Source: Octopus sinensis (taxonomy: Eukaryota). Taken from it: a DNA stretch of 64,000 bases. The notes beneath the pieces were generated by a model that did no database searches, was not told the DNA's origin, and worked only from the letters and a program-made list of their open reading frames with translations. Both the position numbers and the translations under genes were made by a program. Numbering within the stretch: position 1 is the first letter of the stretch; the number at the start of each line of letters is the position of its first letter. This document shows, piece after piece, positions 1-64,000 of this stretch. Location of the stretch: NCBI RefSeq assembly GCF_006345805.1, contig NW_021836127.1:208012-272011 (forward strand), in the 5' to 3' direction.

Positions 1-336
1 CTCGTGCTAATAAGGCTGAGCTTTCGAAGTGCCGGAAATATCAGTCTTTGATGGATGACTTTTGGTTTTGGCCAATCGTTGTCGAGACTTCCGGCGTCTT
101 TGGCTCCGGGACCCTCACTTCCCTAAAGAAATTGGGACATCTTTGTTCTTCGCGGTCCAAGGACCCTAGGGAATTTACTTTCCTCATTCAGAGGATCCTG
201 CTGGCTGTCATGCGTGGCAACAGCTGTTCCCTCCGTCTCGCTGGGAGAATTTATTAGTTTGTTGACTTTACTTAGTAGTTTGACCCTAACATCAAAAAAA
301 AAAATATTAACTAAAAAAAAAAAAAAAAAAAAAAAA
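1..336 (+). mobile_element. 3' end of a CRE-like non-LTR retrotransposon (restriction-like endonuclease C-terminus) with poly(A) tail
   Basis: Translation KYQSLMDDFWFWPIVVETSGVFG...DPREFTFLIQRILLAVMRGN is the RLE C-terminal motif repeated in many other copies in this window; A-runs at 294-336. Confidence 0.8.
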
Positions 337-399
337 GGAGAGAATCACTGACTACCTGGATTCTTAGTTATTATTAAAAAAACGTTCACAGAACCATCG

Positions 400-975
400 A
401 ATACAAATTAACTAAGTCCCGTTTGTGCCACACGTTTCAAGATTGTATTCACCAAGTCCTACCACTTTTAATTTATAGTACTGTCATTCTGTCATCAAAC
501 CTCCACATTCTGTGAATTCTCCTAACAAGACAATGATTAGCACGCGGTTGCGCACGTTGGTTTCTATTAGTGTGTTGCGTTGGCCACCAGAATCACCTAA
601 TCTAAGGATTTCCTTCAGATGTATGCATATGTCTGTTGTAACGGAGTCGTTCTACTCCCCTTTCCGAACATAACGGCGACGACTCAGACTTGTGCACATT
701 CCCTGTTGGATCTTGCAAGGAAAGGGTTTTCTGGAGACAATGATCTTCTTAATTAGTTCGGATACTTGTTCTCTCATTTTCTTTTTTTCTCCAGACAATG
801 ATGGATATCAAAGGTAACTCCGTAGTGATTGCATTTGGAGTTTAGAAATAGAAGTTGCATCGTTCACTTTTGTCTCTTGAAGAGTGGAAATAGTGACCTT
901 ATATGATGTTAAGTCGATTATTAGGTTCTCCCTTTTTTCTTTAAGCCTCGAACGTTAAATTACGCCAAAGTGAAC
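400..975 (-). mobile_element. Decayed APE-type endonuclease of a LINE (RTE/L2-like)
   Basis: Minus strand reads FNVRGLKKK...TISTLQETK (N-terminal APE motifs) and later VVGLGEYN; several stops and frameshifts. Confidence 0.65.
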
Positions 976-1230
976 AGATTATTCGAAACGTGTGAAAAAG
1001 ACATGACTTTAAGAATCACGTTACCGTTTGACCAAGAAATAATTCTTAATTAAATAATTTAGAATAGAATTTACATAATTAAGTCATAATAAAATTTATC
1101 TATTTAGTTCATGAATATTTTAAATTAAAAAAATATTAAAAAGAAATAAATTATTAATATCTAAAATTGGTGTTTTGCAAGTTTTGGAAGGAACTACGTG
1201 CTTAAAAATATCTATCTAGTGATTTTTGAA

Positions 1231-2427
1231 ATGTTAGTTTTACTTATATTGTTTTCAGCTACAACTATGCACATAAGTAAGTTTAATAATTAGGTTTGTT
1301 AGATTTGATGATTTGGGAAAATAAAACAATTACTAATAACCCAAATTGCTTTAATTTAACAGGTAAGAATTTCAAAATAAAATATTATTTTTAGAAGTAT
1401 ACGAAGAAGTATATGCCAATCGTTATAAATTTGCAACAAGATTTTGTGGATATACAGAATATCACATTTACTACAGTGGTTTGGAATTTTTCAAATATAA
1501 TATAGAATTTCCACACGCAAATTTTTATATTAAAGAAAATGGAAACAAGCAGGCTTGCTTTGAGAGAAAAGATTATGGATATTCACTTGAGAGTTTTATA
1601 TTAATGGTTGATATTTTGAATTTATAATTTAAAGATGAGAAATGAACTTGATTATGGATATACGTATCCCAACAAAACAGTCGATCTAGAAGATGTTAAT
1701 GATTTTTCTTTCACCTATTGGCTATTCCCAAATAAAGATACTATTTCTTTCGGTATTTTATATAAGATTAAATCTAGTTTTTCCTTACGTTCTTAAAGAA
1801 TTGGAGATAATTTACTATCAAAACAATTTTTTCAATTTCTATTTAAAAACAAAAATAAATGAATTTAGTTCGGCTCGTATTTGTACTAATATCGACAACT
1901 AAACTCGTTGTGAATATATCGAAAACAGTTTAATCTTTTTAATATGATATTTAGATACTGTTTCTATTCAATCATGGAATTCAAAATTAGACGAACTATT
2001 TGTAACTCTAGAATTTAAACTAAAACATGGTCTTACGGAACACTATTATATAAATAAATCAATTAAAAGAAGTGGAAAATATCTTCCGGAGAACGAAGAT
2101 AATAAAGCCCTTTTATACAGAATCGAGTCAGATTAAATAGAATGGAAACAAAATATTAGTTCCCTAGAAAGAACGGAACCATCTTGGATAATAGTACCAA
2201 AGATAAAAGAAAAAATAAAAATAAAATGTTCTTTTGATTGATAATATTTTAGATTTGTATATATCTTTAGTAATATCAACTTTTGCAGCAATTGTTATCG
2301 TTATTTCATAAATAGTAATCCAATATTTAATGTAATAGTTTTAATATACTGGATCAAAAAAAGAAAAGAAAAACAAATGTATGAGAAAATAAATAAAACC
2401 TTATCTAGATTTTCAATTAATTATTAA
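1231..2427 (+). pseudogene. Orphan type I membrane glycoprotein, about 7 exons, with two in-frame TAA codons
   Basis: Manual splicing of short GT-AG introns gives signal-like MLVLLILFSATT, an ectodomain with several N-x-S/T sequons, a hydrophobic segment LYISLVISTFAAIVIVI..LIYW and a basic tail IKKRKEKQMYEKI. TAA at 1900-1902 and 2134-2136; one 1-nt indel near 2305. Confidence 0.6.
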
Positions 2428-2882
2428 CTAATATATATAAAATTTGTTTTTAATTTTGTTTTTAGGGTCTAATTTTTGCAAAACTTTTATTTTTTGTATT
2501 TTTAAATTCTTAAAATGTAAAAAATCCTTACAATTGATTTAGTTTAATTGAAATTTAAACTAAAAATAGCATAAAATTATAAAACCTCTTTTTTTTAATT
2601 ACTTTATTTTTAATCCGAAGTTGGCTCAATAAGCATGTCATTTTAAAAAGTGAATATGAATTAAACACTAGATTAAAAGAAGATTGTTCCGTATCTTTTT
2701 TATTTGTAATATGGTTATCTTTAAATTCATTAAGAAATATAAAAATGTTTGTGTTCAAACTAACGGTATAGTCCGTCGTGCCCTACGCTGGTGACCAGGG
2801 TCGTTACCTACATTCATGACTTTCAAAATTTGATATTGATAAAATTTTGTAAATGTACAACTTCAACAACCAGTGACAACTA

Positions 2883-3025
2883 CAGTAAAGTCTTTCATAC
2901 CCGCCACCCTTTGATAACCGGTACAAAAATCTTTATTAAATAGAGAAATCTTGATATTTGCAATTTTTAATAAACGCCACATTTTTAGAAGTCCTATTTT
3001 TTAGCGGATATAAGAGACTTTACTA
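2883..3025. mobile_element. Small Tc1/pogo-type MITE
   Basis: TA|CAGTAAAGTCTTTCATACCCGC at left is an imperfect inverted repeat of GCGGATATAAGAGACTTTACT at right. Confidence 0.6.
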
Positions 3026-4329
3026 AACATATAAATCCTAAAAATACAAACTTAAAAGAAAAACCAATCAATTTATAATCTTTATTCGTTCTACATCCTC
3101 AAGAACTATCTTTTGATCCAAAAATAATTTATATCCTGAGGAGCTCTTTTTATTTTTATGTTACGCACGTGCTGAAATCTTATGATTTCTTGGTTCGGAG
3201 TTCTGCTGAAAAAATTCTTAATGTACATTTCGATAATATTTCCTGGTGTAGGCTAAACTTCCTGTGAGTCACGGAGGTCTGGGCCTCCGTTCCAGAGCCC
3301 TTTAAGTAATTAAAATATAATAAAATATCATACAAATAATAAAATATCATCCTTTTGAATAAGATCTGAATTAGAAATAAAACAGCTCATTTGCCAGAAT
3401 TAACAATGATTGACGAATTAATTAAAATATTATACCAGACTAAAACTGTCATTGATTAGCTTTTTACTTGTAATTTAATAGTAAGAATTAAATGGCCACA
3501 TGGCCATATGGATAGTAATCCATAAACTAAAAACTTGATATGACACTCAAAAGCATCTAAAAAGCACTTTGAAAGCGACCTTCAGTGGTTGCGGGGCATA
3601 AAAAAGAAAAGCCTTAATTTTCATACCAAAAAATCAAATTGGCATGGAAAGTTTGCAAAAACAAATGAATCATATGTTTATTTTACCAACTTCAAATCAA
3701 TAATATTTAGTTTAAAAAATTTTTGACCGTTCGAGCTTTTGAATTTCAGGTCAGTGAGAACGTAGACAATCTGACAAATCTCTCATCTTTCGTTTTGAAA
3801 AAGAGAAGGCTTAGGAAAACAGTACTTTTCTGACAAAAACAGGACTGTCACTGTGAACAAAGGCATATCATAGTCAATGTTCTACAAATATGGTAGTATG
3901 GAATCCAACGCAACGGAAAAACTGGAAAAATTAATTTAAATACAATGAATGCACTTCGAAACTAGCTTAACTAACGGAAGAGAAAAACTGCTTCTTACTC
4001 TAAAGGTCCTCTTTCCTTGACGTTAACAAACAGGCCAGTTACACCCCTTCTCTTCATTGGCTGTTTTACGCGGGAATTGTCTCTCAATCCTGCGAGCCGG
4101 TACTTAATAACTAGCTTATTCCGTTTTCCATTTATTATAGATGTTTAAATATTTATAATCGGTATGAAATAAACTCTCTCAAATTTGCCATTTTTGGTTC
4201 CTGTCAAAGTTGCGACGAATTTAAGAAATGGAAAATTTCAGAAGTTAATCAATAATTTTAAAATATTTATTTAAAACTTCTCTTCAGGTGTAAACAATTT
4301 CAGGTGTAAACAACCAAATTTGATTTTAT

Positions 4330-5260
4330 TTCTTCTTTTTGTTCTTAAAAGTTTTTTAATCTCCTAATTGCTGTAATAAAGACAACATCCTTTTCGTTTT
4401 CAATTTTCTCAAAAAGATCCTTTTAAATTTCACATAAATTAGATGCTATTTTATTCTTGTTGAAGGTTCCCACTTTAATAGCTTCTTCATTGATGAATAG
4501 TATCTCACTTTCATTCAATAGTGATGTTATTGCTCCAAAATCTATCGCATTTTTTCAGAATAATTAATCGAAATAAATTCTCCGTTTACAATAGGATCGT
4601 AAATATTCATATTGAATAATTTTTCTCAACTATGTTCAGATTTACAAACCGTATGAGTATATTCGTTTTTTTGAAGTTTAAAACAATTTTCGATCTTTTT
4701 AGAGAATCCATCTTCCTAATCCATTTTTATAAACATAACAGTGTCTCTAAAGTTCAAATGTTTATATGATTAAAACACCGACATTTTCTTTTTTCAATTA
4801 TCTAGTAAGATACTCCAATTTGTATCGATTCAAACGGATTTTAAACTTTTTAATAATGTCCAATTTAGATTTCCAAACATTTTTGCGCATAACATCACAG
4901 ATATTTTATCTTTGAAGTTTTGTGTATCCTCCGAACAAAGTACTACAGATACTACTAAATTAAATAAGCTTATAGAATATTACAGTTTGATATATATATC
5001 TGATCCCTGGTTTATGACATTTAAAGTTCTTTAAATTCTTCGAACAGCCGTTTTATGTAGACACTTTTGTCAGTAGACATGTTTACATGTAATTTCCTCA
5101 CCCGAAATCCATGCTTTTTCTTAAAATTGGATAAAAATTCATAAGAGTTTTGAAATATTAAAAAAGCTGCTTAAAAATAATTCTGCCTTTCTTGACATTA
5201 ATGCATCGCTCAATAATGCAGTTTTAAAAACCCTAAGATGTACCTTTTGACTGACATCTG
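4330..5260 (-). mobile_element. Degraded pogo/Tigger transposase remnant
   Basis: Minus-strand fragments SDALMSRKA, ISGEE, FKDKISVMLCA and LNFRDTVMF occur in pogo order; heavily deleted. Confidence 0.55.
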
Positions 5261-6529
5261 TATACCGCAACATTTACACTTGAGTCTTGTATATCTACCA
5301 CCAGAAGCACAACGAAGCATGCTGGCAAATAGAGTTTTATTGTTTATTAAAAATAAAAAGTTTCAATTTTCAGTAATTTTTTAAAGACTAAAAAATAGTG
5401 GTAAATTTTGAAATTGACTAAAATTAGAAAATTTCTTAAAAAATTGGGAAATAAAGAATTGGCAAATTTAATACAGTTTATTCTTAATTTATCTCCAATG
5501 AATGACAATAACCAAAAATTTTTTGCCCTGTAAAGTATATAGGTCATTCTTTTCGCCAGCGTAGATCGGGTCATTGTTGATATTTAGAAATTGAAAGAAA
5601 TTAAGTTTTAGTAAATTTTTGTTCTCAACATAATGTCAAATAAAATAAAAACACTAAAATTGAAATAAAAAAGAGTAGAAATAAAAAAGAATTACCAGAT
5701 TTAGTCGTATTGCCACATTTAATCAACCTTATATACGAACTAATTCAGTGGTCAATCTTAAATTTATAGAAATTACATATAATTAAAAAATAAGAGAAAG
5801 TTTTAATCTCAACCTTTCTCTTCTACCCAGCCTGGCTGTCTCAATCGTCCTCACGTGAAGGGCCAGCCAAAAACTAATCTAATCAAAATCAACTCTCATC
5901 AACCTCTATGATGAACTTACACCCACTGTTGGATCTTTATTTGTCAAAATCAGATATTTCCGTCAGCTTTGATTAGTCTGGAAAACAATTTACGTCCGAT
6001 ATCACTTCAATCCTGTTTCCGAAAACTCGAGAAACATCCCCACTAATTTTTTCCTCAGAATCGAACTAGGAATATTGAAAGCTTGCAAAAATATTAGTGT
6101 CTAAATTCACAAACATCATTATTTTAGTACAAGATGATAAAACCTAGTAAATTAGGACAATCCAGTTGTTAGGAAGTAAATAAACAACAAAAAGACGGGA
6201 AATCAAAAAAAAGCTTAATTGAATCAAGATCAGGTGATTTACACGACCAATCAAAAATTTTATATTTTCTAATATTTTATTATAACTTTCAAAGTACACA
6301 AGTATGGGATTATCTTGTAAATATTAATGAATTTAACTTTATTTTTTAAAATTTAATGTATTAAGAACATGATTCAGCGACAGAGATTTCATTTTAAAAG
6401 TTTTCCTCTAAAGAATTCAATTTACAGACTAGAAGTCCATAAATTACTTATTACAATATTTAATCAAATTAGATATTAATTATTTTATATTAATAAAATA
6501 CTAAATCCACGTGTTTTGATTTCATTTTT

Positions 6530-7500
6530 GTTGTATCTTTTGCAGTTACAGTTCCGGATATTACATTTCGGAGATTCGGCTGCATACATTATTACTGATG
6601 CATTATTATGTTATCAAACAAAATTTAATATAGATTATCAATTGGAAGAGATAAAATGTTTTCTATGCTTAAGGGAAAGATATATAGTGCAACTCGGGAA
6701 GAGACTAGCAAAATAATTGAAAAATGTGCTCATTGTCAGGTATTTAGTTAAATTATTCGATTTCAGTCCGAAAATTGCTAGCTACAAGGCCGGTTATCAC
6801 TCCTATTATTGCAAAAGGCCCAAGAGATAGATACATTGCTGATTTGATCGATTTAAGAAGATATTCAGAAATAAATAACACCTTTAAATGGGTATTACAA
6901 TTTATCCAGATTCTCGTTTTGATTGACTCTTTTTCAAAATATGGGGTTGTAGAACTTGCGAGAACCAAATGCGCCACAGAAATAGTGCCTATTATTGAAA
7001 ACATTTTTATGATGATTGGAGCTCCATTAATCTTGCAAACAGATAATGGAAAGGAGTTCAAAAACAATATGATGGAGGAAATGTGTACAAGGTTTGGAAC
7101 TAAGCACATATGTGGAAGATCACGTGCCCCTTGGATACAAGGTCAGGTAGAACGGTATATTTATTTTGTTAATTTTAAGATTTAACCAATCTATAAAACG
7201 ATGGATCTCTTCTACAAGCGCTTCAAATGGAATGTTTGGAGAATATCATGCAATTGTTAAAAGAATTGTCTACGAATATAATTCAAAACATGACACTACA
7301 AAGCATATTCCATTTAACATTTTAATGGAAGTGGGATATGAAAAAAAACTTGATGATTACATTATGCAATCTTTATTGGCTTTTAATGGTAATTATGAAA
7401 TCCTTTTACGATAAGGAGAAAATGAATACAAAGAAGTAGATTTTGTGTATCAAGAAAGCGAAGAAGTAAATAAAATGCAAAAAGACGTACTTAACAATTT
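6530..7500 (+). mobile_element. Gypsy-like (rve) integrase gene with micro-introns, Ginger-type DNA transposon
   Basis: Zinc-finger half CAHC, then RYIADLID, ILVLIDSFSKY, ILQTDNGKEF, RAPWIQGQVERFNQSIK (DDE core). Needs removal of GT-AG introns at about 6740-6766, 6892-6909 and 7155-7179. Confidence 0.8.
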
Positions 7501-7511
7501 GCATTTTATAA

Positions 7512-8275
7512 TCATAATATGTCACATGCCCCACGCGTTACCATTGCTCTAAATTTCTAAAATTTCAATTAAAAATATTTAGACGATTGAAATATATTTA
7601 CTTATTAATTTAAAAATTAATAATATTATGGATTTTTATTTTTCAATGCTTAACCATTAAAATTAAAAAACATAAATTAAGCATGCTGTTTATTGTCGGG
7701 GTTAGGGCTAAGGTAAAGATTAGGGTTAGGGTAAAGGTTAGGGTAAAGGTTGGGGTTAGGGTTAGGGTAAAGGTTAGGGTAAAGGTTGGGGTTAGGGTAA
7801 AGGTTAGGGCAAAGGTTGGGGTTAGGGTTTGAAAAAATTTGAAAGTGCTTGTTGTGATACTGTCACGATCAAATCAATCTTTCTTATAACCGCGTTAATG
7901 TAGAATTTTCGAATGGAGATACAAAGATAGTTTACATGAAAAGAATCAAATAAAGGACAAAATAATTAATTTTAAATTTTATAAACTATCAAATTATGTT
8001 GCTTTAAGCTTTTCACACAATTCACATCATTTAAAATATGTTTTAATGTCCGTAGCAGTCATAATGTTTTGTTGTATTAAAAATATTATTTTAATTTATT
8101 TATTTTAAAGCATCTTTTAGTATATCATTAAATTGTACTCTAATTAACTTTATATATAATTTGAATTTTATTGCATTATGATTGATTTTTTAATTTTTCT
8201 TAAAAATTAAAAATCATATTTCTCAGAGGTAACGAGTGGGGCATAGTAATCGCTGAGGCATGTGACATATTATGA
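7512..8275. mobile_element. Non-autonomous inverted-repeat element with TGTCACA...TGTGACA core ends
   Basis: TCATAATATGTCACATGCCCCACGCGTTAC at 7512 is an imperfect inverted repeat (about 30 bp) of GTAATCGCTGAGGCATGTGACATATTATGA ending 8275; AT-rich non-coding interior; no TSD seen. Confidence 0.7.
7698..7830 (+). repeat. Interstitial telomere-like hexamer array (GGGTTA, GGGTAA, AGGTTA, AGGTTG variants)
   Basis: About 22 six-base units read directly, several being perfect TTAGGG. Confidence 0.9.
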
Positions 8276-8425
8276 CTTATCGAATGATTTCTGCAAGTAT
8301 AGGAGTCCCAAAATAAACTGTATCAGATGTGATTCAGAAATTCAAAAAACTGGATCAAATAACCGACATTCCGGAACTGGATAAAAAAAAATATTGACAG
8401 AGGAAGAAATTTTGTATATAAAATT
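8272..8425 (+). mobile_element. Tc1-like transposase N-terminal HTH fragment
   Basis: MTYRMISASIGVPK*TVSDVIQKFKK...KKILTEEEILYI resembles the Tc1 paired-like domain. Confidence 0.55.
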
Positions 8426-9075
8426 TATTGCAACTGTGATAAACAGGTGGAATGTGCATCTACACTACAACAAATTCGATATAGGAGAGGTGAAGCTAGA
8501 AAAGGGCATATTACAGGGCGACAGTATGTCCCCGCTGCTGTTCATCTTCTGCCTAAAACCGCTGAGTAAAGTCCTCACTGCCCAATTCAAACAAATGTCA
8601 ATTGAACATGAAGGAGAGTGTTTTAGCACCAACCATCTCATGTTCATAGACGACATTAAACTATTCGTTCGTTCTCTAGAGATCCTCCACTCGATGGGCA
8701 ATGTCTTGGAAGGTTTCATGAAGGCCGTGGGGTTGGAGCTCAACTACAAGTCGGCGACTAACACCCCTGTATGGGTGATTTAGTCAAAGTCTTGGAGGAA
8801 CACCAAGGGTATAAGTATCTTGGTGTGGTTGAGAGTCCAGCCTCATTAATCACACCCGAAACGAGAAAGTGTGTAGCGGAGGGTGTGCGTAGTAGGGCAG
8901 CAATGTTATGTAAAACTCGCCTCAATGAACGGAACTTATTTCATGCCTTGAACGAGTACGAGACGAGTGAAATCGAAATCGAGACGAGTGAGTACGATGA
9001 AATGGACCTTATTGTCCGAAGAGTACTCCGAGAGAATCGCATCCATGTGTTGCCAAGCAATAAGAAGAGATTATT
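8425..9075 (+). mobile_element. Non-LTR retrotransposon reverse transcriptase fragment (R4/Dong-like)
   Basis: GILQGDSMSPLLF, NHLMFIDDIKLF, GLELN and GYKYLGV motifs; frameshifted. Confidence 0.9.
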
Positions 9076-9765
9076 TGGTTCCTCCATCTTCTGCTCAGCA
9101 AAAAGTATGGCTTGAGGCGAGATTTACTCAGAGTTCTGGGCTAACCTCCACGCTGATGGAGATGGAGGGCGATCCTTGGAGGGATGTTGCCAGTTTTCCA
9201 TCTCTCTGGTTTTAGGGAGCTAACAGCGACTGGGCAAATATTGACGTGGTATTAGAGAGGTTGTGATGGCTATAAAGTCTATTCTATGCAATGGCAAGAG
9301 TTACAACCGAGCATTTCCTGGTGGCTTCAAATCAGTCAAAAATATGATGATGGCCATACGTATCTGGTCATAAGCGAGGGTCAGAAATGAGAACTGACCA
9401 AAAAGCTCAACTGGCATTAGTCCGAGAAGCAAGAGTGTCTGATGCTTCTGCTTTCATCCTTCTTAATTAGATTTTGCCTTTTCTTTCTTCTCTTTTCTCT
9501 GACGGAGGAAGGTTGCCAGAGTAAGGCCATAGAATCAAACTTGAGAACAACCACAAAAGTGGCTTAGACTCGAAGAAGAGAATCGACTGAAAGCAGACGA
9601 ACTGATTAAAAAGTAATTTACTAAAAAGCATGCAGTGTATCCAGATAATTTCTAACTTGAAAACCAGATTTGTATACTGACATTGACTGTGCCCAATCTG
9701 CACAAAGTCCAAAACAATTAATAATTTTATGTTTTTCTCTTTAAAAAAATATCAGATATAATACT

Positions 9766-10294
9766 AATTTCATTCTCAAGATTATAAAGATAAATATTTT
9801 ACTAAAATGAACAATAAAATAGTACAAAAATCAAAATAGAATATATAGAAATAAAGTTAATTTCAAAAATCAATATTAATGGAGATTAATTAATTGACAA
9901 AATGAAAAAAAATTGCTTGCAAAATGAACTTTAGCCAAGATATTTTACCAGCAGTCGATTTAATTAATCTTCACAAAAATAAAAAACCAAAAATATTATA
10001 AAAATAATACATCGATTGCAAGAAATGATCAAATAAAAATTAGAAACAGAAATGCACAACAACAAAAGAACAGAATATGACGTGCTAAACACGTGTACAA
10101 TTTATCGAATTTAATTTAATAAGTTAAAAACATTTAAAAAATAAAATAGTTAAAATTTAATATCTTCAGTCTGTTTGACATTAACAAAAAAATGTGAATT
10201 TAACCAATTAACATCAATGACAACGTCCGGTGTACAAACATACTGACTTTTTTCAGACAAAAAAGACAAAAAGAATTATCTAATTAATTACTTT
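9766..10294. repeat. Dispersed A-rich repeat of about 530 bp, copy A
   Basis: Collinear and diverged relative to 20285-20823 (shared AATCAATATTAATGGAGATTAATTAATTGA and GAATATGACGTGCTAAACACGTG). Confidence 0.9.
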
Positions 10295-10344
10295 AATTAA
10301 CTATACAAATTTTGGATCAAAAATAGTAATAAAAAGATTTTCTA

Positions 10345-10700
10345 ATCACATCCAACTGGATCTTTATATTGAAATTTGTGTAAATGCATGCCGTAATAAC
10401 TAGTTTGTGAGAAGACACAGATTTACTTAAAACATATTTTACATACAAAGGATTTTCGAAGGCTCTGGACTTAGAAAATTAATTAGTTAATTAGTTTCTT
10501 TTTATTAATAAAGTCATATAAAGGATTCTAAAATAGGATTTCAAATAAGTATTCCTACAACTGTTGATACAAATGATTTTTTATTACATTTAACTGAAGC
10601 ATATGTTCTAGCAAATATTCCATTATATAATCTAAGGAATTCTGTCTCAATACATTTTTTTAACTATTGGATTCAAGTTACCTCAATTATAGACCATTAA
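10345..10700 (+). mobile_element. CGGBP1-type hAT transposase N-terminal fragment
   Basis: NDFLLHLTEAYVLANIPLYNLRN motif preceded by a degenerate zinc-finger-like segment. Confidence 0.5.
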
Positions 10701-10769
10701 TTTGTTCGCCCAATGCATCAATTGAATGTTAGATTGTGGATGGTAAAATTCGTTTTGTAAATGTTGAAA

Positions 10770-12063
10770 AAAACAGCCTCTACACAGCCGCCACCCACGA
10801 CACAACTCTTGGACTCCATGATCCGCTTAGTCGCACACAAAGCGTCGTGGATTGACCTCTCGATCTCATAACAACCAAAATAATTGGGTCTTCTGATTAC
10901 AATGGAGGCAGCCAACCTCGCTTTTAATCTACAAATGGCATTATTGTGACACTACTCAGTAATAAGAATCAATTCATCATCGCCGACCCACTGCTGACTG
11001 ACCTGCGCTGCATTCACAACGAAAGACGACTAAAATGTCTCACTCTCTCCAATGAGGCCATATCATCCACCACAGTAGCTGAATTAATAAATAAACACTG
11101 CCACCTCCAGTTGCTTGGCTATCCGTTTGAGATCCGACTTCAATACTCCCTCACAGGCATAGCATTGGCAGACACGAACTTTTTCAGTCTTCCAGTTTGG
11201 AAGGATCATTCACCATCACCTGCACTCCCAACTTGAGCTTAGACTTCATTAAACCAAAGCCTAAACAGGTGATCTTAGCATTGGCGACAGATTTGACCAT
11301 ATCTGGAATAAAATCACAGAAAACATCACCTACACTCTGCAGTTCACAGCATATCTGTTAACGAGGAATGACTCTCTCACATTCTTTCCATTTGCTTTGA
11401 GGATGTTGATTGCCTTGATGGGCACTCTTGTCTTCCCTCTCACATCCATTTTGACCTTCGAACAGGCTTCCACACAGATTGGGGCAAAAAAGTCAGCATT
11501 TCTACAATTTAGACATTTCTTCATACGGCCCAATGACTTTACTCTGCATCGATGTCTTAGCACTGTTAATAACCACGTCTTATCAATCTCATTCCCCGAT
11601 ATCAACATCCTCTCCTCAATAAACTTACACGCCTCTCTACAGTATTGGGGAATAAAGGAGTATTACTAACAGGCCATTCTGTAGCTGTCGATTATTTAAG
11701 TTGGGTGGGCGTTCATGGCGATTTGTTTTTCTGCGTTTTTGAAGAGTTCTGCTGTGATAATCACCCGGTTTGAGACGGAGAATTTATTTCCACTGATGTT
11801 GTGCTGTCCCCTACTTCTTGATCCTGGAGATTGGCTAATTGGACGAGGATTTTAGCAGCAGGATGTTCCACGTTCATTAATCCGAGTATTGTGGCTCCGT
11901 CGTTGGTGATAGTGGAATCCTAACACCGTCAATGTGGAAAAATACTCCGACCATCATTTTATCAAGATCAATTGGGCCTAGACTGAATTTCAGAAAGATC
12001 CCGATTGCACATGCGGCTTTAACTATTGAGGTTTATTTGGGTTAAATTTTAATTAAATTAATA
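10770..12063 (-). pseudogene. TCP1: T-complex protein 1 alpha (CCT1) pseudogene, main body
   Basis: [98 protein letters not shown]; many frameshifts and 3'-truncated. Confidence 0.9.
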
Positions 12064-12481
12064 CAGTCAAACCCCGGTTAGTCGCCACTTTTTAAACAAA
12101 AAATCAAATTTTATAAAAAGAATTCAGTTACTCGTCAGATTCAGTTACTCGCCACTATTTTTAATTTTTTAATTTAAAATAAAATGGTTTAATTTAAAAC
12201 AATAAAATAATTTCCACATTTATTAACCATGCGGAAGTGTACTCGGTTATCTTTGGAGGAAAAGCAAAGAATTTTAAATTTCATTGATGAAAATAAGGGT
12301 CTTAGCTTAAATCGAATTGCCTCAATTTTCTCGATTATTTTGAAGAAAAAAATTTCCAGAAGATGCCTAAACGATCTAAAAATAAATAAAAGCGAAATAG
12401 CCTCTATTAATCCAATTTTTGGGGGAAAAAGTCGTTTATCTTGCAGAAAATTTCCTGCACTATACCATTTCCTATACTAAA

Positions 12482-12743
12482 TGGGATTAACGTCAAACTA
12501 TGTGGGATTAACGTCAAACAAAGTGGGATTAAGGTCAAACTATGTGGGATTAACGTCAAACTATGTGGGATTAACGTCAAACAAAGTGGGATTAACGTCA
12601 AACAAAGTGGGATTAAGGTCAAACTATGTGGGATTAAGGTCAAACTATGTGGGATTAACGTCAAACAAAGTGGGATTAACGTGAAACAAAGTGGGATTAA
12701 GGTCAAACTATGTGGGATTAACGTCAAACTAAATGGGATTAAC
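12482..12743 (+). repeat. 12 x 21-bp tandem array, left arm
   Basis: Units TGGGATTAA(C/G)GTCAAAC(TAT/AAA)G read directly. Confidence 0.95.
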
Positions 12744-13250
12744 ACCAAAAAATTCTTTTTTTTAAAATTTTATGTTAACCATATTTAGTGTGTCGGCAAT
12801 ATTTCCCTGTATTCCAGAAATAAAGCCTACACAATCTTTAGACGTAATGGTTTTCATGCTATCCACAATTATTTGTTCAAGTATCCGTGTTCGATACTCT
12901 TTAATTGATAAGCCTTCTCCCTGTTGAATTCAAATTTTTGTTTTATTCCATGAAGGGTAATTGTGCTATCGTCTTCAATGCATGATATTAAAAAGTCGAC
13001 ATGTTCTTTGTCAAACTTTTTTCTATAATTTCCACCTCTCGTGTCAGGTTTAACTCCATCCCTTATCCAACGATATGCTGTTGTTCTCGAGATATTGAGT
13101 TCAAGTGCTGTTTTTTTCCAATCTCCACCTGATTCTGCAGCTGAAATTAAATGTATTTTATTTCTATGCATTTGATTTTTCTCTTCCAATGATTTACGTG
13201 GCATTTTTATTTGCTGCGCCGAAATATAATATTTATAATAAACGTAATCC

Positions 13251-13503
13251 ACTTAGTTTGACGTTAATCCCACATAGTTTGACCTTAATCCCACTTTGTT
13301 TGACGTTAATCCCACATAGTTTGACCTTAATCCCACTTTGTTTGACGTTAATCCCACATAGTTTGACCTTAATCCCACTTTGTTTGACGTTAATCCCACA
13401 TAGTTTGACCTTAATCCCACTTTGTTTGACGTTAATCCCACATAGTTTGACCTTAATCCCACTTTGTTTGACGTTAATCCCACATAGTTTGACGTTAATC
13501 CCA
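13251..13503 (-). repeat. 12 x 21-bp tandem array, right arm (inverted)
   Basis: Reverse complement of the left-arm units. Confidence 0.95.
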
Positions 13504-14805
13504 TTTAGTATAGGAAATGGTATAGAATCGGAAGTTGTATCTTGGCTCGAACAAATAGAATTGGCTGGAGGATTTCTTGATGACAATGCAATTTTATTAA
13601 AAGCAAAAAGTATTGCAAGATTACATGGAATAACTGATTTTATAGGAAGCAATGGATGGCTTTCCAGATTCAAACAGAGAAACAATTTAAAATTAAGATT
13701 ATTCCATGGAGAATCTGGCTCAATAACTGAAAATCTAAATGAGCAAATTGAAAAATTTCAAATAATTTTATCTACGAAAGTACAACAATATGATCGTGAA
13801 AAAGTTTACAATGGTGACGAAACTGGTGTTTTTTTTTTAAAAATGTTCCTTCAAAAAGCATTTGCTCAAAAACTCGACCTGGAAATAAAATCCTTAAAGA
13901 TCGGTTGAAACTTTATTAATCATTAGTAGATTTTCGCTATTTCTGTGTACAAATATGGTCGGGTCAGATAAGAAAATTCCATTAATGACTGGGAAATATC
14001 AGAAACCAAGATGTTTTAAAAACATTAAAATTGAGAAATATTTAAAATACTGTCATTCCTCAAAAGCATGGATGACTCAAAAAATTTTTAATGAATGGCT
14101 TTATAATTGGGATATTGAATTAAAAAAGAAAAATTCTTTTAATTATTGACCAATGACCATCACATAAAATATTAATCGAATTAAAATTTATTGAAATTCT
14201 TGTTCTTCCTCCGAACACCTCAACAATATTGCAGCCGATGGATCAAGGAATAATTCGTTCCTTTAAAACTAATTGCAATAAGTTCAAATTTAATGAAATT
14301 CTTCAGAAAATTAAATGCGGATATGGCATTCATGAATCATACAAAAATTTAAAACTTAAAGATGGAGTTTTATTTACCTATTTTGGTTGGAATGAAGTCA
14401 TCAAATAAACTATCAAAAATTGTTTCAGGCATGCTAAGTGGATTCCATATGAAGAGGAAATTCAATCTTCTAACTATACGATTGAGAAATATGAGGAGAC
14501 AATAAAGCAATTGAATATTTTGGATCCAATGGAACAATCAGATTTTCTTGATTACACGTACACTGAAATAGACGAAGTGGAAGAATCCCTCAAAAACGAT
14601 GATGACGTAAATGAGAAATAAACACGTGGTATTTTTGAAGAGAAAACACCTGCGAATGAAATAAATCATGAAGATGCGTTTAAAATGTTGCATAATATCA
14701 AAAAGTACTATACTCAAGACGATATTTTTAATATTAACGCAATTCAAATGATCAATCAATTAATCGAAGATACAATGTTTACTAAAAAAACAATTAAATT
14801 AAATG

Positions 14806-14925
14806 TGGAGAAAAAAGACGGCGGCATTAGGCCTATTGCCGTCGGAAATGTTTTCCGCCGTTTGTTTGCAAAAGTCGGGTGCAAACTGGTAATTCCGTCT
14901 ATTAGTGACGAACTCCAGCCCATTT
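14806..14925 (+). mobile_element. Short internal CRE-like RT fragment inside the pogo 3' end
   Basis: EKKDGGIRPIAVGNVFRRLFAKV motif; GC-richer than the flanks. Confidence 0.8.
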
Positions 14926-15048
14926 CGTCTTTCAACATTTAATTTAATTATTTTTAATTTTGTGAATATAAAATTTGATTAAAATTTGATAGTGAGTATT
15001 CAGTTACTCGCCAAATACAGTTACTCGCCATTTTTGGCTTGGTCCCAA

Positions 15049-16332
15049 ACATGTACACACATGGTCATCTTGTTATGAAGTACCAAACCTCCACATCCTG
15101 TTACATGAGGATATGGTTTTGGCAAACGTATACATGTGCACACAACAGGATCCAACTTACGCCAACCAAAGAGGAGGCGCTGTATGCAGTTGACCAGTAC
15201 AGGGCTGGAAATATGGAGAAGTACAAGACTAATCCTGATTATCCGGATGACGTGTCAAGATTCTTTGTTGACGTGACCAACTACCTAGAGTCCCTTTCCG
15301 TCTCTGCCTGCAGGCACTGTCTTCAGCGGTGGTGTTTGCAATACAACAGCCTGTTACCTCAGCGACAAGTCCATATATGTCGAGCTGTACAAAGATCTCA
15401 CAAGTACGATCTCACTTTCCCACCTTGAAGATGACACGTATACAACGATATGGGACCAATCTTTCCACATCGACAAAACATGTTGCTTCCAATACTGCGG
15501 GAATTATTATTGGTCCTCATATGAAGGATTGATGATAAACGCAAATGGAGATTGTCCAAGAATGTGCCTTGGTCGACCCCATGCGATGAAGCCAGGTTGG
15601 AAACTGCAAGGAGAAGAGCTATCCATTGACATGCAGTTTAGGGTGCATGACTGTGAGATTCTTCTGCTGAGGTAGGACTCACATGAAAGTAAATACGGCC
15701 GATCTCCATTACTTGACACCGATCAACAAGTCGTACAGTCATGTGTAACTAAAATGGCCATGTATGAATGGATTGATCAGAATGGAATGCTACGTCCATG
15801 CTGCATAGGACCCTGGTGCATCAATCAACGCGATTGGACATCAGGGCTCGTCAAGCCATATTGCCTAGCAGACACCTTCTTTGTCAACGGAATATATGTT
15901 GACCGCGATTTGAAGTTACGGATCCCATACGATTACACAGCTGATCAAGAGTATCATGCCGAGTTTAACATCTCTTCGTTTATGACGGATATTGTTCCAT
16001 GATAAAACTGCAATCAAAAAGACCATCGAAACCAATTACTCAGACCTATTTGGTCAATTGGGTCAAAAATAGCTGCAGCCGCGAAATTCGTTGGTGTCGT
16101 GGTTCTGCGTTTTATTGCCATTTATATTTTGTGGCCATACATCCACAGGAGGCACATTCATGACCGTGTTGAAAGATTACACAAAAGGGCATTGGGGAGG
16201 TATCAAAAATGGAGAAGGAGAAGGTCAATTCAAGAGGTTGACGACCCTATTGAGCTGGCGTCCGGGTCAGAGCTCACAGTGCAGAGAGTTCTCAAAAATA
16301 TTTCTGTACCAGTCTCTTGTTCTTTACAATAA
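15049..16332 (+). pseudogene. Endogenous viral element: rhabdovirus-type (class III fusion) glycoprotein G, 5'-truncated and frameshifted
   Basis: Collinear G-like blocks GHLVMKYQTSTSCYMRIWFW, LTPTKEEALYAVDQYRAG..NPDYP, FSGGVCNTTAC, IDKTCCFQYCGNYYWSSYEGL, VNTADLHYLTP, VNGIYVDRDLKLRIPY, then hydrophobic FVGVVVLRFIAIYILW and a basic tail; intronless and GC-richer than host. Confidence 0.8.
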
Positions 16333-16429
16333 AAAATTCTGTTCTGTTATTTGTCATTTTATAATATTTATCTTGACAAAATAGATTTTGAAATAGAATT
16401 CAAATATTTATTTTGAATTTTCTTCCAAG

Positions 16430-18750
16430 TCAGAAAGTATAACCACCTAGGCTCGGTATGGTCTCACTTACTAGAAAAAGGTTGAAATTGCTCGACAACT
16501 AAAAAGTCATTCACACAGAGTACTTGCTCAAAAATATGAAACGGGCATTGGCACAATTGCTCGAATAAAAAAAACGATTACGCCGCAAATAACCTGTGGG
16601 AACATTATTCCAAATTTTCGGACTGAAACAAAAACTGACGATATTTTTAAAACATTGGATAGTAAAGTTCTCGACGTTTTTCAACAATTATGGCTCCAAA
16701 ATATTCCAGTTTCAGGTCCTCTTGTCAAAAAAATTGGTAATTTTACGTTTTCTCACATTGTTTTAAGGTTTGAAAATTGCGGGTAAATTGAACATTACAA
16801 GCTTTAAAGCATCGAATGGTTGGTTAATGAATTTTTAAAAAAGACATGAAATCAAATTCAAAATCCTTAGCGGCGAAAAAACTCATGTAATCGTGCTGGA
16901 ATTCAATCATTTTTAAAAGTTTTCCATTAAAAAATTGATCAATTTGGAAAAAATAATGGATCACATAAAACAAACGCCCCCAGGGGCGTTTGTTTAATAT
17001 GTGTGAAGTTAGGGGCGTTTGTTTAAAATGTGTTATATTGATGTTATAAAAAATTATATTATAATTTTTCCCATGTTTATTGTAGGTAGTACATACGAAA
17101 CAACTTTAAGAGAACTTCTAGGAAGTGATACAATCGGGATAATATCATTTTTTAAGGCAAAAAGTCTAATGAAATCAAAAATGATGTGTGTTTACTGCAG
17201 AACAGAAATGGTTTGGGTTTTCAAGCGTACCTTATCTGACCAATATACTTGGAAATGTCAGAATCAAAACTGTTCAAAATACAAGACCACATTGTCAATA
17301 CGAACAGGTTCTGTTTTGGCTACTTCGAGTATAAGTCTCAAAACATGGTTAGATATTTTGTATAGGTGGAGCAATGAAGAATCAATTGTTATGATTAAAA
17401 AATCACTGACCTTATCATCTCTAACACTTATAAAAATTTTTAAAACCATTAGAAAATGTATTAGCAGACACTTTGAAAGTAATCCCGTAAAATTATGTGG
17501 AGAAAATGTAGTCTGCCAAATCGATGAAAGTCTCTTTTGTCATAAACAAAAGTACCATCGGAGTAGACTTGCTAATTCTCAAGTGTGGGTATTCGGTATT
17601 GTTGATACCTCATTTTCACCGGCAAGAGGTTTTATGCGAGTGGTTCCAAATCGATCAGCGGCCACTTTAAACCAATTATCTGTGAAGTAATTCTGCCAGG
17701 ATCAATTATCCATAGTGATGAATGGAGGGCCTATTCCAATTTAAATGTTTTTGGATATGACCACGCTACTGTAAACCACTCAATTAACTTTATTGAACCA
17801 ACCATTGGTGTTCATGCCAAACATGTGGAGTCCTATTGGAATAAAAACAAATTGCGTTGTAAGAAAATGAAAGGTGTCAAAAAAGAATTTTTACAAGACT
17901 ACCTAAACAAATTTATGTGGTGTGACAACGTAATTGGTGATCCTTTTGAAAAGTTAATGGAGCTTTTGAAAAATTATTATGTTGTTCAATAAACTTGTTT
18001 CTGAAGTATAGTATTTATTTATAAATTTGATTTTTAGTTTTACATTACTTTAATGTTTTCGTCGAATGTTTGACATGTATAAATTTAGTGGCGTTTGTTT
18101 AATATGTGTAAATTTAGGGGCGTTTGTTTAATATGTGTAAATTTGGGGGCGTTTGTTTAATGTGATCCAAAATAATATCTTTAACATTGATGAAACTTGT
18201 CTTTTTATACAAAAGACCCCAAAAAATCATTCGTACAAAAAAATAAAAAAGCTTCAGGGTCTAAAATGAATAAAGAAAAAATTTCTTTGCTCTTTTGCTG
18301 CAGTTATTCAGGCCAAAAATTTGATCCTTTAATAATCGGGAAATTTAAAAATCCCAGATGTTTCAGAAATTTTAACCCTGAGGATTATGGTGCTATGTAC
18401 TCATCTTCCAAAAATGGCTGTATGACAAGAGATATTTTTATTCAATGGTTATTCTTAGTGAATGAACGAATGAAAATGGAAAAGAGAAAAATTTTAATAA
18501 TTCTTGATAACGCTTCGTGTCATGAAAATAAATCGCTCTCAAATATCGAATTGCTGTTTTTACCCAAAAATACAACTCCAATTCTTCAACCATTGGATAA
18601 TTGGATAATCAAAGCTTTTAAAGATAATTATTCGAAGGCGTTAATTGAATTTATTTGTTGAAAAGATGAAGAAGATTTTTACTGCGACTTACTTAAAAAA
18701 ATTAATTTACGCCAATCATTGATAATAGTATCGAAATCGTGGCAAATTCA
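16430..18750 (+). mobile_element. Decayed pogo/Tigger transposase split by a Merlin insertion
   Basis: NIPVSGPLVK, FKASNGWL; rejoined GKNN|IFNIDET; then LILDNASCH and FLPKNTTPILQPLD. Confidence 0.9.
16958..18168 (+). mobile_element. Merlin (IS1016/ISXO2-like) DNA transposon, near full length
   Basis: TIRs GGATCACATAAAACAAACGCCCC / GGGGCGTTTGTTTAATGTGATCC; 8-bp TSD AAAATAAT; transposase with CVYC..WKC, CQIDES, VWVFG, SDEWRAY, VNHS, ESYW; one frameshift near 17670. Confidence 0.95.
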
Positions 18751-18753
18751 GAT

Positions 18754-18910
18754 GATCCCGATTGCACATGCGGCTTTAACTATTGAGGTTTATCTGGGTT
18801 GAATTTTAATTAAATTAATAATTAGATGATAACGGTTTGTTTCTCTAACAGAATTTCCAGAATTTCTTTCACCAAATAAAAGTAACGGATTTCCCCCAAA
18901 CAGCACTCAT
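18754..18910 (-). pseudogene. TCP1: CCT1/TCP1 5' end: exon 1, first intron and start of exon 2
   Basis: NPLLLFGERNSGNSVRETN, a GT-AG intron, then KAACAIG; 18754-18820 duplicates 11997-12063. Confidence 0.8.
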
Positions 18911-19039
18911 GTAGCCTAAGAACTAAAACGTGTTTTATATATTTTTTGAATTACATTTATTTACAAAAATTGTATTATGTCGCGTCCCATGGTGGTAACA
19001 CTTCCCGAAAACATTTTTATATGTTTATAAAACGTGCGT

Positions 19040-19330
19040 CGAACCATTTCTTGGAAAACGTATAATTCTTCATACGAACAAAGGGAAGGAATTTGTCAAC
19101 GAAAGGATTTCCCGATTGTGTGATAAGTACAGGATAAACACGTGAGAGGTCATACAAGGTGCCCATGGGTGCAGGGCAGATAGAAAAATTAAACCAATCC
19201 TTGAAATATATGTTTTCCTCCACCTGTTTGTCTGAGAACCTCAAATATAAATGAATTTGAATAAAAGACAGAACAAGGAGTTCATATAACTCAACGGTAC
19301 ATTCCACTATGTCGTTTGCATCGTTCAGAG
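19040..19330 (+). mobile_element. Second rve integrase fragment of the same Ginger-like family, intronless in this span
   Basis: IILHTNKGKEFVN...RGHTRCPWVQGQIEKLNQSLK. Confidence 0.75.
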
Positions 19331-19469
19331 TTATGTTTGGAGAAAATGCTGATCAGTCGGCAAACATAGCGAAGAAGAACTTGTTCTCTTATTCGCAAAA
19401 TTCATGTATTAATCCATGTGGATGAAAAAAATGACGTAGAGAATTACATGGCAAAACGGCAGTTCATTC

Positions 19470-19850
19470 GATCCGTGAACTTATTGAATCCTCCGAGGCG
19501 CCAATCATGGTTTAACTAGACGTCTCGAACGCCTTCAATTCCATCAGACGTGACCACCTACTGGAGTGCTGCCGCGAACTGGTTCCGTTCGCTTATCCCC
19601 TCGTACATCTTTCATACGCTTCCCCAAGTGTCCTTATGTTCGGTGATGTTCCTATCTCTTCATCTACAGGGCTCCAGCAGGGCGATCCACTGGGTCCTGT
19701 TCTTTTTTCTTGTGCGTCATGGAACGCACACTATCTTTCCGAACCCCGAAGATGATATCAAAGAAAGTGATGTTAAATGGGCCGTAAATGAATTGCCTTG
19801 CAACAAGGCGCCTGGCCCGGACGATATTTCAAGCGAGATGCTTAAGGTGA
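19470..19850 (+). mobile_element. CRE-like RT fragment abutting a LINE (RTE/L2-like) pre-RT fragment
   Basis: LDVSNAFNSIRRD and GLQQGDPLGPVLF, then NKAPGPDDISSEMLK at about 19745-19850. Confidence 0.8.
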
Positions 19851-20284
19851 GCTTTTTGAACTATTAACGAATATTTCTTGATGTTCTAACAAATCCATTA
19901 AATATGCAAGTTTGTGCTTATTGAAATTCGTTTTGAAATTTTTTATGACTCCCAGGTCCATTGGCTGGACCAAGCCTGTACTATTTCGCGGTATAAACAT
20001 GATTTCAATATTAGACAAATCTTCTGGTATGCAATGGGAAGAAAAGTTATCCAGAATAACCAAAATTTGTTTTCTCTGTAATTTTAGATTCATATCAAAG
20101 TTTATTAGCCAATCTATGAAGATTTTCCCAGTCATCTAAGCAGGCTGGGAGCTATAAAATTTGTGGCCAATCTGAGAACTGGCCATTTTGCAGAGTTTTT
20201 TCAATTTTCCAGAGGTAAATTGTTAAAAATGGCCAATTTGAGAGGTGGCCAGTTAGAGAGGTGACAATTTGAGAGGGTTGAGTG
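19842..20284 (-). mobile_element. pogo/Tigger fragment with one terminal region
   Basis: ILVILDNFSSH and FIPRNSTGLVQPMDLGVIKNFK; repeated CCTCTCAAATTG subterminal motifs near 20230-20284. Confidence 0.85.
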
Positions 20285-20823
20285 AATTTCATTCTCAAGA
20301 ATCTTGAGTCAGAATTATAAAGATATATATTTTACTAAAATGAAAAATTAAATACTAACAAAATAAAAATAGAATATATAGAAATTAAGTTAATTCAAAA
20401 AATCAATATTAATGGAGATTAATTAATTGATAAAATGAAAAAAATTCGCTTGCAAAATAAACTTTATCCAAGATATTTTACTAGTAGTCAATTTAATTAA
20501 TCTTCACAAAAATAGAAAAGCAAAAATATTATAAAAATAAAACATTTATTTCAATAAATGATCAAATAAAATTAAAAACAAAAATGCACAACAAAACAAC
20601 AGAATATGACGTGCTAAACACGTGAACAATTTATCGTATTTAATTCAATAACTCAAAAACATTTAGAAAATAAAATAAATAAAATTTAATATTTTCAGTC
20701 TGTTTTACATTAGCACAAAATATGAATTCAACCAATTAACATCAATGAAGACGTCCGATGTAAAAACATACCAATTTCTTTTCAGACGAAAAGGACAAAC
20801 AAAATCATGTAATTAATGACTTT
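20285..20823. repeat. Dispersed A-rich repeat of about 530 bp, copy B
   Basis: Collinear with 9766-10294. Confidence 0.9.
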
Positions 20824-20884
20824 GAAAAAACAAACATAATAACACCTAAAGAGAGTCAATACAGATTAGGAAATTATGACTCGC

Positions 20885-21530
20885 CAAAAGCTGGCTGCAC
20901 CGCGGATAACAAACGAATTGCCTCGCAAGATTGCTATAGATACCTTCTGGTACAGTCACCTGGTTTCCCGGTAGTCATTCGTGTTCTTTTCAACGAGCTT
21001 CACGATGATCGAAAGAACCCTCTTCCCAGCAGTCCAAATCACGCCGCTCGTTTCCACAGCAATTGGAACAAAGTGGTATGAGTCAGGAAGTGACGCGTAC
21101 TTGCTCCGCTTGTTTTTCTTCGGCCCGACAAGAGACGAAGCCAGAACACGATGCAGACTGAGTAACGGTTCCCCGAGAGAAAAGATGTCAGCACAGGTTA
21201 CATCCCAAACGAGACATTCCCCTTGCTGTGTGGGAATAGTCATTCCGTCCGGACGCTTGCCGTCTCCGCGATCAAGACCAGTGAGCTTCAGAACCGAAGG
21301 GAAGACTGCGACATTAAGTCCTAGTTTGACGACGTTGTTCAAACTGGAGTGTCTCGAGGTACGTCCACTACTTGACCGACAAGAAATAGGATGGAGGTTA
21401 TCCGAGACCATCAACTACCCGCATTTGCATGAATGGGGTGGCAAAGAATGATTCCGAGTCGTAAACAATTACCGAGTCGAACTAACTCATCATCCAAAAG
21501 TATCCAGCCGAGGATAGTGGGACGGCATTT
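20885..21530 (-). mobile_element. CRE-like retrotransposon RLE domain
   Basis: HPISCRSSSGRTSRH, GLDRGDGKRPDGMT, WDVTC, FVPIAVETSG, IAILRGN. Confidence 0.9.
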
Positions 21531-21689
21531 AACAGTTTAACCAGTGTGTTGCAGTGGAGAGAAATCGAGAGTAAAAGAAAATTAAGTCAGTTCGAAATGT
21601 TCAGAAGAGGGAAAAAAACACAATTCACAAAATTTCTAGATTCCGAGAGGAGAGCAAAAATTATTTTAGCAACGTTCTCCCTGATCTAA

Positions 21690-22325
21690 TTTCCACGTCA
21701 GTTTGGCGTTGGTGTCCGAGATGCCTGTGAAGCATCTGCCTACGGACTAAGGGAACTGGCCACAAAGCCAACTCCCAAATCCCGTTTCTCGTTAAGCTTG
21801 ATGTGTGCAACGCCTTCTACAGTGTTCAGCAAAGGGATCCATTAAGGTCTCTCCTATTTGCCCTCGCAGTGAACCATATTTCCCAAAGACTGTCAAGCCC
21901 GCTCAATTTCTGGTATCTTGACAATATCACCTTGGGTGGTTCGCTTGAATCCATACGCAACAATGTTAATGATATTATTTAGGGTTTTTGCCAAATCAGG
22001 CTATCCCTTAATGGCTCCAAGTCGGAGATTACTTGGCTTTCTTCTGACTACTCTTTATTTGATTAGACCTTTGTATCCCTTTCTGAGAAGGTTGTCGGTC
22101 TCAGATCTGACAAATCTGGTTGTCCTTGGTTCGACAATCTCCAATGGAAGAATGTCCACTGTTATCGCAGATATTAAACGTGAGTTAATTCTGACCCTAG
22201 AACGAATCTCCGACTTGAAGTACACGTAGGGCGATTTCCTGTTAAAAACTATCTTTGTACCCGGCGTCTCACCTACTTACTCGTTTCATCCGCAAGTTTC
22301 CCGGAACCCGACTTGTTGTCTGACC
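21690..22325 (+). mobile_element. CRE-like RT fragment
   Basis: QFGVGV, KLDVCNAF, VQQRDPL and NFWYLDNITLG motifs. Confidence 0.8.
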
Positions 22326-22631
22326 TTTAAGTCTTTTTAGCAAAAAATAGATGGCTTGTTTTTAAACTCTCCTATGAGGACTAGAACAGTCCCGCATAGG
22401 TTTTCCTCTGTAAAGACAAGCATAGGTAGGTATTTCCCTTTTCTCATAGTGTTGATACGTGTATCTTCATAACGCCAGATACACTTGGTGGTATTAAAAT
22501 AAAAGACAGTCGTAAAAGACAGTCGTGCATCAAGCAACATTATTGTATGCACAAGTTCTTTTGTGTGAGAGATTGAGCATATGTCCGAATAGTGTAACAA
22601 AGGGTGACGGAGTTTAAAAAAGAATGTTGTA

Positions 22632-23953
22632 CAGTCCGACCCCGAATTGGGGCAGACCCCAGGGGTGGGACATTCTCGGATTTTGGGGCACTTTTTTTTG
22701 GCCAACATTTTGGCAGAGTAAAATGGAAAATCGATAAAAAAATACGGAAATTTTGGAGCACTATAAAATTGTGGGGAATTAAATTATAAGTAAATAAAAT
22801 TATATTTTATTAATAAATACATAATTTAAATTTACACGTTTATTTACATTTTTTTGTTGTCAATGGTTATAAACTACGAAACAAATTTAAAGATTGCTAA
22901 ATTGATATCGAAGAAAAAATTATCTGAAAGACAGATAATTCAAAAATATAAAACTAGCAAAGGCATGATTTCACGAATAAAAAAACAATTGTGCCTTTTC
23001 TTGAACAAGGAACTGTAAACACGGATGAAGATCCTATGCCTTATTGTGAGAAATCGAAATTTGATGATCAAGTTTTTGAAATATTTTAGAAACTACGGGA
23101 AGATAAAGTTCCAATATCAGGTCCTTTCATAAAGAAAATCGCCTTATATACGGCTTCAAAGATTGGATTTGATTCCTTCAAAGCTTCAAACGGCTGGGTT
23201 GACAGATTCAAAAAGCGTCATGAACTGAGATTCAAATCAATTTGCGGAGAGAAAAATTCATCTGACTTAACTTACATCAATGAGTTTTTTAAAATCCTTG
23301 ACGAGAAAATTGCGGAATATGGAAGAGAAAATGTGTTTAATTGTGATGAAACAGCGCTTTATATAAAAAGGACACCGAGATTATTACTCAAATTATCTGA
23401 TTCAGTTTTTGTGCTTTGAGGATGATGGTGATGAATTCAAACGGTCGATAAACAAAATAAACCTTCGTCAGGTAATCCTGCTAATTTCTAAAAGCTGGGA
23501 AAAACTTGATCCAAGTTTAATATTTAATTGTTGGAATCAAATTGAAAAGATTCGTGATTCCGTAAGAATTGAAGATAGCATTACAGAAGAATTAATCAAC
23601 AATGCCGTAAACGAAACATTGGGTGTGGAAAATGACGAATTCGTCGATAATATTTATAACGAAGGTTTAGAAAACGACAACATGGAAACAAGTCTAAGAG
23701 AAACGTAAGATTCTCTTGATCAGTTAGAAAAGAAAATTTTTTACATATCTCCTGAAATGCTCAAAGAATTTTACGATTTTCGACTTAATTTTATGAAAAA
23801 TGTAAGAAGTAAAAGGAAAACTGGGAATAAATTAACTGATTATTTTTCTAAAATTGATTTTTGATGTTTAAAAATCTCTGTTTTTATTAAACCCCTGTTT
23901 TTGGGCACCCCCGCTTTTTGGGGCACTTGGTGCCCCAATTCGGGGTCGGACTG
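22632..23953 (+). mobile_element. Internally deleted pogo/Tigger element with both TIRs
   Basis: Perfect TIR CAGTCCGACCCCGAATTGGGGCA with TA on both sides; FKASNGWVDRFKKR and FNCDET present, rest of the DDE core deleted. Confidence 0.95.
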
Positions 23954-24589
23954 TATACGCCCAATAATGAACATTTGGATTAATTACTAAAAAGATCAAA
24001 ATAGTATGTAGATAAAAATAATTTTAATTCAAAAAACCCATAAAAATCTCAAAATAATTAAAAAATTCAAAATAATCAAAATAATTAATTTAAAAGAATC
24101 AAAATTGATTTGTATCAGGACTCTCTATGGCAATCGCGATGATTATCCATTTGCCCATACGGCCACTCATTATTTTTTTATTCTATAAAAATATTTTAAT
24201 ATTTTATCAAGTTCAATGTAAAATTAGATTAAACGTTTTTTTCTTTATTCTCCGTTTGTGAACAACTTACCCCTTATTTACAGTCTACTGAGTTCTCAAA
24301 TAAACGCATTATCACTACATTCAAAAGAAAAAAGCGCCCAATCCTTTTTATCACGACCACAGAAAACTACTATAAGAAAATTGAAGAGCCGAATGCTACC
24401 CCCCAGAGCATGAAACTTTAACTGAGTTTTAAAACCGGCAACCTCAGAGGCGATATACAATGTTATTGGTAGCTACGAACAAAATTCGTGGATCAGCATC
24501 AACTAAAACATAAGAACCCCCATCTAATACTAGTTTTGCTCATGTTTACGAACAACGTTGAATTCTATAGTAATTAACATGATAAGACA

Positions 24590-25005
24590 TGCATGAACAA
24601 CCTTTATCGTGCAGGAGGAGTGCCGGACGTTTTCCGAGGCACTCTGCTATGAACGACATCATACGGAGTGCCCTCGACTTGGCGGAATTTCCTTCGGTTC
24701 TCACACCACCGGGTCTTGACCGCGGTGACGGGAAATGTCCTGACGGGATGACCCTTTTCCCTTTTGAGGGCGGAAAAGGCCTCATATGGGATGCAACCTG
24801 CTGGGACACTTTTTCTGCTTCACATTTAACTTCGTGTGCTCTGGAGGCTAAATCTGCTGCTAAGAAGGCTGAAGATTTAAAGCTATCCAAATATTCTGCC
24901 CTTTCGGAGGAGTTTTTCGTGGTGCCGATGGCGGCGGAGACGTCGGGTGCTCTCGGTCCAAAGACTGAAAAGTTCCTCCGCAAGCTCGGAGCCAAAATCA
25001 CTCGT
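24590..25005 (+). mobile_element. CRE-like RLE domain fragment
   Basis: PLSCRRSAGRFPRH, GLDRGDGKCPDGMTLFP, WDATC, VPMAAETSG. Confidence 0.9.
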
Positions 25006-25724
25006 TTATTGTACTAGTCTCGTTGTAATCTCTGTCCTTTCATAATAGGCATTATGCATCCTTTGACACTTTCTATCTTCTTTTTTGTATTTTCAGAGAA
25101 TTTATGATTTATATTATAATAATAAAGCTCAAAATAATTGATTTAAAATTTAAAAGAATAAAGATTGATTTGTATCAGGACTCTCCATTGAAATTCAATT
25201 ATTTTTTTATTTAAAAAACAGGCGATTTCTTTTATGTCTGGCAACCCCTGAGAGTCGCTTACTGTGCCTTTAGAGCCCGATTTCTTTCTGGACCATGTAC
25301 CATGTAAATATATTCTATTACATTTTTACTAATTCTTTTAACATTATTTTCGAACGTAAACTTATTTGTATACACGTGACAAAACTTTAGACGTTATTCA
25401 TGAGTTTTAAACGGTTAATTCATCGATACAATCGTGATGAAGAATTTGCCGTGGAATTTGGTATGAGTAAAAAATATTTTCTAATTAAATTGGATTTTTA
25501 CATAACTCAACGATATATCTATTATTGCAAGGAACATATGTAACATTGATCGATACCAAAAAATAAAAATAATGGAAAAAGTGACTGTTTTATTATGTTG
25601 CAAGTAAATAAAAAAAATTTTTTTATTAATTGGGAAATATAAATCTCCGAGGTGTCTGAAAATTTTAATCCAGGAGATAATCAAGTTATTTATGCATCTT
25701 AAAAAAATTCATGGATGACAAAGA

Positions 25725-26170
25725 ATTTTCGTCATAGCGCTGGCCGTTTCCCTCTGGGCTTAATGATGTGATGAGTCGCGCTTTGGCATCTGCAAAATTC
25801 TCTAATGTGTTGGAACCATTTGGGTCGAATCGAAAGCGCCCAGTGGCATAAAAATATTTCCCTTCGATTACAGGAAATGCCTCTCTGGGACGCGACATGC
25901 TCAGACACTTTCTCTTTCGACTTTCTCTTCTGAACTCGCAGTTGGCGAACCTGGCTTGGCGGCAAGACACGCGAACTCGCAAAATTAAAAAATACTCATC
26001 CCCGGCTGGAAATCACATTCTTGCGCCAATAGCCGTGGAGATATCAATCCGAAATCGCTTTCTTTCGTCGGCTAGGGACGAAAATCGCTAAGAAAAGAAA
26101 AAATTACAACGAGACTCGTAAATTTCTCCAAAGAGTCTTGGGAAACTGCCAGGTCGTCTTATGCACCGGC
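25725..26170 (+). mobile_element. Degraded CRE-like RLE fragment
   Basis: SAGRFP, NDVMSRAL, NVLEP, WDATC and APIAVE remnants. Confidence 0.7.
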
Positions 26171-26499
26171 AGTTCAATATTCGTTTAGTTGTGGATTTTT
26201 TTGTTTATTATCTTCGTTACGTCGTGATCTTAAACTTTCTCAAAAATTTGGAAATAATCAATTTGATTATTTAAGGAGGTCAAACTCAGGCAGTTCTATC
26301 TCCAAGATTCAAGTGTTCTCGGTCTCAAGTTTCATGGATTTTGAAGAATAGATAGAAATTGAGGACGATGAAAATCCTATAGCCGTGAAAAAAACAGTTG
26401 AAGCTCTGCGTGCATACAGATTCGCACGCCAGTTTCTGAATAACAGCTAAAAAGTGAAATGGATATGGACAACTTTTATGAAGTAGAAAAAGCGTCCTA

Positions 26500-27110
26500 A
26501 ACCTTTTCATAAGATTTTCCAGTACAAATGTTAAGCTATTAACTGTAAAACGATAATCATCTCAGTTATAGTTTTTTTTAAAACGATAATCTCGGAAACT
26601 CTTTACGTCAGCCGCAATTTTGAAAAATGTGGAAACGATCATAGTTTTTCCATTCCATTAAAAACAAAACTCAATGATATCAAAAAAATAAATTTCAGTG
26701 TGAATTGTTGAAAAGAAATTTTAATTCTTTTTATTGCTCCTGTGTGTTGTATTTGGAATTGTGGAGAAAAAATTATAACGGAGGGGAATGATAGAAAAAA
26801 TAATACTGAATGGGTTGATGTAGAAACATCGGCAGAAAAAAATTAAAAAAGCAATTGGATTTAATGATATAAATGTCAACGATTTATTTGTTAAATTCCA
26901 AATTTTATTAAAATTATCGAATATGTTTTTGCCTACCTGTCACTATTGCTCCTGTATAAACGATCGTTTCTATCAAGAATTTCACTTGGTCAAAAAAGAA
27001 AGAGATCGAATGAAAAAGAAACCTTCAAATCATTTTAGAATTGTAAATTGAACATTCGGATGCCGTGGATTGATTTTTTGAATAATCAAAAATTTCTAGA
27101 TAAGTTCATT
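26500..27110 (+). mobile_element. hAT transposase C-terminal (dimerisation) remnant
   Basis: IEYVFCLPVTIAPV..RSF-type motif near 26915-26970; frameshifted. Confidence 0.55.
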
Positions 27111-27249
27111 CAGTTCAAAATATATCGAATTTCTTAGTAATTTTAATAAAAATTTTCTTGTTTCTCTGTGAAACTTTTTTAGCAAGCCTCAGTACTTCGA
27201 TATTACTGACGAAATCGTAAAGAATGGACAACTTTCCTGCCAATAAAAA

Positions 27250-27470
27250 TGATTTATGACATTGTCTCGACATCGACCTGCTTAAGGCGGTTTTGGAAAG
27301 TGTTCTCACTTCGATGAGAGAAATTTGTTCTTAATTTTGTTGTACACAAATATGTTAGGCTTGTTGCACTTAATATTCGTGTCTGTAAGTATTGAGAATC
27401 GATTCGTATTTCGACATTTTGCGATTGATTGGACAGATAACTCTTCAATTTTTTGACTTTGCGGATTGCG
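27250..27470 (-). mobile_element. R4/Dong-like retrotransposon RLE remnant
   Basis: NVEIRID, NKPNIFV and QNRLKQVDVE across frameshifts. Confidence 0.6.
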
Positions 27471-28039
27471 TACTTCCTACATAGATGCAGGTGAAGGTGA
27501 ATATATTTCACGACTTCGTTATGTCATAATCAGTAATAATATTGTAGTCCGATATAACAACAACAAGAAGCCCTGCCGCAAGATGAGAACGGAATGTAAC
27601 ATCTCGCTGGGCCAGCCACATAAAATCAAGACAGGGAGAGAGAACATGTTATTAGGAAACAACTAATCCAGAGGAAGACGACCCGAACGAAGATATGTAT
27701 TTCTGCTCCATCTAATTTTTCTTTTCGAGCGTGGCTGAAGTTGACATCCGGTTCTTCAGTGGTGTATCATTGTTGACGGCGTCACTCGTCAATCCGGGGT
27801 GCACGTAATATGCATGGAACCTTCCGCCGAAATGATAACAGTGAGATTCGAACACAGGAGCTTCGGAAAACTACTCAGTTCTTCAGTCCTGATATAAGGT
27901 GCAAGTAAAATTCAGAAAAATTACCTAATTTAAATAAATAAAATACATTCAGGTTAGTATTTCGGTTTTAAAACATTTACAGTCAGATCGAGGCTATACA
28001 GCGCAGGGATAGACAATAAAAGTCCCCGATGACCGAGTC

Positions 28040-28570
28040 AAGTAGTCAAGAAGAAATCTTAGGGGATATCCTTCTTGGGCACCACGATATAAAAGAACGA
28101 TTTTATTTTCAAAAACAAGCGAGGTTGTTCAGTCATAAAGAGATCTACTAGATGTGCTATCTCAGGGGTTATTGCGAGGCAGGTCTGAATAATTTGATTT
28201 TTCTTGACGCTGTTAAAAGCGTTTTTGAAATCGAGTTTAATAGCGACCAGGGGAAAAACATGAGTTGATTTGAAGAATTTACGAGCTACGTGTATTGGGT
28301 TTAGCATTTTTTAGAATTTCCATGTTCGCTGCGGATTCATCACGTGCTTTGGGGAAGCTTTGGCTGCATGTCTGCGGAAATAGTTTCCAACAAAAAAGGA
28401 ATAATATCACTAGCCTTTTTTATCAATAAAAAAAGTATGCAGAGAAAAAAAGATCACTGGCTAAGAGAGGAATGTTTTCAATTCAAATTCGGTTGACCAC
28501 ACTGGTGATGACCGAAAAAGAGAGAAAATGTAAGGTCCTTGAAGTGTTTAAGTCGTAAGGTCCTGAAATT
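28040..28570 (-). mobile_element. CRE-like RT fragment
   Basis: VGNYFRRHAAK and IKLDFKNAFNSVKK. Confidence 0.75.
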
Positions 28571-28779
28571 TTTTTCTGATTGGTTAGATAAGTAAACAAA
28601 TGTCTTTGATTGTAAGAGAAAGTGGAAATAAGTCATTGGGGAGGTTCCATGTGGTTCGTCTTCTATAAAGAGAGAGCATCAGCTAAGCTTTTAAAACAGT
28701 AACTTCATTCATAATTTTACGGATAACTGGGCTGATTCGTGTCTGTGTTTAATGAGCCGACTGAATATATGTCCTCGTT

Positions 28780-28990
28780 CCTTCTTTAATAAATAACTTA
28801 TTAATATGACTTTTAAAGAACTTTGAAGCAAGTCCATCCCATGTCAAAACAATTGGAACAATCTTTACATTTGATTCATAGAGGACAAACAGTTAGTTTT
28901 TAAGAAAATCTTATTTGTGAAATTTTTGCCAATTCAACTTGCTCTAAAACGATCTTGTGAGGTAATGTCCATTTTGATTAAATAAATTTG
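28780..28990 (-). mobile_element. R4/Dong-like RLE remnant
   Basis: ITSQDR and VKIVPIVLTWDGL motifs. Confidence 0.6.
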
Positions 28991-29536
28991 TTTTTTGAAG
29001 CACAGCAACTGAAATTCACTGGAAGAGCCAGCTCGTCACCTTCGGTTGTTTGTTTTTTAGAAGAAAACTTTTCACGGACGATCGAATTAAACTTAGGAAT
29101 CTCGAGTTTATAGATTTATATTATATATTAAATTTTGTGCTATAGAATAATAATGAGATTAGCAATTAATTATGCAGCTTGATTTCCTCAATGTAATATC
29201 TGGAACTCTAACTGCAAAGAATAGAAGTAACAAAGATTCGAAACTCATTTCTGAATAATAAAGAGTTTAATTCTGATTGTTCCAAAATCGGGTAAATATG
29301 TATTCCCAGATTAGTCAATTACCATAACTTTTCTAAGTAGTATGTAATTACGCCGGGCATTCTCAAAGGGTAGGAAACGGTGGGTGGTCTGGGACAGGTA
29401 AAGAAAGTTGTGATATGGTTAGAAAAATGAGAAATTTGAATCAAAAAGTAAAAAAAAATAGTTACTTAAAAAAATATTTTTTCCAATTATTTATATACAA
29501 ATATATTTTAAATACAGAATTTAAATTTTTAGAAAA

Positions 29537-31217
29537 ATGATAATAAATTTTAATAACAAAATTATTCAAATGCATTACGAATTTTGTTCTAATACTGTTA
29601 ACATTGAAAAGCTAATAACTCATGAAAAAAAAGTTGGGGAGATAAAGTATTCTTTCTATTTTCAATTTTTATAGAATATTATAAATTTTGTTTATCATTC
29701 AAGAATATTTCAGAAAGTTTGAGCCAATGCCACAAATTTCGAATAAGAATTGGTGCGAATTTTTAAGATTAAAAAAACAAAAATTAAACCTCATAATGAA
29801 CTAAATAAATTCAAGATAATAATAATACAAGTATTTTTCATATACTTAATTTTAGAGATAATTTCTCCCTATTTTTGTATCTTATGAAGACAGACATGAT
29901 TTAGTAAACTTTGTTCTCAGTGAATTTTTCAGCACAAAGCCAATTCACTCAATTCAAACATTCCATTTTTGTTTGTTTTTTATATTTATTTAGAAAAAAT
30001 TTGTTTCGATATTATTACATTATTTTACTATTGATACATCCATATTTGTTTTAAAGAAACTAATATCAAATCCAAGTATATGTTTCCTTTATGTTATTAT
30101 GACTGCGAACTTCTAAACAAAGCCTTTCAAATCTTTTTTTACCGAAAATCAGTAATAATTACAGTTCACAAAAATAGAACAAATATTTGCATTATTCAAA
30201 GAATTAATGAGTTGAATTCTAGTTATACTGATTGGACAATTTTCATATTTAATCTGATTCCTTTTTCTTATTTGGTTTAATAAATAATTAATTTTTAGTT
30301 AAGAGTAATGATGCTTATTTTATGTATGGAGTAAAAATAATCTTCAAGTTTGGAATTTCACTTTTTTTGATTTTTATTAATTCTGAAAGTAAAATATAAA
30401 TTTATTAAAATCCAGAAAATGACTTTGAGATTGAACAAATGGAAATATTTTATAGTTCTTTTAAATTTCATGATCTATTTAAGGTTATTTCAACATATTT
30501 CTTACATTAAATTAGATTGCATATTCCTTGAAATTCACAGATGAAGACATTGAAAACGCATTTGTTCAAGATAATACTATTTTGTTGAAATCAACTAAAA
30601 TTGATTATATTGAGAAAAAGTATACATAAAAATCTAATTCCAAAATTATAAATGTCAATCAAGTGAATATTTTATATTTATACTGCTTAGCTTAAAAAAC
30701 TATATTCACATATGCCATTTAGAATTGGCTGTAAATCTCCCCAGTTAAACTTCTGCACTGATGACGATGGATGGAGTTTTCAAACTTTTTATAAAAAATT
30801 AAAAATACATCAAGAGTCTATAATTTTATTCAAAACTAATAAAAACGAGGTAATTTGTCGAAAAATAATGATTAAGAGCTTTGGGGTTTTCAGTGGATGT
30901 AAATTAGATATTCTAATGACTGAAAAGTGTTATCAGGGAAATGGAGAAACTTTCGTGTTTAGACTAAATCCAAATTTTTCTGTACATCACTGGTCAGAAA
31001 TAGAGAGTAATCAAATGTTTTTTGTCTTGAATTCTGAATATTTTTCTGTAGGCGATGGGTTTGAATATTAGTTTTCACAATTAGTTCTATTGAAGCTATT
31101 TTTATTTTTAATGATCTACTTTCGGGAACTACTCATAGTTGTCTTACGTTCAATAATCCTCCATTGGCTTCAAATGAATTTTCATGTATTAAAATCGAAA
31201 TTATTGGATTTAGTTAA
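29537..31217 (+). CDS. TBC1D24: TBC1D24/skywalker-like protein (divergent TBC plus TLDc domain), multi-exon; start uncertain
   Basis: VSILLHYF, DWTIFIFNLIPFSYL, DAYFMYGVKIIFKFG (TBC); FCTDDDGWSFQTFY, GNGETFVFRLNP, HSCLTFNNPPL, IEIIGFS* (TLDc); short GT-AG introns; a few homopolymer frameshifts. Confidence 0.75.
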
Positions 31218-31624
31218 AATACCATTTTTTGTTTTATTCTATATATTTTGACTAAAATAATAAGCATATTTCGAACACATATAAAGTTCGTATCGTAAAT
31301 ACTGAAAAAAGAGAAAAAATGTAATTTAGAAACATCTGTATAAGAAAAAGACAAGAACTGTGTGGAAAATAAGGAATTTGTTCATCTTTTAAGTTTATTC
31401 AACGTGAAGAAGAACACCCTCAATCGAACTATTTTTTCGGTTCCTGAACGTTGTGTTGCGTTTTTTAAAAAGTCTCCTCATTGATTTCCAATCTGAATTT
31501 AATTTCTATCACTTAATTTTTGATATTTAGATCCCGTCGTTAAAGAATTCTGGTACCTCTCCAGAGTTTTCTATTTCAATACACAAGTTGACTAATAAAT
31601 AAAACAATAAACTAATTAAAGACT

Positions 31625-31900
31625 TCACGAGAAGCTCGACCAGCCTCGCGAATATCAAACCCATTCCCTTGGATGATTGACTTTCCAAGAGCCAAGATGA
31701 CTCTCTTTAGTCGTGTCGTATTCTTGATATCCGTCAACCAAGCAAGCGAAGGAAACAAAGCGTCTTGGGGCCAAAGATGTCGAAGGACTGCAAGCGATTG
31801 GAGTAAAAATATGAATTTGAAAGGTGGCCGTACTTGCGATCCTCTGTCCGCCTCTACGTGTGCTGAGGATCGACAGCCGCCCGAATGTGTCTGAGCAGGT
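31625..31900 (-). mobile_element. CRE-like RLE C-terminal fragment
   Basis: DRKYGHL, FGPKTLCFLRLLG and IIQGN across frameshifts. Confidence 0.65.
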
Positions 31901-32239
31901 AGAATCTTAAATAAAAGATTTTTCTTGCACGTATGGAAACGTGGACAGGCCGTATAGGAGTTTGCCCGTCTTCTTATCCAGGCTCGAGGGAAATTGCGAT
32001 GCTCAAAAAAATTTTGTCCATCAGATTCTCGATGGAAGACCGAGAGGAAGAGCCTTTCACCAAGCACCACTGCCTTGACAGCGAACTCCAATGGAGACAA
32101 TCGAGTCGGGTATGATTGGAGACGGAAGCAAAGTGTTGTATATGATTTTCTGTTTTATTCTCGAAATTAACGTAAATAATAAAAAGATGTTAGATACATA
32201 AAAAAAACAACTTTGTATATTTATCAGAAATTGTGGATT

Positions 32240-32575
32240 CTTTGGAACTACGGGAAACGTTCTGACGGGTTGACTACGTTCCTTTTCAGGAGAGGTAGGT
32301 CATTTGTTTGGAACGTGACCTATTTGGATTTTTTTCCGAAACGCTGTTGTCAAAACAGCATGAGGAGAGAGATTGAAATACATAGTTTTTCTGGCGCTTA
32401 CGAGTTCGTCCCCCTGTTTTTGAGACCACTGGCGTGGTCGGTAAGGAGGCCTAGAGGTTGTTGCGTATGCCTGACAATAAAATTGCCTTGAAGAACCATG
32501 ACCGGAGGGAGGGAGCTGGCTCGGTATCTATTATACGTGGGAACTGCCTCTCGATCCGCAGTGCGTCTTCGGTCG
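32240..32575 (+). mobile_element. CRE-like RLE fragment
   Basis: GKRSDGLTTF, WNVT, YEFVP, ETTGVVG, IIRGN. Confidence 0.75.
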
Positions 32576-33299
32576 GACTGTTTCTGATTTCATTTTATTA
32601 AAAAATAATATTGACATTAAAAAAATTAAATACTATTTAACTTTGATTCATCATTGCGGTCAATATATTAAGTCTATTAAAATGATGACTTGTATGTTAT
32701 CGTTAGTTTCAGTTTAAAACTATATTTGGTCTAAACTCCAAATTTATTCATAAAATAAGCATTCATTTAAAATAAGCATGTAATCAAAATAATTTCTAGT
32801 CAAAATTGAAATGACCTCAATTATCCAATAAGGAATCACGATCCTTTTGTCGTCAATATATTACTAGATAAATAAAAGTATACAAAGTTTAATAATGACT
32901 TGTATTGAAGATTATTTTTGATTTTTTATTGGGATAAAATATGATTGAGAATTTATTAGCTCTGGCCGTGGTGGTTGCAAGCTTGAAGAATTTGCAGGTT
33001 TAGCGAAGATAAAAATATACAAAGAGTGTAAGAATGAATTTGTATTTGAACATTATTTTGATTTTTTATTTGATTAAATATGATTAGTTATTTCCTAAAC
33101 TTAGTCCAAGAATATTGACTCTATTAAAAATGTAATATTTATATCAGAAGTTTTCACAAAGAAATTTCTCTCGGCTCAAATATTATAAAAAAATCTCGAG
33201 TCGCATAATCAAAAATCTAAATATATTTATAAAATTCCAAACTTATTATTTTTACATAATTATTCTATGTCTGGCTGAATATTTGACAAGGTAAGTTGA

Positions 33300-34060
33300 A
33301 TTTCTAAATCTAAATCCAGTAGATTTTCCCGCTTATTGGTTTTAATGTTTTGTAACGCGGAAAACCCCTTCTCACAGAAATAATTGTTGGAATTTTAGAA
33401 TGATTCTCGTTGTTTTAGAATGATCAAAAATATGCCTGTTAAATATGCAAGTTTTAATTTCCAAATCGAATTGGTGATCAATTCATGAAATTGATAGCAT
33501 TGTTCTCTCGCGAAAAACTCAACAATCATATCTTTTTATCATAGACTCAGGTTAATGCCCTTCCTCAGGATAACCATCCTATTCGATATGTAGGAATAAA
33601 TTCTTATAACTTGCTTCCATTTCATCACATAAAGAATTAAGAAGTCTAGAATTTTTAGATTGAGTTTTATATAATTGATCATTTGTATCAAATCATCCAA
33701 AACTGATTTCAAAGCAAGCGGACGAGTTTTCAAACCAATACATCACGATGTAAAAACAATATGTAGAAGGTATTTGATCATTTTGTGCTTTAGTAAGAAA
33801 CCTGAATTTAGTTATATAAAACACAATATACAATTCATTAAGTCTTCCAAACATATACTTATTAACACGCACTACACATTATTTTTGCTTAATTCTTTAA
33901 ATTAATCAATTGAATAATCTTTATATTCCAATGGGTAGATTCATTTGAAAACATATCCATTCAAATAAGACACTGTGATGAACTATTTCCAGTGCCACAA
34001 CATTCAAAACCCATAGATAAAAAGATGATTTGTAATAGAACAAACGACGTTTGAGAGACA
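33300..34060 (-). mobile_element. Degraded hAT (Charlie/Buster, ZBED5-like) transposase
   Basis: YFCEKGFSAL and SRLLNSLCDEMEASYKNL remnants. Confidence 0.65.
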
Positions 34061-34124
34061 TAATAAATAACAACGTGATTATAATTTATATAAATTTTTT
34101 TATAATAATAATTTTTAAATAATA

Positions 34125-34563
34125 CCACGCGTCTGCTCGAGGCAACCGCAAGCCGTGCCAGCTGGAGCCCTCTGGCCTTAACAGGGCGATGCAAGAGGCC
34201 GTACGCGTCTCGCTCTTCCCGTTCCAGTGCGGCAAGCGATCGTTCTGGACGCGACAGGGTCTGACACTTTTGCGTCAACATGCCTTCTCGCGTCCGCGAT
34301 CGAAGCTGGCACAGCGGCGAGGAGGGCAGAGACCCGGAAGAAACACAAGTACGCCTCGCTCGCCGACAGATTCCTCTTGTGCCTGTTTCAGTCGAAACAT
34401 CAGGCACATTCGGCCAGCCACGCTACGTTTTCTCACCGAGAGAGGCCGTCACCTCGGGAGGATTAGAAACGACCCCCGCGAGGTCAATCGGCTTTTTGAG
34501 CGCGTCTCAATAGCCGTACTCAGGGGGAACAGTTTCTCTATTCTCTCTGCGGCCAGCAGCTGA
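34125..34563 (+). mobile_element. CRE-like RLE fragment and 3' end
   Basis: LEPSGL, DATGSDTFA, VPVSVETSG, RLFERVSIAVLRGNSFSIL. Confidence 0.9.
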
Positions 34564-35319
34564 CTTCCTGTTCCATTTTCTTTTCTTTAGATTAATTTGA
34601 TTATATTATTTTTTATTATTCAAAAATAATTTTTTCAATCCATTTTTAAAAAAAAAAATTTAAAAAATAAGTAAATATAAATCTTCACGCTGTGCAATGT
34701 TTGAAAACATCTGATTTATATAAGCGTAATATCTCAATCCAATTGATATTCCATTTATAAAGGATTCACATATATCGTATGTATCCTGAAATATATTCTT
34801 TTCATATCAGCTTATCATTTATTGGTTGTACTTGCAAATTATAATTTCTAGATTCTATTTGTACACTTATTTAATTTTTTTAAGCTGATAAATTAACATT
34901 ACAAACCGATTTTAGTGTTACAGTAAACAGAATAAACATAACTATAGCATTTTGTAAATCCCCATAGATGACACAATCTTTTCAAATAACAAAAGAAAGT
35001 AGTTTCGGAAGACGTCATCGCCCTTTAGTCCTGTCAAATCGAGTTTAACTATTTATTTACTTTTTATCTAAAATCAGTTTATTGAAATCAAAAAGAGTAA
35101 ATGTACATCAAAAGTTAAAGTTTATAATTTTTAAAACTTAGAACAGTCGGACATCATGATCGTAATTATAAAAAAACATTCATATTTAAATTAGAAACTT
35201 ATCCTAAATCCAAGACCTGGATCTTTAGCCTATGTTTATCAACCAGCTCTATATAATCAATAAATCATAAAAGAAATATCCATATTAAAATAAAACCAAA
35301 ATAAATTAGTGTAAATAAA

Positions 35320-38300
35320 TTAAACCGAAAGACTAAATATTTGATTGAAAGAGTCTCCAACAATTTCACGGGCATTTGCATTAGGACAAATCACATCCAC
35401 AGATGCTGTCTTTTCATAATACGAAACCACAAGTCTTGCGAGTACCAACATACCATTGTCAAATTTCATCGATAAATGAAACACATTCCGCCCCAAATCG
35501 TCAAAATTTACAAACAAGCTAAAAATATTCAACTTCTTCAACTCCGCTGACAAAATACCTACAAATCAAACACGAATGTAAGCCTTGATCGGGAAATGGA
35601 AGTGTGGGTAAATCGATGCATGTTTTATAATCAGGCTGCACATTGTACCACCATGAATTCTGATAGTTAGCCAAATTTCCACTCGGGGCGAACAAAACTG
35701 CCCCGTGTACTAACGTCTGGATAACTCCTTGGTTCATATTGACCACAAACTATCTCAATTGTCCAAAAAGTACCTTTGGGTAGATTAAAGTCGGAGATTT
35801 TGCCATAAAACATTGCTGAAAACTGATTGCTGTCTCAAAAGACACGTGATTGTGTGAGTTTGATATAACTTGAGGTTGAAACGGTACAATTAGCCCAAAA
35901 CTGTCAAGGTTGTCAATTTATACAGCTTCAAACCTATTTTCTGAGACTGACACGTTTTTAAACACCAACTGCTGTGCTGAACTTCCAAAAATATCCACTT
36001 TGGCAATAATAGCTTCCCCTCTACTCCAGAAAACATCCATTCGTAGACACCCTGAACTCACTTTACAACTCCAAGACTACAAATCAATCAATCAACTAAA
36101 AAAACAACATAATGGTCCTTTGAACTTGGCTTTGTGCCTTTACTGACATGAACATTGAGTCGTCGTGACTGTAGGGAGGCGGATCAACCAACTCGTCCAT
36201 GTTTGACCCAAAATCTCCCATTAATTGAGGGAGGACGGCTCAATATGTGAACTCTGAGGGTCGAATGTATTAAAAAACTAATATTAAACTCACATAATAC
36301 CAAAGAATCATCCAAAATGTTATCAGGAGTCGACTCTGATTTTTTCGTATTGTCAGGAATTAGAAACTGTTCGTCAAAGCCCAGTAAATCATTCAAAAGA
36401 TTCCCAGATTGACCACTAACACGAACATTGGTTAAATCAGTTGTATTATCCTCACGTCTATAAAGGTTTATTAATTCACTAACGTTCTAGAAACAGTTGT
36501 CACGCTATTTTCCTGTCCATATGCAAGAGATGGAGGCTTGTGAGTAATAGAAGCCATGCTTCCAATGTGTTTTATCATTTCACTGAGTAGCTTTGGGTCA
36601 AGTGAGTCAATTTTTTCACTTATGGCTGGCTTTGTACTCAAAATAATCTCCTTTGCTGCCTCAGGGTCACTCGACAGGAGTCTCCAGTAAATAAATCCCC
36701 GATCTCTTAAATCAGGGTTTAGACTGTCCTAATGACTGTAAATGAAGAATTGTACTTTTGTGCACAAATCCAATATTTTCTCTACCAAATCCTGTCCTGA
36801 CGGATTCTTGAGGTAATATTTGACAACTGAAGTCAGTAGTTGTAGTTGCACCTGTTTTATTCTAGTTTATTAAACAACCTGAATATCCTCGTCAGAGAAT
36901 GTCTCGATAAATGAGTTTAGTAGTTCATCTGCATTTTCTATTCGTTCAGAATACTCTCCGACAATCCAAACCATCGCTGCTCTAAAAGTAACCCCTGATA
37001 ACCCACCTTGACTCTGGTTCATCCAACAAATCAAAATTCTCACAAAAATTTCCAATTATACTTTCATATTTATTCGGATATTTTCTAAATATATCCTAAA
37101 CTAGTTATATCCATCAACCCGAATGACTACTATAGCCTCTTGGATGATATAATCGACTTTAGACTTTACAAGTTCCTGCAGAGTGAGGACACACTGTTCT
37201 GCCACATCGGGGATCTTTATGGCACAACAACCAATGGCACGGACCGACTTTCTTACAAAGTCAATGTCTACTCCTGTGGCGTACCTGAACAGTCATAAAC
37301 TCACACAAACTCCTTCAATTCAGGCAGAACTCGACTTATGTTGTCAATGTTAGTCAGACGTGTTATAATCTCCAGTTTCTCTAATTTTACATAAATCATG
37401 TCGTTGTATTTGACAAAGAAATTTGCGACTTCATTACACAACACGTTTGGCCTGAAAATTTTTAGGGTGGTTAACCTCTTTTGTAGGATTAGATTAATGT
37501 TACGTAACCCCACATATTGGATCTCTGAGGGGGCGGAAAGCATAGTTATGAGAGGATTTGACAGTTTTTTATCACACGAGCTTAGAAATTCTTCATCAGT
37601 CAGTCGTTCCATCATCCTCATCATCACTTTAATTGTCGACAGAACAACTCCTGCATTCGAATGAGACAACCTCTGAGTAACACGTTCACAAATTCTATAT
37701 TAATTCCAATCTGGCTACGTTTTGGCCTCTTTTTCTGTGCTTGGTTGATAGGCAGCGATATAATCCAAAATAGTGATCTGTCCCCATTCTGTACACTCGT
37801 TGAGAGCATTCATCAACAGATTAAGTTCACTTTGGGATATTTCTGCATTCTTTCCCAAGGAAATCTGCTGCATCTCAGACATTGTGGCCACAGCATTAGC
37901 CACGACCTACACAATCAGATAACAGACCACCATAGAATTGGAATCTGTGAGGTAAGACTTTATATTTGAGAAGCCTTGGTCTTCTACTAGTTTAGGATTC
38001 AGTTTGTAGAGTTTTCCAATGCAAAGAACTGCAGTTTTCCTTACATAGGGGTCACTGTCCTTTAGACATTTACGAAGTGGGTCACATAAATATTCTGTCA
38101 CACAATTCACATTCATACAAGCCATAGTTCTGATTGCAAGGGCACGAACGAGGGGAAATGGCTCGTTTGTGTCCTAAAATGAGTGGTGGGATATGACTTT
38201 GACAAATGAATTGACTGCCATTATAGCCATGTCGGGATTAGAGTGGGAATAGTTTAACAGATATATATAAACCAGTTTTTTTAATTCCAAATCAGAGGTT

Positions 38301-38567
38301 TGACTGCAATTCAAAACGTCAACAAACAGGGAACTAAATTACACACGTCAGTTATTTTGAAAAATTGTTTTTTATTCAAAATATGTCAAGTATGTGATAT
38401 TTTTGTACCTTACATCTTTTCCTGTGGTCATGAAAAATATCACTTTCTTTACAGCGTCCTTTCTTTTAAAAGGTTTATCGCTGGTTAATTCTGATTTTAT
38501 TTCATTTAATTCGCCTATATTTGTTAAATATATATTTTCAACTGTTTTTGGCGTATGTTGAGGACAT
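35320..38567 (-). CDS. AP1B1: AP-1/AP-2 complex beta subunit (beta-adaptin), copy 1, about 17 exons
   Basis: Spliced: [85 protein letters not shown], plus appendage domain. AP1B1 vs AP2B1 cannot be distinguished; 1-nt indel near 36222. Confidence 0.93.
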
Positions 38568-38981
38568 TGGTTATACACCAGGTTAACGAGAAGATTAATT
38601 AGATATTTATTTGATAATTTAAATTTTGAATAACGTAAATCTTTATTAATATATTTAATAATTTAAAAAAACAAGAAAAGAAATAATAATTAACCGGCGT
38701 CCTGGTATTCTCAGTCAAACATAACTTTTGGTTTAAACTTTCAAGCCTGTCATCTCCGGGTGTTTGATTATTCCTAATTTTTTCCAAAATTGATTCAAAT
38801 AATATTTTTATTATAATTGGAAAAAATATTTTTTTATTTGGAAAACCGAATTTAAAAAAATGAATAAAATTATATATCACTTTCATTTGTAACCTGTATT
38901 GTACGTACTGTCCGCGTCTCTCTTATTCAAAAAAATTTCAATTTTTTCCCACCCAAAATTTCAGAAATAAAATATTAACAA
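38568..38981. promoter_or_regulatory. Putative bidirectional promoter region between beta-adaptin and INTS1
   Basis: 414 bp between divergent ATGs; inferred from gene geometry only. Confidence 0.55.
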
Positions 38982-41900
38982 ATGACAGACCGTAAAGTTT
39001 ATAATAAAAAAAGATTTACAAAACAAGGTTTTTTGGATAAAAACCATTTTTTACTATTTTTATAGAAATCAAGAAAAACACGGAATTTATAGCACTCGGT
39101 AAATCCCAAATTATTTATAAATAAACAGGAACAAAAATAAACTCAAAAACATCAGAAAAACTTTTCAAATCCTCGGATTTCACTCCACACATAAAACAAA
39201 GCGACAACACCTCAGGATTAAAGAACAAAACTAAAATTGACTTAGATTTAGGCTCAGATTCTTTTGGTGTTTTAAATTTTATTATTTTTAAGTCAACCCT
39301 TCCGACCTTATGAAGGAAGCCGACGCGCCTCGTCCGAACACGCGAAAAAGATTGCAATTTTGTGTGGAAAAGCAATTCTTTTCCGATCAGATTTGAATTT
39401 CTTTTTCCCTCTGATTTTTATTGCAAAAAAATATTCCGACATTTTCTTGGATGAAGAAATATTGAATGTTTGTTTTTTGAGTTCATTTTTAATTTAGTTA
39501 CTTAAAGATTTGATAAAAAGAGGCGGGAAAAATAGCGAATTGGAAACAATTTGTTCTCTAAATGTGATTTTCTGGAGTTTAAATAACGTCCAGGAATGGC
39601 CTGTTTTTCTTATGGAGGTTTATTTTTTTTATAATTATAAATGTAGTATTTTCTAGACGATTTTTTATCTGATGATCGCTGGTGTGAGTTGAAACAATGT
39701 CAGGGACTGGTCTCTAATCTAATTTCCTCATTCGAACCTATCCACCACGCTTTTCAACTCCCAAACCTCATAGCTTATCGTCCCTGTATTGTCTAGTAAA
39801 ACCAATTTCCTAGTATCTATCCAAAGTACTCTCATTTCATCATTTAATATTTTCCTCGAATCTATGGTCCCTTTTGACAGATATTTAACCACACGGAAAC
39901 AAGTCGGGGACTTTGTAGTCAGTGCCCTAAGCAGAAATACAAGAGAGACTACCCCAGCTATGGTAAAATTGGTTGGACTGACGGCTTGTTATGATTCTGT
40001 CAAACACTTTTTGTCAGCTTGTTTGGAGCAATGGATTCAGTCCACTAAGGCATTGACAGTTTTGTTTACTCTTAGCTTGTCCCTTTAATATTTGAGGCAT
40101 TTGATGCGTGTTGTATGGCAAAGTGGGAGAATGTCGATTGTGATTATTTTCGCGAGTTTATTAAAAATGTCATAAAAATTCGTTTCAAATCAAATCAGCT
40201 GACTTTGGTTGAATCGTCTTTTAAGTTATTGTTTGTACTAAAAATATTTTAGAAAATTATTGGCCGTAAATGGCGATTATTTTGGCCAAATGACGAATTT
40301 TATTATTAAATGTGAGGCCAAATCGTTCAGAACTTGCGGAGGGCATTTGATTGGTCACTGCTTGTTTGTGAATAGAGAAATATCAACTGATGTATATTTT
40401 GTAATTTACGATTTTAGTGTCTTGTTGATTTTTTTGTGAATTATTTGTTCGATAACTCTCAAATTGCTCTTATCAATTTGATTCGAGATTTCCTCAAGCT
40501 GCCGCTTTTCAGTGATAACTTTACTTTGCTTTATTCGAAATTGTTGCTCAGATCGAATGGTCCTGGTTGCATATCGACTTTCTCTTATCATTCATTTGAG
40601 GAATACTGCGACATGATTGTTGAAATAGGGTGCTGTGCGATGAATGTATTTAGCTCATCCACAAACCTTAAAAGTATTGACTTTTTTATTATTTTTATTA
40701 AATTGATTAAATATACTAATTTCAGAATATGGGAAATACATTAATACAGTCCGTCAAAGTGTCCTTGAGTGGCTAAAAAATATTTCCCTGTCCATTCCTG
40801 ATTTGTGTAAATCACGATTTGAGACATGGTTGGTATTTTAGCCTCAATTTAAAGGATTAAGCGAATTTTCTGCTATGAAGAAATTTGTCGTTACAACTTT
40901 TTTACGGACAATTTAAATATAGATTCAAATGGTTATTTATTGATTTACTTAACTATTTTAGGTCGATTGGAAATTTGTTTAGTTTCCTCGAATTTGTTAG
41001 AAAATTTATTGCTAATTGCCAATAATCCAGTCAAATTGATTAGTCCCAACGTTGTTCAAAATATTATATTATATTGGCTTATTTTTGCTGAGACTAGCCG
41101 GTTTAAGTATTTAAATATTTTATTTAGTTCAAACCAAGACTTACTAATGTTGAATATGTATTGGAACTTGTTTTTGACCTTTCATTATATAATCCTCCAA
41201 TGTAGAATGTTTATTTGTATATATAAGGGAGACTATCCAAGACCTGGAGCGTAGATTTGCTGTCTCTGATCTGTATTGGAGTAGTTGGATGATTGCAATG
41301 ATTTTGGTAATTTTCTATGCTAAGGATCCGGCCAAATTGATGGCAAAGTTCCCCACATTGAGTTCTCTAGTCGAGTTGGTCATATCAGAGTTTTGAATTC
41401 CTAAAATTAATATTTTAGTGATTCCTCGGCAATATTTCCTCTCGAATCTCAGGTTTTATTATTTCAAAATTATTTCTCAGATTCGAGAGCAGGAAATTGT
41501 GGATATACTTAATTTAGAGAACAAACTTGCAGGAGAGACAATTAACGACCAAAACAGCCACCTCAAAGATTATTTAACTTACTTCAATGTCTAGTATCCA
41601 AGCCTATAAAATGATATTTTAGTGGACCAGCGAGACTACCTTCGTTGAAATTTCGTGCTTTGCTTGATAAAGTTAGAAAGTTGTTAAAACTCGATCATTA
41701 TATAATCGAAATGAACAACCATTCGTTATTTGTTGAGATTATAAATAAAACAGAAGTAATTTTAACAAATATATTGTAGAATCTATCCCGATGTAATGCA
41801 ATGGTAGACAGTGCCATCAAAATTGATTGTGAGATCACACAAATCCTGGATTGTTCATTTCTCATATCATATCTCGTTTTCAAAGTAACACGTGACTGCA

Positions 41901-44900
41901 AGGATTTTGTATTTTTGTATAAATAATGAATTAGAGTCTCCCTCAGTGTTATTTGCCATTGCTCGTGAATTTAAATGCTCGATGCTGCTGTGATTCGTCG
42001 TCGGTCATTCACCATCTTTTTGAATTGTTTACTTTTTTGAGTCTCCCCGACGAAAGTGATAGATTTCATTCGATTTTGGTATTTTGGGCATATTTGACTT
42101 GAGGTACTCGATTTGATATTTGCTGGTGACGTGACGGCAGAACACGGAAGTTTTATTTCACAGCTCGAACTGAAATCGTTTTTCGTGGAATGTAAACCAA
42201 TGATTGTGCGATACATATTTAAGGTTAAAAAATTCACTAAATAAAAATATTAGGCAATTTATTCTGAGACGAATAAACTAATGCTAATGAAATATTTGTT
42301 CTTTTTGTCGAATCATATATCCATCGTTGGAACTGAAATAAATGTTTTGTACATTTCATTATTTTAGTCCCTTACTGATTGGATTATCTCCCATCATATT
42401 GTTTTTGACCAACCTCATCATCATTTAACCAATGAAGTAATCCTCAATCTGGAGAAGGTATATCTCAGGGCGTACCAAGTCATCAAAAACAATGTTAGTT
42501 TATTTTCATTTGTTAATTATATTTTCATATGGTGTATTTTTTTAGAGAGAGAATGGAAATTCCGATTTTCTAGCTGTTTTTGTTTTTTTGGCTTGTTTAA
42601 AGAATTCTGATGGAGAATTAAGTGATTGTTTACAAGATGCGTGTTTTTCTGAACTAATTTTTTCCCAGTGGTTGGCTATAAAAGTCTTTTTTTCTCACTT
42701 AAAAATACTTTATTTTACAGGTTTTAATAGTTTTTAATTTAATTATTTAATAGTACTTAAATCAATGGATGATGAGACGTGCATAAGACTTCTTTGTTGC
42801 AATTTACTCCCAGATTATAAAATTAAATTATTACTACAAAAATTGGAGCAGAATCGTCAAATAGAAGTGCATAACGTCCCAATAATTTCACAAATTGTAC
42901 AAAATTGGCAAAATAGAAATAATTCTAAGCTTGGAAGTCAATTTATTAACATTTCTACATTCAAAAATAGTTGTTTATCGAGTAATACTTATCAAGTTAG
43001 TATTATAGCTAATAAAGACGACACCCACATGGAAATGGAGTCACATAATGAAAACAAATTAATTTCTGTATTTTATATAAAAAATATTATTTTCAGATAA
43101 TAAATAATTCGTTTAATTATCATTCAAAGTCAGATTTTATTAGTTGTATTACTGTATATTTTTGATTATGATTAATTTTAGGACGAGTCAAGAGGGGCTT
43201 ATGTGCTTAAGGATATATTGGAGGTTTACCACCTTATTAAAAAATCTATTTTAGGCGGTTAATGAACTTGGAATAAAATTATTTGAATTTATCGAGAACC
43301 TTGATAACATTGCTGGCATTAAAGTGTCAACATTGTGTGTAGATGTACTATTTAATTATATTGTAAGTATATATTGAGTCGTTTACTAATTTAATAGTAT
43401 GAAGAATATTGGGCGGAATTGGTTTCCGAGTTGCTTATGAATTCCGAAACCAATTCGAATTTGTCATTAAAAATAAGAACTAAGCTAATCAAGTATCGAC
43501 TTGACCCTGAATCCTTTCTTTCTAACGGAGAAATATTTGGTTTGTTGATTAAATAATATTATTTTGACGACGAAGTGGTTGATGTACAGCTGTGTAAAAT
43601 GGAATGCGAGGAGAACGTAAATTCATTGAGTTTAGAAAGGATATGGAACGAGGGCATTCCTTTAGAAGAGCAGAAATGGAAATTCAACCAACTTCTATCA
43701 ACAGAGAAATTGGAGGATTTGATTGAATTCGCAGCCAAAATTGTTTTCCGTCAAAAAGAATTATCACATAAATATTTAATCGGTTTTATACAAACAATAT
43801 TTGAACGAGCACAGGTTTTTGTGTAATGTTTATATTACTAAGAGTGCTAAAATTGAGTGGAGTTTGTGTAAACGAATTCGTCTCGACTATTTGTTGTGGC
43901 ATTTTATTCGTGCATGTGAGGAAGCTTGTAGTCCTGATTTAATAAACGCACATTTCACGTTATTATATATCATTGCAGAATATGATGTGGAGTCACTCAA
44001 ACTTTGTATATCACAAACTGATAAGTATTGTTTAATTACATAATAACTTAGTCCGGGTATCAAAAATAGTCTTTATTCTCTTGCATATATTCGAGCACCT
44101 TCTAAATTCCCGCCAAAGTTGTATTCTCAGTCAAATATAAAAGTATTTTGATTTTTATTTTGCTAGACTGCTGATTTGTTTATTCGAAGGCTTTTGGTTT
44201 TGCTTTCCAAACCCGAGACTGGACTAAGAGCCAAAAATCGAATGCAAAAAGCTTCTCTTTTGTGCAGAAAAATAATCAAATCTTACCCTCAGTTGTTCTT
44301 AAGGTGAGATTTGTGTTCTATTCTGTAAAGATACTTGCCTTTGTTGGGATCTCTGATTTGTGGCCGGGGTAATTTTACATTCAACGAACTCACATCAAAG
44401 CATATTTATCATTTTTTTGCACATGTCGTCGGCTTATTGGACTATTCGTTGACATTACCTCTGAATGTTAACCCAGAGGCTGTCTGCCGGATATTCGATG
44501 CTTTTATTATGCTAATTAAAGTATGTTTTAATTTCTATGAATATTTATTAACATTTTTTTAAATGTTAATAAATGCAAATATATTTTTATTATAATAAAA
44601 AATATGTTTAGACTCAATTGGAGACTAAAAATCCACAAGGAATAAACGGAATCAAATCAATCGTAGTTAAATTTGTTTATTTGGTAAAGCGACTGCTCTA
44701 CATGCATCCTCGTGAGACAATTACGACTGCAAAGTTGGCTCTTCCATGCCTCAAGTTGATGTGCTATAAAGTAATTAAATATTTAGAGAATATATTAACT
44801 CTATTTGTCATCCGGGGAGTCTTCTTTCTGAAGTGAATGCTCTTGAAGTGGCTATATCCATTGATACACGTGGTTCAAATTATTTGAATATTTTTTCTCG

Positions 44901-45406
44901 CCGGCTGACATTAAAGAAAGACTTGATTCCTAATTTTAGTTTTGATTTAAGGAAATCATATAGAGGTATATTTAAACTACTATTTTTTAGATTTTTATGG
45001 CAGTTTGCAAGAATTAGACAATATTTCTAAACGTAGGGTTGACGTCCTTTCCGATTTGCAGGTTTTTGTTTTTTGGATAAAATTTAGCCCGAATTGGTGC
45101 AATTTTGTAGAAATTCTACAAAACAAGTTCAAAAATTAAGTTCTCGGTTACTTTCTCGTCAGTTGATGACAAATCCGAGTGAAAGACTTGGAAGAGAGTA
45201 CATAGGTCAACGACTTGATCAAATGGTCAATGAAAGTGCTAGTTTTGCTGAGATAATGGTTGTTTGTGGAGGTTTTATGGTTCTTTCATAAATTGATAGA
45301 GTCGAGTCCAGAATTTGTTACTGCTTTATGTGATTTGGCCATAAGACGGAGTCGGACTATTTCTTTGGGGGACACTATAAGGACGTGTGGGCTCAAATTT
45401 AATTGA
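38982..45406 (+). CDS. INTS1: Integrator complex subunit 1, highly divergent, many micro-introns, copy 1
   Basis: Collinear INTS1-like blocks EFIALG, WPVFLME/YFLDDFLSDDRW, LEQWIQSTK, FAVSDLYWSSW..FPTLSSLVELVI, LPLLGSLICGRGNFTFNELTSKHIYHFFAHVVGLL, RRVDVL; a few homopolymer frameshifts. Confidence 0.85.
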
Positions 45407-45532
45407 CAATGTGTTTTTATTACCAATATAATTGAATTTTTACTTTTACAATTTTAAATTTTGTTTTAACAAAATGTATATTATTGAAGTATTATACTCG
45501 GTCAACTTGTTTCATTCTTTAAATGTATATGC

Positions 45533-46523
45533 CAGGGGTGTTAAACTCATTTCTTCCGCGGGCCGGATTAAAAAAATTTTAGGCTCCGCGGGCCAGACTA
45601 TTTATTTTGGATTTAACAAAATTCGTACTACGATTTTTAATTTATAATTTTAATTTAAAATCATTTGTCACAGTCCGATAAAGAAACACGCCGTTAATGA
45701 AACGCCAACATCAAATTGACAAAAAATCATATCGAAAAAAAGATAAATTAATACAAATCGTCATTGGAAATGATTAATTAGTTATAAATGTGCCCGTCCA
45801 TAGAATGGACACGCCGTTAAATGGACACTAGGTGATTTGAATAGGGTAACAAGCTAAAGTAAAAAAATATATTTATAAAATGATTTTAAATTTTAACATA
45901 ATTTAAAATTAAAATTGAAATAACTTAAATTTTCCATTGAATCCCATAAAATAATTTATAAGTAGACCTTAATAGAAAAAGTAAAATCAATGAATACTGA
46001 ACGCTAATTTGGTTTAGGTTGTGAAGGGGGTAATAATTTGACAGATCTCATTGCTATTTCTCGTTTCAATCTCTAAAATTAAGTCTTCTAATCACAAATG
46101 AACTGTGCAGACAGGCTTGCTCCTTCAGAAGATTCTTGTTTTGACATTTTAATACAATATGAAGCATTTAGAATTTTTTTTCATTATTCTAAAATATCAA
46201 TTATTAATTTTAAAATATTATTTTTATTTATGAAATCGGTTTTAAAGCACATTCTGCTTTGGCATCGATTTTAATTTTTGTAATTGAATATATTTAAACG
46301 CAAATACCGGCTTAGGTATTTGTCAATTTATAAATTTTTTATTGACAAAATCAATTTTTTTTCTAATTTGATGTGTTGCGTTTCATTAACGGCGTGTTTC
46401 ATAAACGGACTGTGACATCATTTAACAACACATTTATTAATTTTTATAATTAAAATATGTTCCAGAAACTTGACATCTTTTTTATCTTTGACATCTTTGA
46501 CATCCGTATCTTTGACACCCCCG
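45533..46523. mobile_element. Non-autonomous hAT (Charlie-like) element
   Basis: CAGGGGTGTTAAAC ... TTTGACACCCCCG termini with exact 8-bp TSD GTATATGC. Confidence 0.9.
45666..46417. mobile_element. Non-autonomous TGT...ACA element (Ginger-like MITE) nested in the hAT element
   Basis: TIR of about 40 bp, TGTCACAGTCCG...AAACACGCCGTTAATGAAACGC, with 5-bp TSD TCATT. Confidence 0.85.
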
Positions 46524-48899
46524 GTATATGCCATTTTTTTATACAACTACTACATTGGACTTATCAATATTGAGATTGTAGTGATCGTAAAATACGACAA
46601 GTTTTAAAGACTTTCGAAGTAGATCTCAAACGTGCAAATAAAAAGAGGTTATGTCTAAACCGAAAGTCTTTGAAAGGGGGATTTGCCTCGGTTTCTTTAA
46701 GAGTGAACTGATGCTCCTCCAGTTCCTGAAAAGTTTACAACGACAGTCGTCAGTATGCTTACGGAAAAAAAATTGGTTTAAAGTTGCGTTTCTTTTGTAT
46801 CAAAGATGCTAAACTTGAGTTAAAATTTTTTGAACTAGTGTATTTGTCTATTTAAATTAGGTTCAGCACAATCTTAATCACTTTGGACCTGACGAATTAC
46901 AGTTTATTAACACTCACTATTTATGGTGCTAGACGTACTGTTTTTACTTTTGTGGTATCTAAATATGTTTATTTTCATGTAAATTACTAGTTTTATTAAT
47001 TTTAGTCAAAACAATTTCTTGCGAATAAACAGTAATAATGTCTATTATTATCCACAAGTGCATCAAAACAGGGGCTTTTAACTTTTTTAAGAGGTTTTTA
47101 ACTTTTTTTACTCGTAATTTTGATTGACCTCCGAAATATTTATTAAAACCCCTTAAAAAATTTTTATATAGGACAGACTATCCAAAATGAAATAGAATTC
47201 TACTAACTATTTAAAATAAATTCACTGTTAACATTCAAATCTACAATAAAAACAATTAAATACTAATATGACCCCATGACTGATGTTTTTGCACAGCAAT
47301 TTGATATTTGACTTATTTGTGTTATTTTTAAACAAATATCTCATCAATGGACACATTGTTTCATTCTTTATTTACAATTCGATGTAGAATGCTAAATCCA
47401 CATTCAACAAAGTATGATGTCGGAAAATAGAGCAGAAATTGTGCTATTTTGTTTCACAATTGTGAATAAGTCTTTTTCACCTTCATATTTTGCCAAAAAA
47501 TAACCGACGTTTATGGATCATTATAGTATAGTTTTAATTCTGCATTGAATTTTAACAGAATTAATTTTTCTTGAATATTTTCTTTTTTTCTCCAGGATTT
47601 GATAGCAAAAGAATTAATCATCCAAGATGGAATTTCTAATTTAAAGAATATTCTAAATTCTAGTATTGAACCTTAAGAATACATTCAACTTAGATTAAGC
47701 TCGGAAATGAGGAAGGAAAACCAATTCTGAAGAAATTCATCATATTGTGATGCACAATGATTTCACAAGTGGGAGCATACTATATTCAAAATCAGATGGG
47801 AGGAATACGTACACAAGTAGCTAAAATAAAAGGCCTAAAAAGTGGCATGTTACGTATTCGAATTTTAAATCTCAAACAAACATGGTTTTATTTTTTGCCA
47901 TTTCTTTTCTGATTAAATTTTTTTCAGTGTTTATAATAATCCAAACAATACTTTTTGGTAGCATTAGCAATTTAGAGATTTCTCAAAAACTTTAACCTCT
48001 TTGGTAGGCCGCTCAACTTGTTTTATGTCCAAAGAATGATCTTTTTTCGTCGACATGATAATTTTAATAATGAGCTAAAAATGAATGTGTATTTTTACTA
48101 ATCAGAATCTATTAATGAATTTTATTGAAATTACGGCTAATCAATCATTTCACAAAAAGAAGCTACACAAAGATAATCATTCATATCTTATTGCAGAAAA
48201 AAATTCAATATTTTTTTGATAGTCCCATCACTTTTTCTACATAAAATTTGACATTTTTCAATTAAATGCAGTTTTTTGTGGTACTTCCAACATTCCTCGG
48301 CTGCCCTCTCAGCCCATCTGGGCCCACCTGGCGAAGAAGGACCAGGAATTTCGTGACCTAGCAAACAGGTTTTGACACTATAATCGCACATCGTCTTCTT
48401 CTTCATAAAATGCAGCATACACATGCCGAAACGGCTATACACGCTCCGCTGCCTGCTATTCCCATCTTGACATACTATCTTCCATGGAAAACGCCCTGAA
48501 ATCTTCGACGGAGGCAGTTCTGAACATCCCCACTTTTCCTCAGTATCCAGAAGCCGTCAGCTAGTCCAACAGGCTCGTTATACGTTATATACCTTGTTGG
48601 TTGGGAATCCTACGAGTGATAAAAACAAATAAATGGTACTTGAATATAATTGCAGAATTTCTCGCCTCCAAGTATGGAATTCTCGACACGGAGAATATGG
48701 ATGTTGAGCATATCAAAGATGCTCAAAGAAATTAACGAATTTTCTCGATTATAACACGCAAATTTTTGTTATATAAATAATTCCAATATATGGGATGAGT
48801 GTTATAATCAATAACTAAAAAAATTTCAAATTTTAGAAAATACCATTGTCAAACTCACTTTGACGCACTGACATTGTGCAGTTTCCAATTCAACTAATC

Positions 48900-48995
48900 G
48901 AACTTAATTCAAAAATTCTATTTTTGTTTTTTTAATATTTATTTAGAAAAAATATTGTTTCGATATTATTACATTATTTTTCTTTGAATACAGCT
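48900..48995 (+). pseudogene. Fragment paralogous to the TBC1D24-like gene (intron plus flanking exon parts)
   Basis: TTATTTAGAAAAAATATTGTTTCGATATTATTACATTATTTT closely matches 29986-30026 (IVSILLHYF). Confidence 0.7.
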
Positions 48996-49239
48996 CGCTG
49001 ATTAGCTGACCAGCATAAAAACACCATGAACTTACCATCAGTAGTGAAAAACAAAAGCGGCTATATTGTATTGCCTTCCAACTCGTTGATTAGCTGATTT
49101 TCAGGGCCTTTACATCATCTCATAAAGCAGATCGAAAATTGGCCATCTCTAGCCTCGTACTCGTCTCAGCTCACAGTTCGGTATGGACATTCTACAAGCA
49201 ACATAGCATCAAATTTGATAACAGCTTTAATTTTGATTC

Positions 49240-49605
49240 ACCCTCAGCCCTGTCGATGCGGTGGTACGGTGGACGTGAAAGGCCTTCACCCCCTCTCCTG
49301 CCGCCGACCGCAGGCCGCTTGCCTCGCCATTGAGCAATCAACGACGTAATCTCAAGAGCACTCAATGCTGCTGACTTCCCCAATGTACTAGAACCCTCCG
49401 GACTGGACAGAGGGGACGGAAAACGCCAGGATGGGATGACTACCTTCCCATTCCGGAATGGCAATTGCTTCATCTGGGATTCCACGTTTGCAGATACGTG
49501 GTCATCATCTGCTTTATTATCATCTGCATCTTCTTCCGGTTCGACCACTGCCTCCGCGGAAGCCCGCAATGTCAAAAAGTACAAGAATCTTGCCACTCGG
49601 CATTC
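49240..49605 (+). mobile_element. CRE-like RLE fragment
   Basis: HPLSCRR, LEPSGLDRGDGKRQDGMTTFPF, WDST, KKYKNL. Confidence 0.9.
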
Positions 49606-50114
49606 CTTGGGGCTTTTACATCATCTCATAAAGCAGATCGAACATCGAAAGCCGAGACTGGCCACCTCTAGCCTCGTAATCGTCTCAGCTCACACTCTCT
49701 CAGTTCAGTATGGACATTCTACAAGCGACATGGCATTAAAACGGAAAAGTTATACCGATGCGTTCAAAAGAAAAGTCATCAAAGTGACAGAGGAATTGGG
49801 CAACAGAGAAATCTTAAAAATCGATATTATTGAAGCTAACATCAGTGGTTGGAGGAAGAAGAAAGACTGATTATTGAAAGGAAAAGCAACAGTAAAAGCA
49901 TCAGGACTTGGAAAAAAAGGGAAATTTTAGGTGAACACTATATTCGACTACTGCGTTTTTAATTATTTTCGTGTTATTTTTTGCGCGTGTTAAAATTGAT
50001 AAATACGGTATTGGCTTATTAACATTAATTGTTAAGTGCTATACTCGATGTTTTTTAAATGTATGAAAAAACGCAATGGTCATCTAGCCACGTCCTCAAA
50101 ATGGTTATCTAAGG

Positions 50115-51741
50115 CAGTGGTTCCCAACCTTAAGGTGCTCGCGGAACCCTTTTGGGCTAATTAATTTTTTGCGGAACCCCTCCAATTCAATTATTATAAT
50201 TTCACTTAAAACATAATAGTAATAACCAAAAACAATTTTAATGTGAACATCGAGGTAATTTTTTATCATAGCATAGTTGTGTAACGTTAGGAGTTATTGT
50301 TGACAACTGTATCCTCATATCAGCGGAAGCATTAAGTTTATTTCTATATTTTGTTTTGGTGGATGTATATATTGAAAACCCAGACTCGCATAAGTAAGTC
50401 GTTGGAAAAGGTAATAGTTTACGTATAGCCTTTTCTGAGATATCTGGATATTTTGAAATGTATCCCCTCCAAAAATTAAAAAGGGATTCATTTTTATATA
50501 ACTGATATGACGCTGATTCTGATGTCAAATCAATAAGATGTTCATATTCAATTGATGTTAGATTTGCTGGTATTACTTTAACTTTGAATGGGTTTTGAAC
50601 CCAATCTTCATTAAATTTACCCGGAAAATATTTCGCAATGTTATCGTCCAAAATCATCAAATGATCTTTGATGTCCTGAAGAACTGTATTGTCCAATGAT
50701 GATTTTGATTCTTCGAGATACTCTTGTAAAACGGCAAAGCATGCAATATTATTATCTACAGATGATCGCCAAAATTCGATTTTCCGTTTTAAGGCCATTA
50801 CTTTTTCATTCAAAATAAAAACTTTCTGATATTTTCCTTGTAATGATAATGTAAATTTATTCAGTTTTTCATAAATTGAAACCAAATATGCAAGTCTTTG
50901 TAACCAAATATTGCAGGAACAAGAGATGTGTTAGGCATTATATGATGGCATATTACACATTCTGCCGTATGTGGTAAATCAGATCCATTCTGAGAAAACC
51001 AATATGAGAGGTAGCTTTCATCATATTTCTTTTCTAAAATTATAATAATAAAAAAACCTTGGTAATCTCCAAGTTTCGACAAAGTGTAAATCTTGACATA
51101 TAAGCAATAGATTTTAATTATTTTTTCCTTTTTATTAATTTAAATTAATTTTAATGGGATTGTCTATCGGATTGTCTGGATTTTATATTTTTTTTAAAAA
51201 TAAAAATTAAGCCAAAAAATCGTATTTGTAAACTATTGGGAGCAGAAATTGCAGCCGCATCAACAATAGACAATTCTATTTAAAATTAGTCAATGTTGGC
51301 CATTGCATTCTACGTTTTTGAGGTATTTTTTTTAATTATATGAGAAGTTTGGCGAGAAACAACGGTTAAGAAGGTAGGTGGTTGGTACATTTGTTAGTTT
51401 ATTGACGATGTGTGTTTTCTTTAATTTATTAATATTAATTATTTATTTCTAACAAGGAATTATTTTAATAAAATTTTAAATAATTTGTTCTCTTGTGGTT
51501 TTTACTTGGTCGAAACTTGGAGATTACCAAAACCTTTTTTGAATATTTTTTGGAATCTCTTATGCAATTATTGTTTCTCATTAAAAATCTTATAAAATTG
51601 ACCAACTAACTCAAAAGAGAAACAAGATATAAGCGTGGATGTTTAATATATTTTAATAATTAAAAACTATTATTAAATAAATATAATAAATTTCGCGGAA
51701 CCCCTAAACTGGCTCCGCGGACCCCAGGTTGGGAACTACTG
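50115..51741 (-). mobile_element. Internally deleted hAT (Charlie/Buster) transposon
   Basis: TIRs CAGTGGTTCCCAACCT / AGGTTGGGAACTACTG; ORF 50238-50885 with LLPFPTTYLCESGFS and KTKYRNKL; BED-finger start KYDESYL..CVIC. The flanking 8-mers are not identical. Confidence 0.9.
51061..51528. mobile_element. Merlin-like MITE nested in the hAT element
   Basis: Perfect 20-bp TIR GGTAATCTCCAAGTTTCGAC and 8-bp TSD AAAACCTT. Confidence 0.85.
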
Positions 51742-51840
51742 CTATAGAGAAATAGAATGAGTCATCCATTAAGGTCCGTAGGCGTGACAATCGGATCGAG
51801 CAGATGAATCATTTACTACGGTAATTTTTTTGAACCCATA

Positions 51841-52402
51841 ATGTCTTTAACAATTGAAGAACAAATAGAAATTATTTTGCTTTGTGGAAAGATTGGTACG
51901 TCTAATCGATCTGTTGTGGAATCCTTAAACTCAAGCCATAAAAGTGTAGACATAAGCTATGCAACAGTCGGTTGTTTACTCACAAAATTCAAAGAAACGG
52001 GCAATGTTCACGACGAGGAGAGAAGTGTGCGCCCTACAGTGCCTATTGAAACTCGTAAAATAGTCGTTAATAAAGTCATACAAAGTCCAAATAAATCAGT
52101 TTGTTAATTTCCTTGAGAGAAACTATTGAATGGGCCTCTCGATCGCCTGATCTTAACCCAATGGATTATTATTTTGGGGACATCTAAAACAGTTAGTGTA
52201 CGCAGTGAGAATAGAGAACATCGATCATTTGTGAAGCAGAATTCGTGATGTCCCACCTGAAAATCAATGGTTATCAACAACTACTAAATAGTGTTTACGA
52301 TAACTTTCATTATCGAATCTACTTAAATAAAAATAAGTTGATAATCTAGTATAAAAAAATTGTAGGTTTTACTTTGGTGCAAGACTTTATGCCCACCCTG
52401 TA
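51841..52402 (+). mobile_element. Internally deleted Tc1/mariner transposon
   Basis: LLTKFKETGNV, EWASRSPDLNPMDY; right end CACCCTG-TA. Confidence 0.85.
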
Positions 52403-52759
52403 TAATCGAGAGCAAAAAGGCTTAAGGGACTCTAATCGGTACTTTGTAAGTGGGTTGAAAAATGTTTCCATTTGTGCAAAAAGGAGGCAGGAAGGGATAC
52501 CGATATGGGATTCAGCAAGCCCTCATGAGGCCAAAAAATAAAACAGTAAACGGAGGTCAGATTAAATAATAATTCGAATGATGATTAATGTCAATATTCT
52601 AGTCAAACTCGTATTGAAAATATATTAGAAAATAAATTTTGAAAATCATTGAATAGGCTCAGTAAAAAAACTCAGCTGTTCGTTAAGAACGATATTTTGA
52701 ATTTATATTATTTTAATAATTTTTCCTGTTGTGTGTGGATGCCTTTTTCTACAAAACGT

Positions 52760-53127
52760 AGATTTGATACCAAATGCAAATCATTTCAAAAAAGTGACAA
52801 CTTCAATATTTCTTTCCGAGTTGAATGGACACGTGCTGTTAATGTGGCTACATCTGGTGCTTCATCAATCATTGAAGAAAAAACTGGCGTTGCAACTCAA
52901 TTCAGAGGATAGGTCAACCTGCAAATGGAGGATGTGATTTTTTGATATTTCACTGTATTTTGCACCAGGAGGTACTCTACACCAAGTCATTTAAAATAGA
53001 CCATGTAATGGAGGCAGTCATTTGGACAATAAATTTTATCAGTGTCAGAGGTCTAAATCATCATCAATTCGTATTTTCATCGCAAAAAGTGTAATTTTCA
53101 CCACATCGAATGCTGATTTAAATCGTT
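52760..53127 (+). mobile_element. GTF2IRD2-type hAT transposase fragment, cut at the duplication junction
   Basis: VNVATSGASSI, FHCILHQEVL, INFISVRGLNHHQF. Confidence 0.8.
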
Positions 53128-54144
53128 AAGCTGGCACAGCGGCGAGGAGGGCAGAGACCCGGAAGAAACACAAGTACGCCTCGCTCGCCGACAGATTCCT
53201 CTTTGTGCCTGTTTCAGTCGAAACATCAGGCACATTCGGCCCAGCCACGCTACGTTTTCTCACCGAGAGAGGCCGTCACCTCGGGAGGATTAGAAACGAC
53301 CCCCGCGAGGTCAATCGGCTTTTTGAGCGCGTCTCAATAGCCGTACTCAGGGGAACAGTTTCTCTATTCTCTCTGCGGCCAGCAGCTGACTTCCTGTTCC
53401 ATTTTCTTTTCTTTAGATTAATTTGATTATATTATTTTTTATTATTCAAAAATAATTTTTTCAATCCATTTTTAAAAAAAAATTTAAAAAATAAGTAAAT
53501 ATAAATCTTCACGCTGTGCAATGTTTGAAAACATCTGATTTATATAAGCGTAATATCTCAATCCAATTGATATTCCATTTATAAAGGATTCACATATATC
53601 GTATGTATCCTGAAATATATTCTTTTCATATCAGCTTATCATTTAATTGGTTGTACTTGCAAATTATAATTTCTAGATTCTATTTGTACACTTATTTAAT
53701 TTTTTTAAGCTGATAAATTAACATTACAAAACCGATTTTAGTGTTACAGTAAACAGAATAAACATAACTATAGCATTTTGTAAATCCCCATAGATGACAC
53801 AATCTTTTCAAATAACAAAAGAAAGTAGTTTCGGAAGACGTCATCGCCCTTTAGTCCTGTCAAATCGAGTTTAACTATTTATTTACTTTTTATCTAAAAT
53901 CAGTTTATTGAAATCAAAAAGAGTAAATGTACATCAAAAGTTAAAGTTTATAATTTTTAAAACTTAGAACAGTCGGACATCATGATCGTAATTATAAAAA
54001 ACATTCATATTTAAATTAGAAACTTATCCTGAATCCAAGCCCTGGATCTTTAGCCTATGTTTATCAACCAGCTCTATATAATCAATAAATCATAAAAGAA
54101 ATATCCATATTAAAATAAAACCAAAATAAATTAGTGTAAATAAA

Positions 54145-57100
54145 TTAAACCGAAAGACTAAATATTTGATTGAAAGAGTCTCCAACAATTTCACGGGCAT
54201 TTGCATTAGGACAAATCACATCCACAGATGCTGTCTTTTCATAATACGAAACCACAAGTCTTGCGAGTACCAACATACCATTGTCAAATTTCATCGATAA
54301 ATGAAACACATTCCGCCCCAAATCGTCAAAATTTACAAACAAGCTAAAAATATTCAACTTCTTCAACTCCGCTGACAAAATACCTACAAATCAAACACGA
54401 ATGTAAGCCTTGATCGGGAAATGGAAGTGTGGGTAAATCGATGCATGTTTTATAATCAGGCTGCACATTGTACCACCATGAATTCTGATAGTTAGCCAAA
54501 TTTCCACTCGGGGCGAACAAAACTGCCCCGTGTACTAACGTCTGGATAACTCCTTGGTTCATATTGACCACAAACTATCTCAATTGTCCAAAAAAGTACC
54601 TTTGGGTAGATTAAAGTCGGAGATTTTGCCATAAAACATTGCTGAAAACTGATTGCTGTCTCAAAAGACACGTGATTGTGTGAGTTTGATATAACTTGAG
54701 GTTGAAACGGTACAATTAGCCCAAAACTGTCAAGGTTGTCAATTTATACAGCTTCAAACCTATTTTCTGAGACTGACACGTTTTTAAACACCAACTGCTG
54801 TGCTGAACTTCCAAAAATATCCACTTTGGCAATAATAGCTTCCCCTCTACTCCAGAAAACATCCATTCGTAGACACCCTGAACTCACTTTACAACTCCAA
54901 GACTACAAATCAATCAATCAACTAAAAAACAAACATAATTGGTCCTTTGAACTTGGCTTTGTGCCTTTACTGACATGAACATTGAGTCGTCGTGACTGTA
55001 GGGAGGCGGATCAACCAACTCGTCCATGTTTGACCCAAAATCTCCCATTAAATTGAGGGAGGACGGCTCAATATGTGAACTCTGAGGGTCGAATGTATTA
55101 AAAAACTAATATTAAACTCACATAATACCAAAGAATCATCCAAAATGTTATCAGGAGTCGACTCTGATTTTTTCGTATTGTCAGGAATTAGAAACTGTTC
55201 GTCAAAGCCCAGTAAATCATTCAAAAGATTCCCAGATTGACCACTAACACGAACATTGGTTAAATCAGTTGTATTATCCTCACGTCTATAAAGGTTTATT
55301 AATTCACTAACGTTCTAGAAACAGTTGTCACGCTATTTCCTGTCCATATGCAAGAGATGGAGGCTTGTGAGTAATAGAAGCCATGCTCCCAATGTGTTTT
55401 ATCATTTCACTGAGTAGCTTTGGGTCAAGTGAGTCAATTTTTTCACTTATGGCTGGCTTTGTACTCAAAATAATCTCCTTTGCTGCCTCAGGGTCACTCG
55501 ACAGGAGTCTCCAGTAAATAAATCCCCGATCTCTTAAATCAGGGTTTAGACTGTCCTAATGACTATAAAATGAAGAAATGTACTTTTGTGCACAAATCCA
55601 ATATTTTCTCTACCAAATCCTGTCCTGACGGATTCTTGAGGTAATATTTGACAACTGAAGTCAGTAGTTGTAGTTGCACCTGTTTTATTCTAGTTTATTA
55701 AACAACCTGAATATCCTCGTCAGAGAATGTCTCGATAAATGAGTTTAGTAGTTCATCTGCATTTTCTATTCGTTCAGAATACTCTCCGACAATCCAAACC
55801 ATCGCTGCTCTAAAAGTAACCCCTGATAACCCACCTTGACTCTGGTTCATCCAACAAATCAAAATTCTCACAAAAATTTCCAATTATACTTTCATATTTA
55901 TTCGGATATTTTCTAATATATCCTAAACTAGTTATATCCATCAACCCGAATGACTACTATAGCCTCTTGGATGATATAATCGACTTTAGACTTTACAAGT
56001 TCCTGCAGAGTGAGGACACACTGTTCTGCCACATCGGGGATCTTTATGGCACAACAACCAATGGCACGGACCGACTTTCTTACAAAGTCAATGTCTACTC
56101 CTGTGGCGTACCTGAACAGTCATAAACTCACACAAACTCCTTCAATTCAGGCAGAACTCGACTTATGTTGTCAATGTTAGTCAGACGTGTTATAATCTCC
56201 AGTTTCTCTAATTTTACATAAATCATGTCGTTGTATTTGACAAAGAAATTTGCGACTTCATTACACAACACGTTTGGCCTGAAAATTTTTAGGGTGGTTA
56301 ACCTCTTTTGTAGGATTAGATTAATGTTACGTAACCCCACATATTGGATCTCTGAGGGGGCGGAAAGCATAGTTATGAGAGGATTTGACAGTTTTTATCA
56401 CACGAGCTTAGAAATTCTTCATCAGTCAGTCGTTCCATCATCCTCATCATCACTTTAATTGTCGACAGAACAACTCCTGCATTCGAATGAGACAACCTCT
56501 GAGTAACACGTTCACAAATTCTATATTAATTCCAATCTGGCTACGTTTTGGCCTCTTTTTCTGTGCTTGGTTGATAGGCAGCGATATAATCCAAAATAGT
56601 GATCTGTCCCCATTCTGTACACTCGTTGAGAGCATTCATCAACAGATTAAGTTCACTTTGGGATATTTCTGCATTCTTTCCCAAGGAAATCTGCTGCATC
56701 TCAGACATTGTGGCCACAGCATTAGCCACGACCTACACAATCAGATAACAGACCACCATAGAATTGGAATCTGTGAGGTAAGACTTTATATTTGAGAAGC
56801 CTTGGTCTTCTACTAGTTTAGGATTCAGTTTGTAGAGTTTTCCAATGCAAAGAACTGCAGTTTTCCTTACATAGGGGTCACTGTCCTTTAGACATTTACG
56901 AAGTGGGTCACATAAATATTCTGTCACACAATTCACATTCATACAAGCCATAGTTCTGATTGCAAGGGCACGAACGAGGGGAAATGGCTCGTTTGTGTCC
57001 TAAAATGAGTGGTGGGATATGACTTTGACAAATGAATTGACTGCCATTATAGCCATGTCGGGATTAGAGTGGGAATAGTTTAACAGATATATATAAACCA

Positions 57101-57393
57101 GTTTTTTTAATTCCAAATCAGAGGTTTGACTGCAATTCAAAACGTCAACAAACAAGGAACTAAATTACACACGTCAGTTATTTTGAACAAATGTTTTTTA
57201 TTCAAAATATGTCAAGTATGTGATATTTTTGTACCTTACATCTTTTCCTGAGGTCATGAAAAATATCACTTTCTTTACAGCGTCCTTTCTTTTAAAAGGT
57301 TTATCGCTGGTTAATTCTGATTTTATTTCATTTAATTCGCCTATATTTGTTAAATATATATTTTCAACTGTTTTTGGCGTATGTTGAGGACAT
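54145..57393 (-). CDS. AP1B1: AP-1/AP-2 beta-adaptin, copy 2
   Basis: Same exon structure as copy 1; 1-nt deletions near 55915 and 56395; TTG vs TSG difference in FFMT(T/S)GKD. Confidence 0.9.
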
Positions 57394-57804
57394 TGGTTAT
57401 ACACCAGGTTAACGAGAAGATTAATTAGATATTTATTTGATAATTTAAATTTTGAATAACGTAAATCTTTATAATATATTTAATAATTTAAAAAAACAAG
57501 AAAAGAAATAATAATTAACCGGCGTCCTGGTATTCTCAGTCAAACATAACTTTTGGTTTAAACTTTCAAGCCTGTCATCTCCGGGTGTTTGATTATTCCT
57601 AATTTTTTCCAAAATTGATTCAAATATATTTTTTATTATAATTGAAAAAATATTTTTTTATTTGGAAAACCGAATTTAAAAAAATGAATAAAATTATATA
57701 TCACTTTCATTTGTAACCTGTATTGTACGTACTGTCCGCGTCTCTCTTATTCAAAAAATTTCAATTTTTTCCCACCCAAAATTTCAGAAATAAAATATTA
57801 ACAA

Positions 57805-60800
57805 ATGACAGACCGTAAAGTTTATAATAAAAAAAGATTTACAAAACAAGGTTTTTGGATAAAAACCATTTTTTACTATTTTTATAGAAATCAAGAAAAA
57901 CACGAATTTATAGCACTCGGTAAATCCCAAATTATTTATAAATAAACAGGAACAAAAATAAACTCAAAAACATCAGAAAAACTTTTCAAATCCTCGGATT
58001 TCACTCCACACATAAAACAAAGCGACAACACCTCAGGATTAAAGAACAAAACTAAAATTGACTTAGATTTAGGCTCAGATTCTTTTGGTGTTTTAAATTT
58101 TATTATTTTTAAGTCAACCCTTCCGACCTTATGAAGGAAGCCGACGCTGCCTCGTCCGAACACGCGAAAAAGATTGCAATTCTGTGTGGAAAAGCAATTC
58201 TTTTCCGTTCAGATTTGAATTTCTTTTTCCCTCTGTTTTCTATTGCAAAAAAATATTCCGCTATTTTTCTGGAAGAAGAAATATTGAATGTTTGTTTTTT
58301 GAGTTCATTTTTAATTTAGTTACTTAAAGATTTGATAAAAAGAGGCGGGAAAAATAGTGAATTGGAAACAATTTGTTCTCTAAATGTGATTTTCTGGAGT
58401 TTAAATAACGTCCAGGAATGGCCTGTTTTTCTTATGGAGGTTTATTTTTTTTATAATTATAAATGTAGTATTTTCTAGACGATTTTTTATCTGATGATCG
58501 CTGGTGTGAGTTGAAACAATGTCAGGGACTGGTCTCTAATCTAATTTCCTCATTCGAACCTATCCACCACGCTTTTCAACTCCCAAACCTCATAGCTTAT
58601 CGTCCCTGTATTGTCTAGTAAAACCAATTTCCTAGTATCTATCCAAAGTACTCTCATTCATCATCATTTAATATTTTCCTCGAATCTATGGTCCCTTTTG
58701 ACAGATATTTAACCACACGGAAACAAGTCGGGGACTTGTAGTCAGTGCCCTAAGCAGAAATACAAGAGAGACTACCCCAGCTATGGTAAAATTGGTTGGA
58801 CTGACGGCTTGTTATGATTCTGTCAAACACTTTTTGTCAGCTTGTTTGGAGCAATGGATTCAGTCCACTAAGGCATTGACAGTTTTGTTTACTCTTAGCT
58901 TGTCCCTTTAATATTTGAGGCATTTGATGCGTGTTGTATGGCAAAGTGGGAGAATGTCGATTGTGATTATTTTCGCGAGTTTATTAAAAATGTCATAAAA
59001 ATTCGTTTCAAATCAAATCAGCTGACTTTGGTTGAATCGTCTTTTAAGTTATTGTTTGTACTAAAAATATTTTAGAAAATTATTGGCCGTAAATGGCGAT
59101 TATTTTGGCCAAATGACGAATTTTATTATTAAATGTGAGGCCAAATCGTTCAGAACTTGCGGAGGCATTTGATTGGTCATTGCTTGTTTGTGAATAGAGA
59201 AATATCAACTGATGTATATTTTGTAATTTACGATTTTAGTGTCTTGTTGATTTTTTTGTGAATTATTTGTTCGATAACTCTCAAATTGCTCTTATCAATT
59301 TGATTCGAGATTTTCCTCAAGCTGCCGCTTTTCAGTGATAACTTTACTTTGCTTTATTCGAAATTGTTGCTCAGATCGAATGGTCCTGGTTGCATATCGA
59401 CTTTCTCTTATCATTCATTTGAGGAATACTGCGACATGATTGTTGAAATAGGGTGCTGTGCGATGAATGTATTTAGCTCATCCACAAACCTTAAAAGTAT
59501 TGACTTTTTTATTATTTTTATTAAATTGATTAAATATACTAATTTCAGAATATGGGAAATACATTAATACAGTCCGTCAAAGTGTCCTTGAGTGGCTAAA
59601 AAATATTTCCCTGTCCATTCCTGATTTGTGTAAATCACGATTTGAGACATGGTTGGTATTTTAGCCTCAATTTAAAGGATTAAGCGAATTTTCTGCTATG
59701 AAGAAATTTGTCGTTACAACTTTTTTACGGACAATTTAAATATAGATTCAAATGGTTATTTATTGATTTACTTAACTATTTTAGGTCGATTGGAAATTTG
59801 TTTAGTTTCCTCGAATTTGTTAGAAAATTTATTGCTAATTGCCAATAATCCAGTCAAATTGATTAGTCCCAACGTTGTTCAAAATATTATATTATATTGG
59901 CTTATTTTTGCTGAGACTAGCCGGTTTAAGTAATTTAAATATTTTATTTAGTTCAAACCAAGACTTACATAATGTTGAATATGTATTGGAACTTGTTTTT
60001 GACCTTTCATTATATAATCCTCCAATGTAGAATGTTTATTTGTATATATAAGGGAGACTATCCAAGACCTGGAGCGTAGATTTGCTGTCTCTGATCTGTA
60101 TTGGAGTAGTTGGATGATTGCAATGATTTTGGTAATTTTCTATGCTAAGGATCCGGCCAAATTGATGGCAAAGTTCCCCACATTGAGTTCTCTAGTCGAG
60201 TTGGTCATATCAGAGTTTTGAATTCCTAAAATTAATATTTTAGTGATTCCTCGGCAATATTTCCTCTCGAATCTCAGGTTTTATTATTTCAAAATTATTT
60301 CTCAGATTCGAGAGCAGGAAATTGTGGATATACTTAATTTAGAGAACAAACTTGCAGGAGAGACAATTAACGACCAAAACAGCCACCTCAAAAATTATTT
60401 AACTTACTTCAATGTCTAGTATCCAAGCCTATAAAATGATATTTTAGTGGACCAGCGAGACTACCTTCGTTGAAATTTCGTGCTTTGCTTGATAAAGTTA
60501 GAAAGTTGTTAAAACTCGATCATTATATAATCGAAATGAACAACCATTCGTTATTTGTTGAGATTATAAATAAAACAGAAGTAATTTTAACAAATATATT
60601 GTAGAATCTATCCCGATGTAATGCAATGGTAGACAGTGCCATCAAAATTGATTGTGAGATCACACAAATCCTGGATTGTTCATTTCTCATATCATATCTC
60701 GTTTTCAAAGTAACACGTGACTGCAAGGATTTTGTATTTTTGTATAAATAATGAATTAGAGTCTCCCTCAGTGTTATTTGCCATTGCTCGTGAATTTAAA

Positions 60801-63800
60801 TGCTCGATGCTGCTGTGATTCGTCGTCGGTCATTCACCATCTTTTTGAATTGTTTACTTTTTTGAGTCTCCCCGACGAAAGTGATAGATTTCATTCGATT
60901 TTGGTATTTTGGCATATTTGACTTGAGGTACTCGATTTGATATTTGCTGGTGACGTGACGGCAGAACACGGAAGTTTATTTCACAGCTCGAACTGAAATC
61001 GTTTTTCGTGGAATGTAAACCAATGATTGTGCGATACATATTTAAGGTTAAAAATTCACTAAATAAAAATATTAGGCAATTTATTCTGAGACGAATAAAC
61101 TAATGCTAATGAAATATTTGTTCTTTTTGTCGAATCATATATCCATCGTTGGAACTGAAATAAATGTTTTGTACATTCATTATTTTAGTCCCTTACTGAT
61201 TGGATTATCTCCCATCATATTGTTTTTGACCACCTCATCATCATTTAACCAATGAAGTAATCTTCAATCTAGAGAAGGTATATCTCGGGGCGTACCAAGT
61301 CATCAAAAACAATGTTAGTTTATTTTCATTTGTTAATTATATTTTCATATGTGTATTTTTTTAGAGAGAGAATGGAAATTCCGATTTTTAGCTGTTTTTG
61401 TTTTTTTTTTGCTTGTTTAAAGAATTCTGATGGAGAATTAAGTGATTGTTTACAAGATGCGTGTTTTTCTGAACTAATTTTTTCCAGTGGTTGGCTATAA
61501 AAGTCTTTTTTTCTCACTTAAAAATACTTTATTTTACAGGTTTTAATAGTTTTTAATTTAATTATTTAATAGTACTTAAATCAATGGATGATGAGACGTG
61601 CATAAGACTTCTTTGTTGCAATTTACTCCCAGATTATAAAATTGAATTATTACTACAAAAATTGGAGCAGAATCGTCAATAGAAGTGCATAACGTTCCAA
61701 TAATATCACAAATTGTACAAAATTGGCAAAATAGAAATAATTCTAAGCTTGGAAGTCAATTTATTAACATTTCTACATTCAAAAATAGTTGTTTATCGAG
61801 TAATACTTATCAAGTTAGTATTATAGCTAATAAAGACGACACCCACATGGAAATAGAGTCACATAATGAAAACAAATTAATTTCTGTATTTTATATCAAA
61901 AATATTATTTTCAGATAATAAATAATTCGTTTAATGATCATTCAAAGTCAGATTTTATTAGTTGTATTACTGTATATTTTTGATTATGATTAATTTTAGG
62001 ACGAGTCGAGAGGGGCTTATGTGCTTAAGGATATATTGGAGGTTTACCACCTTATTAAAAAATCTATTTTAGGCGGTTAATGAACTTGGAATAAAATTAT
62101 TTGAATTTATCGAGAACCTTGATAACATTGCTGGCATTAAAGTGTCAACATTGTGTGTAGATGTACTATTTAATTATATTGTAAGTATATATTGAGTCGT
62201 TTACTAATTTAATAGTATGAAGAATATTGGGCGGAATTGGTTTCCGAGTTGCTTATGAATTCCGAAACCAATTCGAATTTGTCATTAAAAATAAGAACTA
62301 AGCTAATCAAGTATCGACTTGACCCTGAATCCTTTCTTTCTAACGAGAAATATTTGGTTTGTTGATTAAATAATATTATTTTGACGACGAAGTGGTTGAT
62401 GTACAGCTGTGTAAAATGGAATGCGAGGAGAACGTAAATTCATCGAGTTTAGAGAGGATATGGAACGAGGGCATTCCTTTAGAAAGAGCAGAAATGGAAA
62501 TTCAACCAACTTCTATCAACAGAGAAATTGGAGGATTTGATTGAATTCGCAGCCAAAATTGTTTTCCGTCAAAAGAATTATCACATAAATATTTAATCGG
62601 TTTTATACAAACATATTTGAACGAGCACAGGTTTTGTGTAATGTTTATATTACTAAGTGCTAAAATTGAGTGGAGTTTGTGTAAACGAATTCGTCTCGAC
62701 TATTTGTTGTGGCATTTTATTCGTGCATGTGAGGAAGCTTGTAGTCCTGATTTAATAAACGCACATTTCACGTTATTATATAGCATTGCAGAATATGATG
62801 TGGAGTCACTCAAACTTTGTATATCACAAACTGATAAGTATTGTTTAATTACATAATAACTTAGTCCGGGTATCAAAAATAGTCTTTATTCTCTTGCATA
62901 TATTCGAGCACCTTCTAAATTCCCGCAAAGTTGTATTCTCAGTCAAATATAAAGTATTTTGATTTTTGTTTTGCTAGACTGCTGATTTGTTTATTCGAAG
63001 GCTTTTGTTTTGCTTTCCAAACCCGAGACTGGACTAAGAGCCAAAAATCGAATGCAAAAAGCTTCTCTTTGCAGAAAAATAATCAAATCTTACCCTCAGT
63101 TGTTCTTAAGGTGAGATTTGTGTTCTATTCTGTAAAGATACTTGCCTTGTTGGGATCTTTGATTTGTGGCCGGGGTAATTTTACATTCAACGAACTCACA
63201 TCAAAGCATATTTATCATTTTTTTGCACATGTCGTCGGCTTATTGGACTATTCGTTGACATTACCTCTGAATGTTAACCCAGAGGCAGTCTGCCGGATAT
63301 TCGATGCTTTTATTATGCTAATTAAAGTATGTTTTAATTTCTATGAATATTTATTAACATTTTTTTAAATGTTAATAAATGCAATATATTTTTTATTATA
63401 TAAAAATATGTTTAGACTCAATTGGAGACTAAAAATCCACAAGGAATAAACGGAATCAAATCAATCGTAGTTAAATTTGTTTATTTGGTAAAGCGACTGC
63501 TCTACATGCATCCTCGTGAGACAATTACGACTGCAAAGTTGGCTCTTCCATGCCTCAAGTTGATGTGCTATAAAGTAATTAACATAGAGAATATATTAAC
63601 TCTATTTGTCATCCGGGGAGTCTTCTTTCTGAAGTGAATGCTCTTGAAGTGGCTATATCCATTGATACACGTGGTTCAAATTATTTGAATATTTTTTCTC
63701 GCCGGCTGACATTAAAGAAAGACTGTGATTCCTAATTTTAGTTTTGATTTAAGGAAATCATATAGAGGTATATTTAAACTACTATTTTTTAGATTTTTAT

Positions 63801-64000
63801 GGCAGTTTGCAAGAATTAGACAATATTTCTAAACGTAGGGTTGACGTCCTTTCCGATTGCAGTTTTTGTTTTTTTATAATTTAGCCCGAATTGGTGGAAT
63901 TTTGTAGAAATTCTACAAACAAGTTCAAAAATAAGTTCTCGTCGTTCTTTCTCGTCAGTTGATGACAAATCCGAGTGAAAACTTGGAAGCGAGTACTAGA
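57805..64000 (+). CDS. INTS1: Integrator complex subunit 1, copy 2 (3' end outside the window)
   Basis: Near-identical to copy 1, with more single-base deletions toward the window end. Confidence 0.82.

Follow-up and report, generated by a model that had tools for sequence, protein, structure and literature searches.

The window, a stretch of 64,000 nucleotides of DNA, contains a broken endogenised rhabdovirus glycoprotein (G) gene joined to a module derived from a histone promoter. The gene was probably captured when a LINE that inserts at histone starts copied viral RNA in inverted orientation, with the promoter since lost and the copy likely silent. Taken alone, the G piece is a genuine viral fossil of an ordinary kind, left by an undescribed lineage. 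More surprising is where it sits, behind histone promoters at a fixed capture site that a LINE targets. An earlier sequence-only reading of the window recognized the viral gene. It missed the many pieces from several viruses, the second animal that was co-assembled, and the antisense placement of viral pieces at histone starts used by the LINE.

The G gene piece and its lesions

The features of the window that bear on the G piece are listed in Table 1. The piece is the GC-richer island of the sequence-only reading, with a GC content of 0.447 against 0.30 and 0.31 in the flanks. All eight of the quoted G motifs that were checked are present, and they are spread across three frames. Shifts of frame lie near 15305 and 15675, with a further one by about 15750. 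Such frame jumps had been reported and are real, but the damage exceeds that description, with two in-frame stops and the loss of both ends. At the 3’ end, the hydrophobic segment (a 19-mer with a mean hydropathy of 2.1) and the basic tail after it stand as described. The TAA and A-run, which had been taken as the gene’s own end, do not; they lie at positions 16330-16338. Because the host module begins at 16292, the stop and the 12 codons before it belong to the host. The signal peptide region is also lost; a hydrophobic N-terminus can be seen by eye in locus L004.

Table 1. Features at and around the G piece (positions in the window).
Position	Strand	Feature	Basis and remarks
13627..15030	+	Tc5/pogo-like DNA transposon remnant at the G 5’ junction	PF03221, PF03184; end repeats at 15001 and 15018
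15049..16291	+	Broken rhabdovirus-type glycoprotein (G) gene piece	PF00974, paralogue alignment, GC 0.447; without signal peptide or natural C-terminus
15051..15305	+	First natural frame piece, N-terminal half of fusion domain with aromatic loop	PF00974 E 2.4e-5; 87% identity to L043
15306..15999	+	Mid-ectodomain with frame changes	Motif frames, alignment; 85% and 77% identity to L043 pieces
16000..16005	+	Two adjacent in-frame stops	ORF list
16006..16291	+	Transmembrane-like segment (about 16075-16131) and basic tail, cut off at host module	Hydropathy 2.1; no Pfam match
16292..16458	+	Many-copy host arm, first 165 nucleotides; holds TAA and A-run	Assembly matches
16463..16994	+	Tc5-like remnant cutting the host arm short; H3-type promoter therefore missing here	Arm match stops at 16458

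A short-read contig from the DNA run X1 spans positions 15020-16172 with 3 substitutions and no gaps, so the lesions within this interval are not assembly errors. X1 may be from the same sample as the window and does not count as independent biological support. The contig takes in just 29 bases of left flank, and the junction at 16292 is crossed by none of the listed short-read pieces. This unbridged junction is what would speak for a chimeric assembly, with viral RNA or another organism fused to host DNA. A chimera is hardly credible, as the DNA run holds the island with its lesions, a second contig in the assembly (G000) carries the island with the same flanks, and the pattern repeats at many separate loci. 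The transposon flanks, the lesions, the second copy with the same flanks, and the DNA-run contig mark the piece as a non-retroviral EVE.

Identity of the glycoprotein

On its sequence, the piece is assigned to an endogenised rhabdovirus-type G of a divergent virus without a close database relative. The first natural ORF matches PF00974 at 25.4 bits, above the cut-off of 22, which bears out the earlier assignment, and the whole piece with X at its breaks also exceeds this cut-off at 24 bits. The central domain (PF24833) gives no match in the window copy and is above its cut-off in the divergent paralogues L045 and L040. A single-sequence protein database search with the window G gave none of 170 candidates, and a single-sequence search of the PDB gave no match. 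A cellulase match from an early search was a chance match and was set aside.

A profile made from nine genome-derived G pieces retrieves 78 proteins at E ≤ 0.001, mostly about 500-550 amino acids in length. Three of its ten best clusters are named, and these are the G of Ohlsdorf virus, Yongjia tick virus 2, and Nkolbisson virus. All nine PDB matches of the profile are named glycoprotein (E 1e-8 to 1e-4), and several of the entries are VSV, Chandipura, or rabies G. Known G proteins in the databases share 11-18% identity with the window family and include no close relative, in agreement with the divergent and possibly undescribed rhabdo-like virus that had been proposed.

The fold was modelled on the nearest paralogue, L043, which is 87% identical to the window G, rather than on the window copy itself. 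With X at the stops of L043, the model has a pLDDT of 80.7; its folding alignment held 52 database relatives including rhabdovirus G, which favours that fold. The structure comparison with VSV G that had been suggested gives a match at E 1.3e-15 through this model, and Mokola G is matched with a TM of 0.62. The best 20 PDB matches listed are vesiculovirus and lyssavirus G followed by herpes gB, and the named rows of a viral structure library search are all rhabdovirus G proteins. A class III fusion fold is the predicted fold of the G family, based on the L043 model.

The host module

In fuller copies, the arm that begins with the module has an H2B promoter motif (motif A) on one side and, at its far end, an H3-type promoter; both are aimed back at the captured piece. 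In the window, the G piece meets the arm directly. Motif A is missing, the arm is lost from position 16459, and this promoterless copy is likely silent. A window-type G that is 83% identical is still joined at motif A at locus L039. Sister copies point to an origin of the window piece at a histone site; its own junction lies off the hot spot.

A 27-nucleotide pattern locates copies of the module at 29 places in the assembly, the best of which are 97-98% identical over 167 nucleotides. An Rfam search of 12 sources holding the module returned no match, so the module is not a known RNA gene. A transposon end and a telomere-like LINE 3’ UTR were considered as its identity, and both were dropped once intact H2B and H3 turned up behind its motifs.

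The sequence-only reading had explained the island as a viral mRNA reverse transcribed into the germline. On such an account, a whole G mRNA, primed from its poly(A) tail, would have been retroposed with no fixed target, and an intronless, GC-richer island with one viral gene would fit. The TAA and A-run would then mark the 3’ end of the mRNA, but both are part of the host module and are silent on an mRNA template. A poly(A) tail with a target duplication is not found at the window G, and no poly(A) tract is present at the listed junctions with motif A. Retroposition of a whole mRNA is considered very unlikely.

The micro-intron animal

The assembly (2.72 Gb) contains two co-assembled animals, and the window belongs to the one with introns of about 25 nucleotides. 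The owner of these micro-introns is likely a dicyemid parasite. Eight introns read by hand fit lengths of 23-27 nucleotides, confirming the micro-intron genome noted earlier; the automatic intron finder was only partly right. The introns in the window were read in a gene taken to be adaptin-beta-like.

Identical copies of the H2B adjacent to the module lie on small contigs, and identity to it does not exceed 58% (mostly 53-55%) for the copies on chromosome-scale contigs. Piwi/Argonaute genes have their exons spread out on large contigs and are compact on small contigs. The sole identical H2B in the protein collection (P0013) carries octopus as its source label. An H2B labelled as an ant protein (P0006), on a 2.3-kb contig, is 74% identical across the whole query and far closer than every other match save the identical one. 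No named dicyemid sequence was matched in the protein and sequence comparisons of the micro-intron animal. Dicyemids inhabit cephalopod kidneys, according to the available part of PMC6736024, and the median intron of Dicyema sp. is 27 bp in that of PMC6543705.

Several other features of this genome were observed. The window contains a 10.9-kb direct duplication (34303-45201 and 53128-63996) that is 98.9% identical and carries the adaptin-beta-like micro-intron gene. Fragments of the 3’ end of a CRE-like retroelement are numerous in the window (for example, 20890-21435, 24598-25005, and 49203-49603). Minisatellite arrays occur at window positions 12411-13757 and at loci L098 and L116, and one lies inside an insert at the H2B start site. 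The histone repeat of the micro-intron animal (L130-L142) contains H4 and H2A in a divergent arrangement, with H2B and H3 in tandem; its histones are very divergent, and the repeat is heavily invaded by LINEs.

Other viral pieces in the assembly

Several divergent rhabdo-like viruses have left N-like, G, and L pieces in the micro-intron genome, which also contains partiti-like and noda-like pieces. The search for paralogues and for N and L genes that had been recommended was thus productive, with further G, L, and N-like pieces found in the assembly. There are 41 N-like protein matches, all on small contigs, and at least 33 Mononegavirales L matches. The N-like call lies below the cut-off (Pfam E 0.003-0.022), and a search of the PDB with the N-like profile found no entry. 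Partiti-like RdRP pieces (PF00680) occur at L089, L094, and L098, and a noda-like methyltransferase piece (PF19222) at L096, in the same cassettes. Some mapped noda and partiti marks that overlap LINEs are cross-hits and were ignored.

The best database matches of the L pieces are rhabdovirus L, at 37-44% identity. In a quick tree, from which three short pieces were excluded and which had no non-rhabdovirus outgroup, eight L pieces lie between the animal-type and plant-type references and do not join the clade formed by 18 database relatives. A Mononegavirales L fragment at L099 3801-5659 is on a 32.9-Mb contig (C23) and probably represents a viral fossil of its own, belonging to the large-genome animal.

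One locus, L040 (1579-8183, minus strand), contains a broken rhabdovirus-like block of five ORFs, composed of an N remnant, P-like, M-like, and G ORFs, and part of L. Between the ORFs are A7 gene-junction signals, which presumably represent the rhabdovirus gene-end/start consensus. As the block spans gene junctions, it does not derive from a single mRNA. Its G is 23-28% identical to the window G, whose virus is known from G alone. A 427-amino-acid ORF of the block was tried as N and rejected, its position making P more likely, so the piece called N on contig C12441 is P-like. This contig (L058, L139) carries a tandem 3.6-kb repeat of arm and P-like piece in opposite orientation. Three ORFs of no known family recur beside virus pieces (L096 4685-5434, minus strand; L109 1548-2351, minus strand; L050 5455-6003, plus strand) and are possibly P or M genes. 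Atlas look-ups gave no explanation for two recurring ORFs, and these were excluded from the viral counts.

Between the window G and three paralogues, pS is 0.68-1.06 and dN is 0.06-0.10, and the host arms beside these G copies are mostly 90-99% identical. Such divergent G within near-identical arms indicates that the copies come from different virus strains and from separate captures. The low dN/dS of several paralogues, and the fusion of the G frame to the ATG in the LINE 5’ motif (motif U) at three loci, would suit a decayed domesticated host fusogen or a retrotransposon envelope gene. Such an origin is extremely unlikely. Every G copy read is broken or truncated, divergent G adjoins L in the five-gene block with its rhabdovirus-type junction signals, and saturated dS within near-identical arms fits divergence in the virus.

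Antisense viral pieces at histone promoters

In reverse complement, motif A corresponds to the H2B promoter and leader. All 37 copies of the motif in the assembly were classified by their adjoining sequence. An intact or nearly intact H2B follows in six copies, and a virus piece lies within 300 nucleotides in 17 (13 N-like, 2 L, and 2 G). The remaining copies adjoin LINE in sense (2), a LINE piece in antisense (3), another promoter arm (2), a minisatellite (1), or unassigned ORFs (6). Firm G or L accounts for only 4 of the 17 abutting pieces, representing 3 inserts, and the other 13 are N-like.

All 17 virus pieces are antisense to the promoter, and they represent nine independent inserts. The probability of this by chance is 0.004 (2 × 0.5^9), if orientation is free and the inserts are truly independent. 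In seven of the nine, the insert joins 26-28 nucleotides from motif A, a single 3-nucleotide spot about 13-15 nucleotides before the H2B start codon. A noda-like piece, a partiti-like piece, and coding-strand pieces of LINE and CRE-like elements are antisense in the same way as the rhabdo-like pieces.

At N-like places without a previously known motif, the arm lies downstream on the same strand in 5 of 16 and on the opposite strand in none. Control tiles gave no comparable arm match (0 of 29), two of them having short, AT-rich matches of 75-83%. No promoter remnant is present in the stretch read at the other 11 of the 16 newly read N-like places, or at 6 or more L places (L151-L154, L158, and L055). 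Opposite orientations occur in the tandem pieces of C12441, in the five-gene block of L040, and in small arm fragments beside L042/L049 and L047.

The uniform orientation (9 of 9) would also result from selection, with viral cDNA patching fragile breaks at histone starts in either orientation and only antisense copies being kept, because they silence virus or are harmless. Piwi-clade genes are present, and mosquito EVEs, which arise through LTR retrotransposons, yield antisense piRNAs that restrict virus (PMC6797480, available part). Selection as the explanation is improbable. It leaves unexplained the nucleotide-exact coincidence of the virus and LINE 5’ junctions, and it is compatible with capture by the LINE rather than exclusive of it. 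Selection for antisense copies may instead add to twin priming or to a template jump, both described below.

LINE insertion at histone starts

The assembly contains LINE ORFs of 869-897 amino acids with endonuclease and reverse transcriptase domains. Among 20 distinct flanks of LINE tails, seven have the tail running in sense into the leader of H2B or H3. These junctions lie 20-24 nucleotides past the TATA start of H2B and H3, despite differing target sequences. Target duplications of 10, 12, and 15 nucleotides are found at L084, L074, and L136, respectively. The tail flanks and the three duplications establish the insertion as site-specific. In other copies, virus pieces have their antisense junction at the same nucleotide as LINE 5’ ends, and a shared 12-nucleotide stretch precedes five virus junctions and two LINE 5’ ends.

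At six places, H2B is matched over its first 27 residues alone; at L012 (1638-3047), the one of the six that was read, these residues are fused in frame to LINE ORF1. The split-off H2B start is either a second insertion point or a sign of a LINE with an adopted histone start.

Proposed mechanism of capture

The junctions suggest the following sequence of events. The LINE would cut across the histone start, and the gene-side end would prime on LINE RNA. The promoter-side cut end would then prime reverse transcription on a second RNA, here the viral plus strand, by twin priming in trans. This would place the virus sequence behind the promoter in antisense and set it head-to-head against the LINE 5’ end. 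Because each event would spare the promoter half of the target, pieces would accumulate behind the promoter. Virus pieces often begin directly after motif U, and this head-to-head layout of virus and LINE matches the expectation from twin priming. The complete order of promoter, virus, LINE, duplication, and histone was found at no locus.

The same arrangement at the same site would be produced by a template jump, in which the LINE reverse transcriptase, on passing the 5’ end of the LINE RNA, switches to negative-sense viral genome RNA. The frequent position of virus pieces right after motif U agrees with a jump, and the gene-junction signals kept in the L040 block argue that genome-length RNA was copied at least once. 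The jump fares worse with the noda-like (plus-strand virus) piece, the partiti-like piece, and the coding-strand pieces of LINE and CRE-like elements, which are equally antisense; minus strands of these viruses and of such coding RNAs are expected to be scarce. A template jump is regarded as unlikely for the pattern as a whole, and it may explain L040. For the window G, twin priming by the histone-start LINE on viral plus-strand RNA is preferred.

Piwi genes and a putative antiviral role

Five compact Piwi-domain loci (L160-L164) were found on small contigs, and the six best PDB matches of L160 are all Piwi. Piwi-clade genes are present in the same organism as the viral pieces. L160 has an RG-rich N-terminus, and L164 is GC-richer (0.46) than the other Piwi loci.

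Copies that keep their promoter would yield antisense viral RNA, putatively usable by Piwi proteins. A heritable antiviral memory in the dicyemid can be proposed tentatively on this basis, although it is rather unlikely. A LINE tethered to histone starts would file virus pieces backwards behind strong promoters, with the newest piece nearest the promoter, and the antisense RNA would feed Piwi. The analogy is with the leader-end spacers of CRISPR.

Antisense RNA-virus fragments in transcribed places are usually ascribed to chance plus selection. In the micro-intron animal, both the site and the orientation of viral fragments may follow from the targeting of one retroelement. As fossils, the pieces also testify to several divergent viruses of rhabdo-like, partiti-like, and noda-like type in a likely dicyemid. 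Rhabdovirus and histone sequences credited to cephalopods may stem from their kidney parasites. A 2023 report of rhabdoviruses in cephalopods is cited in the available part of 10.1101/2023.11.03.565523.

Comparison with known systems

The window family shares PF00974, conserved cysteines and prolines, and profile and fold matches with rhabdovirus G (VSV, Chandipura, rabies, and Mokola), and the window piece shares the transmembrane-like segment and the basic tail. It differs from database rhabdovirus G in being broken, truncated, only 11-18% identical, and invisible to single-sequence search.

No report of an EVE under a histone promoter or of a dicyemid virus was found in the literature searched; EVE tables and repeat libraries could hold parts of these. 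In the parts available, PMC10145014 deals with viral histone homologues and PMC13524379 with envelope genes of LTR elements. The EVEs in piRNA clusters of Aedes, as presented in the available part of PMC6797480, share retrotransposon-copied RNA-virus fragments, transposon scraps, an antisense-giving position, and Piwi genes with the arrangement described here. Their partners are LTR elements (Ty3/gypsy) in piRNA clusters, whereas the present arrangement involves a LINE at the start of a histone gene, with many junctions falling on one nucleotide.

No LINE targeted to histone starts was reported in the literature searched, which comprised main texts mostly outside subscription journals. Twin priming with 5’ inversions is known from L1, and bornavirus mRNAs have been retroposed by L1. 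Target duplication by a LINE, an inverted 5’ part, and LINE capture of viral RNA are common to those cases and this one. The differences are that the inverted part here is a foreign RNA, that no poly(A) tail is seen, and that the target is fixed.

Ty3, Tf1, and TRE5 are position-targeted retroelements, and R1, R2, and the Tx1 clade are LINEs specific to multicopy genes. Like the present LINE, all of them insert either at one defined place within a multicopy gene or a defined distance away from a promoter. Here, the target is the 5’ leader of H2B and H3, and the distance of 20-24 nucleotides from the TATA is kept while the sequence varies. A LINE aimed at histone starts by TATA distance would be a new mode of targeting.
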